Positions 1-64,000 of a DNA stretch of 64,000 nucleotides are shown in pieces. Location of the stretch: NCBI GenBank assembly GCA_000708835.1, contig DF237223.1, positions 1 to 64,000 on the forward strand. The letters run 5' to 3'. The position numbers were made by a program, and so were the translations under genes. The stretch comes from Klebsormidium nitens. Taxonomy: Eukaryota; Plantae; Klebsormidiophyceae. Below the pieces are notes generated by a model. That model was not told where the DNA came from. It was given only the letters and a program-made list of their open reading frames with translations, and made no database searches. Within the stretch, counting starts at the first letter, position 1; each line of letters begins with the position of its first letter.

Positions 1-422
1 AATCCTGATATACCCCTCCGCGGCGGGGTAAATCAGTGATATCTCCCCGCCACGTGATTCGACTTCGAAACATTTCTGATGGCTCCCGGCAAAATGGCTG
101 AGCGAAAAACCCGGACGGGCGATAAATTTGCTTTCCACTGCCAGGTCCTCCTTCCTTCCTTGTGTTTCCTATACGACTCACGAGTCCCATCTTGGTCAGG
201 CTCTGTTCAGCCATGACAACGTTGTGAACCTTTGATAGGTACTGTATGCAACACTGCAAGTGATTGCACTTGCACTTTAGCTGACCCAAACCCGCGGATG
301 CTAAATTGCATGCGTGCATTTGCTCCGGTTGATCCTCCCTCTTTCAGCACTTTTTCTTGCCCTTGCAGCTCTCATTAGGCTGCTTGTAAGCCCTGGAGCT
401 TAGCTGCATCTTAAGAGTCAAG

Positions 423-3400
423 ATGGCCAAAGTATTTCCACTGGAGACTGGGTCCTTCAGAAGTATCTGTTGGCTGTGCAGGGAGACGCTTTCCAATCAG
501 TCCAAAGCAAAGTCGAAGTCAAGGGTGCCGTTGTTTTCGTCCCTAGTGAGCTGTCAATCACCTCCACAAGGCCCTGGGGCTTCTGAAATTAGAACATATG
601 TTTACTCACACCACCAGCAGTCAACAAGAGGGGCTGCATCGTCTCACAACGCTTGGAATGCAGAGTTGAAAAGCGTTCTCTCATTGGGGTCTAGGACACA
701 CACCACCGCTGTGCGCGCTGGCTCTGCTGCAAAGGGCTCGCTGCTGGCAGGCGTCAGCAAAGAATATGTGGATGGAGTTTCCCGTGTTTTGGAACTTGCG
801 TTGGATGCATCCAGCAAGTGGGAGGTTGCGCACACTGACTTTCTGGATCCACCTACCAGAGAGGTCAGCCACTGATCCCGAAAACTTGTCAGATGCAACA
901 TTCGGGGAGCCATATCACTTCGTTCTCTTCTGACGTCAGGTTCCTTTGTGGTATGATGTATGACTTTGATGAGTAAGTGGTGACGCTTTTGGTTTGTTCC
1001 TAAACAAGGATTGTGCCGTCTTACATCAGAATTTTGTTGTTATTTACATCGCTTGATCGCTGATTCTGCACACCAGCTGATCTGATAATGGGGCTCAACC
1101 ATCCCCCTATTGTGCAGGCTGCATTGACTGCGCTTAAACGAATGGCGGACTGTTCTGGGATTGTTTCTGGCGGGTAAGCTTTTTAGAGACTCTCTTTCAC
1201 AAATACTGTCCTTGTCGCAAGTCTTTCAAAGTAAGTTGCGAGACTTTTACAGCTCCCAAGAAGCTAGGTTCAGGAGAGAGAGCAGTGGACACCCAACCAA
1301 CAAACCACCATCAGTGTCAAGTGCTGACTTTTTTTGGATCATGTATCATGTTGATTAACCTCCCCTTCTTGATCCTTTTTCCTATGAAGGGCCCTTCAAG
1401 CGATACTTGTGATTTGCCAGGTATCCTCAGGCAGAGCGGTGCCGACTCTCGGTGGGAAGACCGGACGTTTTGGAGTTGAGTGGGGCGAGTGAGGAAGAGC
1501 TTGGGCGAGGGTACCCTGGGGCGGTCGCTGCATTGGAGTAAGTGAGGCTTTCAATACCTGTAAATACGTTCAATTTCGAAGAACAAGAGCTCTGTGTCGG
1601 AGAAGAGGCTTTACAAAATGCTCCCAATTGCTGCTTATGAGAAGCTCTTCTTTCTGACTTACTTGTTTTCAACCTTTTGACATGCTTGCACTGTCAGACA
1701 TGACGAGCCCCCTGAAGACAGGGATTCAGTCCCAGTCCCTATTCCTTCACGAATGCAGACTGTCGAAGCTGACCGTTACATTTTTGGCGACACTTCAGAG
1801 TGAGTGGCAACTTCATGTTTGACTCGGCCGCACATCCTGACTTCCTGGGCGCAATTCTCAACACCGGGGTGGTCCGGAGCAAAGTGGGGGACATTGTTGT
1901 CCAAGTGAGCACTATGTTACCATCTCCAACTTATCCTTGAACAGGGAGACAAAGGCGATCCGACACACTACTCGAGTTTTTTTCAAATTTGAAGCAGGCT
2001 TCCCTGAACCCATCTTCTCTACCGTCCGTTGTCCTTTTAATTTGTCCGTTTCTATGGGAACACGTTTGCTTCCTTCTGAGGAGACTTCTTCTCAGGACTC
2101 CATCAAGAGTGTTCCTCCTATGGGTTTTTCCTCGTGTTCGAGCAGGGGTTCAGCCTCACATGCATCTCTGACCTGCACAGACGTGACTGATCCTACATTG
2201 GGTTCCAGGGCGAGAGGGGCGCTCAGATCCTGGTGGTTCCCGAGATGGTCGACTTCTTCAAGGGCGCCCTCAAAACGGTCCGCACCGTTCCAGTTACGGT
2301 TGAGGAGGTGCCCCTCACCGATCTGCGGGTCCGGCCACCTAAGTGAGAGCTCGTATATCGGCTCAAAACCGGCCTCGTTATTCTTCTAAGGTCCAACGAT
2401 TGCAATCTCGCGTTCAAAAGTTCTTCGATTCGTCTTGCTTCATTTGTCCTTTGGTTGCAAGCGCACAGAGTTTGCAAGCAATTGAAGCGATTCTCTGTAA
2501 TTGGCTAAGCGGGCTGTCACAAGAGACTTAATTTCACAAAGTTTGGCGCAGCAGGACCTGTCTCTGATTGTCGAGATCGTATTAGTGACTGTCGTCGTCT
2601 TTTTGGAACCAGATTTGAGGAGCTTTCGTCTGACTGTGTGCGTTTTCTGGTTTGCAGAGTGGACTCCATCAAAACCTTCGAAGCTTCGTTACGGGTGGAC
2701 GCGATTGGGAGCGCCGGCTTCCGCATGTCCCGGAGCAAATTGGTCGACATGATCGAGTGAGCCCTTATGGCCGAGAGACGGATCTGACGACTCATGAATG
2801 GTCCTTTATGTATACCGTTCACAAACGATCGTTTCTAGAGTCGAAGATCCGCCTGCGGTGTTGTTTGGTTAGAGCTTCTTGCCAAGCCCCATGTTGAAAT
2901 CATGCCAGTAGGATGCGCCTGGCTTGTCGACGAAAGAGCTTTCTTTAACTCTCTTTCGGCATCTGCTGTGGTTCAGGTCAAAGCAGGTCCGAGTAAACTG
3001 GAAAGAGGTTACGAAAAGCGGGTTGACTGTAAAGACGGGGGATGTCATATCCATACGTGGGAAGGGGCGAGTAGAGGTGAGAAGCCACGTCTCTTGGCAA
3101 TGTCTTGTGCGGTTGACTTTTGAGGCGTGTACTCCCTTGTTGAAGACTGGGACTCACAGGTCATCATGCCGGCCGTTCGGTTCATTGTTGTAGCCGAGCA
3201 GGGTCTGTTTCCACAGCGACGCCGAGCTGAGATTTCAATCCCCTGGTTCGCAATCCCGTCTCCTGCTGCGCCTTTTCCAACCTTTATCAGCGCTGGCTGA
3301 CGTTGTTAATGCGGGTTCACATCTATTGTACACTTGGTTGATATGTTAATCCGCTCCTTCTCTAGGTCGGAGAAATATCGGAAACGAAGAAGGGTCGATT

Positions 3401-3428
3401 CCAGGTTGAGTTGACCAGATTCGTCTAA
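423..3428 (+). CDS. ylmH: Plastid-targeted S4-domain RNA-binding protein, YlmH/Sll1252 family (multi-exon)
   Basis: The spliced exons give a transit-peptide-like N-terminus followed by WEVAHTDFLDPP, GYPQAERCRLSVG, GNFMFDSAAHPDFLGAILNTGVVRSKVGDIVVQ, GERGAQILVVPEM, EASLRVDAIGSAGFRMSRSKLVDMI, VRVNWKEVTKSGLTVKTGDVISIRGKGRVE (S4 domain) and VGEISETKKGRFQVELTRFV*. The TAA is at 3426-3428. GT-AG junctions are visible between the blocks. Confidence 0.93.
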
Positions 3429-4577
3429 CCGGGCGTAATGACATTTGATAACAAGAGCAGGTAAATGAAAGGCCTTAGTATCACTGGAAAAGAAAAGAAT
3501 GAACGGTGTTGAGGGGTTGTGACGGTCCTACCGTCGTTTGACCGAAGCAGCCTCGATGCTTAAACAGCAGTTCATGATGGCTCTCTAACAACATCAATTG
3601 AATTTTGATGCACATGAGCATGCGCAGATTGACTGCTCGATTGCAGGCCCGACTGCTCGACTGAGGACGGTCAGAACTGCAAAAATTATAGAAGCTATGA
3701 TAGCCTCAGCGGCAGCATATACCAGTACGTACAGTAATTGATATGTATGAAGATTCGGATCGAGTGCACTCGGCCAGGGCTTATGACGCGAATTGTCCGT
3801 CGACATGTGCTTGTTGGACATCGCCAATGGCCCAGGTCGGGAATTGCTAGCTGCCAGTAGAATTCTTTGCCAAAGTCACCTATTTAAGCACATGTTGCAC
3901 GTATGTCTGTCCATTTGATTGGAATCACAATCGTTGCTGCATTCACACGCACATGTATCGACCGTGATGAACTAGTCGGCGGCTGACCTCATATGGCACT
4001 GACAAAGTATCATGTTGATCGACGATTAATACGGACTAGAGCTGAGAGCTAGAAGTGAAATTCAAACTTACGGCGTTCATGAGCTGTTGGCACATTTCCG
4101 ACATTGCTGATTGGCTGCGCCATCGATCTTGCCTTGCACATGTGCGTCACCTCCATCAACTTGCCGTACGTGTGCATGCATAGCCCTGTAATTGTTTAGC
4201 AATATATCCGACTAGCCTCGGTACATTTCAAACCGGCTGCGCTTTGACAGATGAATAGATCAGCACCCTCGCGGCGTGAGCTGAGTGGCACATGAGCTCA
4301 CAAGCAATCTCACTTGAGCCACGCCAGGGAAGCTTGGTGACTCTACCAATGGAGGGTTCTTTTGAAAAGCTTTCAAAGCCTTGTGGGAGCGGCAAGCCGG
4401 CATAGTGCACAGTCGGTCCACTACGAGGCCCTCTGCGCACATGGCAGCCTCACATGATCTCATGTCCAAAAACTCAGAGTCCGCGCGCTCGGGCTCTGAC
4501 GACTCATTTTCGAGAACTCATTTTGAGCTAGCAGGCAATAAATTGGCGCTATCCGCAGGCGATGCAGCAAGCCTAGG

Positions 4578-7500
4578 TCAGTGGCAGTTGGTCGCCCACC
4601 CGACAACTCCCAGAACGCCGCCCGTCAGGATGGCCACCGGCGCTGGCACCTGAGAAGACACGGGGAGCGTTGTTGGAGGATATAGAACCGCTGTCTGAGG
4701 CAATACAAACAGGGGGCCAACGAGCACTAGCTCCAAGAAATTCGCGACCACATCCTCGAGAAGACGATCACTTATTGCTTTACGCCACAACTGCTTCTCT
4801 TCCGATCAAAAGCACTGTGTCATATCAAGAGACTTCCCAGCAATTTTCGACAAATTTTGCCAGTTATATGGACGCGCTTCAGTCTCAAGTATGCCTGCCC
4901 AAGCTCGTCGAATTTGATGTGGGCGGCAGCTTACCTCGAAGAACGCGGTCGCGCAGTATCCTACGATGCCGATGACAATGGACGCATTCGGGAATGGACT
5001 GAGAGCGAACGCCTTCAAGCCTAGTTGGAAGACGGACGCGTATATGAGACCGATCTGCAAGGCCGGGGCAATCTTGAGAGTGAAAGAGGCGCAAGGCGAA
5101 GGAGCATCAAAAGAAATTCACCGTTCGAACCTTGAAAAGGGCACGGGGAACATTTGACGCGTGCGAAATCACGAATGAGCGCCGGTCTGATAAGCGAAAG
5201 CTGCTCCAATCAACGCATCGGCGCCTTTCCTAGCACCGCTGAAACGGAGGCTCCGCTCGATGCGACATTCTCCGCAAATAGGGTCTAACGGACTCACGGC
5301 GGTAGCGTTGAACCCAGGCAGAGCTCGTCGGTACCTGGCAAAGAGCAGAGGAAAAAAGGGTTTCTATCCCCCGATCGGCACTCCTCGACAACCTCATTTC
5401 CCTTGACCAGCACCTCGCATCCGAAACGTTGAAAAAGCTAACCGAATTTTTTTACCGCCCTGTAGTCTGCTCGCAGGCAGTCGAGATGGTTCAGGCCCAT
5501 ATTTGGAGGCGCATCTTCTTAGTCAAGATGCCGTTTCTTCGAAGCTGCCAAGATATTTGATCACCAAACGGGAGACTTTGCTCAAGAAAGTTTAACTGCT
5601 CCTAAAACGGGCGGTCCGGCGCTCACCAGGGCCACTTTCTAAACTTGGCCCAGAACGGGAGTACTCCGTAGATGAGCATGATGCCGGGAGCGAAAAGGCC
5701 CAGCCAGCATGCAACGATACCCGGGACGCCGCCCATCTGCAAGGCGAGCACACACATACTGAGATTTCCTTTGCTGGTTTTATAACCACTCTCTCTTGAT
5801 GGGTTTGTGTCCTCACTTCCAAAGAAAGCAGGTTGGTGGATCAAAAGAGAGGGACTGCACGTCATTGCAGTCGGACGGACCGGGTCTAACCTCAGCGAGC
5901 TGTAAAAGCGAAGGTTAAGACGGAAGTAGTCTAGTTAATGACGTGCAACACGTGATTGATTTCAACGTTCAAGCTGCGTCACGCTCAACAAGGGCTGATT
6001 TGCTGACGATGAAGCTCGTCAAAGCGGCCAAAGTTTTCATAAGCCACCCTGATTGGCACAGGTTCCGCTGAGAGCAGCACGAACACTTTTGAGTGACCGC
6101 CAATGCGAGGCCCTTACGATGGCGCCCAGGTATGCTGCGAAGTTGAAGAGCGGCCCGGGCATGGCCTGCGCCACGGCAAGCCCCGCCAAAAACTGCTGCT
6201 CCGTTACCCACGTGTCCGGCGACTCAACGCGGACGCACCCATTGGACGGCGCGCCGAAAGTGGCGTTCGCGGCAAAAGCGTGGGCGGGCGTGCAGACGGT
6301 GTTGTAGTGAACGACCTGCTGCTCGATGATGGGGAGGACCACCTGGCCGCCGCCGAAGATGATGGAACCCGTCACATAAAAGGACTGCAGGGAAACGATG
6401 AAGGAGAAAGGTCAGGATGGTGAAGGATGTGAGATTAGCTGGGATCGGGTCAGTCAAGTCAAGGAAGGCAGACAGGCAGTGAACAGCTTGCGGCAAGGGA
6501 TCAGTCTCCTCATCGGCGCTTTTGTGGAATTCTCCTTGCCATTTACTTGGAACGGCAAATTTACTCAAGTAGCAACAGCGAGATTGAGAAGAAAGGGGGG
6601 GAGGTGTCAGACACTACAAAGAAACGGGGTTGTTCCAGAATACTTGAAGGAGTCGTACATTGGTCAAAAGATCGGCTTATCGCAAACGGAGCAGTCTGCT
6701 TTTTAGGCGTACCCGAAACAGAGCGACATTCAAATTCATTTGAACCATTCAATACTATGCCAAGAATAATCTTCGCTTCGAGTCCGCACCTCGAACCAGT
6801 GCAGGAACTTGGCGTGGTGGTAGCTCGTGCTGTGCTTGCCGACAACAACTAGGATGAGGAGAGCCAGCCAGCCGGAGAGCAGGGCCGCGCCGCCTCGCAT
6901 GCTCAGCCCAAAGTTGTTGACGTCACAGTCGGACGAGCTGACGCTCAGCTCTTTGTGCCGCTCGCTAATGATGGTCAGAAGTCCGCCTGAATGGAACAAG
7001 GATCCATTCGTGATCAAGCCCTCTCGAAGGAACATAAGGATGTTCCTTCTTGAGTTTGAACGTGGTAGTCTTTTTGTAGTGCATGCGCAGCGAGAATCCT
7101 TGAGTAACGGTTACGGCAAAAGAATGGTCCTTGGAACCTTGTTATGGTAGGCAGTAGCGACTGCGCAACCGGCTTTGAAGATTTGCCGTTTGAGACGCTG
7201 CTCGACCAAGATCAGAGAGAGCAAGTCATTCAAATCGAGCTGCGATCCGTTGCATTCTCAGAAACGCTCGATCAAGAGTAGAAGAGCAAATTCTCCGAGT
7301 CGAGCTGCGATATTGTTGCATATTGCCAAAAACCACAAAAGCAAGGAGCCAACGCAAAGGCCTCCCCGCTCACCGGCGAAAATGAGCGTCGGGAAGATCC
7401 ATTGCGACTGGTAGTAGTACGTGACTGCGGCTGCCGCACCGCAGCAGAAGACGGTGACCCGCGAGTCGCACAGCTTCTTGGACAGCCGGAAGGCGGCGTC

Positions 7501-9117
7501 CGCAACCAGGGCCACCGCCACCGCGGACAGTCCGGCGGAGAAGGCCGTCAGCCAGCCCGCGGGGTGGACCAGAAACTGCGGAGAACGGAATTTGAGCTTA
7601 CCAAGATGAGGGACTAGGTGAAAACATGTGGGCGGCGTTCTACGAATTGGACGAATTTGCGAAAGACGAAGCTGTTTGTAGGTTATATTATGGCGTTTCT
7701 CCGTCGTTCGCTATCTTCGACGTCCGCTTGCCGCAAAAACGGCGCTCGGTTGGTTATAACCACGGCCAGGAGCAGCCGCTCAGAGAATTGTTGCACAAGA
7801 AAGTGGGCTCCTGATTCTGACAAATCTGCGTATCGCCCGCAAAGGCCGTCAGATCAATGAGCTCGTGCTACGATTGCAACTAGAGTTGGACAAAATCAGC
7901 ATGTAACGTTGCTTGCCGCTCACCTTGCCTGCGCCGACGCCCACAAGGCTCATCATGACCAGGCCCGGGTACTGGAAGAGCAGCCCCGACAGCAGGCCGC
8001 CGGGGATCCCCTTCTGGACGATGCCGATCGCGAACGACATCTGGGTGGAGGTCGGTCCCGGCAGGCACGTGCCCAGCGCCAACAGCTCCACAAAGACGCC
8101 GTCGCTCATCCACCTGCGGGCCGGCCGCGAGATTGTAAAGCCCACTGAAAGGGGAGTGCAACAGGCGAAGAGACACATCAGAATGAGATCAGGTACTTCG
8201 GTGGCTGACGTGATCCGCAAACCCGAGTGTCCAGCTCGACCTCACAGGTTTGATACACCGGAAAGGGGGGTCCAAATCTACGTTGTTCAGTGACGCCGCA
8301 TAATTCACGTCGATTGGGAGCCCGGTTCTTGCGAGAAATTTGGTAGAGAAAGCCTCTTGCAGACTGTCGCGATACTTGCAACCAACTTCGTTCTCAAGAA
8401 GGATCCAGGCGAGCGATACACACTGGAATGCAGAGGGGATGCTTGCAATACAAGCGCCTCATAAGTGACCGACAGAACATCATGAGCTCCTTGCTCACAA
8501 TTTTGAGCCAGTCAAGTTGAAAGTCATTAGTAACGTGTTCTCACCGTGGCTCTCTCTCGACGAAGGCCTTGTGGAACTGCGCGATGTGGGCTGCAGGCCC
8601 CCCAAATGCCGTCCAGCCCAGGATGCAAAATGACTTGAGAATCTCCCAGTAGCCGATCCTGGCGCACTGCAAACGTGGCAGTCCTTGACATGAGCAATCG
8701 AGCAGCAAGTGCTGGTGATTGCATACGAGCAGAGTGTCTGTCTTTGTAAAGCACTGATGCGTTCGTATTGAAAAGCGCCTGAAAGACGTTCAGAACTAGA
8801 TTCCATGGATCTAACTACCGTGCAGCAAGGATTTGCAAGAAAAGTCAGCCCCTAAGATGCGTTTGTCTCTACCACTGTGTCATCACACGTACCGCAGGCA
8901 GAGCTTTATGCTCTCACGCCTAAGTCCGGAGTAACCTCTGGAGACCGGAAGGCTCTGCCAGCATGTGCGACCTCACCCTAGGGCCATCGTTCTCGCCCTC
9001 TAAGAGGTTTGCCACCTCCTCGTCAACCAGCTGAGGAGCCTCTCCCTCCCGTGCCTCAGCCCTGCCTTTGGAAGACTTTGATGCAGCCACCTCTTTGGGC
9101 TCCGTCCCCTCTGGCTG
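4578..9117 (-). CDS. chrA: Long-chain chromate ion transporter (CHR family), paralog 1 (multi-exon; first exon possibly starts near 9420)
   Basis: Exons encode FCILGWTAFGGPAAHIAQFHKAFVE, WMSDGVFVELLALGTCLPGPTSTQMSFAIG, GSIIFGGGQVVLP, WVTEQQFLAGLAVAQAMPGPLFNFAAYLG and CWLGLFAPGIMLIYGVLPFW, and end VAILTGGVLGVVGWATNCH*. This is the two-domain CHR architecture. The symbol is family-level only. Confidence 0.93.
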
Positions 9118-10484
9118 TCAAAGCAGCGGGAAAAACGTTAGCCTCCCGTTTTTCCAGGACATTTGATGACCTTTGCTCGAGTTCATATTCTTACATCAAA
9201 TCATCGCAACTACAAGCTCTGACTTAGCCCCTTTTCGAGCAGAGCCTGGGCTCGAGCCATGTTATCGACCACTAGGTACCTACAAGTGGCCTGGGAAAGT
9301 GACTGACGGCATGCAGCGTGCTCTTACCCTAGCACCCAGGAAGGGCCGGAAACATCGGCCCCAGTGGTCCGACACGGTCGTTCCGTCACCCAGGGAAAAG
9401 TAAGCTCGCCCGGAGTGCATTGTCGGGCCGAGCGGAATAACCTCAGCCTTCTGAGGGTTTCAGTGTGATGCACAACTGCTGGATAAAGAGGGGCAAGCAG
9501 CAGAATCTTGGATCACGAGAATCCGGTATAGAACCGGCCCTGATTGTTGCGCAGGTGTCCTGCAAGCTGCCAAACGAATGCCTCAACGCATTTTGAAAGG
9601 ATCTACTGTAGCAGAACGAGCTTGGTCAATGCTGGACACGAACTTGCCTTGCGCCTGCATGCACGAGGACTGCCCCTCCCTTCTGCGGCGACACTAGATC
9701 CTTCAAGTGAATGAGTCTGCCCGTCCAAGTGTCGACAGCATTGCTTTCTACTTGCTTGCTGTCAGCTTCACTGCATCACCAGTGCCCTGTTTGGAGCGGG
9801 TGTTCGTGGCAGGACAAATCACCATTTTTGATTAGGCACAACAGGTTCCACTGGCCTGTATTACTGCATTACTGAACACATATCAACACCGCACAATGCG
9901 CAATTTTGTAAGTAATGGTCACCATGTGCCACTCAGTACTGGGAAATCTTCGCGCTCATCATAGCGTCTCCCCGGGATACTACGGCATTGCTTACAGTCA
10001 CTTTTAACAAATTCTAATTATTCTAAAAGATAATATCAAGTACTTAAAAAGATTATATTACTGTTGTGCAGAGACAGTGAAGTGCCGTGAATCGATTGCG
10101 CCGCGCCCCCAGCCCCGCGGTCTCGAGCTATACCATCTCGTATTATCTCTGCGCGAGCAATTTATCGACGGCATTGCAAGGCCTTGGTGAACTTTGCTAC
10201 GTATCGGACGGCTGACGGTTGTGACCTAGGGCCGGTGTGGCTGCTATAGGCTCGCTTGGCGGTCTCGCTCGTCATGCAGTACAGTTTGTTTGTTCAGCCT
10301 GAGGTGATCCCTTCACGGCCAATCTGACTAAACTTTCACGTCTCCCAAAGGTACACTATCTAGGTGAGAGGCAGCTGCAGCAAGGGCAGGAAATGGTTCA
10401 CCTAGCATGCTATATAATAGTGAGTGGAATTGAAAAGCTGTCACGCAGGAAGCCTGACTCCTCCGACGCCAAGCCGCAGGAACC

Positions 10485-11145
10485 ATGGCGGCAACGGTGC
10501 CTGCTAACCAGGAGGCCTTTGGATTCAGAGTAGTCAAAAACGGTTGTGTGCCGCTTAAGGGGCCTGCTCCGGAGCCGCGAGAGGGCCAGTCACCTGAAGA
10601 AGAAGAGATTCAGGACTACCTGCGGTACTTGGTGGCTGAGCAGTGCCCTGTGGATGCTGTAGGGAGGGCAATATGCGATGGAGGTATTGGGGAGGGGTAC
10701 AAGTGCTACCTTGAGCGGGCGTGCAGTTTCAGCATTGCGCTCAAGCCTCGGGTTTGGGTGGATGCTCCAACAAGCCAGGAGTACCTTGAGCGAGAGCGTG
10801 CCTTTGGCAGGACAGTGCTCCGGAGAGTGAGCATGCTGCATGCAAATAGATACAAGGGATACGGAGCAGGCCCTTTTGATGACACTTTCGAGCACGAAGA
10901 GCTCCCCAACGGTCTTCATGACTGACAAGAAGGCAGCTGCCAGGATGGTCAAACAGAAAGTCTGACGCTATTGGGAGCAAAGAACCACTGCAACCGCCTT
11001 GGCGTGGTTTGCAGTCAGTGAGCAAGTTGACGCCATCATACGCAAGCTTGATACTGTCTCCAAGCAGCAAAAAACCTTCCTTGGTGGATGTTCTCCGCAC
11101 GTGCCTGCTCCTAGCCCCCAACCATACGCCCGGGGCACCGCATGA
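10485..11145 (+). pseudogene. Probable disrupted ORF of unknown family
   Basis: A 146-aa ORF (10485-10925) continues in a protein-like way if one G at about 10911 is removed (ELPN-VFMTDKKAAARMVKQKV). It then passes a TGA at 10963-10965 (plausibly CGA>TGA) and reads RYWEQRTTATALAWFAVSEQVDAIIRKLDTVSK to a stop at 11145. Confidence 0.4.
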
Positions 11146-12828
11146 TACAAGCTGGCCCCTGTGTAAAGCTACCCCCTGATCTGCGGACGTGCACCCCAGC
11201 GCGGCGCCAACCTAACATGGCCCGGTCAACTCACCAGCTCCGGCCCCGGCCCTAGCTCCCAAGTCCCCTAGAAGAACTCTGCACTTGGGCCTGCCGTAAT
11301 TGGGGTGGCGGTCCCCACCCCTCCAGAAGCCCGCACCTGAATATTTCCCTGGGTTCCAGCGCCCATGCCACCGACGGGGATGACGCCCTCCCCCGTTGTT
11401 CACACGCAAACCCGGCAATCGGCGCTGCAACATCCACGGTCTCACTGCATTGCTGCTGGGGCCCCCGGGAAGGAGTATCTCATTTCCTTAGTACCGCAGG
11501 TGTACGGTAGCCCAATTGTGAAGGGTAGCAACCTAGGCAACTTCCTCACGAGTCAACTTCTGGACCATCGTCGACAGAGTCCACTACTGGCCGCAGGCTT
11601 TGAATGCGGCACCGTCCATCAACGCCCCTTTACCAAAGCGGGGCCAGCCAAAGCTGGGGAGCCTGTTTCGGTTCATGTGCGGATGCTGACGTTGGCATGC
11701 CGGACTGGGGCCGTATATCCCTCCCTCGAACGGAACCTCCAATTGGTGGGCATTAATCATGAAACACTGCATTTGCATAACACCATGATTCTCAATGCAT
11801 CCGACGATCCTATGTTTGCTACAAGTGATTTTTAGGCTGTAGTTCAGAGGACTTGCATCTTTTTGGACATACCTTGTTGCTATAACAAGTCGCACAAAAG
11901 CTAGCACGAAATCCATATATACCGGCACTGCCATGGAGACCTTGCTCTACAGCCAATGCATGAGGCGGAAAAGTTCGAGTCGTTCTTTCAATGCTTCGGC
12001 CGAGTTTCTTGACCCATTGGACGATATTACACTGTGCACGTCGACGACATGACTGTCTCGCATTATCGTGGCATGAGATTGTAATCATGGAAAGACGAGC
12101 CATGTCGGGTTCCAGATGGCGGCAACGTCTTTGCGACTGATTCCACATGTGGCTATGCTGATCTACTGCCCTTGAAGCAGTAATGATGACGAGCAGCGAC
12201 CAATAACATGTACCATCAGTGCGAAAGGGAGAACCTAGACCATTGAGTTCATTGACCATCGGGAGCTCACCGTTCATGCTCCGGTTGGCGACAAAGACGT
12301 ACCAAGATTCGACAGAATCAAAAAGTTGGGCAACCTCGGGCACAGGCCCGATGGTCCACAAACTTGCGCTAGCCTAGAGTCTACGTGCATTGACTTGTCT
12401 GTCATCTCTTGAATGTGATGCAGGCTTGGTCACGTGGGAAAGATCGTTACGAGTCGTGTTTTGGAAAACAAATGATTGTTCTCCGGTGCGTTTTAGCGCA
12501 AACACGACATTGATTAAGGTGACTCATTCTCCATTCATTAGCGGCTTCTAGCTGTTGACTGCGCACCAACGCCTATGAGTGAAGCGGAGCACCTGCTTCA
12601 TTCTGCTCTCCTCCCCAACCGCGTTTCTACCCTAGGGCATGCGCATAGCAAACAACTTCCCAAAACTCTTATTGCACGCGAGGTATAAGCACAGCCTACA
12701 ATTCTTGCCTCAGCAGTAGCCTCTAGCTCGATAATGGCGCAGCGGACGTGCCCAATGCTCTGTAGGGCTACGCTCCTCGATTTTTTTGCCGGATGTCTCG
12801 TGCGAGGCAATCAAATCATAACTTTTAC

Positions 12829-15800
12829 TCAACGGCAATCGGTATACCAGGCGATGATGCCAAGGACCCCCCCAGCTAAGATGGCGACGGGAGCCCACAT
12901 CTGCAACAAGCCCAACCAGATCAGAAGAGCAGCGAAAGATAAGGGACGATAAAGTGGTGCTCGACAACGCTGCTTTCGCTTGAGGGAGCACCGGCAACGG
13001 ATTGCTATAGCGATCCTATCCACCGTTGGGCGTCAAGACACGAAAGGGTCTTGTACCGCAAACACGGCTGCATGGAATGAAGAGTCTGGAGGGTTCTGAA
13101 CAAATGGAGCCGGTGTGCTGTCAAAGATACTTTGAGCCTTACATTGAAAGCCGAGACAGCAACGTAGCCGAGAATCCCAATGACAATGGACGCATTGGGG
13201 AAGGGACTGATGACGAACGCCTTGAGGCCTAGCTGGAAGACGGACGCGTAGATGAGCCCGATCTGCAAAAAAGAGCGTCATCAGTAGGTCAGGAACGCCC
13301 TCAAAAGGGTCTGAGATGCTGAGGAAGGCTGTGCATGACGCGAGCAATGACGGACGGGTGACGGAGATCGCCAAGCTCACGGACAGTGCGATCCTGCCTC
13401 TGCTGACGCAAGCAGGATACAGTGCCTCGAAACCCGCTAGCCTCGACAGTACTTGACAGACTACTTTGAAGCTACGGAACAAACGACACTATCTCCTGGC
13501 TTGTCCACCAGATTAGTACGCAGTACATGCGCAAGCGCCAACTTTTTCCTGAAGAGCACATTGCAGACACAGCTTCCGGGCATGTCCTTTGCGCTTGCGT
13601 AGATTCTGGTCTCGCTTTGCGGGCAGAATCTAGGTCTTGACTGCGGGCCAAAAGTGGGCATCCAAGATTGAGGTGCATTAAGACAAGGATGTTCCTTGAT
13701 AAACTGTGCAGCATTGAGAGATAAGCAGATACGACGCGTCTAGGCATAGAAGCGAGACCGGAGCGCAATGGCTTACAGCGGTCGCATTGAAGCCAGGGAG
13801 CGCCCGACGGTACCTAAAAGGACCACAGCACAACCAAGTAAGATCAAGGAATAAAAACACTCCCCAGGTAGCACCGAATTTGCAGCAAAGAAAGTACCTA
13901 CGGTGCCAATCCCGTTTGGGGCGTTTGGCAATGTCACCGTTGCCCTTGTGCGTCTTGCCGCTTTTCGCCCAGCTTGAACCAGACACTCATCTTGGACCAG
14001 TGGTAGCATCGATGAAGAGACAAAGAACCGTACAACCAAGCCCACCAAACCCTAACCGCGGGTGGCGCCCAGCTTGCAGAAAAGACACTGTAATCACTCC
14101 TGCTGGCGCAGAACGGAGGGCTCACCAGGGCCAGTTCCTGAACTTGGCCCAGAACGGGAGCACGCCGTAGATGAGCATAATGCCCGGGGCGAACAGGCCC
14201 AGCCAGCACGCGATGATGCCAGGGAAGCCCCCGACCTGGAGCATAAACGGTAAAGAGCAGTCAGAAAAGTGTCCGGATGGCTGGCTGGCAAGCACGTTCC
14301 CAGCAAAAGGAGGTCGAAATACTTCGATGTTGAGTAGCATTTGGTTGGAGAGTGAGAACGACGGCTACACTCAAAATCAAAGGCCGCCCGCAAAGCAGTT
14401 GATGCCGCGCTTCAAAGACTCAGAGACGTCAGCAACTCAAGATCGACAGATGGGCGATCAAGTCAATTCCAGCGTGCAACGAGGAACTTGCCGTGAGTAC
14501 TGAAACTACACACATTGCTTGGTTATACAAAATCTACGAAAAGGAGCCCTTACAATGGCGCCGAGATAGGCCGCGAAGTTGAAGAGCGGCCCGGGCATGG
14601 CTTGCGCCACGGCGAGCCCCGCCAAAAACTGCTGCTCCGTGACCCACGTGTCCGGCGACTCAACGCGGACGCAGTTGTTGGACGGCGTGCTGAAGGTGTT
14701 GTTGCCGCCGGACGTGTAAATGGGCGTGCAGACCGTGTTGTACTTCACCACTTGCTGGTCGATGATGGGCAGCACCACCTGGCCGCCGCCAAAGATGATG
14801 GACCCCGTCACGTAGAACGACTGCGAAGGAGGAGCGGGGGGGCGTTCAAAAATTGCCGGGGCGCTCTGGTGGCGTCGGAAGGCTCTGGAAGGCATTGAAC
14901 TTGAAAAGCAGACGGGGGAGGTGCCCACAAAAGGTTGAGAAAGATTGAAGAATTTGCTTGAGGGGGACATACAAGGCGGTACCTTTTTGAACGCCGAAGA
15001 GGCTGGTCGTTTATGTCCACATATCGTTGACCATTTTCCCATCTTCTAGGGAGGCTTCCTGGAGCTTTCTGGGCAGATGGAAAGCGTGGGACAATGAAAA
15101 TTGGATACAAAAGCCGGGATTTCGTTTCAACCATCAAGCTGGCCAGGGCTGCTGGTCTGCTGACATCAGCATAACCGATAGCGCTTCCAATTCCCTCGTA
15201 GTACCAGTCTCCGAACGATTGAGTTTAATCCTACTGAGCTTTGACCGTAGAATACTTGACGAGGAAGAGAAGCAGCACAGCATTCTATCGGCTGCAAGGC
15301 AGAGCCTCACCTCGAACCAGTGCAAGAACTTGGCGCTCTCGTAGTTGGTGTTGTTCTTGCCAATGACGACGCCGATGAGGATCGACAGCCAGAAGGCCAG
15401 CAGTATTCCGCCGCCATACATGCTGAGCCCAAACCGCTCGACCTTGGAGTCGGACGAACTGATGCTCAGGTCCTTCTTGCGCTCAGTAACAATCGTCAGG
15501 ATGCCGCCTGGCCAGAAGGCAGAATTGCAACCGTTCAGAACGCTCGCTGGTGACAACCTCTGACCATGTTCAATTGTTTCGTGACCTCGAAAAAAATGAG
15601 CACTCACAGAGTTCCAGCAAACACGTCTTGCTTACTGCTTCGGAGAGCAAATACAGCAAAGCCACCTCCTCAAACAGAGAGAAAAGCGCACGAACCGAAG
15701 CAATACAATGTCCTCAACGGCGTCGCTAACACTCCCTACTTCGACTTGCCAGGTGGATCTCGTGACACGCCGCCGCAAGAAGCATGCCTGTAATCCTGAT

Positions 15801-17578
15801 TACGAATCTGTCTTCGCGTTTGAAATCTGTGCGCTCACCGATCGCAATGAGCGTCGGGAAAATCCACTGGGACGCGTAGTAGTAGGTGACTCCCGCCGAA
15901 ATGGCGCAGCAGAAGATTGTAACCCTGTTCTTGCACAGCTTTTTGGACAACGAATACGCAGCGTCCGCAACCAGGGCCACGGCAACAGCGGACAGTCCGG
16001 CGGAGAAGGACCGGAGCCAGTTTGCCGGTTCAACCAGAAACTGCAGTCGTCCCAGGAAGGAGAGGGTTTAACGAGTGACGTTGTGCTGCAAATATACGCA
16101 ACACAGGCTCACTAAACTCCTGCTTTTCAGAAGATCTTCGGTGCTGACGTGAAAACAAGCGACGGCCGAGCTTTCAGAAGGTCGAAAAGGTGTAGCCGAC
16201 CCTGCCAATGTCACGAGCACGGCACTTAAAACAATGAAGCAAAGACGGAAGGACTTGGCAACATAGAGGCACTGTGTGGAATTGATTCGACAAACGACTG
16301 AACACATATTTTCACGTACCTTCCCCGCTCCAAAGCCCACGATGCTCATCATGATTAGTCCCGGGTACTGGAAGAGGATCCCCGACAGCAGCCCGCCCGT
16401 GACCCCCTTTTGCACGATACCAAGCGAGAAGGACATCTGGGTGGACGTGGGGCCGGGCATGCACGAGCCGAGGGCCAGCAACTCCACAAACACGCCGTCG
16501 CTCATCCACCTGTCAATGAGAAGTTCTTGAGTTGAGTATGTGTGCCCCGAAGCTTTCCCTTTCCTTCGACGGGTCTCTTGGGTGCTTTGGAGGATACTCC
16601 GACTGCAAAAAGTTCCAACAAGGTTGCAGAGACCACTTGACTTCGGCCCTGTCGAAACGAGAGCAAGAGTTCCTTCTCTCAAGCGGACGCGACCTGAACA
16701 TGCTACTGCGATGCCACATACTTGAATCTAGGAAGCGGCAACTGAAGTACGAATTCTCGAAAGAACTACCCAAAGGATCATGCCTCAAAATCAACGCAGA
16801 TGAGCTTTTTTGAGGTCATAGTACAAACACTACGTCCAGCCCGCACGTGCAGACGAGACTTCAAAGCAACCGGCTTTGCTCAAGACTGTATAGAAAAGCG
16901 ATGCTTGGGCTAAGATGAGCAACACGAGTTTGAGAACTATCATGCCTGCCTCACTTCATTCTCTCTACGAAGGCCTTGTGGAACTGCCCGATGTGCGCTG
17001 CAGGCCCACCAAAGGCCGTCCACCCGAGAATGCAGAAGGCCTTGAAGATGCCCCAATAACCAACTCTGGCGAACTGCAGGGACGAAGATGATGTCAGGCT
17101 GCGTGAAGATGATGTCAGGGGAAAGCTTTTTGTAGACAATTTGCATAACGTCAAAGGCTCAAAAGGACAGCGTTGCCTGGACACTATCTTGATGTTTCAC
17201 ACTGTAAAAGCGCTCTCCAGATGCGCTGACAATATCGAGTGCATGTCCACAACTTGTCCCCTACTGCAATTCAAAAAATAACTAAGGAACAAGCATTTCC
17301 TTTTCAGGCGCCAACCGCGGTACGTGCAGAGAACGCTTGAACCTTCCCGACAAGACCCGTTTCAGAATCTGATTCCCTGGAATTTACCAAGAGAGCGGGC
17401 AAAGTACCTTTGGTTCATCTTCGTTCATAGCAGGAATGCCTTCCTCTATCTTATCTTCCGGAGGACCAGCCTCCTCTCTCCGGCTCTCACCATGCTGCAT
17501 TATCGCATCCTCCGCTCTACTTGCTCGGTGTAAATCTGCCCGAGTCTCAAACGGAGGAGCTCCAGCCATCTCTACCAA
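12829..17578 (-). CDS. chrA: Long-chain chromate ion transporter (CHR family), paralog 2 (multi-exon)
   Basis: First exon MVEMAGAPPFE...EDEPK, then FARVGYWGIFKAFCILGWTAFGGPAAHIGQFHKAF, WMSDGVFVELLALGSCMPGPTSTQMSFSLG, GSIIFGGGQVVLP and AGLAVAQAMPGPLFNFAAYLG, ending VAILAGGVLGIIAWYTDCR*. Exon order matches paralog 1. Confidence 0.94.
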
Positions 17579-17947
17579 GGCCTGGGCCTGCAGGAAAACA
17601 GGCTAAGCCCTTTCAAACTACAGACAGGGACGTGCCCCCTGCCAGACAAAGTGCACGTCAACCCTCTCTAGGTTCACACCTCTTCTGAGATATTTTCATC
17701 CAGGATTGTGTACAATTATCTTGTGTATGCTCCTAAACAAGAACTATTGTGGCAAGAATACTTCTTCTACAAGTCATTAACAAATGCCCTGTGTTGTGCG
17801 ACCATCAAAGCCAAAGCAATTGCACTGGGACCAGACTGCCAGATGCTAGCTCACCTTCTCAATGTCTGCAGGCCCAGCCACCTCCACTCCTTTGCCCACC
17901 ATGTCTTACAGTTGCTCAAAGCAGGCGGATTGCTTAGACGGTCCAGA

Positions 17948-18224
17948 TGTCAAAATAAAACCTGCAAAAAATCGACCACTTTTTTAAAGTGCCTTTTGCA
18001 ATTTAGGGGGTTCGTCCACTAAGCGGTCGACCTTTGTTTCCTGAACTCCCATCGGCTGAAACCCCCTGTTTCCGGTGAACCAGTCTTACACTGACCGGTC
18101 TTCCAGGAACCCCGTGCCACGTCGGTGGGCAAGAAAATGCATTTTCGCTACTGGTGGAATCCAGCGGTGCTAAGATAATTTCACTGGTCGTCCAAAGCTA
18201 CCGGTGACATCAGCCAATAAAGCA
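17948..18224 (+). mobile_element. Candidate 5' LTR of a Ty3/gypsy relic
   Basis: The segment starts TGTCA and ends CA, 2 nt before a tRNA-Lys primer-binding site. I found no second copy or target-site duplication in the window, so the left boundary is a guess. Confidence 0.3.
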
Positions 18225-18226
18225 GG

Positions 18227-18255
18227 TGGCGCGCACCGTGGGGGCTCGAAACCCA
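18227..18255 (+). promoter_or_regulatory. tRNA-Lys(CUU) primer-binding site of an LTR retrotransposon
   Basis: TGGCGCGCACCGTGGGGGCTCGAAACCCA compared with the reverse complement of the plant tRNA-Lys(CUU) 3' end including CCA, as I recall it (TGGCGCCCACCGTGGGGCTCGAACCCA): 1 mismatch and 2 single-base insertions. Confidence 0.75.
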
Positions 18256-18259
18256 ATGA

Positions 18260-20200
18260 TTAAGTAGCCTGTCTACACCTGGTGCCTCCGTTTTTAAGAT
18301 GAAGACCGACCAGAAGAAGGACCGGAGGCCCCTTCATTGAGCGGAGATCGGTCTTCAATACTCTGAATTCCTGTTGGCCAGCTCCACATCCTTCCGGTCT
18401 TTCTAGGTGATCTTTGAATCTCCTCTTAAGGTCGAACTTCCCTAATTCGATGCGCGCGCCCGCGTTTGACGTCCTGGGGAACGTCTTCGCTAATAACAAG
18501 AGCGTCGCTCAATATTTTCGCATTCTGTTTTCTGCATGTGGAAGGGCTTTACAAAAGTTACCTTTAGAGCCACTAGCCGGCCGAAACCGACCACTCTAGC
18601 TACATGGTCAAAACGGCGATCTTGCCACTTTTTGGGCATTTTCTGAGCACTGGGTCCCTTTACGCATTGGGTTATGGGGGTCGCTCCAGCAAAATTTTTG
18701 GAGATCGAGGAGGGGGAAACATTATATTCGATCAGTGGGGCATCTTTTGGAACATTTTTCAAGATCTTTTGACAGAGGAATTTTCAATGAGACAGGTTCA
18801 AAGTTGACCCAAAGCCAATTTTGCCCAGTTTTCGAGTTTGGTCAATTTTGAACCTTTCTCATTGAAAATTCCTCTGTCGAAAAGATCTTGAAAAATGTTC
18901 CAAAAGATGCCCCACTGATCGAATATAATGTTTCCCCCTCCTCGATCTCCAAAAATTTTGCTGGAGCGACCCCCATAACCCAATACGTAAAGGGACCCAG
19001 TGCTCAGAAAATGCCCAAAAAGTGGCAAAATTGCCGTTTTGACCATGTAGCTAGAGTGGTCGGTTTCGGCCGGCTAGTGGCTCTAAAGGTAGCTTTTGTA
19101 AAGCCCTTCCACATGCAGAAAACAGAATGCGAAAATATTGAGCGACGCTCTTGTTATTAGCGAAGACGTCCCCCAGGACGTCAAACGCGCGCGCGCGCAT
19201 CGAATTAGGGAAGTTCGACCTTAAGGAACTCCAACCGCTCAGTGGAAAAAGGGCCTTATTCCTGGTACGCGGATCAAAACTTCCAACTTGCATGGCAGGC
19301 TCGACTCTCCTAAGCAAGAATCTTGTTGATTGCTAGGGCTTACAATCTGCGTCAAGGGCATAATAAATCATGTGCTTACGATGAGGCCCAACGAATCTGA
19401 TGGGGCAACCTTGCTAAGGTGCCAAAATGGATTCCTAAAGCCCACCCTTGAGTTGGCCTTTGCCTCCCAAACTGAATCAAAGGTCTAGTTTTTGAGGAAA
19501 ACAACAGACCACCATGAAGAACTTTGAAGCAGACAGCTCCATAGAATTCGCAAGATGACATCATCAAACAAAGCTGTCATCGAAAAGGGCTAATCAACCA
19601 ACTTCCGTCAACACCCTGCTGTCCTTGTGAAGATCCAACAACCAATGTGATAGACAAGGTTAAGGAAGCAATCTGAAACCTCTTCTTTGCCAGAAAACAG
19701 CCTTATTATGCCCAGAAGAGTGAGAGGCTACAGGAAGGGTCCCTGAAAATCTGCCCATGCTCTATTTACAACATTACTCGCTTACCACCACTGCAATCAC
19801 AGAATGCACCTGATCTCTGACTACGCAAAGTACATGAACGCTCTAAAAGATCATCTGCCAACGTTTGACAACTGATACCGAGAAAATGAGCAGGCTTCTC
19901 CAGGAGAGATTTCATCAATAGAGTTGCTTCGCTGCCTGGGAGAAGAGCAAAAAGCGTCCTCCTTTGAATGGAATCAAGATCTTGCTTTCCTCCGTCCTTC
20001 TTCTCTATGCATGCCTGTTCCAGTTCAACATGTTACATGCCACCCCTAGCATCGAGTGTGACCCTTGGCTTTATACGAGCCGCCCAAGAAGAAACTCAAA
20101 ACCTCTTTTGAAGAAGCTGCCAGCTCAACGAAACTCAAAGCTGAAATAAGCACCATATACCAAGATCCGAACAGGACAGCTGGGAACGGGATGAGCTCAC
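18260..20200 (+). mobile_element. Degenerate Ty3/gypsy gag relic, interrupted by the foldback element
   Basis: It lies downstream of the primer-binding site. With the insertion removed, one frame reads EKGPYSWYADQNFQLAWQARLS*ARILLIARAYNLRQGHNKSCAY...IKGLVFEENNRPP*RTLKQ. This resembles the Retrotrans_gag pattern (G.A..W ... l+QG..S...Y ... P.TL) with several stops. The right boundary is uncertain. Confidence 0.5.
18430..19220. mobile_element. 791-bp non-autonomous foldback DNA transposon with TTAA target-site duplication (Kolobok-like termini)
   Basis: Arms at 18430-18808 and 18841-19220 are reverse complements, with about 8 substitutions and 1 indel by manual count, around a 32-bp spacer. 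TTAA flanks it at 18426-18429 and 19221-19224. Termini are 5'-GGTCGAAC...GTTCGACC-3'. Confidence 0.88.
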
Positions 20201-21077
20201 CTGCAGATTGCACCAGCGCCTTCGTGTGCCGCCTTTCAATCCTCCACCGATGATGTAAGTGGCCCCTCCAGTTGTTCTACACCAAAAAGTGGCAGGCGAG
20301 TCACGAGACCCTTACGAAGAAGAACGCTACCGAATCCTAGCAAACGCCAAGCCCTAGTGTCCCTAGCATCCTTGCGGTTCCTGCCGCCGCTTGCTTCGCC
20401 AGCGTTGCTGGGTCAGAACACATGTCTCCACTCAATGGCACAATGGGAGGGCTTGTACCTACCGTACCTGAACGTCACTGTATTACAGCTAGTACAATGT
20501 GCACAGCAATTGCTGCCCTCCCCAGCCGTGCCGCGGAGCCAAGATTCCGTTTCCTGCCGAGGCCCTGTTCGGTCTTGGTGATGTTCCGTCTGCTCCGTAG
20601 GTTTCCTGAGGCGGAGGCGAGAGGTGGCCAGCGCAAGGCCCACCAAAGATTCCTCTTCCCTGGTTCGACACAGACGGTTGCGCCCTCGAAAAGTCTCTGC
20701 AATCGAGGGCTGCGATGCACGCGTTTGTACAACTTTCGACGGCCCAAAGTTGGTCTGTTCTTTCTCTCGCTGGCCTCAGTGGTGTGGACAATGTCGCGCT
20801 CTAGTTCTTGCTCCCCCAGGAGATTCAGAATTGCAGCAGCTCGAGCTAGTCTATGTCAGCTCACATTGCACAATGACACATACCGACCCGGTAATAATAT
20901 TATCCTACGGTTGTCAAAAGCAGGGAGGGCGCCATGGCACCATGCAAGGATCTGGCTGCTGGGGAAGAGACCCTACCAAGCACAATTGTGATGCTACAGT
21001 ATTGCTACTCTTGAGCACACAGAAAAAGTGAAAACTTTAAGTTTATTGACCGCAGGCAACAAAATTGGCAGTCAAGC

Positions 21078-24000
21078 ATGGAGGGCATGTCAGTCATAGC
21101 CTTCAAACTTTGCTCTGTGGGGACTATCCTGGTCATCAGCCTGGTCGGAAGTTTTCTTCCGCTGAAACTGCGAACCGTCTCTGCCGAGAAAAGGGTGAGC
21201 TTGGTTGTCCCCACCAGTCGCTCACAATGGAAGAAAACCTTGAGGGCGACACTCCATTTACGTTGCTGACATGTTTTCCATCTTCAAAAGTCCACTTGTT
21301 TCTGCATGTTAAGGTCCATCATACCTAGCTGCATTGCTGCTTGACCAAGTCAGAGCCATTCGCAACCCCTTTCTGTTCCCCACTGGATTCACGTACTGTG
21401 TCCTGATGCTTTTGTCAGAGCGGTGGCCAAATGCTGCTTCATTCCAGATTTGCCCACGGATTCAGCTTCAAGCTTTTCTATAGCGAGCTCCTTGATCACC
21501 AGATGATTCTCTGTGGCACAGAACATGGTGACGGATCTGAGCCGCTTCTTCACTGCGGGTGTCTTCCTCGGAGTGGGGCTCATTCACATGCTGCCAGAGG
21601 CAGCGGACAATCTGCAGAAGCTGGGCATCGGCAGGGTCGGGAAAAGAAACTTTCCGGTGGCGTACCTCATATGTGCTTTGGGAGTGGTCATCATCTGGTT
21701 TCTTGAGCAGCACACGTTCAGGTGCAGAATAGCGCCCCGGACCCCTTGCTCCACTGCAATCAGCTCACTGATGCGGATGCGACGAACGGAAATTTTTCTG
21801 ATGCTCTTCCGCACCAGACAATCCCTCTCTGAACGACAGAGTGTTTGAAGAACAATCAATGATGGCGATTGAACGCGGACGTATGTTACCTTGGTCTCTG
21901 ATAGCAAGCAACTGAAAGTTTTTCTTGGAACCCACACCAAGAAATGTGCCATGTTTTTTTCCTTTTCATTGTGCTCATGCACCTTGCTCGCGTTTTCCAG
22001 GGACCGCTCACGAATGATGGCTGTCGCCGCCAACGCCCATAAGCGGGGAGGGGCAAGCATCTGCTTTGTACGCGTCGAGCCCGTGTCCACATACGGCATG
22101 ATCGTTGATTCGTCTGACGGCTCTCGGTCTCCAGTTGTGCGCATACGCCCAGCGCCACCGAGTTACGTTCCCCCTCTTCTACAGAACGTGGATGAGACAC
22201 GCGCGCTTTTGTTGCCGGCAGAGGGAGTGTCATCTGGCAGGGGGGTATGGGAAGAGAGTGAAGCAGTGAGGACGGGGCCCCCCGCTGAGGACGTGCGGTT
22301 GTTGATACCACTTGAGGGGCAGCAGCCTGTTGTAGAGGGGGGCAAGGAAGTCCTGATCCCAGTGCGTTCTCTCAGAGAGGCTGGGACGGGGGGTTCCGGC
22401 GAAGTTCGAATAGGGGGAGAATCACAGGGAAGCGATCTAGAGGCGGGGGGTGCTGCGGTTAGTGGCAATCTCAAGAAGGCGGGGAGGCGCTCCTCGGGTG
22501 ATGACGGTCATTCTTGCTCCAGTCATTCCAGCTTGCATCGAACAGGTTCGGGGCCTGAAGGAGGAGGGTCTCTCAGTCGAGAAAACTCGGCCAAGCGCGC
22601 AAAGGGGGGGCAAAGAAGAGGGGGGGCGAAGCTGAAGCGCAATGAGTCGGGAAGTCTGTGGTCTCCGCAGGCAATCAATTGTCCAGTGGTGCTGCATGAG
22701 GTTGGTGCCTCAAGGAACTTGGCTTCTTCCAACATCTGCTTCTAAATGTGAATTGTAACTCGATTTAGCCCTCTGGTATAGAAGGCTCCGTGCGTAACTG
22801 CCACCAGATTTTAACAAAAGACTTTCTTGTCTGTTTAGAGGAAGGCCAAACCACCCGTTCCTCCCTAAAAGCTCAGATGAGCAGCCATTTTAAGGGACAA
22901 CGCTCCTCCAGTTTTGCAGATTCCCAGCTTTTGGATTCTTCTCGCATTTTGTTTGTGCTTCTATATCTCTCGAAGCTGCCATTCACACTTCCCCAACTCC
23001 TCTTTTCTTTAGGACCTGTTCACCCACCCCGAACACCGCCACCGCCACACCCACTCCGAGCCGGGGGGTCACAGCGGCCACTCGCACGAAGGCTTTGTTT
23101 CCCCCCCCTGCCCGCCAGACGACCACCGGCAGCTGCACCACCATTCGCACACTGCGGAGCACCACCACGTGATGCTCTCGGGGGGCTCGGGCATGGCCTA
23201 CATCCTGGCGTCGCTCTTCTCGCTGCACTCGTTCGTGGTCGGGGCCGCGTTTGGGATCGGGCGCGAGATAGACCAGGTAAGGCTGTGCTTTATTCTTACC
23301 GCTTTACTACTTCTAGTTGTGTCGCGCGTTGTTTATTGGACAGCTGTGCTTGGCGACTTACGGCGGGCTCGTCTCAGACTCCTGCACCTTTTGGGCTTGG
23401 CGAAGTGCTCAGAAGAGTTCGGCGCCTCAGAAACCGCTCATCGCCCTTGACTTGTCTTCTCGTCTTGACAGTCAGCCCAATCATGAATACACGACCTTAA
23501 GATCGCCGTCTCGGGTTATGTCTTTGAAGCACATCGGTACTTGCATTCATTACCCACCCGTTCGTGTTTCTCAGGGCGCCATCTCGCTCCTCATCGCCGT
23601 TCTCGCACACAAGGGCACCGAGGCCTTCTCGGTGGGGGTCCAGTTTGCTGCTGAGGGCGTCCCCCTGTCGCGGGTGGTGACCATCATGCTGCTCTACTGC
23701 GCGATGACCCCCCTCGGCGTCTTTGTGGGCATGGCCGAGCTGCTGGTGCGTGGTACCACCGGGCGGATCGTTGAAAGCATCACGCAGGCCTTCGGAGCAG
23801 GTGAGCGTAGCGGGTCACGGGGAGGGGCAGGCCGAATCTTGGAAGCGTGACTTGACGTATGAAGCGTGCCTTGATGGTGAAGCCGTGGCTGGATGTTTTG
23901 GTTTATGAGCGGCGGTCGTCGAGAGTATTTCGAGGTTGTGGATATGCGTTTTGGAGGCCGTCACTGGGTTTCGCCTCAAGGTGTCTAGGGTGTTCGCGGT

Positions 24001-24284
24001 AGCAAAGCGACACCGTTCGTGTACCAACTCGTGGTTGTTCACGGATCTTGCTGCACCCGACCCTTCCCAGCTCGTGCCTGTCGTGTAGCAGCTGGCACCC
24101 CTCGCAGTACTTGCCCGCCACTTGACCGTCCGCTTCAAATGCTTTCGCAGGCACGGTTTTGTACATAGTCATGATGCAGTTGACCGACCAGGACGGGATG
24201 GGTGCGCTGCCCAACCGCTGGGTGCAAGCTGCGCTAATCCTCCTGGGGCTAGGGATCATGAGCGCCGTTGCACTCGTGGCATGA
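21078..24284 (+). CDS. ZIP-family (ZRT/IRT-like) zinc/iron transporter (multi-exon)
   Basis: MEGMSVIAFKLCSVGTILVISLVGSFLPL; FFTAGVFLGVGLIHMLPEA; a His-rich loop; LFSLHSFVVGAAFG (TM4 HS motif); AVLAHKGTEAFSVG (TM5); YCAMTPLGVFVG; GTVLYIVMMQL...SAVALVA* with TGA at 24282-24284. Confidence 0.93.
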
Positions 24285-25567
24285 CCAGCTGTATAGGTTT
24301 CCACGGCTGCCAATCTGCGCCTTATTAGAGTTTTAATTTCTCTGAAAGACAGTCAGATCAGCGCCCTGCAATCATGGAACATCGAAATCGGAGATATTGT
24401 AGCAGTAGGCCTGCGTTTGGATCCGGTTAATGCGGCGAAAGGTGGCTAAAATACTTTGGTATATCTCAAAGCAAGCAGAAGGAAGCCAGACGTTAGTTCT
24501 GTGCAAGCGCACACGGGTCTGCGTTGTACAGGTCTACTTAATCAGACAGGTAGCAGGTTTCGTTAACCCATTGCACTCATCATTCGTCTTCCAATTGATA
24601 TTGAACACTGTACATAAGCTTCAATGATCCCTGTCATGCTTGTTATGTCAGAAATGTGTGACTAAAGTTATCCACATTCACATGGTGAAACGTGATCTTG
24701 TCCAACAGTACATGATCAAGTCTAAGAGTCGCTCGCTAATTCATCTCGATCTTATTCATCCAGCAAAATGATATGAGTGATGATCGTCATTATAGTATTT
24801 GATTATGTCTGTCTGCATATGTTGCATCACAATCGGGCCAGGAAGCTATATACACAGTTGAGGACGATGCAGGTGTTGTATAAGTACGTGCGCGCATGCT
24901 GCATTCAAAAGCGGGCGGGCTAGCTCATCATGGGCTGACTCATCAAGTGTAAGGCAGCTGCTCGCACGCTGAGGGCTGGTGACGTGCATGTCTGGAAGAT
25001 CAGTCAGTGTGCCGCCCTCGGACACCGTTTCTGAGAGGTATGCGCCCCGATGCGGTAAGAAGGCATACGGCTGGCTCTGGTCACTGGTGTGCCGCCCACT
25101 TATCGCTGGTGTCGACATCAATCAGCAGTCCGAGAAAGTGCTCCTCTGACTATTCTCCGTTCCTCTGGGCACCGCTTCGAGGTGAGCTTACATTAGCCGT
25201 CATGAAAGGAATCTATTCACATGCTGGAGTGTCACGGCTTGGATAGTCTTACTCTCTATCTATTTGCTTTTCGCGCGGAAGAACCGGTGCGACAGCTGGA
25301 CAGAAGCAGCTGAGCAGCTTTAGGGGAGTTTTTGTCGGGCTCGAACATCCTGTGCTTACTTGAAAGCCACTGCACTATACGAGACTATATCGCCGGTCCC
25401 TCCTGAGTTCTAGAACAGGGGTTGGCTTTCTCTTGAAAGTCTCAGCTAAAGAGATCAGAGGACTCCGACAGATTTTGCGAAACTGTGGGGGACGAGTGAG
25501 AGGGACGTGTGACTTTCCCCTCGTTTGAAAGCTACGCCCATCCTCTTTTGGCAGCTGTCTCTACGAC

Positions 25568-26488
25568 ATGGGAAGCACCAAAACGGAGCCTTTGACTCCT
25601 CCCTGTGCCCGCTTGCATCAACCCCCGATGGCCCACGATCCTGAGACCAATTCCGAGCATGGAGCCACAGCCGACGAGATCGACTGCACTTTCTCTCTCG
25701 ACTACGCCGCCATCGCCAAGCACTTCACGGGTTCTGTCAGGCATGACGTCAGGTCCAAGTTCGACACGCTGACGGAGTCTGCGGTGCTCGGGGAATGGTG
25801 CACGGTGGGCGCCCAGAAAGTCCGCCACTGGGCGCCCAAAGGCGCGGCCTGGGACGAAGAAAGACAGTGGTTCGTATTTGGGCAACTAGAGGAGGAAGAA
25901 CTGTCGCCCAGGGCGGTGCGCGCGCACATGGCCTCCGTGAGCGCGCGCGAAGGCGCGCTGGTCCCCGACGAGCGCCGGCGCGCGTGCAAGCTCTGGGAAA
26001 AGATGGAGGAACGGTTCACGAGCGAAGAAGACGCGCGCGCTCTCGCGCAGGCACTGGCGGGGCTGACCCCCGAGGGAAAGAGCGTCGAGGTGTTCTGCCA
26101 TCAGAACGGGGTGAAGTCATCAATGGTGTGCTATGACGGCACGAAGAAAGAGCCCCAGAAAAGAGCGCGCGCGGCCGCGGAGTGCGACGAAGGGCGCGAG
26201 GAGAAGCGGGTCGTGTGCGACGAAGATTCACCTGTGAGGCGGCTTCTGGAGAAGGAAAAGGTGGAGCTGCTGGAGCGGAAAGCGAAGGCGGAATCAACGC
26301 AGGCGGAGGCGAAGCGCGAAGCTTTCCCACTGACAGCACTAGAGATGGTGCAGAAGGAGTACCCCCAAATGGACCTGCGCGAGCAGCTCATCCGCGCGCG
26401 CCAGATTGTGTCCTTCATGACCACGGGGCAGGTGGAAGCGCAGGCAGGTACTGACGACGAGTATCTTTACCAATGCTTGAACGGTTGA
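25568..26488 (+). CDS. Intronless hypothetical protein (306 aa) with a C-terminal coiled-coil segment
   Basis: A long GC-rich uninterrupted ORF with protein-like composition and an E/K/R-rich helix (LLEKEKVELLERKAKAESTQAEAKRE). I recognise no domain. Confidence 0.6.
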   Translation: MGSTKTEPLTPPCARLHQPPMAHDPETNSEHGATADEIDCTFSLDYAAIAKHFTGSVRHDVRSKFDTLTESAVLGEWCTVGAQKVRHWAPKGAAWDEERQWFVFGQLEEEELSPRAVRAHMASVSAREGALVPDERRRACKLWEKMEERFTSEEDARALAQALAGLTPEGKSVEVFCHQNGVKSSMVCYDGTKKEPQKRARAAAECDEGREEKRVVCDEDSPVRRLLEKEKVELLERKAKAESTQAEAKREAFPLTALEMVQKEYPQMDLREQLIRARQIVSFMTTGQVEAQAGTDDEYLYQCLNG

Positions 26489-27251
26489 GAGGATCTTTGG
26501 CGCGGTTTTGAAGAAGCTTTTAAAATCGAGACTTGCTAGAAGTGGGCGTTCTTGAGAAGGCTGTTCTAGATACTTTGCCCAAGTGCAACCTAAGCTGTTT
26601 TCACATAGAGATATCTTTATAAATATCACAAGCGGCTTTTGACCATTGGAGATCCTCTGATTACTGCCCACCAAAATTTCTCGACGCTGCCTTAAATTTT
26701 GTTGCGCTTTTGAACTCTATCCTTCGCTTCGAAAAGTGCGCGGCTTACGTGGGCGGTGTCGTAGGTCTATCTGAATCGTAAAGGCGACATCCGTGGGCGG
26801 AATCATGACTTGCTTGTGCTTTTGAGGAGTAGGTGAGCTGTGAATTCCGTCGTCTGCAGCCCAACAAACGTCACTCTTTCCCTCCTGAAAGATTTTCCGC
26901 CGATCCATAGGAGACCTACTCCTTTTAACCTTGAAGACTGCAATCCAGGTATCGCTTCTTTTGAAAGTTTTCTGGTCCCCCTAATCAGTTATGCTGTTTC
27001 CTGTTTCCACGGTCTTCTGACAAATTCCGCGATCAACCGTTCATCGGATTGCGATCTCGCTGGCGTGACATTTCGGACCGGCAAACTCGGTTCATCTAAT
27101 CCAGAGGGCTGATTCCAGCCTGTTGCCCCCCTTCATAATGTGACCCCGAGCTCAATGTCGACAGATCCAGCGTTCCTCAAGCTGCCGGAGCCGCAGGGTT
27201 CCGCGGAGGAATCTGACGCCGCCCGATCCGCCGCCCCCAAGAATCGAGGAG

Positions 27252-28113
27252 ATGGAGCTTGAGGAGGAGAAGGTACGCACTTCTTCTCTGAAAACGTCAG
27301 AGCGGGACTGTTCGTAACTCCAATTCTCCGATTCTCTTTGCGTCCATTATCCATCTCAAAGTCTGAATTCCACTCCTTTACACCACGGGTTGGAGTTCTG
27401 AATCTGGGCTGATGCTCTGCAAGGTGCAGCTGATCCTGAAGGGCGTGTGTGTTTGGAGATTCGTTGATCTGGTACCAATTTGTACATGGGTCTTTTCAGA
27501 AGTTTGACCTGCTTCCGTTCTTCGCGTGCCTCGATACGTCGCTTGTATGCAATCCTGATCACCTGCACCATGGATGTCGTACCGTTGCCTGGCAAAGCGC
27601 CCGTATACATCCACTATCGTTCCTTTGCAGGAGCTACCTCCACCGCCTGTACATACTCCGTCCGCATTGCTTCTGCCTGGTCCTCCTGCATCGTTGTCGG
27701 CCGCTCCGCAGAATGAGAGCCTTCAAGATTCACGCCGGGAGCTTTCACACACTGACGTCATCGGTCTGAAAACTCTTGAACCGGTCGCATCTGGTGAGGT
27801 CACCAAGAAAAGCCCTGGTCGCAAGCGTGGCCCGAACGTCCACCCCCTGCTCAAGCACTTCAACCATCAGTGCAAAGTTGACGGCCTCCTCGACGGTATC
27901 TGGACCAAAGGTCTTTGGGAGTGTACCTTGTGCGACGTGGTGCAGCCGTCACTGAGGGCCAGATTTGCAAACCACTGTCAGATGGAGGGACACCGCACGC
28001 GTCTGACGATTGCCTCCGACATTTTCGAGACGGAAATGAGCGACGGATCGCGAGACTTGGACGAAGTCTTAGCAGATCTTCCTGGATGCGTCGACGTTAT
28101 GATGGACAAATGA
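27252..28113 (+). CDS. Small zinc-finger protein (BED-like or U1/matrin-like C2H2), two exons; further 5' exons possible
   Basis: An in-phase GT-AG intron at 27273-27630 joins MELEEEK to ELPPPPVHTPS. The last exon has KKSPGRKRGP, LLKHF and WECTLCDVVQPSLRARFANHCQMEGH (C-x2-C-x13-H-x5-H). Confidence 0.55.
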
Positions 28114-29020
28114 TAAGGCTAGAAAAGTGACAATTCTGTAGGCCTAGTCAGGAAGCCGGTCGGTCTGTCGAGCTAGCTGTACAGAAAGCATAGTTGCACA
28201 GACGTTTTTGGTTACAAATTGCCCGTTGAGTCTTCTACAAGATTGTCTGAAGCGCACACTTTCAGCAAACTTAAAAGAGTTTTTGAAAATCTATTACGCT
28301 GGGTACCGTGCACCAGCGAAACTGAGATGTTTCTAGCGCCCCTTCCTTTTTGTCGTAAAGACCCAAAAACGCGTCATATAATCCTCCAGAGCCTTATAGT
28401 ATAAGGTCCATTGCATATGATGCAGGCTCCTACGCAATCTAGCTCGCGTTCTGACCGACTCGATTTGCGGCCACCATTGAATTTGAGCCTGCACGGGGCA
28501 GATAGTTTATGCGCGTCCAGTGCGCATCATGCATGTACGTACGGCCATGAGTGGCAGCTCAAAACTATGGCACCGTACGCGCACATCAAGCTTCGCAACG
28601 AATCGATCCTACATCGTGCATATGTACCGTCTTTGGAGTGTCATCTTTGTGCATTATTTCTCATGCCTCACGCTCCTATCTCCTCAAATGGTGCTAACAG
28701 AAACGTTTAAGCACCAACATATATATAGCCATAACATATATGTATGGTCATGCAGAATTGCAAGCGGTTTTTTGATTGTGCACGCGCCCGTAGCCCGAAG
28801 GCGTCGTGATGTGGTTGTTTGATTCGAACAAAGCCTGTACTTTAGCAATACAAGCCCGCAGCCATGAGGCCGTTAAGTTCTCGCCTAAGTGCACGTAAAA
28901 TCAGCCAAAACGACCCGAGTCAATCTGGGATTGCATATGGTACAGCTTCCAGGTGCGAAGATGCACCCAGTCACGGCGTCTCGTGAGGTACAAGACATCC
29001 GCTGTTTTGTGGAGCCCTGG

Positions 29021-32000
29021 TTATCGAGGCAGACTCCCCTGCTCTACAAGAGACGCGTCGGCAAAGAATCCTATTGCTAATGCTGTGACGTTGTCCTGGG
29101 CTTTGGCCATCCTCGCCCGCATCACTAGCGTCTCAGCAGCCTGCTGCGCGGTGCTCGCGGCGTCGACAGCGTCCGGTGCCCTTTGACGGGCTGCTCTAAC
29201 CTGCACGAGAAACCCTGTTTTGGTAAGAGACTCATATACGGTTGCTGAACGTGTCCGACAAAATTGCGGCCTTTCCCAAGCCTCGGGCTTATATGCTCGG
29301 GGCCAGCACCAAGAGTTTGGGCCGGAACAGCGACCTAAGCTTTGCAGATATGATGTAGTCTGATGATGCGACCAGTCCAAATGGTCCGAATGAAGTGGGC
29401 ATCAGGACCGTGCTCACAAAACTGGGCTCCTCCGAGAACATGAATGGCAAGAAGACCCGAGTCGCACAAACGAGGGGCGGCTCGGGCGGTGCGGCTTACC
29501 TCCGCTATCAGCTGCAGGGCGCGCTTGCCGCTCATAACGTCCCACAGTCCGTCGCTGTACAGACAACAGGCGATTGCATCACGCACAGTGTTCTCGACTG
29601 TAAGCTTCCCCACAACCCTCTTCCTCTCTCTACTTATCAAATCTACTGCAGCCGGTGCGCTCGAAACTCTGACGTCAAGAACGGCAGCGCGATCCCCAAA
29701 CCCGTCACCGATTGCGGCCCCCGGAACTTTCTGCCAATAGCCATTGAAATAGCGAGTCTATGTTGGAAGCCAAGCATCAGAAGTGAAGCAGAGTCCTGGG
29801 GAACGACTTTGAAGGCTTTAGTACGAAAACGTACCTGGCCATGACGAGGCTGGCCCGCGTGTCGGGCGTCACGTGATGCACCCTGCTGACGTGGGGGTGC
29901 GCAGAGAGGCCCACGTTCTGGCCCTTGAGGAACTTGTCGCCCAGCGCGCGCGCGATGTTCATGCCTGCACCGGCGACCAGGTAGGCGGCCGTTGTCAGAG
30001 ATTCTATCCCAGAGCAGAGGAGCAGCGATACAGGCCTTTTCTTTGGTTTCAGCAAACAGCATTAACTTTCTCTAGGCTTACAACCTGAAGCGGCAAGAAA
30101 CGCGTGGGATGATTACTGCTCACTGGATTTAAAAGGTCTTCCCTCATCTCTGACAGAAGCTGCGACGCAAGCGAATTGATTCAGAAACAAGCTTTCGGAG
30201 CGACGCGCTCCAAGCCTTCAATAACCATCAGCCTTTTGCCACAGTCCAAACTTCGGGCAGAGACAGAGTCTTTGACGCCCCTCTCACCGCATAACCTGGT
30301 GTCCCCTTCCCCGAGCTTGAAGCCCGCATCCGACAGTCGGTTCCTCTCCATGGGGTTAACTACTCGGTGATCTTCAGTCAGCTGGAGCACCTTATCCCGA
30401 ACACTGGAACAATGCAGCAGAGCAGAGCCTCAGCAAATAACAAAGGCAACGGTGGTCTGCTCATTTTCCAAGGAGATATCCAAACCGTTTACCAACGCAA
30501 GAGCGTCCTGGCAGAACTATTCTAGCGCAAAGCAGTTCTTGTACCGCAAGACCCTCTCTCAATGAGCCGATGCTGCGAAGCGTTGCTTAGGCGTGCCCGA
30601 AAGCGATCGCCCGTGTATGTATGGAACGGCCAACGAGGTGGCCATTCTGTTTAACGTGGAACCGTGTCTCGTCGGAGGCCCGAGCAACACCTTACCTGAG
30701 GAAGCAATGCGAGTCGCCTACATTTGCGCACTGTACAAAGAAAGTCGCGGAATCCTGGCCCTTCCAAGCGAGGAGCACAGTAGCCGTGCATCCCTGGACC
30801 GCAACGAGAGACTGGTCAGCCGGAAGGCCGCTCGAGTACCTCCTCATGGCTGAGCAGAACTCGCTTTTCCAAGAAACATTACGTTGGATTCTATGCGTGA
30901 ACTAGAGCGTATGATGCTCCGCCGCCCAGACAAGCTTCTTTCAGGGCATGCTACATTCATGATGCCGCCGAGGCAGGTGGGAAAATCCCATTTGGCTTCG
31001 GCAAAGTCTTCGAAAAACGTTTTGTTATCAGTATCCCAAGCCCAAGCTACTTGGCGAAGAGCCGGATGTCCACACAATCAAGCAATCAATATAGATGGAA
31101 GGCCGATTTGAGGCCGTAAATGAGAGTTTCAAAACCGAACATTTAAGACCGTGTTTTGCTGCCGGTCGCAACAGTCCGCTTTTGAGAGCTAAAAAGGCTC
31201 ATATCTGGTCTTTTTAAGGATTCTTATTAGCTTGTGAATTGCCCCTTCTTGTGAGCTCGGATTCATGTCTGATTCTGAGCCATTTTTGATACACACTGGT
31301 ATCTTCATTCCTAACAACGAAGAAGAACACGGTTCCTTGCAGGCGTTCTTGGCTTGCGGCAATTCACCTCGTCCTCCATGGTGAGCTCCGCCTCCGTGGC
31401 TGCGAACGCTTCCCGCAGGACGCCGGCCGCATCGCCCCCTTCCACCACCGCCTGCCGAGCGGACGGCTCCGAGAGCAGCCGCGAGAGGTGCGACGGAAGC
31501 AGCCTGCAATCATCGTCCGGTTCGGATCAGTCTGAAGTCGAATGCTGTCTGAAAAGAGGCCCCGTTTATCATGCAATATCCAGAGTTATTTCGACCGATT
31601 ACCAGCGTACTTTCTGTTTTGGAAGGCGGACCAAGTCGAATTTATTGCCATGGACGTAAGAGTCTTTTTCACCTACACCAAGGAGATGTGGTGGTCTATA
31701 GAGATCTCCAAGGAGAAAGAAACAAAACCTGACAGATATAACCTCTGACGAGCTCCATTCAGCATAGCCTCCCTCAGCGAGACTGTCAGACGAGCAGAGG
31801 CGACTTACTTGCTCGCAGCGTCTGCCGCCCCTCGCCCACAGTGCCCATCAAATATGCAGAAGACGCCCACCTGCACAGAAGGACGGAGCTGCGCTTGAGG
31901 AGAGAGACAACAAACCTGTTCTAGCTCTACCGTCCTCCTCGATTGAATTGCTAACAGCCTACGCCCGTCTGTTCGAACCTGCCGGTCGAACCTGCGCACT

Positions 32001-34051
32001 TCACAAGCCTCGCTTGACAACTTCTCTCAGGACGTGGCAGTGCAGCCAGCAGCAAAACGAACCCAAGGCTCACGTCATCCGCCCCGGACAATGGCCACTG
32101 CCACAGCGGTACATCCTCCATCGGGAGCGGTTTTCCCCTCCGGGCCGCCATGGGATCCGATGCGACCCCCACCGAAAACGGCCCCCCCTCTCCCAACGTG
32201 CGCCCACTGGAGCTCGGCGCCTCAGCTAGGCTGACCTCCGCCGTACTGCTGGACCCGAAGGTGATGACGTCACCGTCCGAGAGTGCCACAGGGCCGCTGC
32301 GCCTGCGGACGCCGGTTCCGGACAACCCCACTGGGGCGCGGTTCACAAAGGTGCCGTTCAGGCTGCCCTCGTCGACCAGGTGCCAGCGCCCGGACTGGGG
32401 AAGCCAGGAGAGAGAAGAAAATGAAAAGACGGAGTTGCATGACTTCGTAGGCAACAGGGGAAGAAGCATCAGGTCTGCAAAGCAGCTCATGGACACAGTA
32501 GACTGATCTGATTTGGCCCATGGAACATCGACTCTATCTTCAAAGGTGTCCCTGCAGCTCTACTTCGAAGACAACCTGCTGAAAGAGTATGCGGCGTTCA
32601 CAATCAATCGGCGCCCAATTCAGTGTATCTTTTTTGTCCCTCTAGCCAACCCCAAAACTTACTACAGAGCCAGAATTATGCAGACAGCAGCAAGACCAAA
32701 CCGCTCCTCTTTTACCTGTCTATTCCAAGCCATTGTTGCATGGCGGCCCGACACTTCAGGATCATTGACCACCAAGTCATTCTCTGGGATTCGACCCACA
32801 CTGTATGGCTTCGCAGCCGTTCGAACTGCAGGCCATGTGACTTTTGAGCCTGAGGAAGGTCCCGACATGACTTGGACGTTGCACACAGAGCCTGCACGGA
32901 ATGGATTTAGTGAGTCAGGTTGCTGCAGATTGCTCGTTTCAAAAGGAGGGATCCCACAGCTCAAAGTATCACATTGGTCCTGCGGTTGAAGAAATGTTAC
33001 GGGGGTAGCTGAAGGAGACAAGGATAGCTCGTGCATTGTGTGCACACTCGCTCGTCGTTGTTTGATGTTTTCTGGCTCACCGTCGGTGTAAAAGGACCCG
33101 TCTTGTCTGGTCTCCCCTTCAGGTCTGTCCTCCGGACTCGCACCATCTTCCGGCTTGCGACGCGGAACCCTTTCTGCCGTCTTTGAGTAATCAAAAGGCG
33201 TATCACTGGAAAACCTGACTCGTTTTCGCTCAACTGAGCTGATCTCATTGGGCGGTTCTGTAGGTTGGGGCCCGTCAGCCTCCCCCTGATCACCATGCTC
33301 GTCCAGAGGCCAACTATTGTTTACAGATTCCAGCGTGCCAGTAGCGGGGCGTGTTTCTTCTAGAACATCGCTGATGGCAGACATAGAGGGAGTCCCTTCC
33401 TTGCTGCCAGAACTGACCTCGCTCTGAATCTTTGACTCTACTTTGGACGCAACTGACTCTTGCATTGGTGACGTCTCAGACGAGATCCTATCAACCTGCG
33501 CATCATTGAAGTGATCTGATCAGTACAAGCCTGCAAATTATGCATATCAGGACTAGGGGCTCTCAGACTTTCATGATGGAAAGGTGCTGACATCTGGCCA
33601 ATGCAAACACCGGCAGCCTCATTGTCCATCAGCTTTGGGATGCAAGCAGCGGCCTTTATGTCCATTGGAGGCAGGTTTACAATCTGTAGGATCAACCTCA
33701 GGCAATTTCGGGGCCTCGCTTGATCCCCAGCTCAAAAACTTGATTGAAAAGTGCCCCTTTTCAAAACCACTGTCCCCAGTGGTTTATTTAGATAATCTGA
33801 TGACCGGAGGGGATGCCAAGACAGCTGAAAGATCCACTAGAGGTGGCCTTGCTGCGTTACATGACATGAAATTGGCCTTGATTCATTGTTGTCAAAGGAC
33901 TGCTCCCTCCAAGGGAAATGCTTACCTCCTCTACACTCAGGATCGGCTGCGCAGCTTCTTCCATCCTCTTTCGTCTCCGACTCAATTGCAGGATCCCGTA
34001 AGCTACAACAACGAAAAGTCCAAATGAAAGCACATTGTATGCCATTCTCAT
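29021..34051 (-). CDS. KAPP: Kinase-associated protein phosphatase (N-terminal signal anchor, FHA domain, PP2C domain)
   Basis: N-terminal transmembrane segment VLSFGLFVVVAYGILQLSRRRK. FHA motifs VGRIPENDLVVNDPEVSGRHATMAWN and WHLVDEGSLNGTFVN. The KAPP-like segment PFSVGVASDPMAARRGKPLPMEDVPLWQWPL. PP2C motifs FCIFDGHCG, LTEDHR, NIARALGDKFLK, DGLWDV and AQDNVT. Confidence 0.92.
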
Positions 34052-34731
34052 GTCTGCCGGTGGCCTTGATTTCTCACTTTTCCAGACATTCCCAACGCTG
34101 CTTACGGCCAAAAGCCACATGAAGGTGGAGAAAACTTGCTGATCCGAAAGAGTGGGACCAATTGTGGCACACTTCTACTCTTCTCGTGATCCGTCTTACT
34201 TAAAGTTGCTGTTCAGAAGAGAAAGCTGACATTCAACTGGCCGACTCGTGACTGATCAATTCATTCATTCATTCATTCATACTTCTAATATAAGGTTGCG
34301 CCATGGGCCCGAACGGTGTCAACACACGATTCGATGAGTTCGAACATCTACTCTGAGATACGGTATACAGATACCGTACTACAGTGAATTCTTCATCAAA
34401 TTCAAAGATTTCTTAGTCTGGTCACTGTTAGGTAAGCTCAGGGATCCTGAAGCTAGGACTCAGGGTCAGAACGACTCAGTGTGAACAGAAAAACATTCCC
34501 AGCGCCAGGCCTACGTGGTAGCACCGGATTCGCTGAAAGTTGCAAGAGTGCGCGTTCACACCTAGATCACTAGAGACTAGCAAGTGTCGCGAGTGTTCGT
34601 CTTCTGCCAGCTGGCTACAGCCTCAGGAAGGCATGCAGTCCATTTGATTCCCTTTCCAAGCCTGCATTGAAGACTTCAGTTCACCACGACCTTTGCTAGG
34701 CTTTCAGGATCAGAACAACAAACGTGGTGGA

Positions 34732-36499
34732 ATGGGGAGGTCGGGGTTGATGGCGACTGCGTCCGGTGCTTTGGAAATGCAAAGTGTGGATTGCATACAT
34801 TGGCGAACTGGTCCCTGGCGTGCGAATGCTTTTCAACATATTAATTTCTCGCTGCAAGCATCCGTGCGCCATCAGGCTCTGAGATGGAAATGTGATCAAA
34901 CATTTTTGCAATCTGGAAGAGCCGCATGGAGTAGTAGTCTTGCAGCTTGTGCGCAACGTATCACCACTGTAGGCCAGCAAAAACAGCAGTGCTTTTGCTG
35001 CTTCGATAGAAAAACCAGCATTAGACCAAAGAAGAGGACTAGCTTGGTATGTGCTGCTGCAAAGGGCCCGATTGGGGATGTTTGGAAAGAAGTAGTAGAC
35101 CCAGCATCAGGCAAGGTTTGTTCCCCAAACGGTCTCGCCTCTCTGTGCAAGGCACCTTAAAGTCACTGCATTGCTGCTCTTGTATGAGGACTTACTTGCA
35201 AAGTCTTGATATGTTGTGCGGTTAGAGCTGGCATCAAGAAGCATGATCGATGTTGTACACACTATCAAGACAAACCTACTATTCAATCTGGGTGGTGCTT
35301 TTCGGATAAACGTTGTGTAGCTTTTCTTGGTGCAGGTATATTATTGGAACACGGCAACTAACCAGACTTCGTGGTCGCCACCAGATGGCGGGGAAGCATC
35401 GAACAAGACTGATGTTAGCAGTAGCTCACCAACGTCCAGCGTGAGTATTTTAATCGCCCTTTTCACTCTTAGAACTGCAGTCAAGCCCACAGGCCAAGTT
35501 TTGTTGTCAGAACATTGATGGGCACGACACTTGTGTCTCTTGCAATCCGTTGGCTCGGTGCAATCTGGGCCAGGCAAGTGGGCGGAGTGGCCCTGAATCT
35601 AAAAAGGTTGAATGACATTCTTGATGCTTGCTTGCAGAGGTTGTTTTCTGATGACCAAACCACTGTGGTACTGACACTGTGCCCCCTGACCGATCCCTGA
35701 TTAATGATCGAAGACTGCATTTATACCGATGACTTGGCAAACAGCCCGCTGAGTTGTGGCACCCTTCCTTTCAGGTTCTCTCCGATGCTGCACTTTTAGA
35801 GAAGCTCATTACAGCGGACGTGACAAGGTTTGGAGCCGAATGTGAACCACACCGAACTCGGCTATTCGAGGATGAGGATTTCGGCAACTATTTGAACACT
35901 TTGATTCAAGACACTGAAGACTCTGGCTACAGGTGAGGGGCCTGCTTCTGTTCGACAGAAAAGCTCCACACCAACTTTCGAGCCTGTTCTCAGCTGATCG
36001 GTGCCTGGTCGGTCAAGGAGTGCAATTTTGAAAGTTGGGTGATTGAAGACCTTGAGTCAATATTTATAGGTTGACCTTCAGCACGTCTACAATGCCATCA
36101 CAAAAGGACGATGCTGTTAGAGCACAGGAACCAGCAGGAATCCAACAAGATACTTGCCAGTGACATCTGAGTGGTGGAGATTCTGCCGAACCTTGAGGAG
36201 CGAGCTCTTTGTTCTGTACAGGTCTGTGAATTTATTACAGAAAAGGTGTGTGGCTGCCGGCGGATTGTATGGACTCTTAATGAGCTTAAGGAGGGTCCGT
36301 GATGGAATCCTTTCTCATCTGGTGAGAGAAAGCTACTGTACTTTGACGCCGTTTCAAACCATGCATGTGGAAAGATGCCTGAGTCTGCTTCGATTGTCAA
36401 TGCAGGGAAAAGCTTGAGAAACTTCGTGCACGCTTAGCGAACCCGCTTTTGAAGAACCCGCAACCATTTGACGACAATACATTAGAGGTCAATTTCTGA
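34732..36499 (+). CDS. WW-domain protein with a putative plastid transit peptide (multi-exon; 3' end tentative)
   Basis: Spliced WKEVVDPASGK|VYYWNTATNQTSWSPP gives the WW signature. The long Ser/Ala/Arg-rich leader ends LVCAAAK. Later exons read VLSDAALLEKLITADVTRF...DTEDSGY and probably REKLEKLRARLANPLLKNPQPFDDNTLEVNF*. Confidence 0.72.
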
Positions 36500-37002
36500 A
36501 GCTTGTACGGTAGTTTGAACACTGTGCTGCTCAGGTTGTCAGATCAGTTAGGGAGCGAATTCAGAACGCTTCGATAGGATCCAAACCATGCTAGGTCGCA
36601 CAGTCGGACCTGCTGTAATCGAGTCTCCTGTATCAGGGAGCATCTGATCATCTCTTGTACATAGCCAAGGACGGGTTGCTCGATTTAGGATGGATGATAC
36701 TTGTGCTCATGACCATCTATGAAGGTGTGCGCCCGAAAAGCTGCCACAACATGTTGAGGCACGAATCCAATCTTTTCCAAGGATGTGGAACCAAACCATG
36801 AACTCTTGAGGCTCACCATATTGCACCATTGCAAATGACATACACCAAGTACAGCACATATGAGCGGAGTTAGCATACGAACGTGGGCACCAGTTCAAAT
36901 GCACCAGGCAGTCTGTCCATTGGTTATTTCGTACACAACAGAACCGGGAGATATCGTGACTTGACGGGTAGGGACGTAAATCTGGAGTATCTCGCACGCG
37001 CT

Positions 37003-40000
37003 TCAAACGAGCTCAAGTTTCTGAAGTTCGAGCTCAATACTCTGCACGAAAGAGATGAGGTCCCCTTCCTGTGCTGCCACGGAGTTCTTAATCCGATCCT
37101 GCACGGCACGAAAGGATACGCTGCTCAATACGCTGCTCATTTTCCGCCTTTGGAAGTGAAGAAATTGGGATTCCGTCTTAATGTAGACAGAAGCGAACAT
37201 TGTCTGAGCACAGCCAACAGAATCTCATGTACGGCCTGATGCACACAGCTTTTAGCGTCATTTCTGGCTTGTACTCCAATTCAAGGATTAGCATCCGATG
37301 CGGGGTTTGGAGCTTGCGAAGGTCCGTGCAAGGAGGATTGAACGTTTTGACATCCGAAGTATACTCCGGTTGTTCGGAAACCGCCGCCGAGCATAACGCA
37401 GTCTCTCCTTTGAATCCTCCCTACCACAGCTGAAGGGAAAGCTCTTTCTATAGAAATTTACCCTCAATGGAAACTTACCTGAACCATCTCGAGGACTTCG
37501 TCTTGAAAGGCGGGGCTTCCCTTGCGAGTTAGCAGCGACTCCAACCTCAGCGGCACACCGGGGCTTGGCCAATCATAAGGGGCGTCGACGTTTGCGACAA
37601 CATTGGTAGCAGGAAGGGCAACCTGGATCATGGTGGTGTCGTCCGTCCGCATTTTGTACCTGAGTAAAGGCGAGGAATCTTTACGAAACAGTACGAGGCG
37701 AAGTTGAATGGACGTCAAGAATTTTAACATACGGTCACAGCTGTTCGGACGGCCAGTAAGGCAGCTCAGAAGCTTTGTGCAATCCCTTCAAGTCTGTTTG
37801 ACCACTTTTCCACGACCCTGGGGTACATTTGGATGGTAGACTGCACTGCATCTCTTCGACTGGAGCCACAACTGCGTCTGGCTGACAACCTTAGTCAGCA
37901 AGAAAGGCAAGTCCAAAGGCGAGTTCGAAGAGTCGTTCGAAGTAGGATCCCGTCAACATCCCATTAATGAGGAGTCTGCTGAAGCAACCATGGTGCTTCC
38001 AGAGCACAAGCCTTTAATGAAATGCGGGGTACTCACTTGGTGGTTCTCGTGGCCCGTCCGACCTGATCCTTCCGCACGGCGTAGCAGCTCGCCCTCTGGC
38101 GCAGCTCGCGCACCAGGGCGTCCAACCGCTGCGTGCCCCGCACAGTGGCCACAATGTCGGAGATGTCCACGTCAGCAGGAGAGAGCTGCGAAACGATGAG
38201 GGGGCCCGTAACAGTGGTCAACAGGCGTACAAATCTAGAAAAAGTCTTAAACGCCAACGTGTCAAGTGCTGGTCCCTTGCGCAAGTCTGGGAAAGTACTG
38301 GGAAAAACTCTCCGCCAACGGATTCTCGGCGGTGTATTGGCCTCTGAGTTTGTCGATGGCAGTCGTTGAGAAGGATATGATGCATAAGCTTCACGTTGAC
38401 AAAGTCTCTGCCAGAAAGTAGAACGATAGGGCGCTAGCTTGAACAGCTGTCACCTTGGAAGACCAAGAAGACACACAAAAGACCGCTTCAAAACGTCCAT
38501 GAGCTCAACAAGATTGCCTATACCATCTTGAGCGCAAAGTTGATCGAAAAAATCTCGCAACTTTCCCTTCTTCTGGGCTAACTGGTGTGGAGAATGGCAG
38601 ATGAAGCTCGGACACAACACAAACCTTGTCTGCCAGCTCACCATCGCATCCTCAATCTCGGACGTGTCCGGATGCAGGGCCACCACGAGGTCGTGCTCGA
38701 CTGGCACGTGCTTGAGCTTGCCAGTCCGGCTGCTCGGCGCCGTGATGTGGGTAGTCATCAGGAAGTGCAGCTGGCGGTCCGTGAAAGCAGTCAAAGAAAT
38801 GCCCGCCAGGCCGTGCAGAAGCTTCAGCATCTCCTCGTACCTGAGAGAGAGACTCAGCGCTTGGGACAAAATGAAACTTTCTGATCGTTTTCCAAAGCAC
38901 CGTTTTAAAAGTCTGCGGGACTCCTGACTCCATTTTCAAAAAGCAAAGTAGGTCGGAACTGCGAAACCTCGAGACGAGGTGGTAACAGTCCTCATTGAAA
39001 GGGAGTAAAAAGCTCCAAAAGACAACTTTCTTAAACTGTCTGAGTTGAGTGAGACTTCCTGTGAAGTGCAGCAGGATTCTTAGGTCGATGGGTTGGCTTA
39101 CACTTCCGTGCTCCTGCTGACTCTCCCAACCTGTTCAGCAGCTTGCTCTAGCCTCAGGCTCTCTGCCTGGGCTTCTTGTAACCTTCCTTGGAGCGCTGCA
39201 ATCTGCACGAAAGAGGCACGGCGGACTCTTTGTCTAGCTTCTTGTTTGCTGACTGCTTGCGCATCCTTTTGATGAACCTTAGTGATTTGGGTGGGCATGT
39301 AGAAGTCTCGAGGTTCTCCGCAGGCGAATCTCAACGCGTTTGTCTAGGTGACACGATGCGCGTCTGCAAGCTTACGTTGTTGAAGGAAACTCTTCATACG
39401 GATTTTGTACAAGCACTCAAAACTGATGTTGACCCTTAAGTAGATCCAGCTTTGAAAGAGTGGGCCCACTTGGAAAGTCAAGCTCACATACCTCTTCTGC
39501 CAATTGGTCAGCATCCTCTTTGTTTTGCGCCCCTGCTTGCTTGGCAGCCAACTCCTGCTCTGCAAGTGTTCGTATTTGAACCTCCTGCACAAAGTCAAAG
39601 GGTTCCACTTCATTGTCCGCTTAAGGAAGAGCGCTGTGCAGTATCAGAGCTGAGGTCAGCCACAGTAGAGAACCCCCAACGTGAACCAGTGGGCAATCTC
39701 TGAGTACTTTACATTGTTGAGAAAGGCAAAACAAGATGCCTCCCCTGTACGAGGTAGACTGCTGTCGTAAGTCAGCTCATGACCAGCCAGACAGTGAAGG
39801 ACGCACCTGCTGAGCGTGAAGATCCTCCAGATCCTCCTTGTTTTCTCCGCTCTCAGCCGCTGCCAAGGCGTCCTGTGTCCGCTCCCAAGATTGCAACGCA
39901 TCTTCACAGGCTTCAAGTTCCGCTGCTACCACATGCTGCTCCTTCTCCAGCTCACTCATCTCTGCAAAGATTGGATGCATCACACCCATCAAAAGCAACC

Positions 40001-41226
40001 CTCAGTGGATAATTTAAGCTCAAGCTTAAGTCCAACTGAGACTGTCAGTCCTCACCAGAACACCGACTTGGCAAAGTAAGCTCCTGACACTTACTGTACC
40101 CTTGTACAAGCAGCTTACATCTGCAGTCAAATTCTAATACCATCTTGCAGATCAGGCCGTCAAATAGAGTATGGCCAGGGTCATGCATCTGCAGCCGGGT
40201 TGTACAAACATTACCTGCGGCGATCTGATCGATGATGTTGTTGATGGCTAGGCCAGTCTGTTCCTTCTGCCTCTTGAGCTCTTGCACCTTGGCTTTCTGA
40301 TTGCCAACAACCCCCTCCAGAAGAAATGAACCCTTGACCTCTTCGCCCGCAAGCACCCTGTCCCCTTCTTCAGCAATTGCCCTGACAAAGTGCTCTTTGG
40401 TTTCCAGCTCCACGTATTCAAATTTGTATTTTGAGAACTGGTCCTGTACGCAGAAAACCTAATTGCATTAAAGTACTCTCTTGTAGGCATAGCAGCAAAA
40501 GAAAGTTGCTGGCAAACCGCTTGCCAAGTGATACCTGACATAGCACAAAGCTTGCATTCATAGCTTGCATTCATTTAACTGTGTCACTGCAAGCTAGACT
40601 TGGATCAAAACCTGCAGGGTTGGCCACTACAGCAAAAGGCAGGCTTGCCAGCAGAAGCAAAAAAAGCATACAAAGCGATCTGTTGTCCCGACCTTGAGGC
40701 TAGCCAGCTTTCCAGGACCTGTCTCTCTGTATTCTGCCCGGGCAGCTTCTTCGAGAGCATTGAAGCGACAACTTGTTGGGCGAATCTCCTCCAAAGCCCT
40801 GCATTCATATTGGTTCTGACATCAGTTCCAGGTGCAGGTATCGTACATGTCTGCACCTCGTAGCCTGTCAGAACTATGCTTCATACCTCATTCTTCTGCA
40901 GGGAAGACTTCTTACAGGACCAAGTGCTCCTATGGACACCTGAGAGCCCCATAGACCAATGGAACAAGCTGCAAGTGGTTTGATGGCATTTTGGTGCACA
41001 TCACAACAGTGCGCTTTACAAGGTAGATTGAACTTGCACCAAGATTACCTGTGGTAATCTGCTTGTTTGTCCCTCAATGATTTGAATTGCATTGCTGGTC
41101 CCCTCCGAGCTTCTTCAAAAGTATTCTCATCATTTTCAGCATCCGGATCAGGTCTGTCATGGTCCCTAAGATCATGTCTCTGACAGGTCGCCTCCTCTCC
41201 TTGGAGCAACTGGTGCGAGGACATGT
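37003..41226 (-). CDS. ZWINT: Zwint-1/Sos7/Kre28-like outer kinetochore protein (coiled coil plus tandem RWD-like C-terminus)
   Basis: The exon starting at 40443 reads DQFSKYKFEYVELETKEHFVRAI, close to the fungal Sos7/Kre28 motif ELFSKLRFSYVEQVTKEKFIRAI as I recall it. Coiled-coil exons follow, then HDLVVALHPDTSEIEDA, VDISDIVATVRGTQRLDALVRELRQR, DAPYDWPSPGVPLRL and a terminal helix GDLISFVQSIELELQKLELV*. Confidence 0.72.
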
Positions 41227-41604
41227 CCCCAAAACTCAGGCGTTTGATGACTTGTCCTTCAGCGTTGTGATCGGCAGACATTCTCGTTATGCTCAGATAG
41301 GGGCCTTGATAAACTTGTTTCAAGCCGCCTATTGCAGGCAGTTGGGGTGTGGTTGGGCAGTAAGAAAAGGAGAATAGGTATTGACGTTGCTGAAAGCTCC
41401 TAAACACAAAACGGTGACACCAATCCAGAGAATGCTTAGCCCAGATATTTCCACATGGTTTATCTACGGGGTTGCCGTTGGCTCAATGCCCAGATAAATC
41501 CAGTGCTCCTGGTCCATGCAGCGCGGCCTGCCAAATTTGGTGATGCTTTTGGTCCACCGCTCGCTGCCTGGGCCTGGGATGTCCAGCTGCTGCTGGCACC
41601 AGCA

Positions 41605-42217
41605 GGTAGGTACCTACCAACTCTCAAAGCCGAGAATGCGGCCTCACTACCCAGCAAACAAAAGAAATACCTAGGTAGGTACCGTACTGTTACATAGGAA
41701 ACAGGTCAGGCTGCGCCGCTGCAGTCTGCGCCGACTCTGCGGGCAGCGCATGTGCACGATGATGCATGATGTGCATGCTCTGTGGACAGCCTTGCACCAC
41801 TGCCAACTGGTCCACTGCGCCACACAGCACTTTCGAACTTCAAACTTGAAATTTCTGGCGGGAAAAGTTAGCGACTTATCTTTGTAAGCAGTGTGGACCG
41901 TTGGATTGCTTGAGCATTACTGCGCGCGTGCTTTTGCCGTGGACATCGACGGTCCTGGGTCCATGTATGCTACAGTCGAGAGTCGAGACTTGTCCGATGG
42001 TCATGAAAAGCTTGCAGGATACCTAGGTAGGTGGAGCACTGAAGTAGGTAGGTACCTACGCTTCTCTGCACTTGTTCTCGCACCGTGTGCAGTGTGCACT
42101 GTATGTGACGAGTACCTATGTGACCATTGCACGGTCACAGCGTACCGTACCTATGTGAATCCAACGCAGGTGACAACGGAACAACGATCACATGTTGAGA
42201 CTTCAATGTAGGTACCT
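41605..42217. repeat. Cluster of short palindromic TAGGTA/TACCTA motifs
   Basis: GGTAGGTACCTACC at 41605-41618, TACCTAGGTA at 41668 and 42020, GTAGGTACCTAC at 42048-42059, and GTAGGTACCT at 42208. Confidence 0.6.
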
Positions 42218-43037
42218 TAAATCATGGAATTAAGGCAGATGCTCAAGAACGATCATACTCAAAGAAGAACAACTTCAGGCGTTTAACACATTAAGTTAGT
42301 CTTGACTTAGAGTTGCCGAGTATCGCATGGACGACTCTAGAATGCGGGGGTTTGAGGCACCGATGCGTGCCATTGTGCATTGGCCAAACAAGATGTATCT
42401 TGCAAGTCGAGTCGAATTGGCTAGTGCCCAAATTTGCAGGTTGCATGCACTTGATCGACTCATGTACCAAAGATGACATGGTAGGTATGCAACATGTGAT
42501 AGACCAGTTGTGAGTTTACTTCCTATGTTGTTATGATAAAGGTCCAATAGAACGAAGAGGATTGTAGTGACAGGTTAAACGACCCGCATGGGAGATAAGG
42601 CCTTTTGTGAGCGCGGATCATACGTAATGAACGTCTGCATGCATTGAAGGCACTCTCTCAGCTCACCGCATGGGGCAATGGCGCAGCTGCTAGCGAACTT
42701 TACATACACTCAAGCACCTGGTGTTCTTTTTCGAGTCGACTTATTAAGTCCAAGAGCAAACCTTCAGCTGACGGCAAGGGGCTTTGAACATCGGGCTTGA
42801 GGCGAATAGTAGGAGCACTTGTTGGTCGGCCAGGTGCTTGCACTAATGGAACCACCATAGCCGAGGACAATGTTACGTGTCGAACGATGTAATAAACACC
42901 GAGGGTTCAAACCTGACTGTACGTAGATAGAGACTCATAAGCACATGGCGAGGCAACTCAAATAACAGCTGGCTGCAGTCTGTTTCAGGGACTGGTACTA
43001 CTGTGGAAGGCTCCTCTGTCAGAAATCTTCCAGCAAA

Positions 43038-46000
43038 TCATATCATTCCAAACTCGGCGATCCCTTGCCCGACGCCCTGCAACCTCTGCGCTAGGTGGGC
43101 ACAGTACGGCTCGTCTTGAGATGCCGAGTTCAACACCACTACTAGATCCATCATATCCCTGTTGAAGGCCGTCTCCGCTTCTTGAATCTTTGCTTCGATG
43201 CCTGAGTCCTCTGCAGCCTGCAACGCGTGTTGAATGGCAAGCTCTCGCCGCAGCTTGTGTTGCTCGCGGAAGTCTGCGTATGCGCCTCCAGAAGACGCGC
43301 TCTGTAGGCGAAGGCAGAGCGTGATTGTTCAGAGAGCTGAGCAAAGCTAGACAGATGGCAAGGTGCAGCACGTTGAAAATCTGCATAATATTGCGGGACC
43401 CTCGAGGGACGAGAGTGTATGCCTCTCAAGTTCGACTGACGGTCAACCTCCAAGATTACAATGAAGCTGCTCTTAGAAGAAGCTGCTCTGTGTTGCAGCT
43501 CAGTGTTATTAGACTGAGCGCCCGTATCCGAACCTAACGTCTTCGGCACTGTACGAGCACACCCGATAAAGATCGCTGCTGCCGTAAACATTGCTCCCTC
43601 ACATTGACGGACGGTCTGCGGGAGGGCGGCCCTGAGGCGCTGCCCCGCTCCGCCTCGTCGTCGTCGTCTGGAAGCGACACCGCCGGAACAAGGTTCTGGG
43701 TGACCATACAGTAAAAGATGCAGGCCCTCTTCACCTTCTCCACACGCTGCACCGACATGGGACGACACCACGTTAAGAGGCGAAAGATTGGAAAGAGGAC
43801 CCGCTCGGTGGCTGGTCAGGAGGATCGAGTCCGGGAAAGCGGCGGGTTGTGTAAGTGCACGAGTACGCAGTCTGAAGACCCCAGAAGAGAAGGAAGGCAA
43901 CTCGCCCTTGCTTTGCTCAGAATGAAGGCAGTGTCCGTTCCCCGCACTTAGTGTCAGAGAGTTCTGGTTGCCTGATGCAAACACGAACAATGGTCTACCC
44001 AGGAAGGCTTAGCTTGCCTTGAGGATCTGGGGCCAGAAGAGCATGCATTCCTTCAGCGAGGAGTCCTGAAACTCGTCGTGGAGCGCAATGACCTGCAGAC
44101 ACCGGCCCAAGATGCAATCAGTTTCAGAAACGAATGCGAAAATCCCATCCCTTGCCAGCACCTGACGAGAATCGAACCGTAACGCACCCCAGCACACAAA
44201 TACGAGTGCGGTAAATACATCGGCAACGGTTGTACGACCGCTTACAACGAAAAGCTTATGCTTAGTGCTTCGGACGGCCTCAAGGAAAGCAAAAACTTCT
44301 TTCTGGGAAAGGGAGAAATCTGGAACCTTCGAAGGTGGCCTAGAAGCTGAGCCTCACCTCGTCAACGGTCTTGGCCGTGGCAACCTTTGACTCGAAAGTG
44401 GCCCACTTCGGTTCCAGGACCTGGACAAAAAAGGAGGGTTCCCTTCGATGGGTCACGAAGCGGACTCAAGCGGCGGTTGAAATCCTAAACGTGAATTGTA
44501 ATCTTAGTGTAGGGACGTTCATGTGAGACCGCTTGAGCAAAGTGGATCATCAAAATCAAGGCCCCAAGCAAAGCTCAAGAAGATGAAGTCCACTGCGCTC
44601 CACCCCTCGGGCTTCACTCTGAGAGCCCGGCAGAAGATTCGATTGTGGCGTACCTCGAAGGTCATGTAGTGCTGATAGGTCTGAATGAAGTGCAGCATCC
44701 GTTGGCAGAGGAAGTACGACGGCTGCATCAGGGTGAAGCCCATCAAGCCCCGCATGGTCTGCACAAGTGCACGCAAAGATCAGTTGGAGCTTCAACATTG
44801 TGCAACAGAAAGACTCCGCAAAGGAGGGCTCCACGTTGAATTTGGAGCCAGCTCCGACATTTACGTCTGCTGAAAACAGGACGCCTAAAGTGGGCTGCGA
44901 ACTTTCGTGACAGAGGGAAGGCATTGGAGTGGGACAGGCATCGGAAGAAGCTCTCCCTACGAAGCAAATCGAGCAATTTGTGACCACCTTGACAAGCCCC
45001 GACACTGTGCCGCTGACTTTATTGATAAAAGAGCTGTTTAACTTGCGTACAATGAATGCGCACACCTGATGGACCTGCCACGTCTGGCACAGCTGCCGCT
45101 CGACGTGCTTGCAGTGGAAGAGGTGCCGGAAGATGAACTGGTACTTGGTCAGAGCGCGCCGGGAGATGACCAGCGTCAGGGGCCACCGGACCTGCACAGC
45201 ACGGGGCCTCTGACTTGTTCTTGGATGGCTCAGAAAATATCGTTTGAAACATTGAGAAACATAAAAGCCTCCCCTTGCAACGGGAATCTCCGCTTGCACG
45301 AACGAGAGTGGTTGATCGTGAGTATGCCGCATGGCACTCCCCCTGCGCCAAAGTGGGCTGACTCGGTAACAAAGCGTGCATCCCGTCCCCCTTTTACCTT
45401 GTAGTCGAGGGTGAATGTGTCCAGCCCGCTTATGTTGATGGGAGCCCCTTCGGAAGGCCCGGGTTCAGCGAGGGATGTGAAGTCAAGGACGGGCCGCCCG
45501 TCGGGTCCGGACCTCAGAGAGCTGTGCAACTGCGATATGAGTTGCTGGCGCTCCTGCACAAAGGAAACCAGGATTTGATAAACGCAAAGGGAGTCGGTCA
45601 AATTGATGGCCACGGAAGTACGTGCTGGGATCGCGAACGCGCAGGTCGGGAAGTCAATCTTTCTTGTCCCACCAGTTCAGGGTAACTCCGTTCAAGAGAA
45701 AACACTCCAGGTCGAAGCGGGGTGACTCCGTCACTGTCTAACGTGCTCCTTGAACTACCGAGAGAATGAGAAGGAGGACGTTCTTATGCAATGGGCTGAT
45801 CGCGCATGGGCTTTGGCAGCGTCGCCTCACCACGTCGCAGGTGAGGTCCTCGTGGAAGGGGTCGGCGGAGCAGACGGAGGTGCGCAGCGCCAGCTCCAGC
45901 AGCGACTGCAGCTTCTCCACCGAGATCTGGGCGGGGCGCAGCCGCAGCTCGTCGCGCGCAATGTCCATGAAGTGGACCAGGAAGTCCCCCTGAACGACAC

Positions 46001-49000
46001 GCGCTGGTTGTCAGACTAGCGCTGACCAATTGTTGGGCGGTGGTAAAAAATCTGTTACAAGTCATCGATGAGAGGGTCGATAAGAGGAGACGAAGGCCGC
46101 CCATAAGCTAAGACACGTCTGTTCTCATGAATCCTCAATGCATAAGGAACGAGGACGGAATCGTAATACATCCTTAGAGAGGTCTCACTTGATCGAGGAG
46201 AAAGTAGTGCTTCATTGATCGCAGCCGCCCCATCAGGTTCTCCTGCGAGGAAAAGAGATACGTCATGAAGTTGGAAAGATCTTTCATGTTGCAGGCACTT
46301 TGGTTCTTTCGCTCTTGGAAAGCAAGACGAAGGTACGTACGACAACGACCAGACTGCAAAAATTGCGGACCTCAGTAAGTCATTCCATGAGGCAGAAAAG
46401 AATGCCAGAATCCTCACCTTCTGCAAGAGCACATCCAGCAGCTGCTGGCTTGCGCGCATGTGCGCCAGGTTGATCCGCTCCAGGAAGACTCTGTCCGCTA
46501 GTGCGTGCAGCCGCGTATCTTCGCCAGCATCCGGACCCTGCGTGCATCAGTCAACCTTCGTTAATCAGCACCGAATGTTACGAAGTGTCCGTCCAGCACC
46601 ACGTTTCGGAACGTTCCAGCCGAGAAAACGCGGAGCTTAGCAACCGCAATCCCTCATTCGTGCAGATTTCAAGCTGTGCTACGATGCCAGCGCTTCTCGG
46701 AGGAACGCCCACCTTGATCTGCTCTCCGCACTCCCGGATGGCGTTCAGATACTTCCCGGTGGTGCGGATGGTCTCGGCCGTGGCTGCCAGGAAGGCGGGG
46801 ATCTCGCTGCGCAGCACGTAGTGCTCCCGCCAAAAGCCCGCGCGGTAGTCGTCTCGGAGGCCCTCCTTCTTGAAATCTTTCTTCTCCTGGATCAGGAACT
46901 CCTCATACGGATCGTCGATCTCGCCACCATACACCCACCTGCAAACGACGAAAGTCACAGTTCGAGCCATCAGAGACGTCTTCTGCTGACATGCCTACCC
47001 GCCTTTGAGCAGAGTAAAGGTGACGGTCTCAAAGGATCAGTAATACTGTTTGGTAGTAAGATTCACGACACCTTCCGCGTCTGATATGGGCTCGATGTTT
47101 GTGGAAGTTAGGTACTTTCCGTACCTCTCCAGAATGCGGAAGTACGGGGCGCGAGCATCTTGCACCAGCTTCTGCAGGAGGGCTCGAGCCGCTTTGTCCC
47201 CAGCCAGTGCGGAAGCCTGGACATATAGAGAGGAACCCTTCATCAGCGGGTGTCGACTGATCTAGCCAAAGCCAGATACCTGGGGCATCAGCAGGTATGC
47301 AATCGACCTACTGCTGGCAACATTTGCCACAACGACAGCGATGGATGCATGAGAAGATTGACTTCCGCATAGAAGCAGTTCGAGACTCAAGTCGTATGAT
47401 ACAAATCGACGCACCTTGTTCTGGAGCAGGTTCAGAAGGCCAGCTCCATACAGACGGTCTTCCAATGCTGTCTTCACAACGGAAGCCAGCATGCCCAACG
47501 CATCCATCATTGGCTGTGACAAGCGGAGAGAAAATCAAAACATTGGTTTAGCGAGGGCGTTCTTTGAGGGCCGTCATAAAGGTAAGGGATGTCCATGCTA
47601 CACATCTCTGAAACGGGGCTTATCGCTCCTTATGAAGAACAAGCACTCTGATTGTAGCTTGCAGAGCTGAGTAGAGAAGATTCGTCGGCAGAACAGTCGC
47701 ACCCAAGGCTGCTGTACCAGCAAAGAACTGACCAGGTTCTCGACACAGGCCCTGCAATGAGGACTTGTTGAGCTAGCGCCAACATTTCACCTGGCTGTAG
47801 AACAGCAGGCCCTGCATGGAGAGCTTCCCCAGGCGGAACTGGTGCTCGAGCTGCGCCACCATGATCAGGTAGTCCTGCAGCAGGCCTCTCAGCGCGGCTG
47901 CCAGCGCATGGCTGACCAGGCCATGCTTGTAGTGCCATCGGACCTCCACAAAGTGGGCGATCAGGTGGTAGCTCTCGCAAAGGGGCAGGATGCGCTTAGC
48001 CAACTCCTGCAGAGTCCAGGACTTGCAGAAATGATGTGGATGTTGAAAATCTTACCCTGACTGGCCAAGCGATTGCCTGTGTTTGAGGACAGGTAAACAA
48101 GCAAGTCGTAAATATTTTGCCAAGTCAAGATGGGATGATGGACCATAGGTAGATCGTTTGCAAAAGCGGGCAATTTATGCACTTTGAACAAAGAGAAGGT
48201 CCGTAGTCCCTCACCCGCAGCGAGAGATCCATGCTCTCATCAAGGTTGAAGACCACCTCTCCCAACTTGCCTGCTTTGGGCCTGGCCTGCACATATTCCC
48301 CGTCAGCTCCGCCCATCGCATACAGCAAGTCATCTATCAGAAGCAGCTCCTGAACTGCTGATGAGTACTTGCCAACTCCGGACTTCCCTGTCCCTAAGAC
48401 TGATCGCTTTCCTTCCTGCGCTGTTCTGGAACCGCTGCTTGACGCCTCCAGAAAGTCTCCAGTCAGATAGGGACGCTGCTCATCCCAGGCTACACTTGCA
48501 GGGTAGGTAACACCAGGAATCAGTCTTCCAAAGTGGTCATCCGCTGGTGGCTGCCTTGCCTGGCCAACCGTCTGTTGCAGATCTCTCTGGTCTTTCCTTG
48601 CTGCTATCGAACCAGCATCTGAGGGCGTCGACCCTCCCGGGGCTTTGGTTGGAGCAGCCGCAGTGCTGGTCTGCCCGGTAATCCCTCGTGCATTTGGCTT
48701 CCCCGGGCCACGTGCGGCAGCCCTCAACAGTTCTACTTTTGAGAGCTCTGCCGCAAGCTGCGCGCGACTCCGGTTCTCTGCAGCAATGGAGGTGGGGGAG
48801 GTGACACGCGGTGTGGTGTCAGGCGTGGGGGGTGGAGTTGTGGCCAGTGAGCCTTGTGATGCATTCCTGATCGCACTGTCTTCATTGTCTGCGGAAGGTC
48901 TACCTACGGAAGAGCTGTCATTGGCTGTGCCATTGGTTGTGCTGGTGGTGAACCTGCTTGCTGATGGAAGGGAGGGCATCAAAGCAGCCAGCCTGTCAGC

Positions 49001-49021
49001 AGACGCTGGCAGCTTCTCCAT
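43038..49021 (-). CDS. GCP2: Gamma-tubulin complex component 2 (Spc97/GCP2; multi-exon; additional upstream exons possible)
   Basis: [12 protein letters not shown]; [21 protein letters not shown]; [11 protein letters not shown]; [27 protein letters not shown]; [16 protein letters not shown]; [16 protein letters not shown]...[13 protein letters not shown]; [21 protein letters not shown]; C-terminal [14 protein letters not shown], which resembles the plant GCP2 end. Confidence 0.95.
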
Positions 49022-50121
49022 TGGACTTCAATCTGCAAACAAGGTGGTGCAAGAAGCTTGAGTACTATTGCGTAGAACAAACCTCATGAGCTTTCTGGGT
49101 GTGCCTTGGACATCAAGTGCTGTACACTATCATGTGAGTGCTCTGTAGGATGAAGGACTATGTGGGGCTTTTAGCGGTGCAAAGTCCCAGAAAACATTAG
49201 ACTGAAGTTGATAGCCAAATCAGGCCTGTGGACAATTGTTCCGCCAGAAGTAGTGGTGGCTGAATAGTCCCGTGAGATCTTGGTTAGCATTGCGGTGGTC
49301 CAGACCATCTGATGTTCTAACAAGCTCCACTTTTAATACTTTCTCATGGTTGCACGAGTCACAACGTTGAATATTGCAAGATTATGAACTCTGATAAGGG
49401 GTATATCCCTTCAAAGATCCATAAGCCTAAAGTTATAGCCGACTGAACGCCTTTCCTCGCAAGAAGACGGGGCTCCAAAAGATCCCCGACACGCCTCCAC
49501 AATCGCGATACGCTTCGCTTGAAGTAGGATCTCCTTGTTTATGAGGCACTCAGACGTTTTTGTAAGGATTAACCAGATTAAACATGATACTGCGGGGGGC
49601 TCAAACCAGGCATGGATGGTGAAATCATTGAGAGAAAGCAACAAAAGATATTCTGAATGTGAGCTCATGGAAACCGCACCTGATTCACAGGTTGAGTAGG
49701 CCTTGCATTAGAAGAGATCAGCAGCGAGCTATTGCTATCAGAATGGCAAAGTGACGTGCATCGTTGCTGATCAATGCCTTGACGACGAACTCCTTAGCTG
49801 ACGCTTTGAGACGCTTTGAACCAGAATCTTCGACAAGCTTCAACCGCACTGGAAGTTTACCAGTAATGGACAAGCTCTGGCCTTCAAGCTTTTAAGATTT
49901 CATCCAAGCTACTGTGCAACCTCCTCCACGCCATTTCCTCTAAACCCCTGGGATATCCATCGCTTCACATCGCTTCAGTCTGTCCTCACCACCTGGTCCT
50001 ATGCATTTGAAGCTTGCGGAGGCGACAAGCAATCCCTGATGCCCTTGCACCTAGTACCTAGCTTGCATTCCTTGCATTCCTTGCCCACTTCGTCCTGACT
50101 TCTTGCCAATTTGCAAGTGTG

Positions 50122-50278
50122 GCAGATATTGCAGATTACTTTAATTGCAGATTACCGGTATTGCAGATTATTGGCCCGGCCGGACATGCAGTGTCACTGC
50201 GCATTTTGAGTGATGGGCGCGGGAATTGGCGAGGGGGTTAGGGTTTGGGCCTTTGAGGCTGTTAGGGTTTTAGGGTTT
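50122..50278. promoter_or_regulatory. Candidate cis-element cluster in the divergent GCP2 / GCR1_C-gene interval
   Basis: Three copies of TTGCAGATTA at about 50130-50171. Three telo-box motifs TAGGGTTT at 50239, 50263 and 50271, the first abutting a site II TGGGCC at 50246-50251. Confidence 0.45.
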
Positions 50279-51728
50279 CAGCTTTCAACTGTTCAACCAG
50301 TACGGTTCGAGCCGTCTCGCCTAGTCTCGCCTCCTCTAGTTCTGCCCTTGGTGACATCATGCAAGCGTACCGAACGGACAAGAGTGTCGACCAAGTTAAA
50401 CACAATACAGCTGTCCGCCAGTGTCATTGGCGTCCGTTGTTCCGCAGCCAGGAGGGCAGGCGCCACTGTAGTCTGTAGCCCAGGTCCAGGACCTTGATGG
50501 GGTCGCCAGCTGGATCAGCTCACCTTTCTTGTTCAGCTGCCAGGCGATTAAGGCAGTTTTAGCTGTCCAAGCCACTGCTATCTGGCCCAGCTGCTGCGTT
50601 CGAGCATGCATCTTTCCTTGACCCAGGCTTCTAGATAGACTCGTCCTCATGTTTTCCTAACATGTAGAAGGCCTTTTGTAGCGCTCGAGTCCTTTCAAGG
50701 GGCAGGCCTGAGTCCTGCCAAGAATGTGTTACAAGAAAGACATTGAAGTGTAAGTGCACTTGCAGCAATAAGGCGCCCAGAAGAGGTGCAGAGTAGCTGA
50801 AGGCATTCTGCTCTGACAGGAAGCAGCTGTTAGCCCCCGTCTGAGGAGTTGCAAAGTTAAGTAGATACCCAGCGGATGGACTCTGGTGGTTGACCATGCA
50901 GCTTGTTCTGGATCTCCGGTGTTGAGCGTCAGAGTGGGACATGCCTCGCGAATCGTTTGGGCATGGGACCAGTGATCGGCTGCTAAAACCAGTTTGGTTG
51001 CCTTTTGAAGTTTTGTGGTTCTCTTGGCTATCCAATTTTGCCAGGCCACCTTTTGATGTTGGAAGAACTGAAAACCTTACAGTCACAAGTTGCCCAGGCT
51101 TCTCTTCCTGCTTGTGGTTCAACTGAGCAATGTGCAATTTACCAGGCCCCCACTGATAGACTAGCAAACTTGGGCAAGCCTGACTTAGGATGCCAGTTTC
51201 TCACACCAGATTTTGAGCAAGTTTCAAAAGGTTGGGTATTGCAGTATTTGGCCAAGTCCTGTACGGCAGTATTCTGACCAAGTCCTTCCCCTCTCCTTCC
51301 TCAGCATCCCAGACCGCTTCTACGGTTTCGGTTTTCCCCCAGCTTCATTGAGACACTTCAGTGGCCACACGCAACCTCAGGGCACATCTGGAGTCATCAG
51401 AGCCCATTTTGGGACGCCTCTGTTCAGGTGCGCTCAGTTGAAAATAGTCACCGGCTCCAAGGTCCTTCCAGTCCAATGTTTGGCACACCAGTAGCGGCAG
51501 TTGCTTGCCGTGCCTGGGTGGAAAATAAGGGGGAAAGCCTGCCCCGTGCGCTTATGCAAGTCATTTTTCGTTCATATGCACTGTCCCGCTTGACGCCCCT
51601 TTCACATTGTCCCACTTCATGCCCCTTTCAATCGTGTGCATGTGTCAGTTGCTGGTCTTTAACGCAGTCTTCTGACAAGTCCTGGAAACATACAAGTTAT
51701 TAACTACTCCCTACAGGAAGGAGAGCCC

Positions 51729-53861
51729 ATGGATACTCCGACGGTGCATCTCGAGCACCCCCCCCCTCCTGCGCTCTGCGAGACCCCCCCCCAGCAGCGC
51801 CTGCCTCCCTTTGCCCACGAGCAGCCAGAGACACCCCCGAATCAGTTCCCAGTCCTCACGTCCCCCCCCCAAAGCAATGCACTTCTTTCCCAGACCCCAA
51901 CACTTACCCCTCAAAGCCAGGAAACCCCCACCCATAGCCAAGCTGCCCTCTCCCCAGAATATGCAAACCTGCCTCAGGCGCGTGCGATCCTCCCAGCGCC
52001 GACATTAGCGGAGCAGAGCCCTTCAGTACAAAGTGCGGGCGAGTCGCAGGTTAACATCGTCAATGGGGTAAGACATCACTCTGCCTGCGAATATGTAGGT
52101 GGAGTGGCGGTGTGTCTGCGCTTGTGTTACTGCAGAAGGCTCGTTTGAGTTCAAGGTTGCCCTTCAAGTGGGGGCTAAAAGCGGCTCTCTTTAGGGGGGG
52201 CCAGACAGCTGCAATGCCCCCATCCATTGACGCCTGGGTTCCGGGACTGGTTTTTGTTGCTTCAATTGCACATCCATGTGGATCGCAAGATGTCGAGATG
52301 ACAAGCTGGTCAAGTTTCACCTGGTGTTTTTGTTTTTCTTGCATCTGAACTGCAAAGATAGCATTCTCGAATCTGCATAAGCCCACTTGCTCCGATTTCG
52401 TGCACTTTTCCTGTCCGCCTTCTCACAATCCAAGCAGCTTCGCTCTCGGTTATCAAGCCTCAAGACACTTAGGAAACACTTCACCGCGCGGGTCTCACCA
52501 GGTGATTAAAAATACACGTTCCGCTGACATGCGCCCTTTTCCCCGCCAGGTGGACATCCTGCGCGAGATTCAGCGGCTGGCGTCCCGCGTGGACAGCGTC
52601 ATGAACGAGGTGTCCCAGGTGAAGCAAGTCCAGTACACGCTAGAGTCGCTCATCCGCAGCTCCGCCGCTTCCCCTGGGCGCAAAACCCCCAAGACCACCC
52701 CCAAGAAACGACAGCGGAAAAAGGCCCCCCCAAAAGAGCCCCAGGCGCAGGCCCCCCCAGCCCCTCCCGTAGTTGCTCCCCCACCCCCCGAGCCGCCTGC
52801 CGAGGCAGAGGAATCGGAGGGGCTGTATGACTGGCCTCCCGTGAAGACGGTGGAGGAGTGCTGGCGCGAGATGTACGAGGGGCTCGACGGGCGGCCCTCG
52901 CTGATGCAGCTCGAGGAGCAGCACGCCAGCGGGTGGCGCCGGAAGAAGGGCCAGCGGCAGCGCTTCTGCGAGAAGAAGCAGGTGGGGAAGGGCGCAATTG
53001 ACGCGCATGGTGGATGATCTGATTGTCTCTCGTTAACCCATTCTTACATGATGAACCTCGTTTTACCAATATTGCTTTGACGTTGATTGCTTTAATTCTT
53101 GTCAGGTGTTTGCTCGTTCGATTCCAGTTGGATCAGACACGCTGAAGTCGTCTTCAACTGTTACTTAAGTAGAGCAATATGCACTTGCATATCGTCAACA
53201 TTTACCCCCCAGAATCAGCTGGCTTTGAGTTTATGCCAAGCTCAAGTTGATGTAACTCCGGCAGGTCTGCGAGTACGTGAAGCACCTGGCGATCGAGAAC
53301 CGGTGCTCGCACCAGGCGGCCATCCAGCACCTGGCCAACAAGAAGGAGAGCTTGTGCAAGCTGCTGCTGCGGCTGCGGCAGTACAAGAAGTCGGCCAGGG
53401 AGATGGAGGCGCAACAGGCGGCCAACACGATCCGGAGCGGGGGGGCTGGCGGCCCACAGCATATGCAGGGGATGCAGGGCGGGTTCCAAAACGGTATGGT
53501 CATGGCTATGCAGCCAGGCATGCAGCTTGGCGGGCAGAGCGGAATGGACAGCGGAATGCAGCCTGCCATGCCGGCCGGAATGCAACCGGGCATGCAGGCG
53601 GGCATGATGCAGCCAGGAATGCAGGACGGAATGCAACCGGGGATGCACCCTGGGATGCAACCCGGGATGCAGACTGGGATGCAGATGGTTATGGAGCCGG
53701 TGATGCAGCCCGGAGTGCAGAACGGAGTGCAGAACGGAGCAGTGCAGTCTGGGTTGCCGTCGGGGATGGAAGGAGAAATGCACGACGGGATGTCAACGGA
53801 GATGCAGTCGGGGAGGCAGAACGGTACACCGAGTGCCCTCCAAGAACCTGCGCAGGGATAA
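51729..53861 (+). CDS. GCR1_C-domain putative transcription factor with MQPG-repeat C-terminus (exons 51729-52049, 52550-52981, 53265-53861; upstream exon likely)
   Basis: Phase-0 GT-AG introns. The protein has a P/Q-rich N-terminus, a short coiled coil and a basic NLS-like stretch PKKRQRKK. It then reads LYDWPPVKTVEECWREMYEGLDGRPSLMQLEEQHASGWRRKKGQRQRFCEKKQ|VCEYVKHLA, fitting the GCR1_C consensus (TV..lWrEw..Gl.g.Ps+..Le..g..WR). Confidence 0.82.
53463..53822 (+). repeat. Coding period-12-nt repeat (Met-Gln-Pro-Gly-like tetrapeptides)
   Basis: MQGMQGG...MQPGMQLG...MQPAMPAGMQPGMQAGMMQPGMQDGMQPGMHPGMQPGMQTG...VQNGVQNG; roughly 25-30 degenerate units. Confidence 0.9.
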
Positions 53862-54350
53862 AGCACCAAATTCGGCAAGGGAAGGGGTGTACTCGTTTTA
53901 GATACAGGGTGGATCTGCTGACCGCCCACAGGCGTCAAACTTGGGCCAAAACAATGGTCAACTTGCACGAGTCAGTTCAGAAGTTGGCGTCACCGTGTAT
54001 GAGTTAGGACTGCTCATTGACTTGGAATGTAACTCGCATCTTATATTGTTGCGGTTAGATGCGTGTCTTGTTTCGTAAGCTCATCATCCGGAACTTAGCC
54101 TTCTTCCAAAAGTTTTCAGCGGATGAAGTGGCTATGGCAACATAGCTAGGGCGTGCATCATTTAACGGTGATGCATTCATTTCATTGATCACTCAGTGCT
54201 TGCATTTGATTTGCACGGTTCATAAATTCGGCATGCATGAGTCACGCACATGCACGTTGTGCAGGCCCCCTGAGACGGCCTTGATTATACAGCCATGCAT
54301 GCTTCGCCATAATGATACCGGATTGTGCCGGCATGATCACATTTTTGTAC

Positions 54351-54394
54351 AGTGAAGACCCAGCTTTTGCATAGTGAAGACCCAGCTTTTGCAT
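54351..54394. repeat. Perfect 22-bp tandem duplication
   Basis: AGTGAAGACCCAGCTTTTGCAT twice, head to tail. Confidence 0.85.
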
Positions 54395-54710
54395 GCTGTG
54401 GTATGATCCCCTCTCATGGTTTGCATGAAACGATTAACACCAAAAATGCAGAACTCTGCATAGATTGACAATGCATGATGGGCATATACCTGCCACCATG
54501 CGGGACTCTTGAGACGTACACAAGAAAAGTCATTGTCAGGACCACCTTGTGTCATCTCAAGTTCTATTCTGGGGCGGATGTCATTGGTATATGTCATTGG
54601 ACTGTAGTATATGTCTAGGCCTCGATGAATTGACACGACAACCGCAATCATGACTAGCGCTCTTTGAATTACAAGCAAAGTTGCAAGCAACAAACAAAAC
54701 AAGCCCTCTA

Positions 54711-57700
54711 TCAGTCGACGTCCGCATCGAAAGATCTCGTGAAAGATACTCTCGGCTCAGCTGCCTCTTCTAGCGGAGTGCCGGATAGCATGCCAACATT
54801 CTGCTCAAGAGCACGGAGAAGTGCCGCCTCAAGCCAGATCTGCTTCTCAAGAGACCGTCGCTGTTGGCGCTCGAGACGAGACTGAAGCGCCGTAAACTCC
54901 TGTGGAAACCAGATTAAGATGACATTGGGAGGCTGGACCTTACGTACTACTTAATTCTAAACGAGGAAAGAAAAAGAAGTTTTCTGAATGAAATGGGGGG
55001 CGCTAGTCCAGAAGGTAAAAGCAAGAAGTAGAGAGACACATCCTTCGCCTATGCGATCTTAGAACGGATCCCTCAACTTTCGCTGCAAGCACTAAGGACA
55101 AGTTGCATTAGCAGTGGCACAGCCTTCGAGGTTACTCTATTTCAAGATGCCCGACAAATGTCTCGTTCACAAGATGTAAAACGGAGAGAATTGGGTTTGA
55201 TAAGCTCACACTGGTCACACGTTCGATCCAGTCGAATCCGACCAAGAAGTGCTGTCCGCGAGAACTTGCTGGTGAAACGTGGATTGGGCCGTCGAGAAGA
55301 GAAGACGGAGTTTGTAGCTGGTCGCAAGAGCTGCGCAGAAAGGCGAACCAACCAACTTAGACGGTTGTGGTAAAGAGGGATGCGGTGTTCGATAACCAAT
55401 TAGATCTGATCCCATGGTTTTGGGAAAAGGTTGCTCCCGATCAAGTCGCCACACGAGAATCTCCACAGATGTAGTCAATAGCAGGGTTGCTTGCGAACGA
55501 TGTCAACAGGCCTTAAAAAAGGAACGAAGTGCCAGAAAACTACATCTGAGAAGTATGAGAGGAGAGGTTGACCTTCATCGCCTACGTACCTGCTTCGGAG
55601 GGCTGCAAATTCTCGGAGCTTTGACAGAGAAGCAGACTCTTGCTGCTCTCCACCTCCGTGCAAGCTGCCCTTGTCCGAAGGCGAGCGCGTTTCTGTTCTG
55701 CCGAACCCGAACAAGAGCTGCCTGCCCGACAGACGCCGCTGCGCTTCTTCTCGGATGGAAAACCCTTGCGCGGGGCTTGACGCTGCCGACCCGGAGGGCG
55801 AGCCCCGGTGAGCTCCGCTCAGTCTAGCGCGTGCCCGCCCGAGCGCCCGGTTTGCGACGACCCCTTTGGCTCCTTTTGCCCCAGACTGCGACAAGCGACG
55901 CTGAATCTCTACAAGGGCCGAGTCGAGCGCCGCCTGGCACTCTATCAGGGAGTCTCCTCCCGACTGGTCTGAGAACGTCGGTCCGTCAGGGGAAGGGAAA
56001 GCAAAGTGACTGGTCGGCGAAGCATCGTAGTCGTCGCCTAAGAGGCATGCAGGGCCCAGCTGATGCGGCAACCCTGCTGTGGCTGCCGAACTGAGACCCC
56101 GGTTGAATCTCTCGTCCCCTAGGTCGATCGTGCTGCCAAAACCGAGCGGTTCTGAAGGCTGCCACTGCGGCCGCGCGCGCTCTGACGGCCGCAGCGGGGA
56201 TAGCGAGATGATGGGCGAGCCGGGGTGTCCGTCAGAGAACGCAGATGGTGAGGAAAGCACTGCTGTTTGGTCAGGTTCTCTCTCCGTTACCGCACATTCT
56301 GGGGCTGGATCATCCGAAGCGGGAGGGTTGTTGAAGAACGGCTCGGGAGGCTTCTCGTACGACTCTCCGGCGGGTGTTCCTGCCGGGAAACTGGGAGACC
56401 TCTCCTCTTCCAAGGCCGCCGCTAAACGGTTAATGTCGTCCATCTTGTGCTCCTGATCCTGCGAGGACCAAGAAGATTCACAATAAGGAGGACAGACAAC
56501 AGTAAACTTTCTCGTAATGCGTGAAAGATCAGACGAGAGGACCACTTCTCTTCGACGACCTCTGATCCATCCACAGGAGCATCACATGCTTGGAAGCAAA
56601 TTTAGCTTGGCTGGAGAGACAGCTTGGTCAAACCCCAGAAAAAGGCACTTTGAGTGATGCAGATTATCTACAAAAAGCTACTGAAGTTTCATGCATCAGT
56701 CTCAGAGAATGGTTCGCGTACCTCCAAAAGCTTTTTTAGCGCAAAGAAGTCCGCAGCTTTCACAGTGACAAAGTCCGCCTCCGCGCCCTTTTCCTGATCG
56801 CTCGGGTGGTCATTCAACACGCGGAACGTGATTGGCTCAAGCTGGGGAGAATTCAAACGGGCCTCTCCTCTCCTCCCCAGCTCGAGACGCTCTCGGCTGA
56901 GCTCTTGGATCGTTTCCTCGCGTTTCGCCAGCTCCGCCCGCGTCTCTTCGAGCCGCCTGACCGTTGCGCTTAGCTCCTGCTTGATCTCCTTTGCTGCGTC
57001 TCTCCTTGCTCGTGCGAAGTCCCGCTCGCGCGCGTCCCAGCGCATCTTCATCTCCCTGACGATCCCCAGCAGAACGGCGTTCTTCTTCTGCTCCGCCTGC
57101 ACGTCCAGGGTGCGGCCCGAAAGCTCGTCTTTAACCTTCTGCATCTGCGACCGTAGGGACTCTACCAAGCCCTCCAGGCCTTGCCTTGCGCGATTCCCCT
57201 CTGCTGGCTCCCCCTCCCCGCTGTGCTCTCGGTTTAGTCCACCGGCTGTCTCACCGGCAGAGCGTCTCAGGTCTACGGTTGGATCCTCTCTCATGGCTTC
57301 TGGACGTTTCCCTGCGGTCTCTTGCCTTTCCAGGCCGCCGCTGAGAATTGTCTGGAGCTGGCGGAGCTCGCTTTCAATGTGCGCTTCCCTTTCCCTGCGA
57401 AAGAAGCACGCAAGCAGCTGGTTTGCAAGGCCTTTCTAGAAGCAGGAACCCGATCAGGTACTTACAATAACGACAGGTGACTGGATACAGAATGCAACAG
57501 ATCCTTGAGTCAGACCCGAAGAAGAAGAAACTTTGTTGGAAACAAATCAAACGACTTGTCTCAGAAGATATCGAGCTCAAGTATTCCAGAACGACGTTTC
57601 CGGAATAAACAAACCTGAAATTAAGCTTAAGAGGAACTTGAATGAAAGTGTCTATACCTGAAGATGCTGTTCATCTGCTCCATCTCCTCCTCGTGCCATC

Positions 57701-60700
57701 CTTCTGCCTCCTGGAACCGCAGCCTCGCGTCCTCGAGCGCCAGCTCCAGCTCTTCCTTATCTCTTTGCAGAATGCTGCGCTGCAGGGCGAACTCTGCCGC
57801 TTTCTCCCGCAGGGCGGTCGGCCACTTCTGAAGCTCATCTTTCAGGCCCGCCAATTCTGTTTCGTAGATTTGAAGCTCCGTTCTCAACCTGACAGTATAA
57901 GAATGTATTGGAGCTGAGCAACCGGGCACCCTGCGGATTGCACTAATGCACGTTTTTCAGAGTAAACAGACCGGGAGCTGCTCTGCCGTTTCGATCACCG
58001 ATCCGAAATCTTTCTCTTGTCGTAAAGATAGACAAATCTGGTTCTCGGACTTGTTGAGATTGATTTTCATGGTTGGAAGGCTATCGACTCATCAAAAGCG
58101 TTGAATACAAAAAAACAGGTTTAGCTCCTTCGTATGTTCTTTCGGTCTGCCCACAGCTCTTTTGATCGGTGGACTCCCGTTTCATCTGTCTCCCACCTTT
58201 CACAGATCATGCTTACCTCGCCTCGTAAAGTTGGTGCTCTTCGATCCGAGCGTCCTTCAGAGTCAATTCTGCGTCCGTCTGGCTGGCCTTGGTCCTCAGC
58301 TCTTCAACGAGCCTCTCGAGGTTTTCAATCTGAGTGCGGAAGAAAGACTCATTTCAATGCCGAACAGAGCCGATAAAGCAGTCCTATAAAAATGGAGATG
58401 AACTTCATTGGCAGCCTTCTGGACCTACTGGGGCACATGCAGATCTACTGAGCAAGATCTGCAGATAGAAGTATCGGACACCTTACGCTTTGGCGGACTC
58501 TTTACAAAGCTTCGTTGAACGATATCCTGGTGTTAGGGTCCCGTCCAATCGCTGTTTCCATCTTTTGCCAAAAGAAGCTATTGGCATCGAAAGGCTAGCA
58601 CAGAAGATTGCCTCAATTCTCACCTTGAGAGGATCCGGCGGCTGCTCCTGCTCACCGACCACCGGTACTTTCTCTTCAGTTGCAGCCTTCTGCGTAAAGC
58701 CGGATCTCCAGTCTTCCGCAGCGAGGCTCTCGTTTCGCTGCAGCTTTTCTGAGAGAATGTCCACTTGACCCTCTTTTTCAAACAGCTTCAGCTGCATCTC
58801 CTCGACTTCCACCTTCTGAGCAGCTGCTTCTCGGTCACGCTCCGCCTTCATCTCTTCCACCTGCCGGCGAGAATGACTCAGCTCTATCTGCACAGCCTTC
58901 AAGTCCTCCTGCAGCCGCGTCACCACAGTTACAAGGCTTTCCTTTTCCCTCTTTACAAGGTCGTTCGTCGTTTCCTGTCGTTTCAATCTCTCGCTGAGCT
59001 CTACGATCTGCTTCAGCTCCGCCTCCCGCGCTGCTTGACGTCTTGAGAGCTCAGACTCCAGTCTGGAGCACTGATTCTCCAGCTTGTTGACCTCTGCCAA
59101 AGCATTGCTTCCCTGTTCTACAGCCGCCTCCTTCGTTCGTTTCCATCTCTCGAGCTCCTCCATCAGAGCGTGCAACGCATCTGCTTCCTGTCTCCCGTGC
59201 TCGGGGCTTGCATTGTTGTCGCCCGCCGGCAGCTTCTTGAACTGTTTCATGATGCCTGATAAGTCTGTCTCGCGCTCAATGACAAGCTTTTGGGCGCTCT
59301 CTAGCATTCTCTTGAGCTCAGCAATGCGCTCCTTCTGATCCCTTGCCTCTCGTTCGAGACTGCCACCGGTCTCCGCGCAAACTTCTTTTTTAGCTGCTTC
59401 TAAAGTCACTTTGGCGGAATCATGGTCACCTTCTAAGCGCTCCAAAGCGGCAGACAGATTTGCCCGTTCTTCCTGTTCCATTCCAAGCTGAAGCTCAACC
59501 ATCTGCAACTGTGCTTCTAATTCCTCAATCCTGATTTGAGAAGCCCTCTTGGTCACTTCCGCTGCATCTTCGGCTTTCCGATGCTTCTCTTTCAAATTTC
59601 TCAGCGCTTTCTCCATCTCTTTCGACTGCGTAGAGACACAAGATTTGCATGTCAGAGAATGCTTGGACTGGAAGCCGGCTTTTCCAGTTCGACAAATGGC
59701 AAGCCGGATGTCAACAACTCTGCTTCGAAGGATGGAACACAGGGAAACTATGTTGACAGCATGAACGCATTCCATTCCCATCCGATGTGCAATATTTTCC
59801 ACTACAGAAGTTTTCCACTACTTTCTGGCAGTTAGGTATGGATCAGCCGCAAATGAGAGCGGCTAGATTTTGGAGATTTTGAGCCTGATTGGTCTGACCT
59901 TAGCAGCCACTGCCATCTCCCTCGCTCTCCGCATCTCCTCCTCTCCTTCTCGCATCTCCACCATCACGCCGCGAATGACTTCGTCCATCTCCTCCTGTTT
60001 TGCGGCCAACACGCGATCCAGTTCCTTCCGCATGCTCTGCTTCTCATGCTCTGCTCGCCGGCGATCCTCCTTCGATGCTCGCAATCCCTGCCGGAGGGCG
60101 TCCACTTCGAACTTTAAGGCCCTCAGATGCTCTGGGTCTGTGCTGGTCTCCTGCAAATCAAACACGTCACTTCAGCTATCTTCGAGCAGGCAGCAGGTCC
60201 TTACAATGTTGCATTCCTTCTACGTTTCCTCGTTGAGGCGCGAATGCTACAGAGTCAAATAAGCTTTGCAGATTGGAATTAAGCAGATCCAAGAGAGATT
60301 TCCAAGATCTAACAACAGATTGGAATTAAGCATACAAGATCCAAGAGAGATTTTCGATCTCACGTATTTTTCTTTGGTCTTTGGGATCTTACCTCTTGCA
60401 GGCGCCGCTCCGACGCTGTCTTCTGACCGCTTAGAGGTTGGTCGAACTTCCGCCCGCTCTTGAGGTTCCGGTTGTGCTTCTCGTGAAGGGGACTCCTCAA
60501 ATCCTCACTTGCTGAAGAGTATCTATGCTGCGTTTCGGAAGAATCGACGCCGAAGCTCTCCAGAGAGCCCAAGCTGGCGGTTGACAGACGTCCTTCACCT
60601 TCTCTACCAATTTGTCTTTCGAACTGAGATGTTGCTTTCACAGAAGATACGCTTCCTCCGGTAAGAACCGGTTGCTCAAATACACCAATTTCTGGAGCAC

Positions 60701-61816
60701 AGTCTGGAACAGAGTGTTTCTCGAAAGGTAAAGGAGGTCCAGGACCACTCGCAACCCTGCTCTCAATGACCTCTTGATTCAGCCTGATACTCGGTCCTTT
60801 GTCCAACTGGTCATTTCTCTGGACCTCTGTCAAAGGATCACCGCGATTCGAGGCGGCAAGTTGGGAGCCTTCGGCAGATTCGGACAGGTGTGATCCGGTG
60901 TCCAAAAACGCTTCGTCGTGCTCGCTGAGGTTCTCAAGAAGCTGCAAAGGACGTGAAACTGGATAAAGACAACCGATCGAAACCAACGTCTGCATTGAAG
61001 CCGTATCCAGCAGTATCCTTGCTTAGTTCCTCGGGAGTCGGAATTCAAAATCGAGACTCCTAATAATCTACAGTTGCTGCACATCTAAGGTTACTCCAGA
61101 TTGTTGTTGAATGCCCTAATCTTGACGGCAGAGAGAATACAGGTTGGCAATACCATCTTTGGACGTCTTTCCCGCATGATCTTACCGAAGCACAATATTA
61201 AGCTTTACACTCGCTCTATTTCGAATTCTATCTTCGTCATCAAGACCTTTTAGGATGACGAAGTTCGCTTACCTCCGATGGAGGCTCTCCCGGTTCCGAG
61301 GATGCCATGGAGCCAGGATTTTCAACACCTTGTGACCTCTTCAGAAACTCACGAACTGTAAGAGACTTGCCCTGCAAAGAAAAGTAAAGCCTGTCAATGT
61401 AGTTCCCAGCACTCCAGATGTCCTGCAAGAAACTGGCTGCCCAACTCCTATCATCCTTGATCCATGATTCACGGATTATGTCGCATCGAGAAATCCACAA
61501 CAACGGATAGACGCAGGAAGATTGGCATTCTCTGGGCATCTGGCCGGTCTCATCCCAAAAAATGTCTGCTCTGAGCCCCAGTGTATCAAAGCAAAGCCGA
61601 AGCAAAAGACTCAAAACAAGTAAGGTGGTTTACAAACGAAGTACGCACCTTGCCGTGGTGAAATTCACACTGAACTGACGGCTTCTCAGACAAGACTTTC
61701 ACTCTGTTGTCTCCTGCCTTCAGCCCACAGTCTCTACCGGCAGAGGAATGAGCGATGGTTGAAGATTCTAGTGAGTATGTTCCTGGGCCTGCATCGGATG
61801 AAGTCGCAGGGGTCAT
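54711..61816 (-). CDS. Large coiled-coil protein of unknown family (multi-exon; 5' end uncertain)
   Basis: Long E/K/R/L/A heptad-rich exons at about 59863-60150, 58490-59640, 57630-57890 and 56690-57400, plus low-complexity exons at 60390-60960 and 55600-56460. The final exon is EFTALQSRLERQQRRSLEKQIWLEAALLRALEQN...DADVD* (stop 54711-54713). Confidence 0.75.
60270..60353. repeat. Intronic imperfect direct repeat of about 32 bp
   Basis: CAGATTGGAATTAAGCA(-/TACAA)GATCCAAGAGAGATTT occurs twice. Confidence 0.7.
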
Positions 61817-64000
61817 AACAAGCTCCTCCTTCCAGGCACGCCCTGCAAACCCGTGTACAGACTTACTTCAGAACAAGATTCTGCGAATCACCAGCAGAAC
61901 ACTCAGGATGCTTACCTATACCCTGAAGGCATACCGAAGGAGAGTAATGAGGTTTAAGGCCCGCATACCTGGAATGTCATTGTCCGCCACAGGAACATCC
62001 CATGGATCACCCCGTTTTGACCTTCCGAATGACATTGGCTCGAGGACAATGCGCAGTCATATCAGCTGCATGCAATGGCGCCACTTAGACAGGTCAGAAT
62101 TATTACTCGCAGATCCAACATGCAAGTACTTTTATTCACATATAAGGGAAACGCCACGAGAAAAAGCAACGCCAATGACAGCTCGTGTTATCTATGTCTT
62201 TCATCCGAAGCTCCTCATGTCAATGCTTTCTCATCTTGTCTTCTGTCTGGCTGACCAGCAAAGGACGGTCTATCTGGCCCCCAGCAACAAGGATGGTTTA
62301 GGCAAGATATGCTGTGGTTGATCTGATAAGAGACAAGACCATGATTCTGGACGAAGGGATTGATCGCAAGGTCTTCGAAACGCTCCTCCTAGACTTCCGT
62401 TCGACTTTAGATCCTTCAACCTCATCATGCCTATCTTACGCGGAATTGCAGAATTTGACTCTCAAATCTCAGTCTTCCGCCGACTTCTCGAAGCTGCCTT
62501 CTAACCAGCGTGGCGCCATGCTGATGAAAGCTGAGAGTCACCGCTCACCTGGACAGATCCCAAGCACCACTATGATTCTTACAAGAGTGAATTGCCATCG
62601 CTTTCAAGAAACACTTGCGCTTGAGCTGCTCTCTTCAGCTGGTTCACCTGTCCGCATGACTCGTAAGCTGTTTCTCCTGGTGCTTCAGCCTCGATTGCTT
62701 TGATCAGCAAGGGTGAGCGCATCTAAATCGTCTGTGACTCCCATCCAGCTTCACAGCCGACGATCTCCATGATCGGACGGTCTGCATAAGCTTACACTCT
62801 GTCTGAGACAGTACCACAGGTTGACTTGACAATCAAGTTGCCTCGTACAATCTTATCTGAGCAAGAGTGCGCACGATCAGACACTGCTCGAAGATTGACC
62901 GATGATGACGACAAGCCCTGAGCGCATAAACTGTCATGTCACAGCCGTCGACACGGGGATAGCTCTCTTTCAGCATTCCGACCGCAGCCCTTTCAATTGT
63001 GCAGGTCATCCTTTCAAGATATGAGGTTTGCGAACTGCAGCTCTTACGCATTGCTTGCATGGTAGGTTTGCACTTCAAAGGCTAGCTATAGATATAGTGC
63101 TAACTATAAAGAGGTCAGGGTCAGTGATGGAACGCAGTCATTGAATCTACAAAGGTAAGTACAGCATTACTACTTTGCAAAGGCGTGTTACGATCATTAG
63201 TCTTCTATTTACAACGGCTGGAATTAGCGTTCTGCAACCAAACTCCATATATGCGCCCCAAAAAATTATTTGCTGGACTACGTTGATTTGTACAGGTAAA
63301 GCTAAACGCAAGTATGTTGATTGCATGGAACTCGCTATTCTTATGATTATGTGTGCAGTGGATAGAAGCTTCAAAAAGGACCCCGAAAAGACACGTAGCT
63401 ACGCATCTGGCCGGCCCTCAAATAATAGGGATTCGGAGACGAGGCCGGAATATGTCAAAGCATCAGAAGAGATCCCACTGCACATTACTAACACCAGTCA
63501 CGAAGCACGCTTTCTGTACGAGGACAATAAGCATGGCCGATTTTGTGTTCGAAGCACACGACCAGCGCATGTGCATGTTGTTTGATCTAGTATACGATGG
63601 ATGCTGCTTGACTTGGCCTTTAATACGAGGTACTTCTGCATGAAACAATGTCCATCCATGTCGACCTTCAACGCGGAAAGCATGTAATCGGCGATCTACC
63701 GCCAAATATGGCTCATGTAACGGCAGCGTCTCTAAAAGGCCCTACATCGGCTGCAAGATCCGAAACTTCGTCACAAAACAGTCAATCATATGCGCAAATG
63801 TAATGAAGGCTCACTAGAAGCGAACATGCATGATCTCTGGTGCAAAAATGTTCCGCTACTTCGCGCATACCAGGACTCTAAAAGCGGACCGATATTCTAC
63901 AAATCACGAAGCATCAGCCCATCTCACGTCGGAAGAGTCAATCAGTCAGTGCTAATTCATGCAGTCCACTATAATTGTCAGCTTAAATGTATCTAAACCC

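Follow-up and report, generated by a model that had tools for sequence, protein, structure and literature searches.

A small three-exon gene on the forward strand of the window (the whole 64-kb stretch of DNA that was analysed) encodes a protein of 455 amino acids with a GCR1_C domain. We consider it probable that this is a single-copy nuclear host gene whose GCR1_C domain was captured from a CryptonF element of the algal lineage, with loss of the recombinase, and that its product is likely to be a dimeric nuclear DNA-binding regulator. Budding yeasts are known to have domesticated Crypton GCR1_C domains as host regulators (PMC3212892), and our literature search returned no green-lineage case of GCR1_C domestication and no stand-alone algal GCR1_C host gene. 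A Crypton-derived GCR1_C host gene, of a kind known from yeasts, is therefore likely to be reported here for the first time for the green lineage, as far as the literature searched extends.

The locus provides a clean and testable example of such a gene, being small and fixed in position, with orthologues that stand at three different distances from it and with a candidate type of donor in the intron-rich CryptonF gene. It could also be used to find out if a transposon domain, once captured, goes on recognising the element from which it came. It also shows that genes of this kind can be missed, as neither of the two protein collections searched holds a full-length product of the gene, and there is no transcript-derived product among their entries either. 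Its practical value is modest, namely that of a candidate lineage-specific DNA-binding protein for regulatory studies in streptophyte algae.

The gene model and the divided GCR1_C domain

The gene model is based on conservation between loci, and the searches were run exon by exon. Both introns lie in phase 0 and have GT..AG borders (Table 1), and their GT and AG sites fall at identical codons in the window and in the orthologous loci L002, L004 and L001, so that the position of intron 2 is the same in all of them. A first exon of low complexity that starts with ATG and ends at a GT donor is readable in each of these three loci, the candidate first exon of L001 having been read by eye. Intron 1 has a GC content of 0.51 as compared with 0.62–0.67 in the exons, and it is unalignable to the distant orthologue locus L001, whereas the adjoining exon 2 can be aligned there. 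The window, L002 and L004 have open reading frames in all three exons, and L001 has them in exons 2 and 3. An Rfam scan of the window gave no matches.

Table 1. Coordinates of the gene and of the parts of its product in the window, with the three syntenic loci used for comparison
Feature	Position	Strand	Remarks
Exon 1	51729..52067	+	ATG at 51729; 113 codons; followed by donor gtaaga
Exon 1 product	51729..52067	+	Pro/Gln/Thr-rich N-terminus, probably disordered
Intron 1	52068..52549	+	482 nt; phase 0; GT..AG
Exon 2	52550..52981	+	144 codons; preceded by acceptor ...ccgccag, followed by donor gtgggg
Coiled-coil-type helix	52550..52666	+	exon 2 residues 1-39; AlphaFold helix 2-39, pLDDT 81-90
Basic NLS-like stretch RKTPKTTPKKRQRKKAPPK	52679..52735	+	exon 2 residues 44-62; followed by Pro-rich linker
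GCR1_C, first half	52823..52981	+	exon 2 residues 92-144; Pfam PF12550
Intron 2	52982..53264	+	283 nt; phase 0; GT..AG; inside the GCR1_C domain
Exon 3	53265..53861	+	198 codons and stop; preceded by acceptor ...cggcag; TAA at 53859-53861
GCR1_C, second half	53265..53408	+	exon 3 residues 1-48; BLASTP to P0027, hhalign
Low-complexity Gly/Met/Gln/Pro tail	53409..53861	+	12-nt (GMQP-like) period; stop at 53859-53861
Locus L002			72-92% DNA identity over window 42.8-62.6 kb, introns included; whole region syntenic
Locus L004			exon 2 protein identity 70%; downstream genes common to the window
Locus L001			exon 2 protein identity 54% (tblastn) to 63% (alignment); exon blocks alone align

The Pfam GCR1_C model (PF12550) matches exon 2 with 42.3 bits (E = 9e-11) against a cut-off of 23, which is far above chance, and the last 55 residues of the exon, taken alone, score 44.9 bits over positions 7–52 of the 80 in the profile. 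The original prediction had proposed three exons encoding a coiled coil, a basic stretch and a GCR1_C motif, the last of which (KTVEECWREMYEGLDGRPSLMQLEEQHASGWRR) occupies residues 99–131 of exon 2; the coordinates, the GT/AG sites and the Pfam score of exon 2 all agree with this proposal.

The remainder of the domain, encoded by a short part of exon 3, is not reported by Pfam alone and was identified by comparison with P0027, a homologue whose reading frame runs uninterrupted across the junction. Residues 39–92 of P0027 align to exon 2 with 50% identity (E = 3e-16) and residues 93–131 align to the N-terminus of exon 3 (BLASTP, E = 2e-4); exons 2 and 3 thus abut exactly, because the match of the former ends at residue 92 of P0027 and that of the latter starts at residue 93. 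The same junction is seen in an alignment of 75 full GCR1_C domains, where exon 2 accounts for the first 55 columns, while hhalign of the exon 3 N-terminus from four species places its residue 1 at column 56 (local E = 8e-4) and the global hhalign alignment puts exon 3 at columns 56–106. Residues 1–48 of exon 3 are 83–98% identical among the orthologues.

The structure model of P0027 predicts an all-helical domain, with pLDDT exceeding 90 for the greater part of residues 41–146. Searches of the PDB by sequence, Foldseek against the PDB and VIA-align wide returned no informative solved fold resembling this model, the best VIA-align wide match (Z 5.4) being a designed protein. Since no solved structure resembles the domain, DNA binding is predicted from the annotation of the family.

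Orthologues, synteny and selection

A word-index search with exon 2 and an exhaustive HMMER scan, in which a three-species profile was run against 1.84 billion protein representatives, identified four close clusters (P0001–P0004) and the contigs L002, L001 and L004/L005; a further three contigs (L006–L008) carry P0106, a cluster-mate of P0002 at 90% identity. All of these contigs belong to assemblies made independently by Logan and JGI. No close kin beyond the orthologues and P0027 was found in the scan of 1.84 billion proteins, in which distant members could be missed because the E-value bar is high for a 144-residue profile set against 1.8 billion proteins. The suggestion that the gene represents an overlooked algal transcription-factor family goes further than the evidence, as the exhaustive protein scan led to one narrow orthologue group. 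In JGI metagenome contigs searched with a five-species alignment, 79 pattern sites were matched and 0 were confirmed.

In at least three other related genomes the gene is found at the same place among its neighbours. Its product in L002 is identical to that of the window at 80.5% of residues over exon 1 and 90% over exon 2. Synteny extends to L001, which retains the upstream gamma-tubulin-complex gene (about 14 blocks) as well as the downstream genes, and the downstream genes are also common to the window and L005. By the method of Nei and Gojobori, dN/dS lies between 0.07 and 0.27 over every exon segment: the comparison with L002 gives 0.17 for exon 1, 0.14 for exon 2, 0.07 for the domain part of exon 3 and 0.21 for the tail, and that with L001 gives 0.17–0.27. 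For the two halves of the GCR1_C domain the values are 0.17–0.25 (first) and 0.07–0.18 (second). The syntenic orthologues and the dN/dS values for which the original prediction had asked are those to be expected of a domesticated host gene, with orthology and purifying selection at a syntenic position.

The hallmarks of a transposon were sought in the same stretch. No recombinase frame was detected in the 64-kb window by tblastn with all retrieved proteins, the recombinase-bearing ones included, and when 3282 stop-to-stop frames were searched with a recombinase profile, all filters being switched off, the best match in the window was one at 390-872 with E = 0.43. There were no terminal direct or inverted repeats within 48000-58000 and no conserved extra exons between the flanking genes. 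In contrast to CryptonF transposons, then, the gene has no NDC10_II-type tyrosine recombinase and no terminal repeats, is present in one copy within the window and keeps its position in L002, L004 and L001. These data bear out the earlier observation that the gene is surrounded by no recombinase frame or terminal repeat and has suffered no nonsense decay, and they support its being a host gene rather than an active Crypton.

Possible function of the protein

From its N-terminus the protein would comprise a disordered region, a coiled coil, a basic NLS-like stretch, a Pro-rich linker, the GCR1_C domain and a Gly/Met/Gln/Pro tail. The predicted helix of 39 residues has hydrophobic residues at a spacing of 3–4 (positions 3/4, 7, 10, 14, 17, 21, 24, 27, 31 and 34/35 of exon 2), is highly conserved in alignments of three and of four species, and is a likely dimerisation element. 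The basic stretch lies in a region predicted to be disordered and contains a conserved PKKRQRKK core, in which the pattern P-K-K-x-Q-x-K-K (columns P51, K52, K53, Q55, K57 and K58) does not vary among the three species that were aligned. The tail, within which the repeat family D1 extends over 53496-53816, consists of 22% G, 18% M, 17% Q and 10% P and varies in length from 100 to 322 residues between species while its composition is kept.

The GCR1_C domains of yeast Gcr1, Hot1 and Msn1 bind specific DNA. By analogy with these proteins the algal domain may bind a specific DNA motif, while the basic stretch could provide for entry into the nucleus, the coiled-coil helix for dimerisation and the low-complexity tail, as an effector region, for an action on transcription. 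On these grounds we infer that the protein is imported into the nucleus, dimerises, binds DNA and acts on transcription, and it is likely to be a dimeric nuclear DNA-binding regulator.

The main rival to a regulator of host genes is a factor that controls transposons, binding the ends or targets of resident CryptonF elements, where it would compete with their recombinases or recruit silencing, and taking no part in ordinary host-gene regulation. Such a role would suit a protein whose closest relatives are Crypton-encoded domains and which has retained the DNA-binding module alone. However, the identity to any Crypton domain found is 50% at best (P0027), which argues against a shared site specificity, and a gene that is still conserved at 54–63% protein identity is more in keeping with a stable role in the cell; we therefore regard transposon control as unlikely. 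A doubtful further thought is that a streptophyte-type alga repurposed its own Crypton DNA-binding module as a conserved host protein of strong codon bias, either to police resident Cryptons by occupying their recombination sites or as a lineage-specific regulator with an oxidation-sensitive, Met-rich low-complexity tail (18% Met).

Relatives of the domain and its probable origin

Scored per domain, the orthologues reach 133–139 bits, P0027 reaches 57 bits and fungal sequences reach 40–51 bits. The proteins P0005–P0026 and P0048 ranked high in the search, each being matched in 3–7 stretches, and were rejected as close relatives, since their rank comes from summed tandem domains and they are not close per domain; in the eight of them that were scanned with Pfam, GCR1_C occurs 3 to 7 times in tandem and a recombinase is absent. 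The other relatives comprise yeast-type proteins, a multi-copy group of Pezizomycotina-like proteins, one of them from Fusarium oxysporum, and proteins that combine NDC10_II with GCR1_C, which is the CryptonF architecture.

A maximum-likelihood tree of 71 domains was built on 55 columns and is for that reason weakly resolved. It unites the four orthologues with P0027 in a clade (99/83) and shows P0067, which is recombinase-linked, as the next to branch off (95/78), placements that could reflect long-branch attraction because they depend on 55 columns and on long branches (1.16 for P0027 and 1.75 for P0067). The yeast and Pezizomycotina groups are found elsewhere in the tree, so that the phylogeny proposed as a check tentatively sets the orthologues beside a recombinase-linked protein and away from both groups. 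The yeast-type domains (P0039, P0052, P0059, P0078 and others) form a clade of their own, far from the gene, and score 38–48 bits per domain as against 133–139 for the orthologues, which does not accord with orthology to yeast Gcr1, Hot1 or Msn1.

P0027 and the algal protein have in common the motif W-R-R-x-K-G-Q-R-Q-R-F-x-E-K-x-Q-x-C-x-Y-V, which runs across the position of the intron in the window; in the Crypton-type gene of L003, to which P0027 belongs, intron 2 is missing and the domain is one exon. L003 lies at the start of a 30-kb contig, which cuts off the upstream part of the gene, and matches to recombinase lie upstream of the P0027 exon, on the same strand and colinear with it. The recombinase profile matches at 170-397 (profile 91–132, 13.0 bits), at 695-877 (profile 153–188, 16.4 bits, with an H-x-x-R motif, H-I-G-R) and, weakly, at 2353-2772 (profile 285–328), and the last of these is backed by tblastn, in which 2452-2631 aligns to P0046 and P0047 where their Pfam NDC10_II region ends C-terminally (E = 4e-4). 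The matches at 170-397 and 695-877 are the top two among the 3282 frames, each being weak when taken alone, and the Pfam NDC10_II model reported none of the recombinase matches of L003. Because these individually weak matches are colinear we read the gene of L003 as of CryptonF type, and it is a reasonable reading that this recombinase gene is rich in introns and has P0027 as its last exon.

The GCR1_C domain is most likely derived from a Crypton, to judge by its sequence relatives; domestication is supported, within the limits of a weakly resolved tree and of the weak matches in L003, in that both P0027, which groups with the orthologues, and P0067, the next branch, are linked to recombinases. 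CryptonF elements encode a recombinase together with GCR1_C, and Kojima and Jurka 2011 (PMC3212892) traced the yeast GCR1_C genes back to such elements, while in the green alga Chlamydomonas reinhardtii the element CryptonF-1_cRei, with GCR1_C, is active (PMC9977147). In the course of events that we propose, a tyrosine-recombinase element of CryptonF type in the algal lineage would have supplied the domain, its domestication would have consisted in the loss of the recombinase part, and the gene would then have passed down by vertical descent, keeping its one place in the chromosome under purifying selection.

Alternatively, the algal lineage could have acquired a GCR1_C gene that was already complete and free of recombinase, by horizontal transfer from a fungus or an oomycete. 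Most database relatives of the domain do look fungal (the multi-GCR1_C proteins, the yeast-type proteins and that of Fusarium oxysporum), and the look-alikes in the atlas are Mucoromycota and Oomycota. No fungal sequence is close, however, the best scoring about 50 bits per domain as compared with 133–139 for the orthologues, and its neighbours in the tree are linked to recombinases rather than being free-standing fungal genes. The introns of the gene are host-like and in phase 0, with one lying within the domain, and all orthologues have in common a strong codon bias (GC3 of 0.83–1.00 in the domain codons of the gene and its orthologues as against 0.49 in P0027). Algal CryptonF elements, moreover, offer a local source (PMC9977147), and we hold such a transfer to be very unlikely. 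The original prediction had left the choice between a domesticated transposon domain and a transfer; its host gene stands on synteny, splice sites and dN/dS, and the Crypton origin is likely in view of P0027 and P0067, while the fungal transfer found no specific support.

Only the GCR1_C DNA-binding domain of the protein is traceable by sequence to Crypton proteins. A likeness seen by eye between the coiled coil and the helix that joins recombinase to GCR1_C in fungal Cryptons was rejected as not significant: the best score was 5.7 bits as compared with 2.8 for reversed controls, and the hhalign score was reached by 3 of 100 shuffles and, in a second test, by 19 of 200. L003 has no match to the coiled-coil helix.

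The yeast genes Gcr1, Hot1, Msn1 and Cdg1 are likewise host genes with a CryptonF GCR1_C domain and no working recombinase, and they are vertically inherited DNA-binding regulators (PMC3212892). Compared with them, the algal gene would represent an independent event, in an alga of the green lineage, and its architecture differs in the coiled coil, the NLS-like stretch, the single intron-split GCR1_C domain and the Gly/Met/Gln/Pro tail; Gcr1 and Cbf2, furthermore, retain a degenerate recombinase, whereas the algal gene has no recombinase remnant. The GCR1_C family is common to the algal gene, CryptonF-1_cRei (PMC9977147) and the gene of L003, from which the algal gene differs by the extra intron inside the domain.

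Ndc10/Cbf2, the centromere-binding subunit of CBF3 in budding yeast, is also a Crypton-derived, GCR1_C-bearing DNA-binding protein (PMC3212892), and the algal protein might on this model serve in chromosome segregation and not as a transcription factor. The position of its gene beside a gamma-tubulin-complex gene and an open reading frame with a weak, below-cut-off match to Nuf2 would agree with such a role, but the neighbourhood of a gene is weakly informative on function in eukaryotes, and Ndc10 retains the recombinase-like NDC10_II fold, which is absent from the algal protein. Nor would point centromeres defined by their sequence be expected in streptophytes, and we give a role in segregation little credence. 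That the gene is a functionless fragment of a decaying transposon or part of a contaminant contig, as a domain family typical of transposons and the lack of an annotated full-length product or transcript in the protein collections might suggest, is highly implausible given the open frames in the window, L002, L004 and exons 2–3 of L001, the splice sites that have been kept and dN/dS values of 0.07–0.27, and contamination in particular is contradicted by the contig itself, which for ~20 kb is colinear with assemblies made independently and containing intron-rich host genes.

Codon bias and possible synonymous constraint in the GCR1_C domain

Codons of the GCR1_C domain in the three-exon gene have a GC3 of 0.96 in the part encoded by exon 2 and 1.00 in the part encoded by exon 3, against 0.50–0.76 in long open reading frames nearby in the window. 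This high GC3 is common to all orthologues (0.83–0.98), and the closest non-orthologous relative, the Crypton-type protein P0027, lacks the bias (GC3 of 0.49). Between the window and the orthologous locus L002, dS is 0.09–0.14 in the domain, lower than the 0.34–0.53 of the rest of the gene. These patterns point to strong codon selection or some other synonymous constraint acting on the domain.

Features of the window and of the L003 locus
Feature	Location	Strand	Basis or detail
Exon-sized frames with Chromate_transp and FHA-domain matches	window 14506-16682 and 31951-33465	-	Pfam
Gamma-tubulin-complex (GCP) gene, upstream neighbour, many exons	window about 43000-49021	-	Pfam
GCR1_C domain codons with near-exclusive G/C ends	window 52817-52981 and 53265-53408		GC3
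C-terminal repeat tail of GCR1_C gene	window 53496-53816		12-nt unit, roughly G-M-Q-P
Tandem duplication of 22-nt unit TTTTGTACAGTGAAGACCCAGC	window 54343-54386		copies 91% identical
Conserved 104-nt block	window 54799-54902	- (coding reading)	78-82% in L001, L002, L004
Intron-rich CryptonF-type gene	L003 1-3993		JGI 3300060285, start of contig

Architecture of GCR1_C relatives

The gene in L003 that encodes P0027, truncated by the start of its contig, consists of three colinear recombinase-like exons, one of which contains H-x-x-R, followed by a single-exon GCR1_C domain. A different layout is seen in database proteins outside the window (P0005–P0026 and P0048), each with 3 to 7 stretches matching the exon 2 profile. 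In the eight of these scanned against Pfam, GCR1_C domains stand in tandem, 3 to 7 per protein, and none of the eight has a recombinase, an architecture unlike that of either Cryptons or the yeast GCR1_C genes.

C-terminal tail and neighbouring genes

Methionine makes up 18% of the C-terminal tail of the GCR1_C gene, and at L001, the distant orthologous locus, the tail has expanded: it spans about 320 residues there and keeps this composition. The TTTTGTACAGTGAAGACCCAGC duplication lies about 480 nt 3' of the stop codon. The conserved 104-nt block, whose variation falls mostly on every third position, looks like coding sequence on the minus strand, an exon of the gene downstream, and does not belong to the GCR1_C gene.

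On the upstream side, the GCP gene has a Pfam GCP_C_terminal match to the frame at 44556–45332 and about 14 exon blocks conserved between the window and L001, and GCP_N and GCP_C matches are present at the orthologous loci. The frames with Chromate_transp (59 and 50 bits) and FHA-domain matches represent further multi-exon genes of the host within the window.
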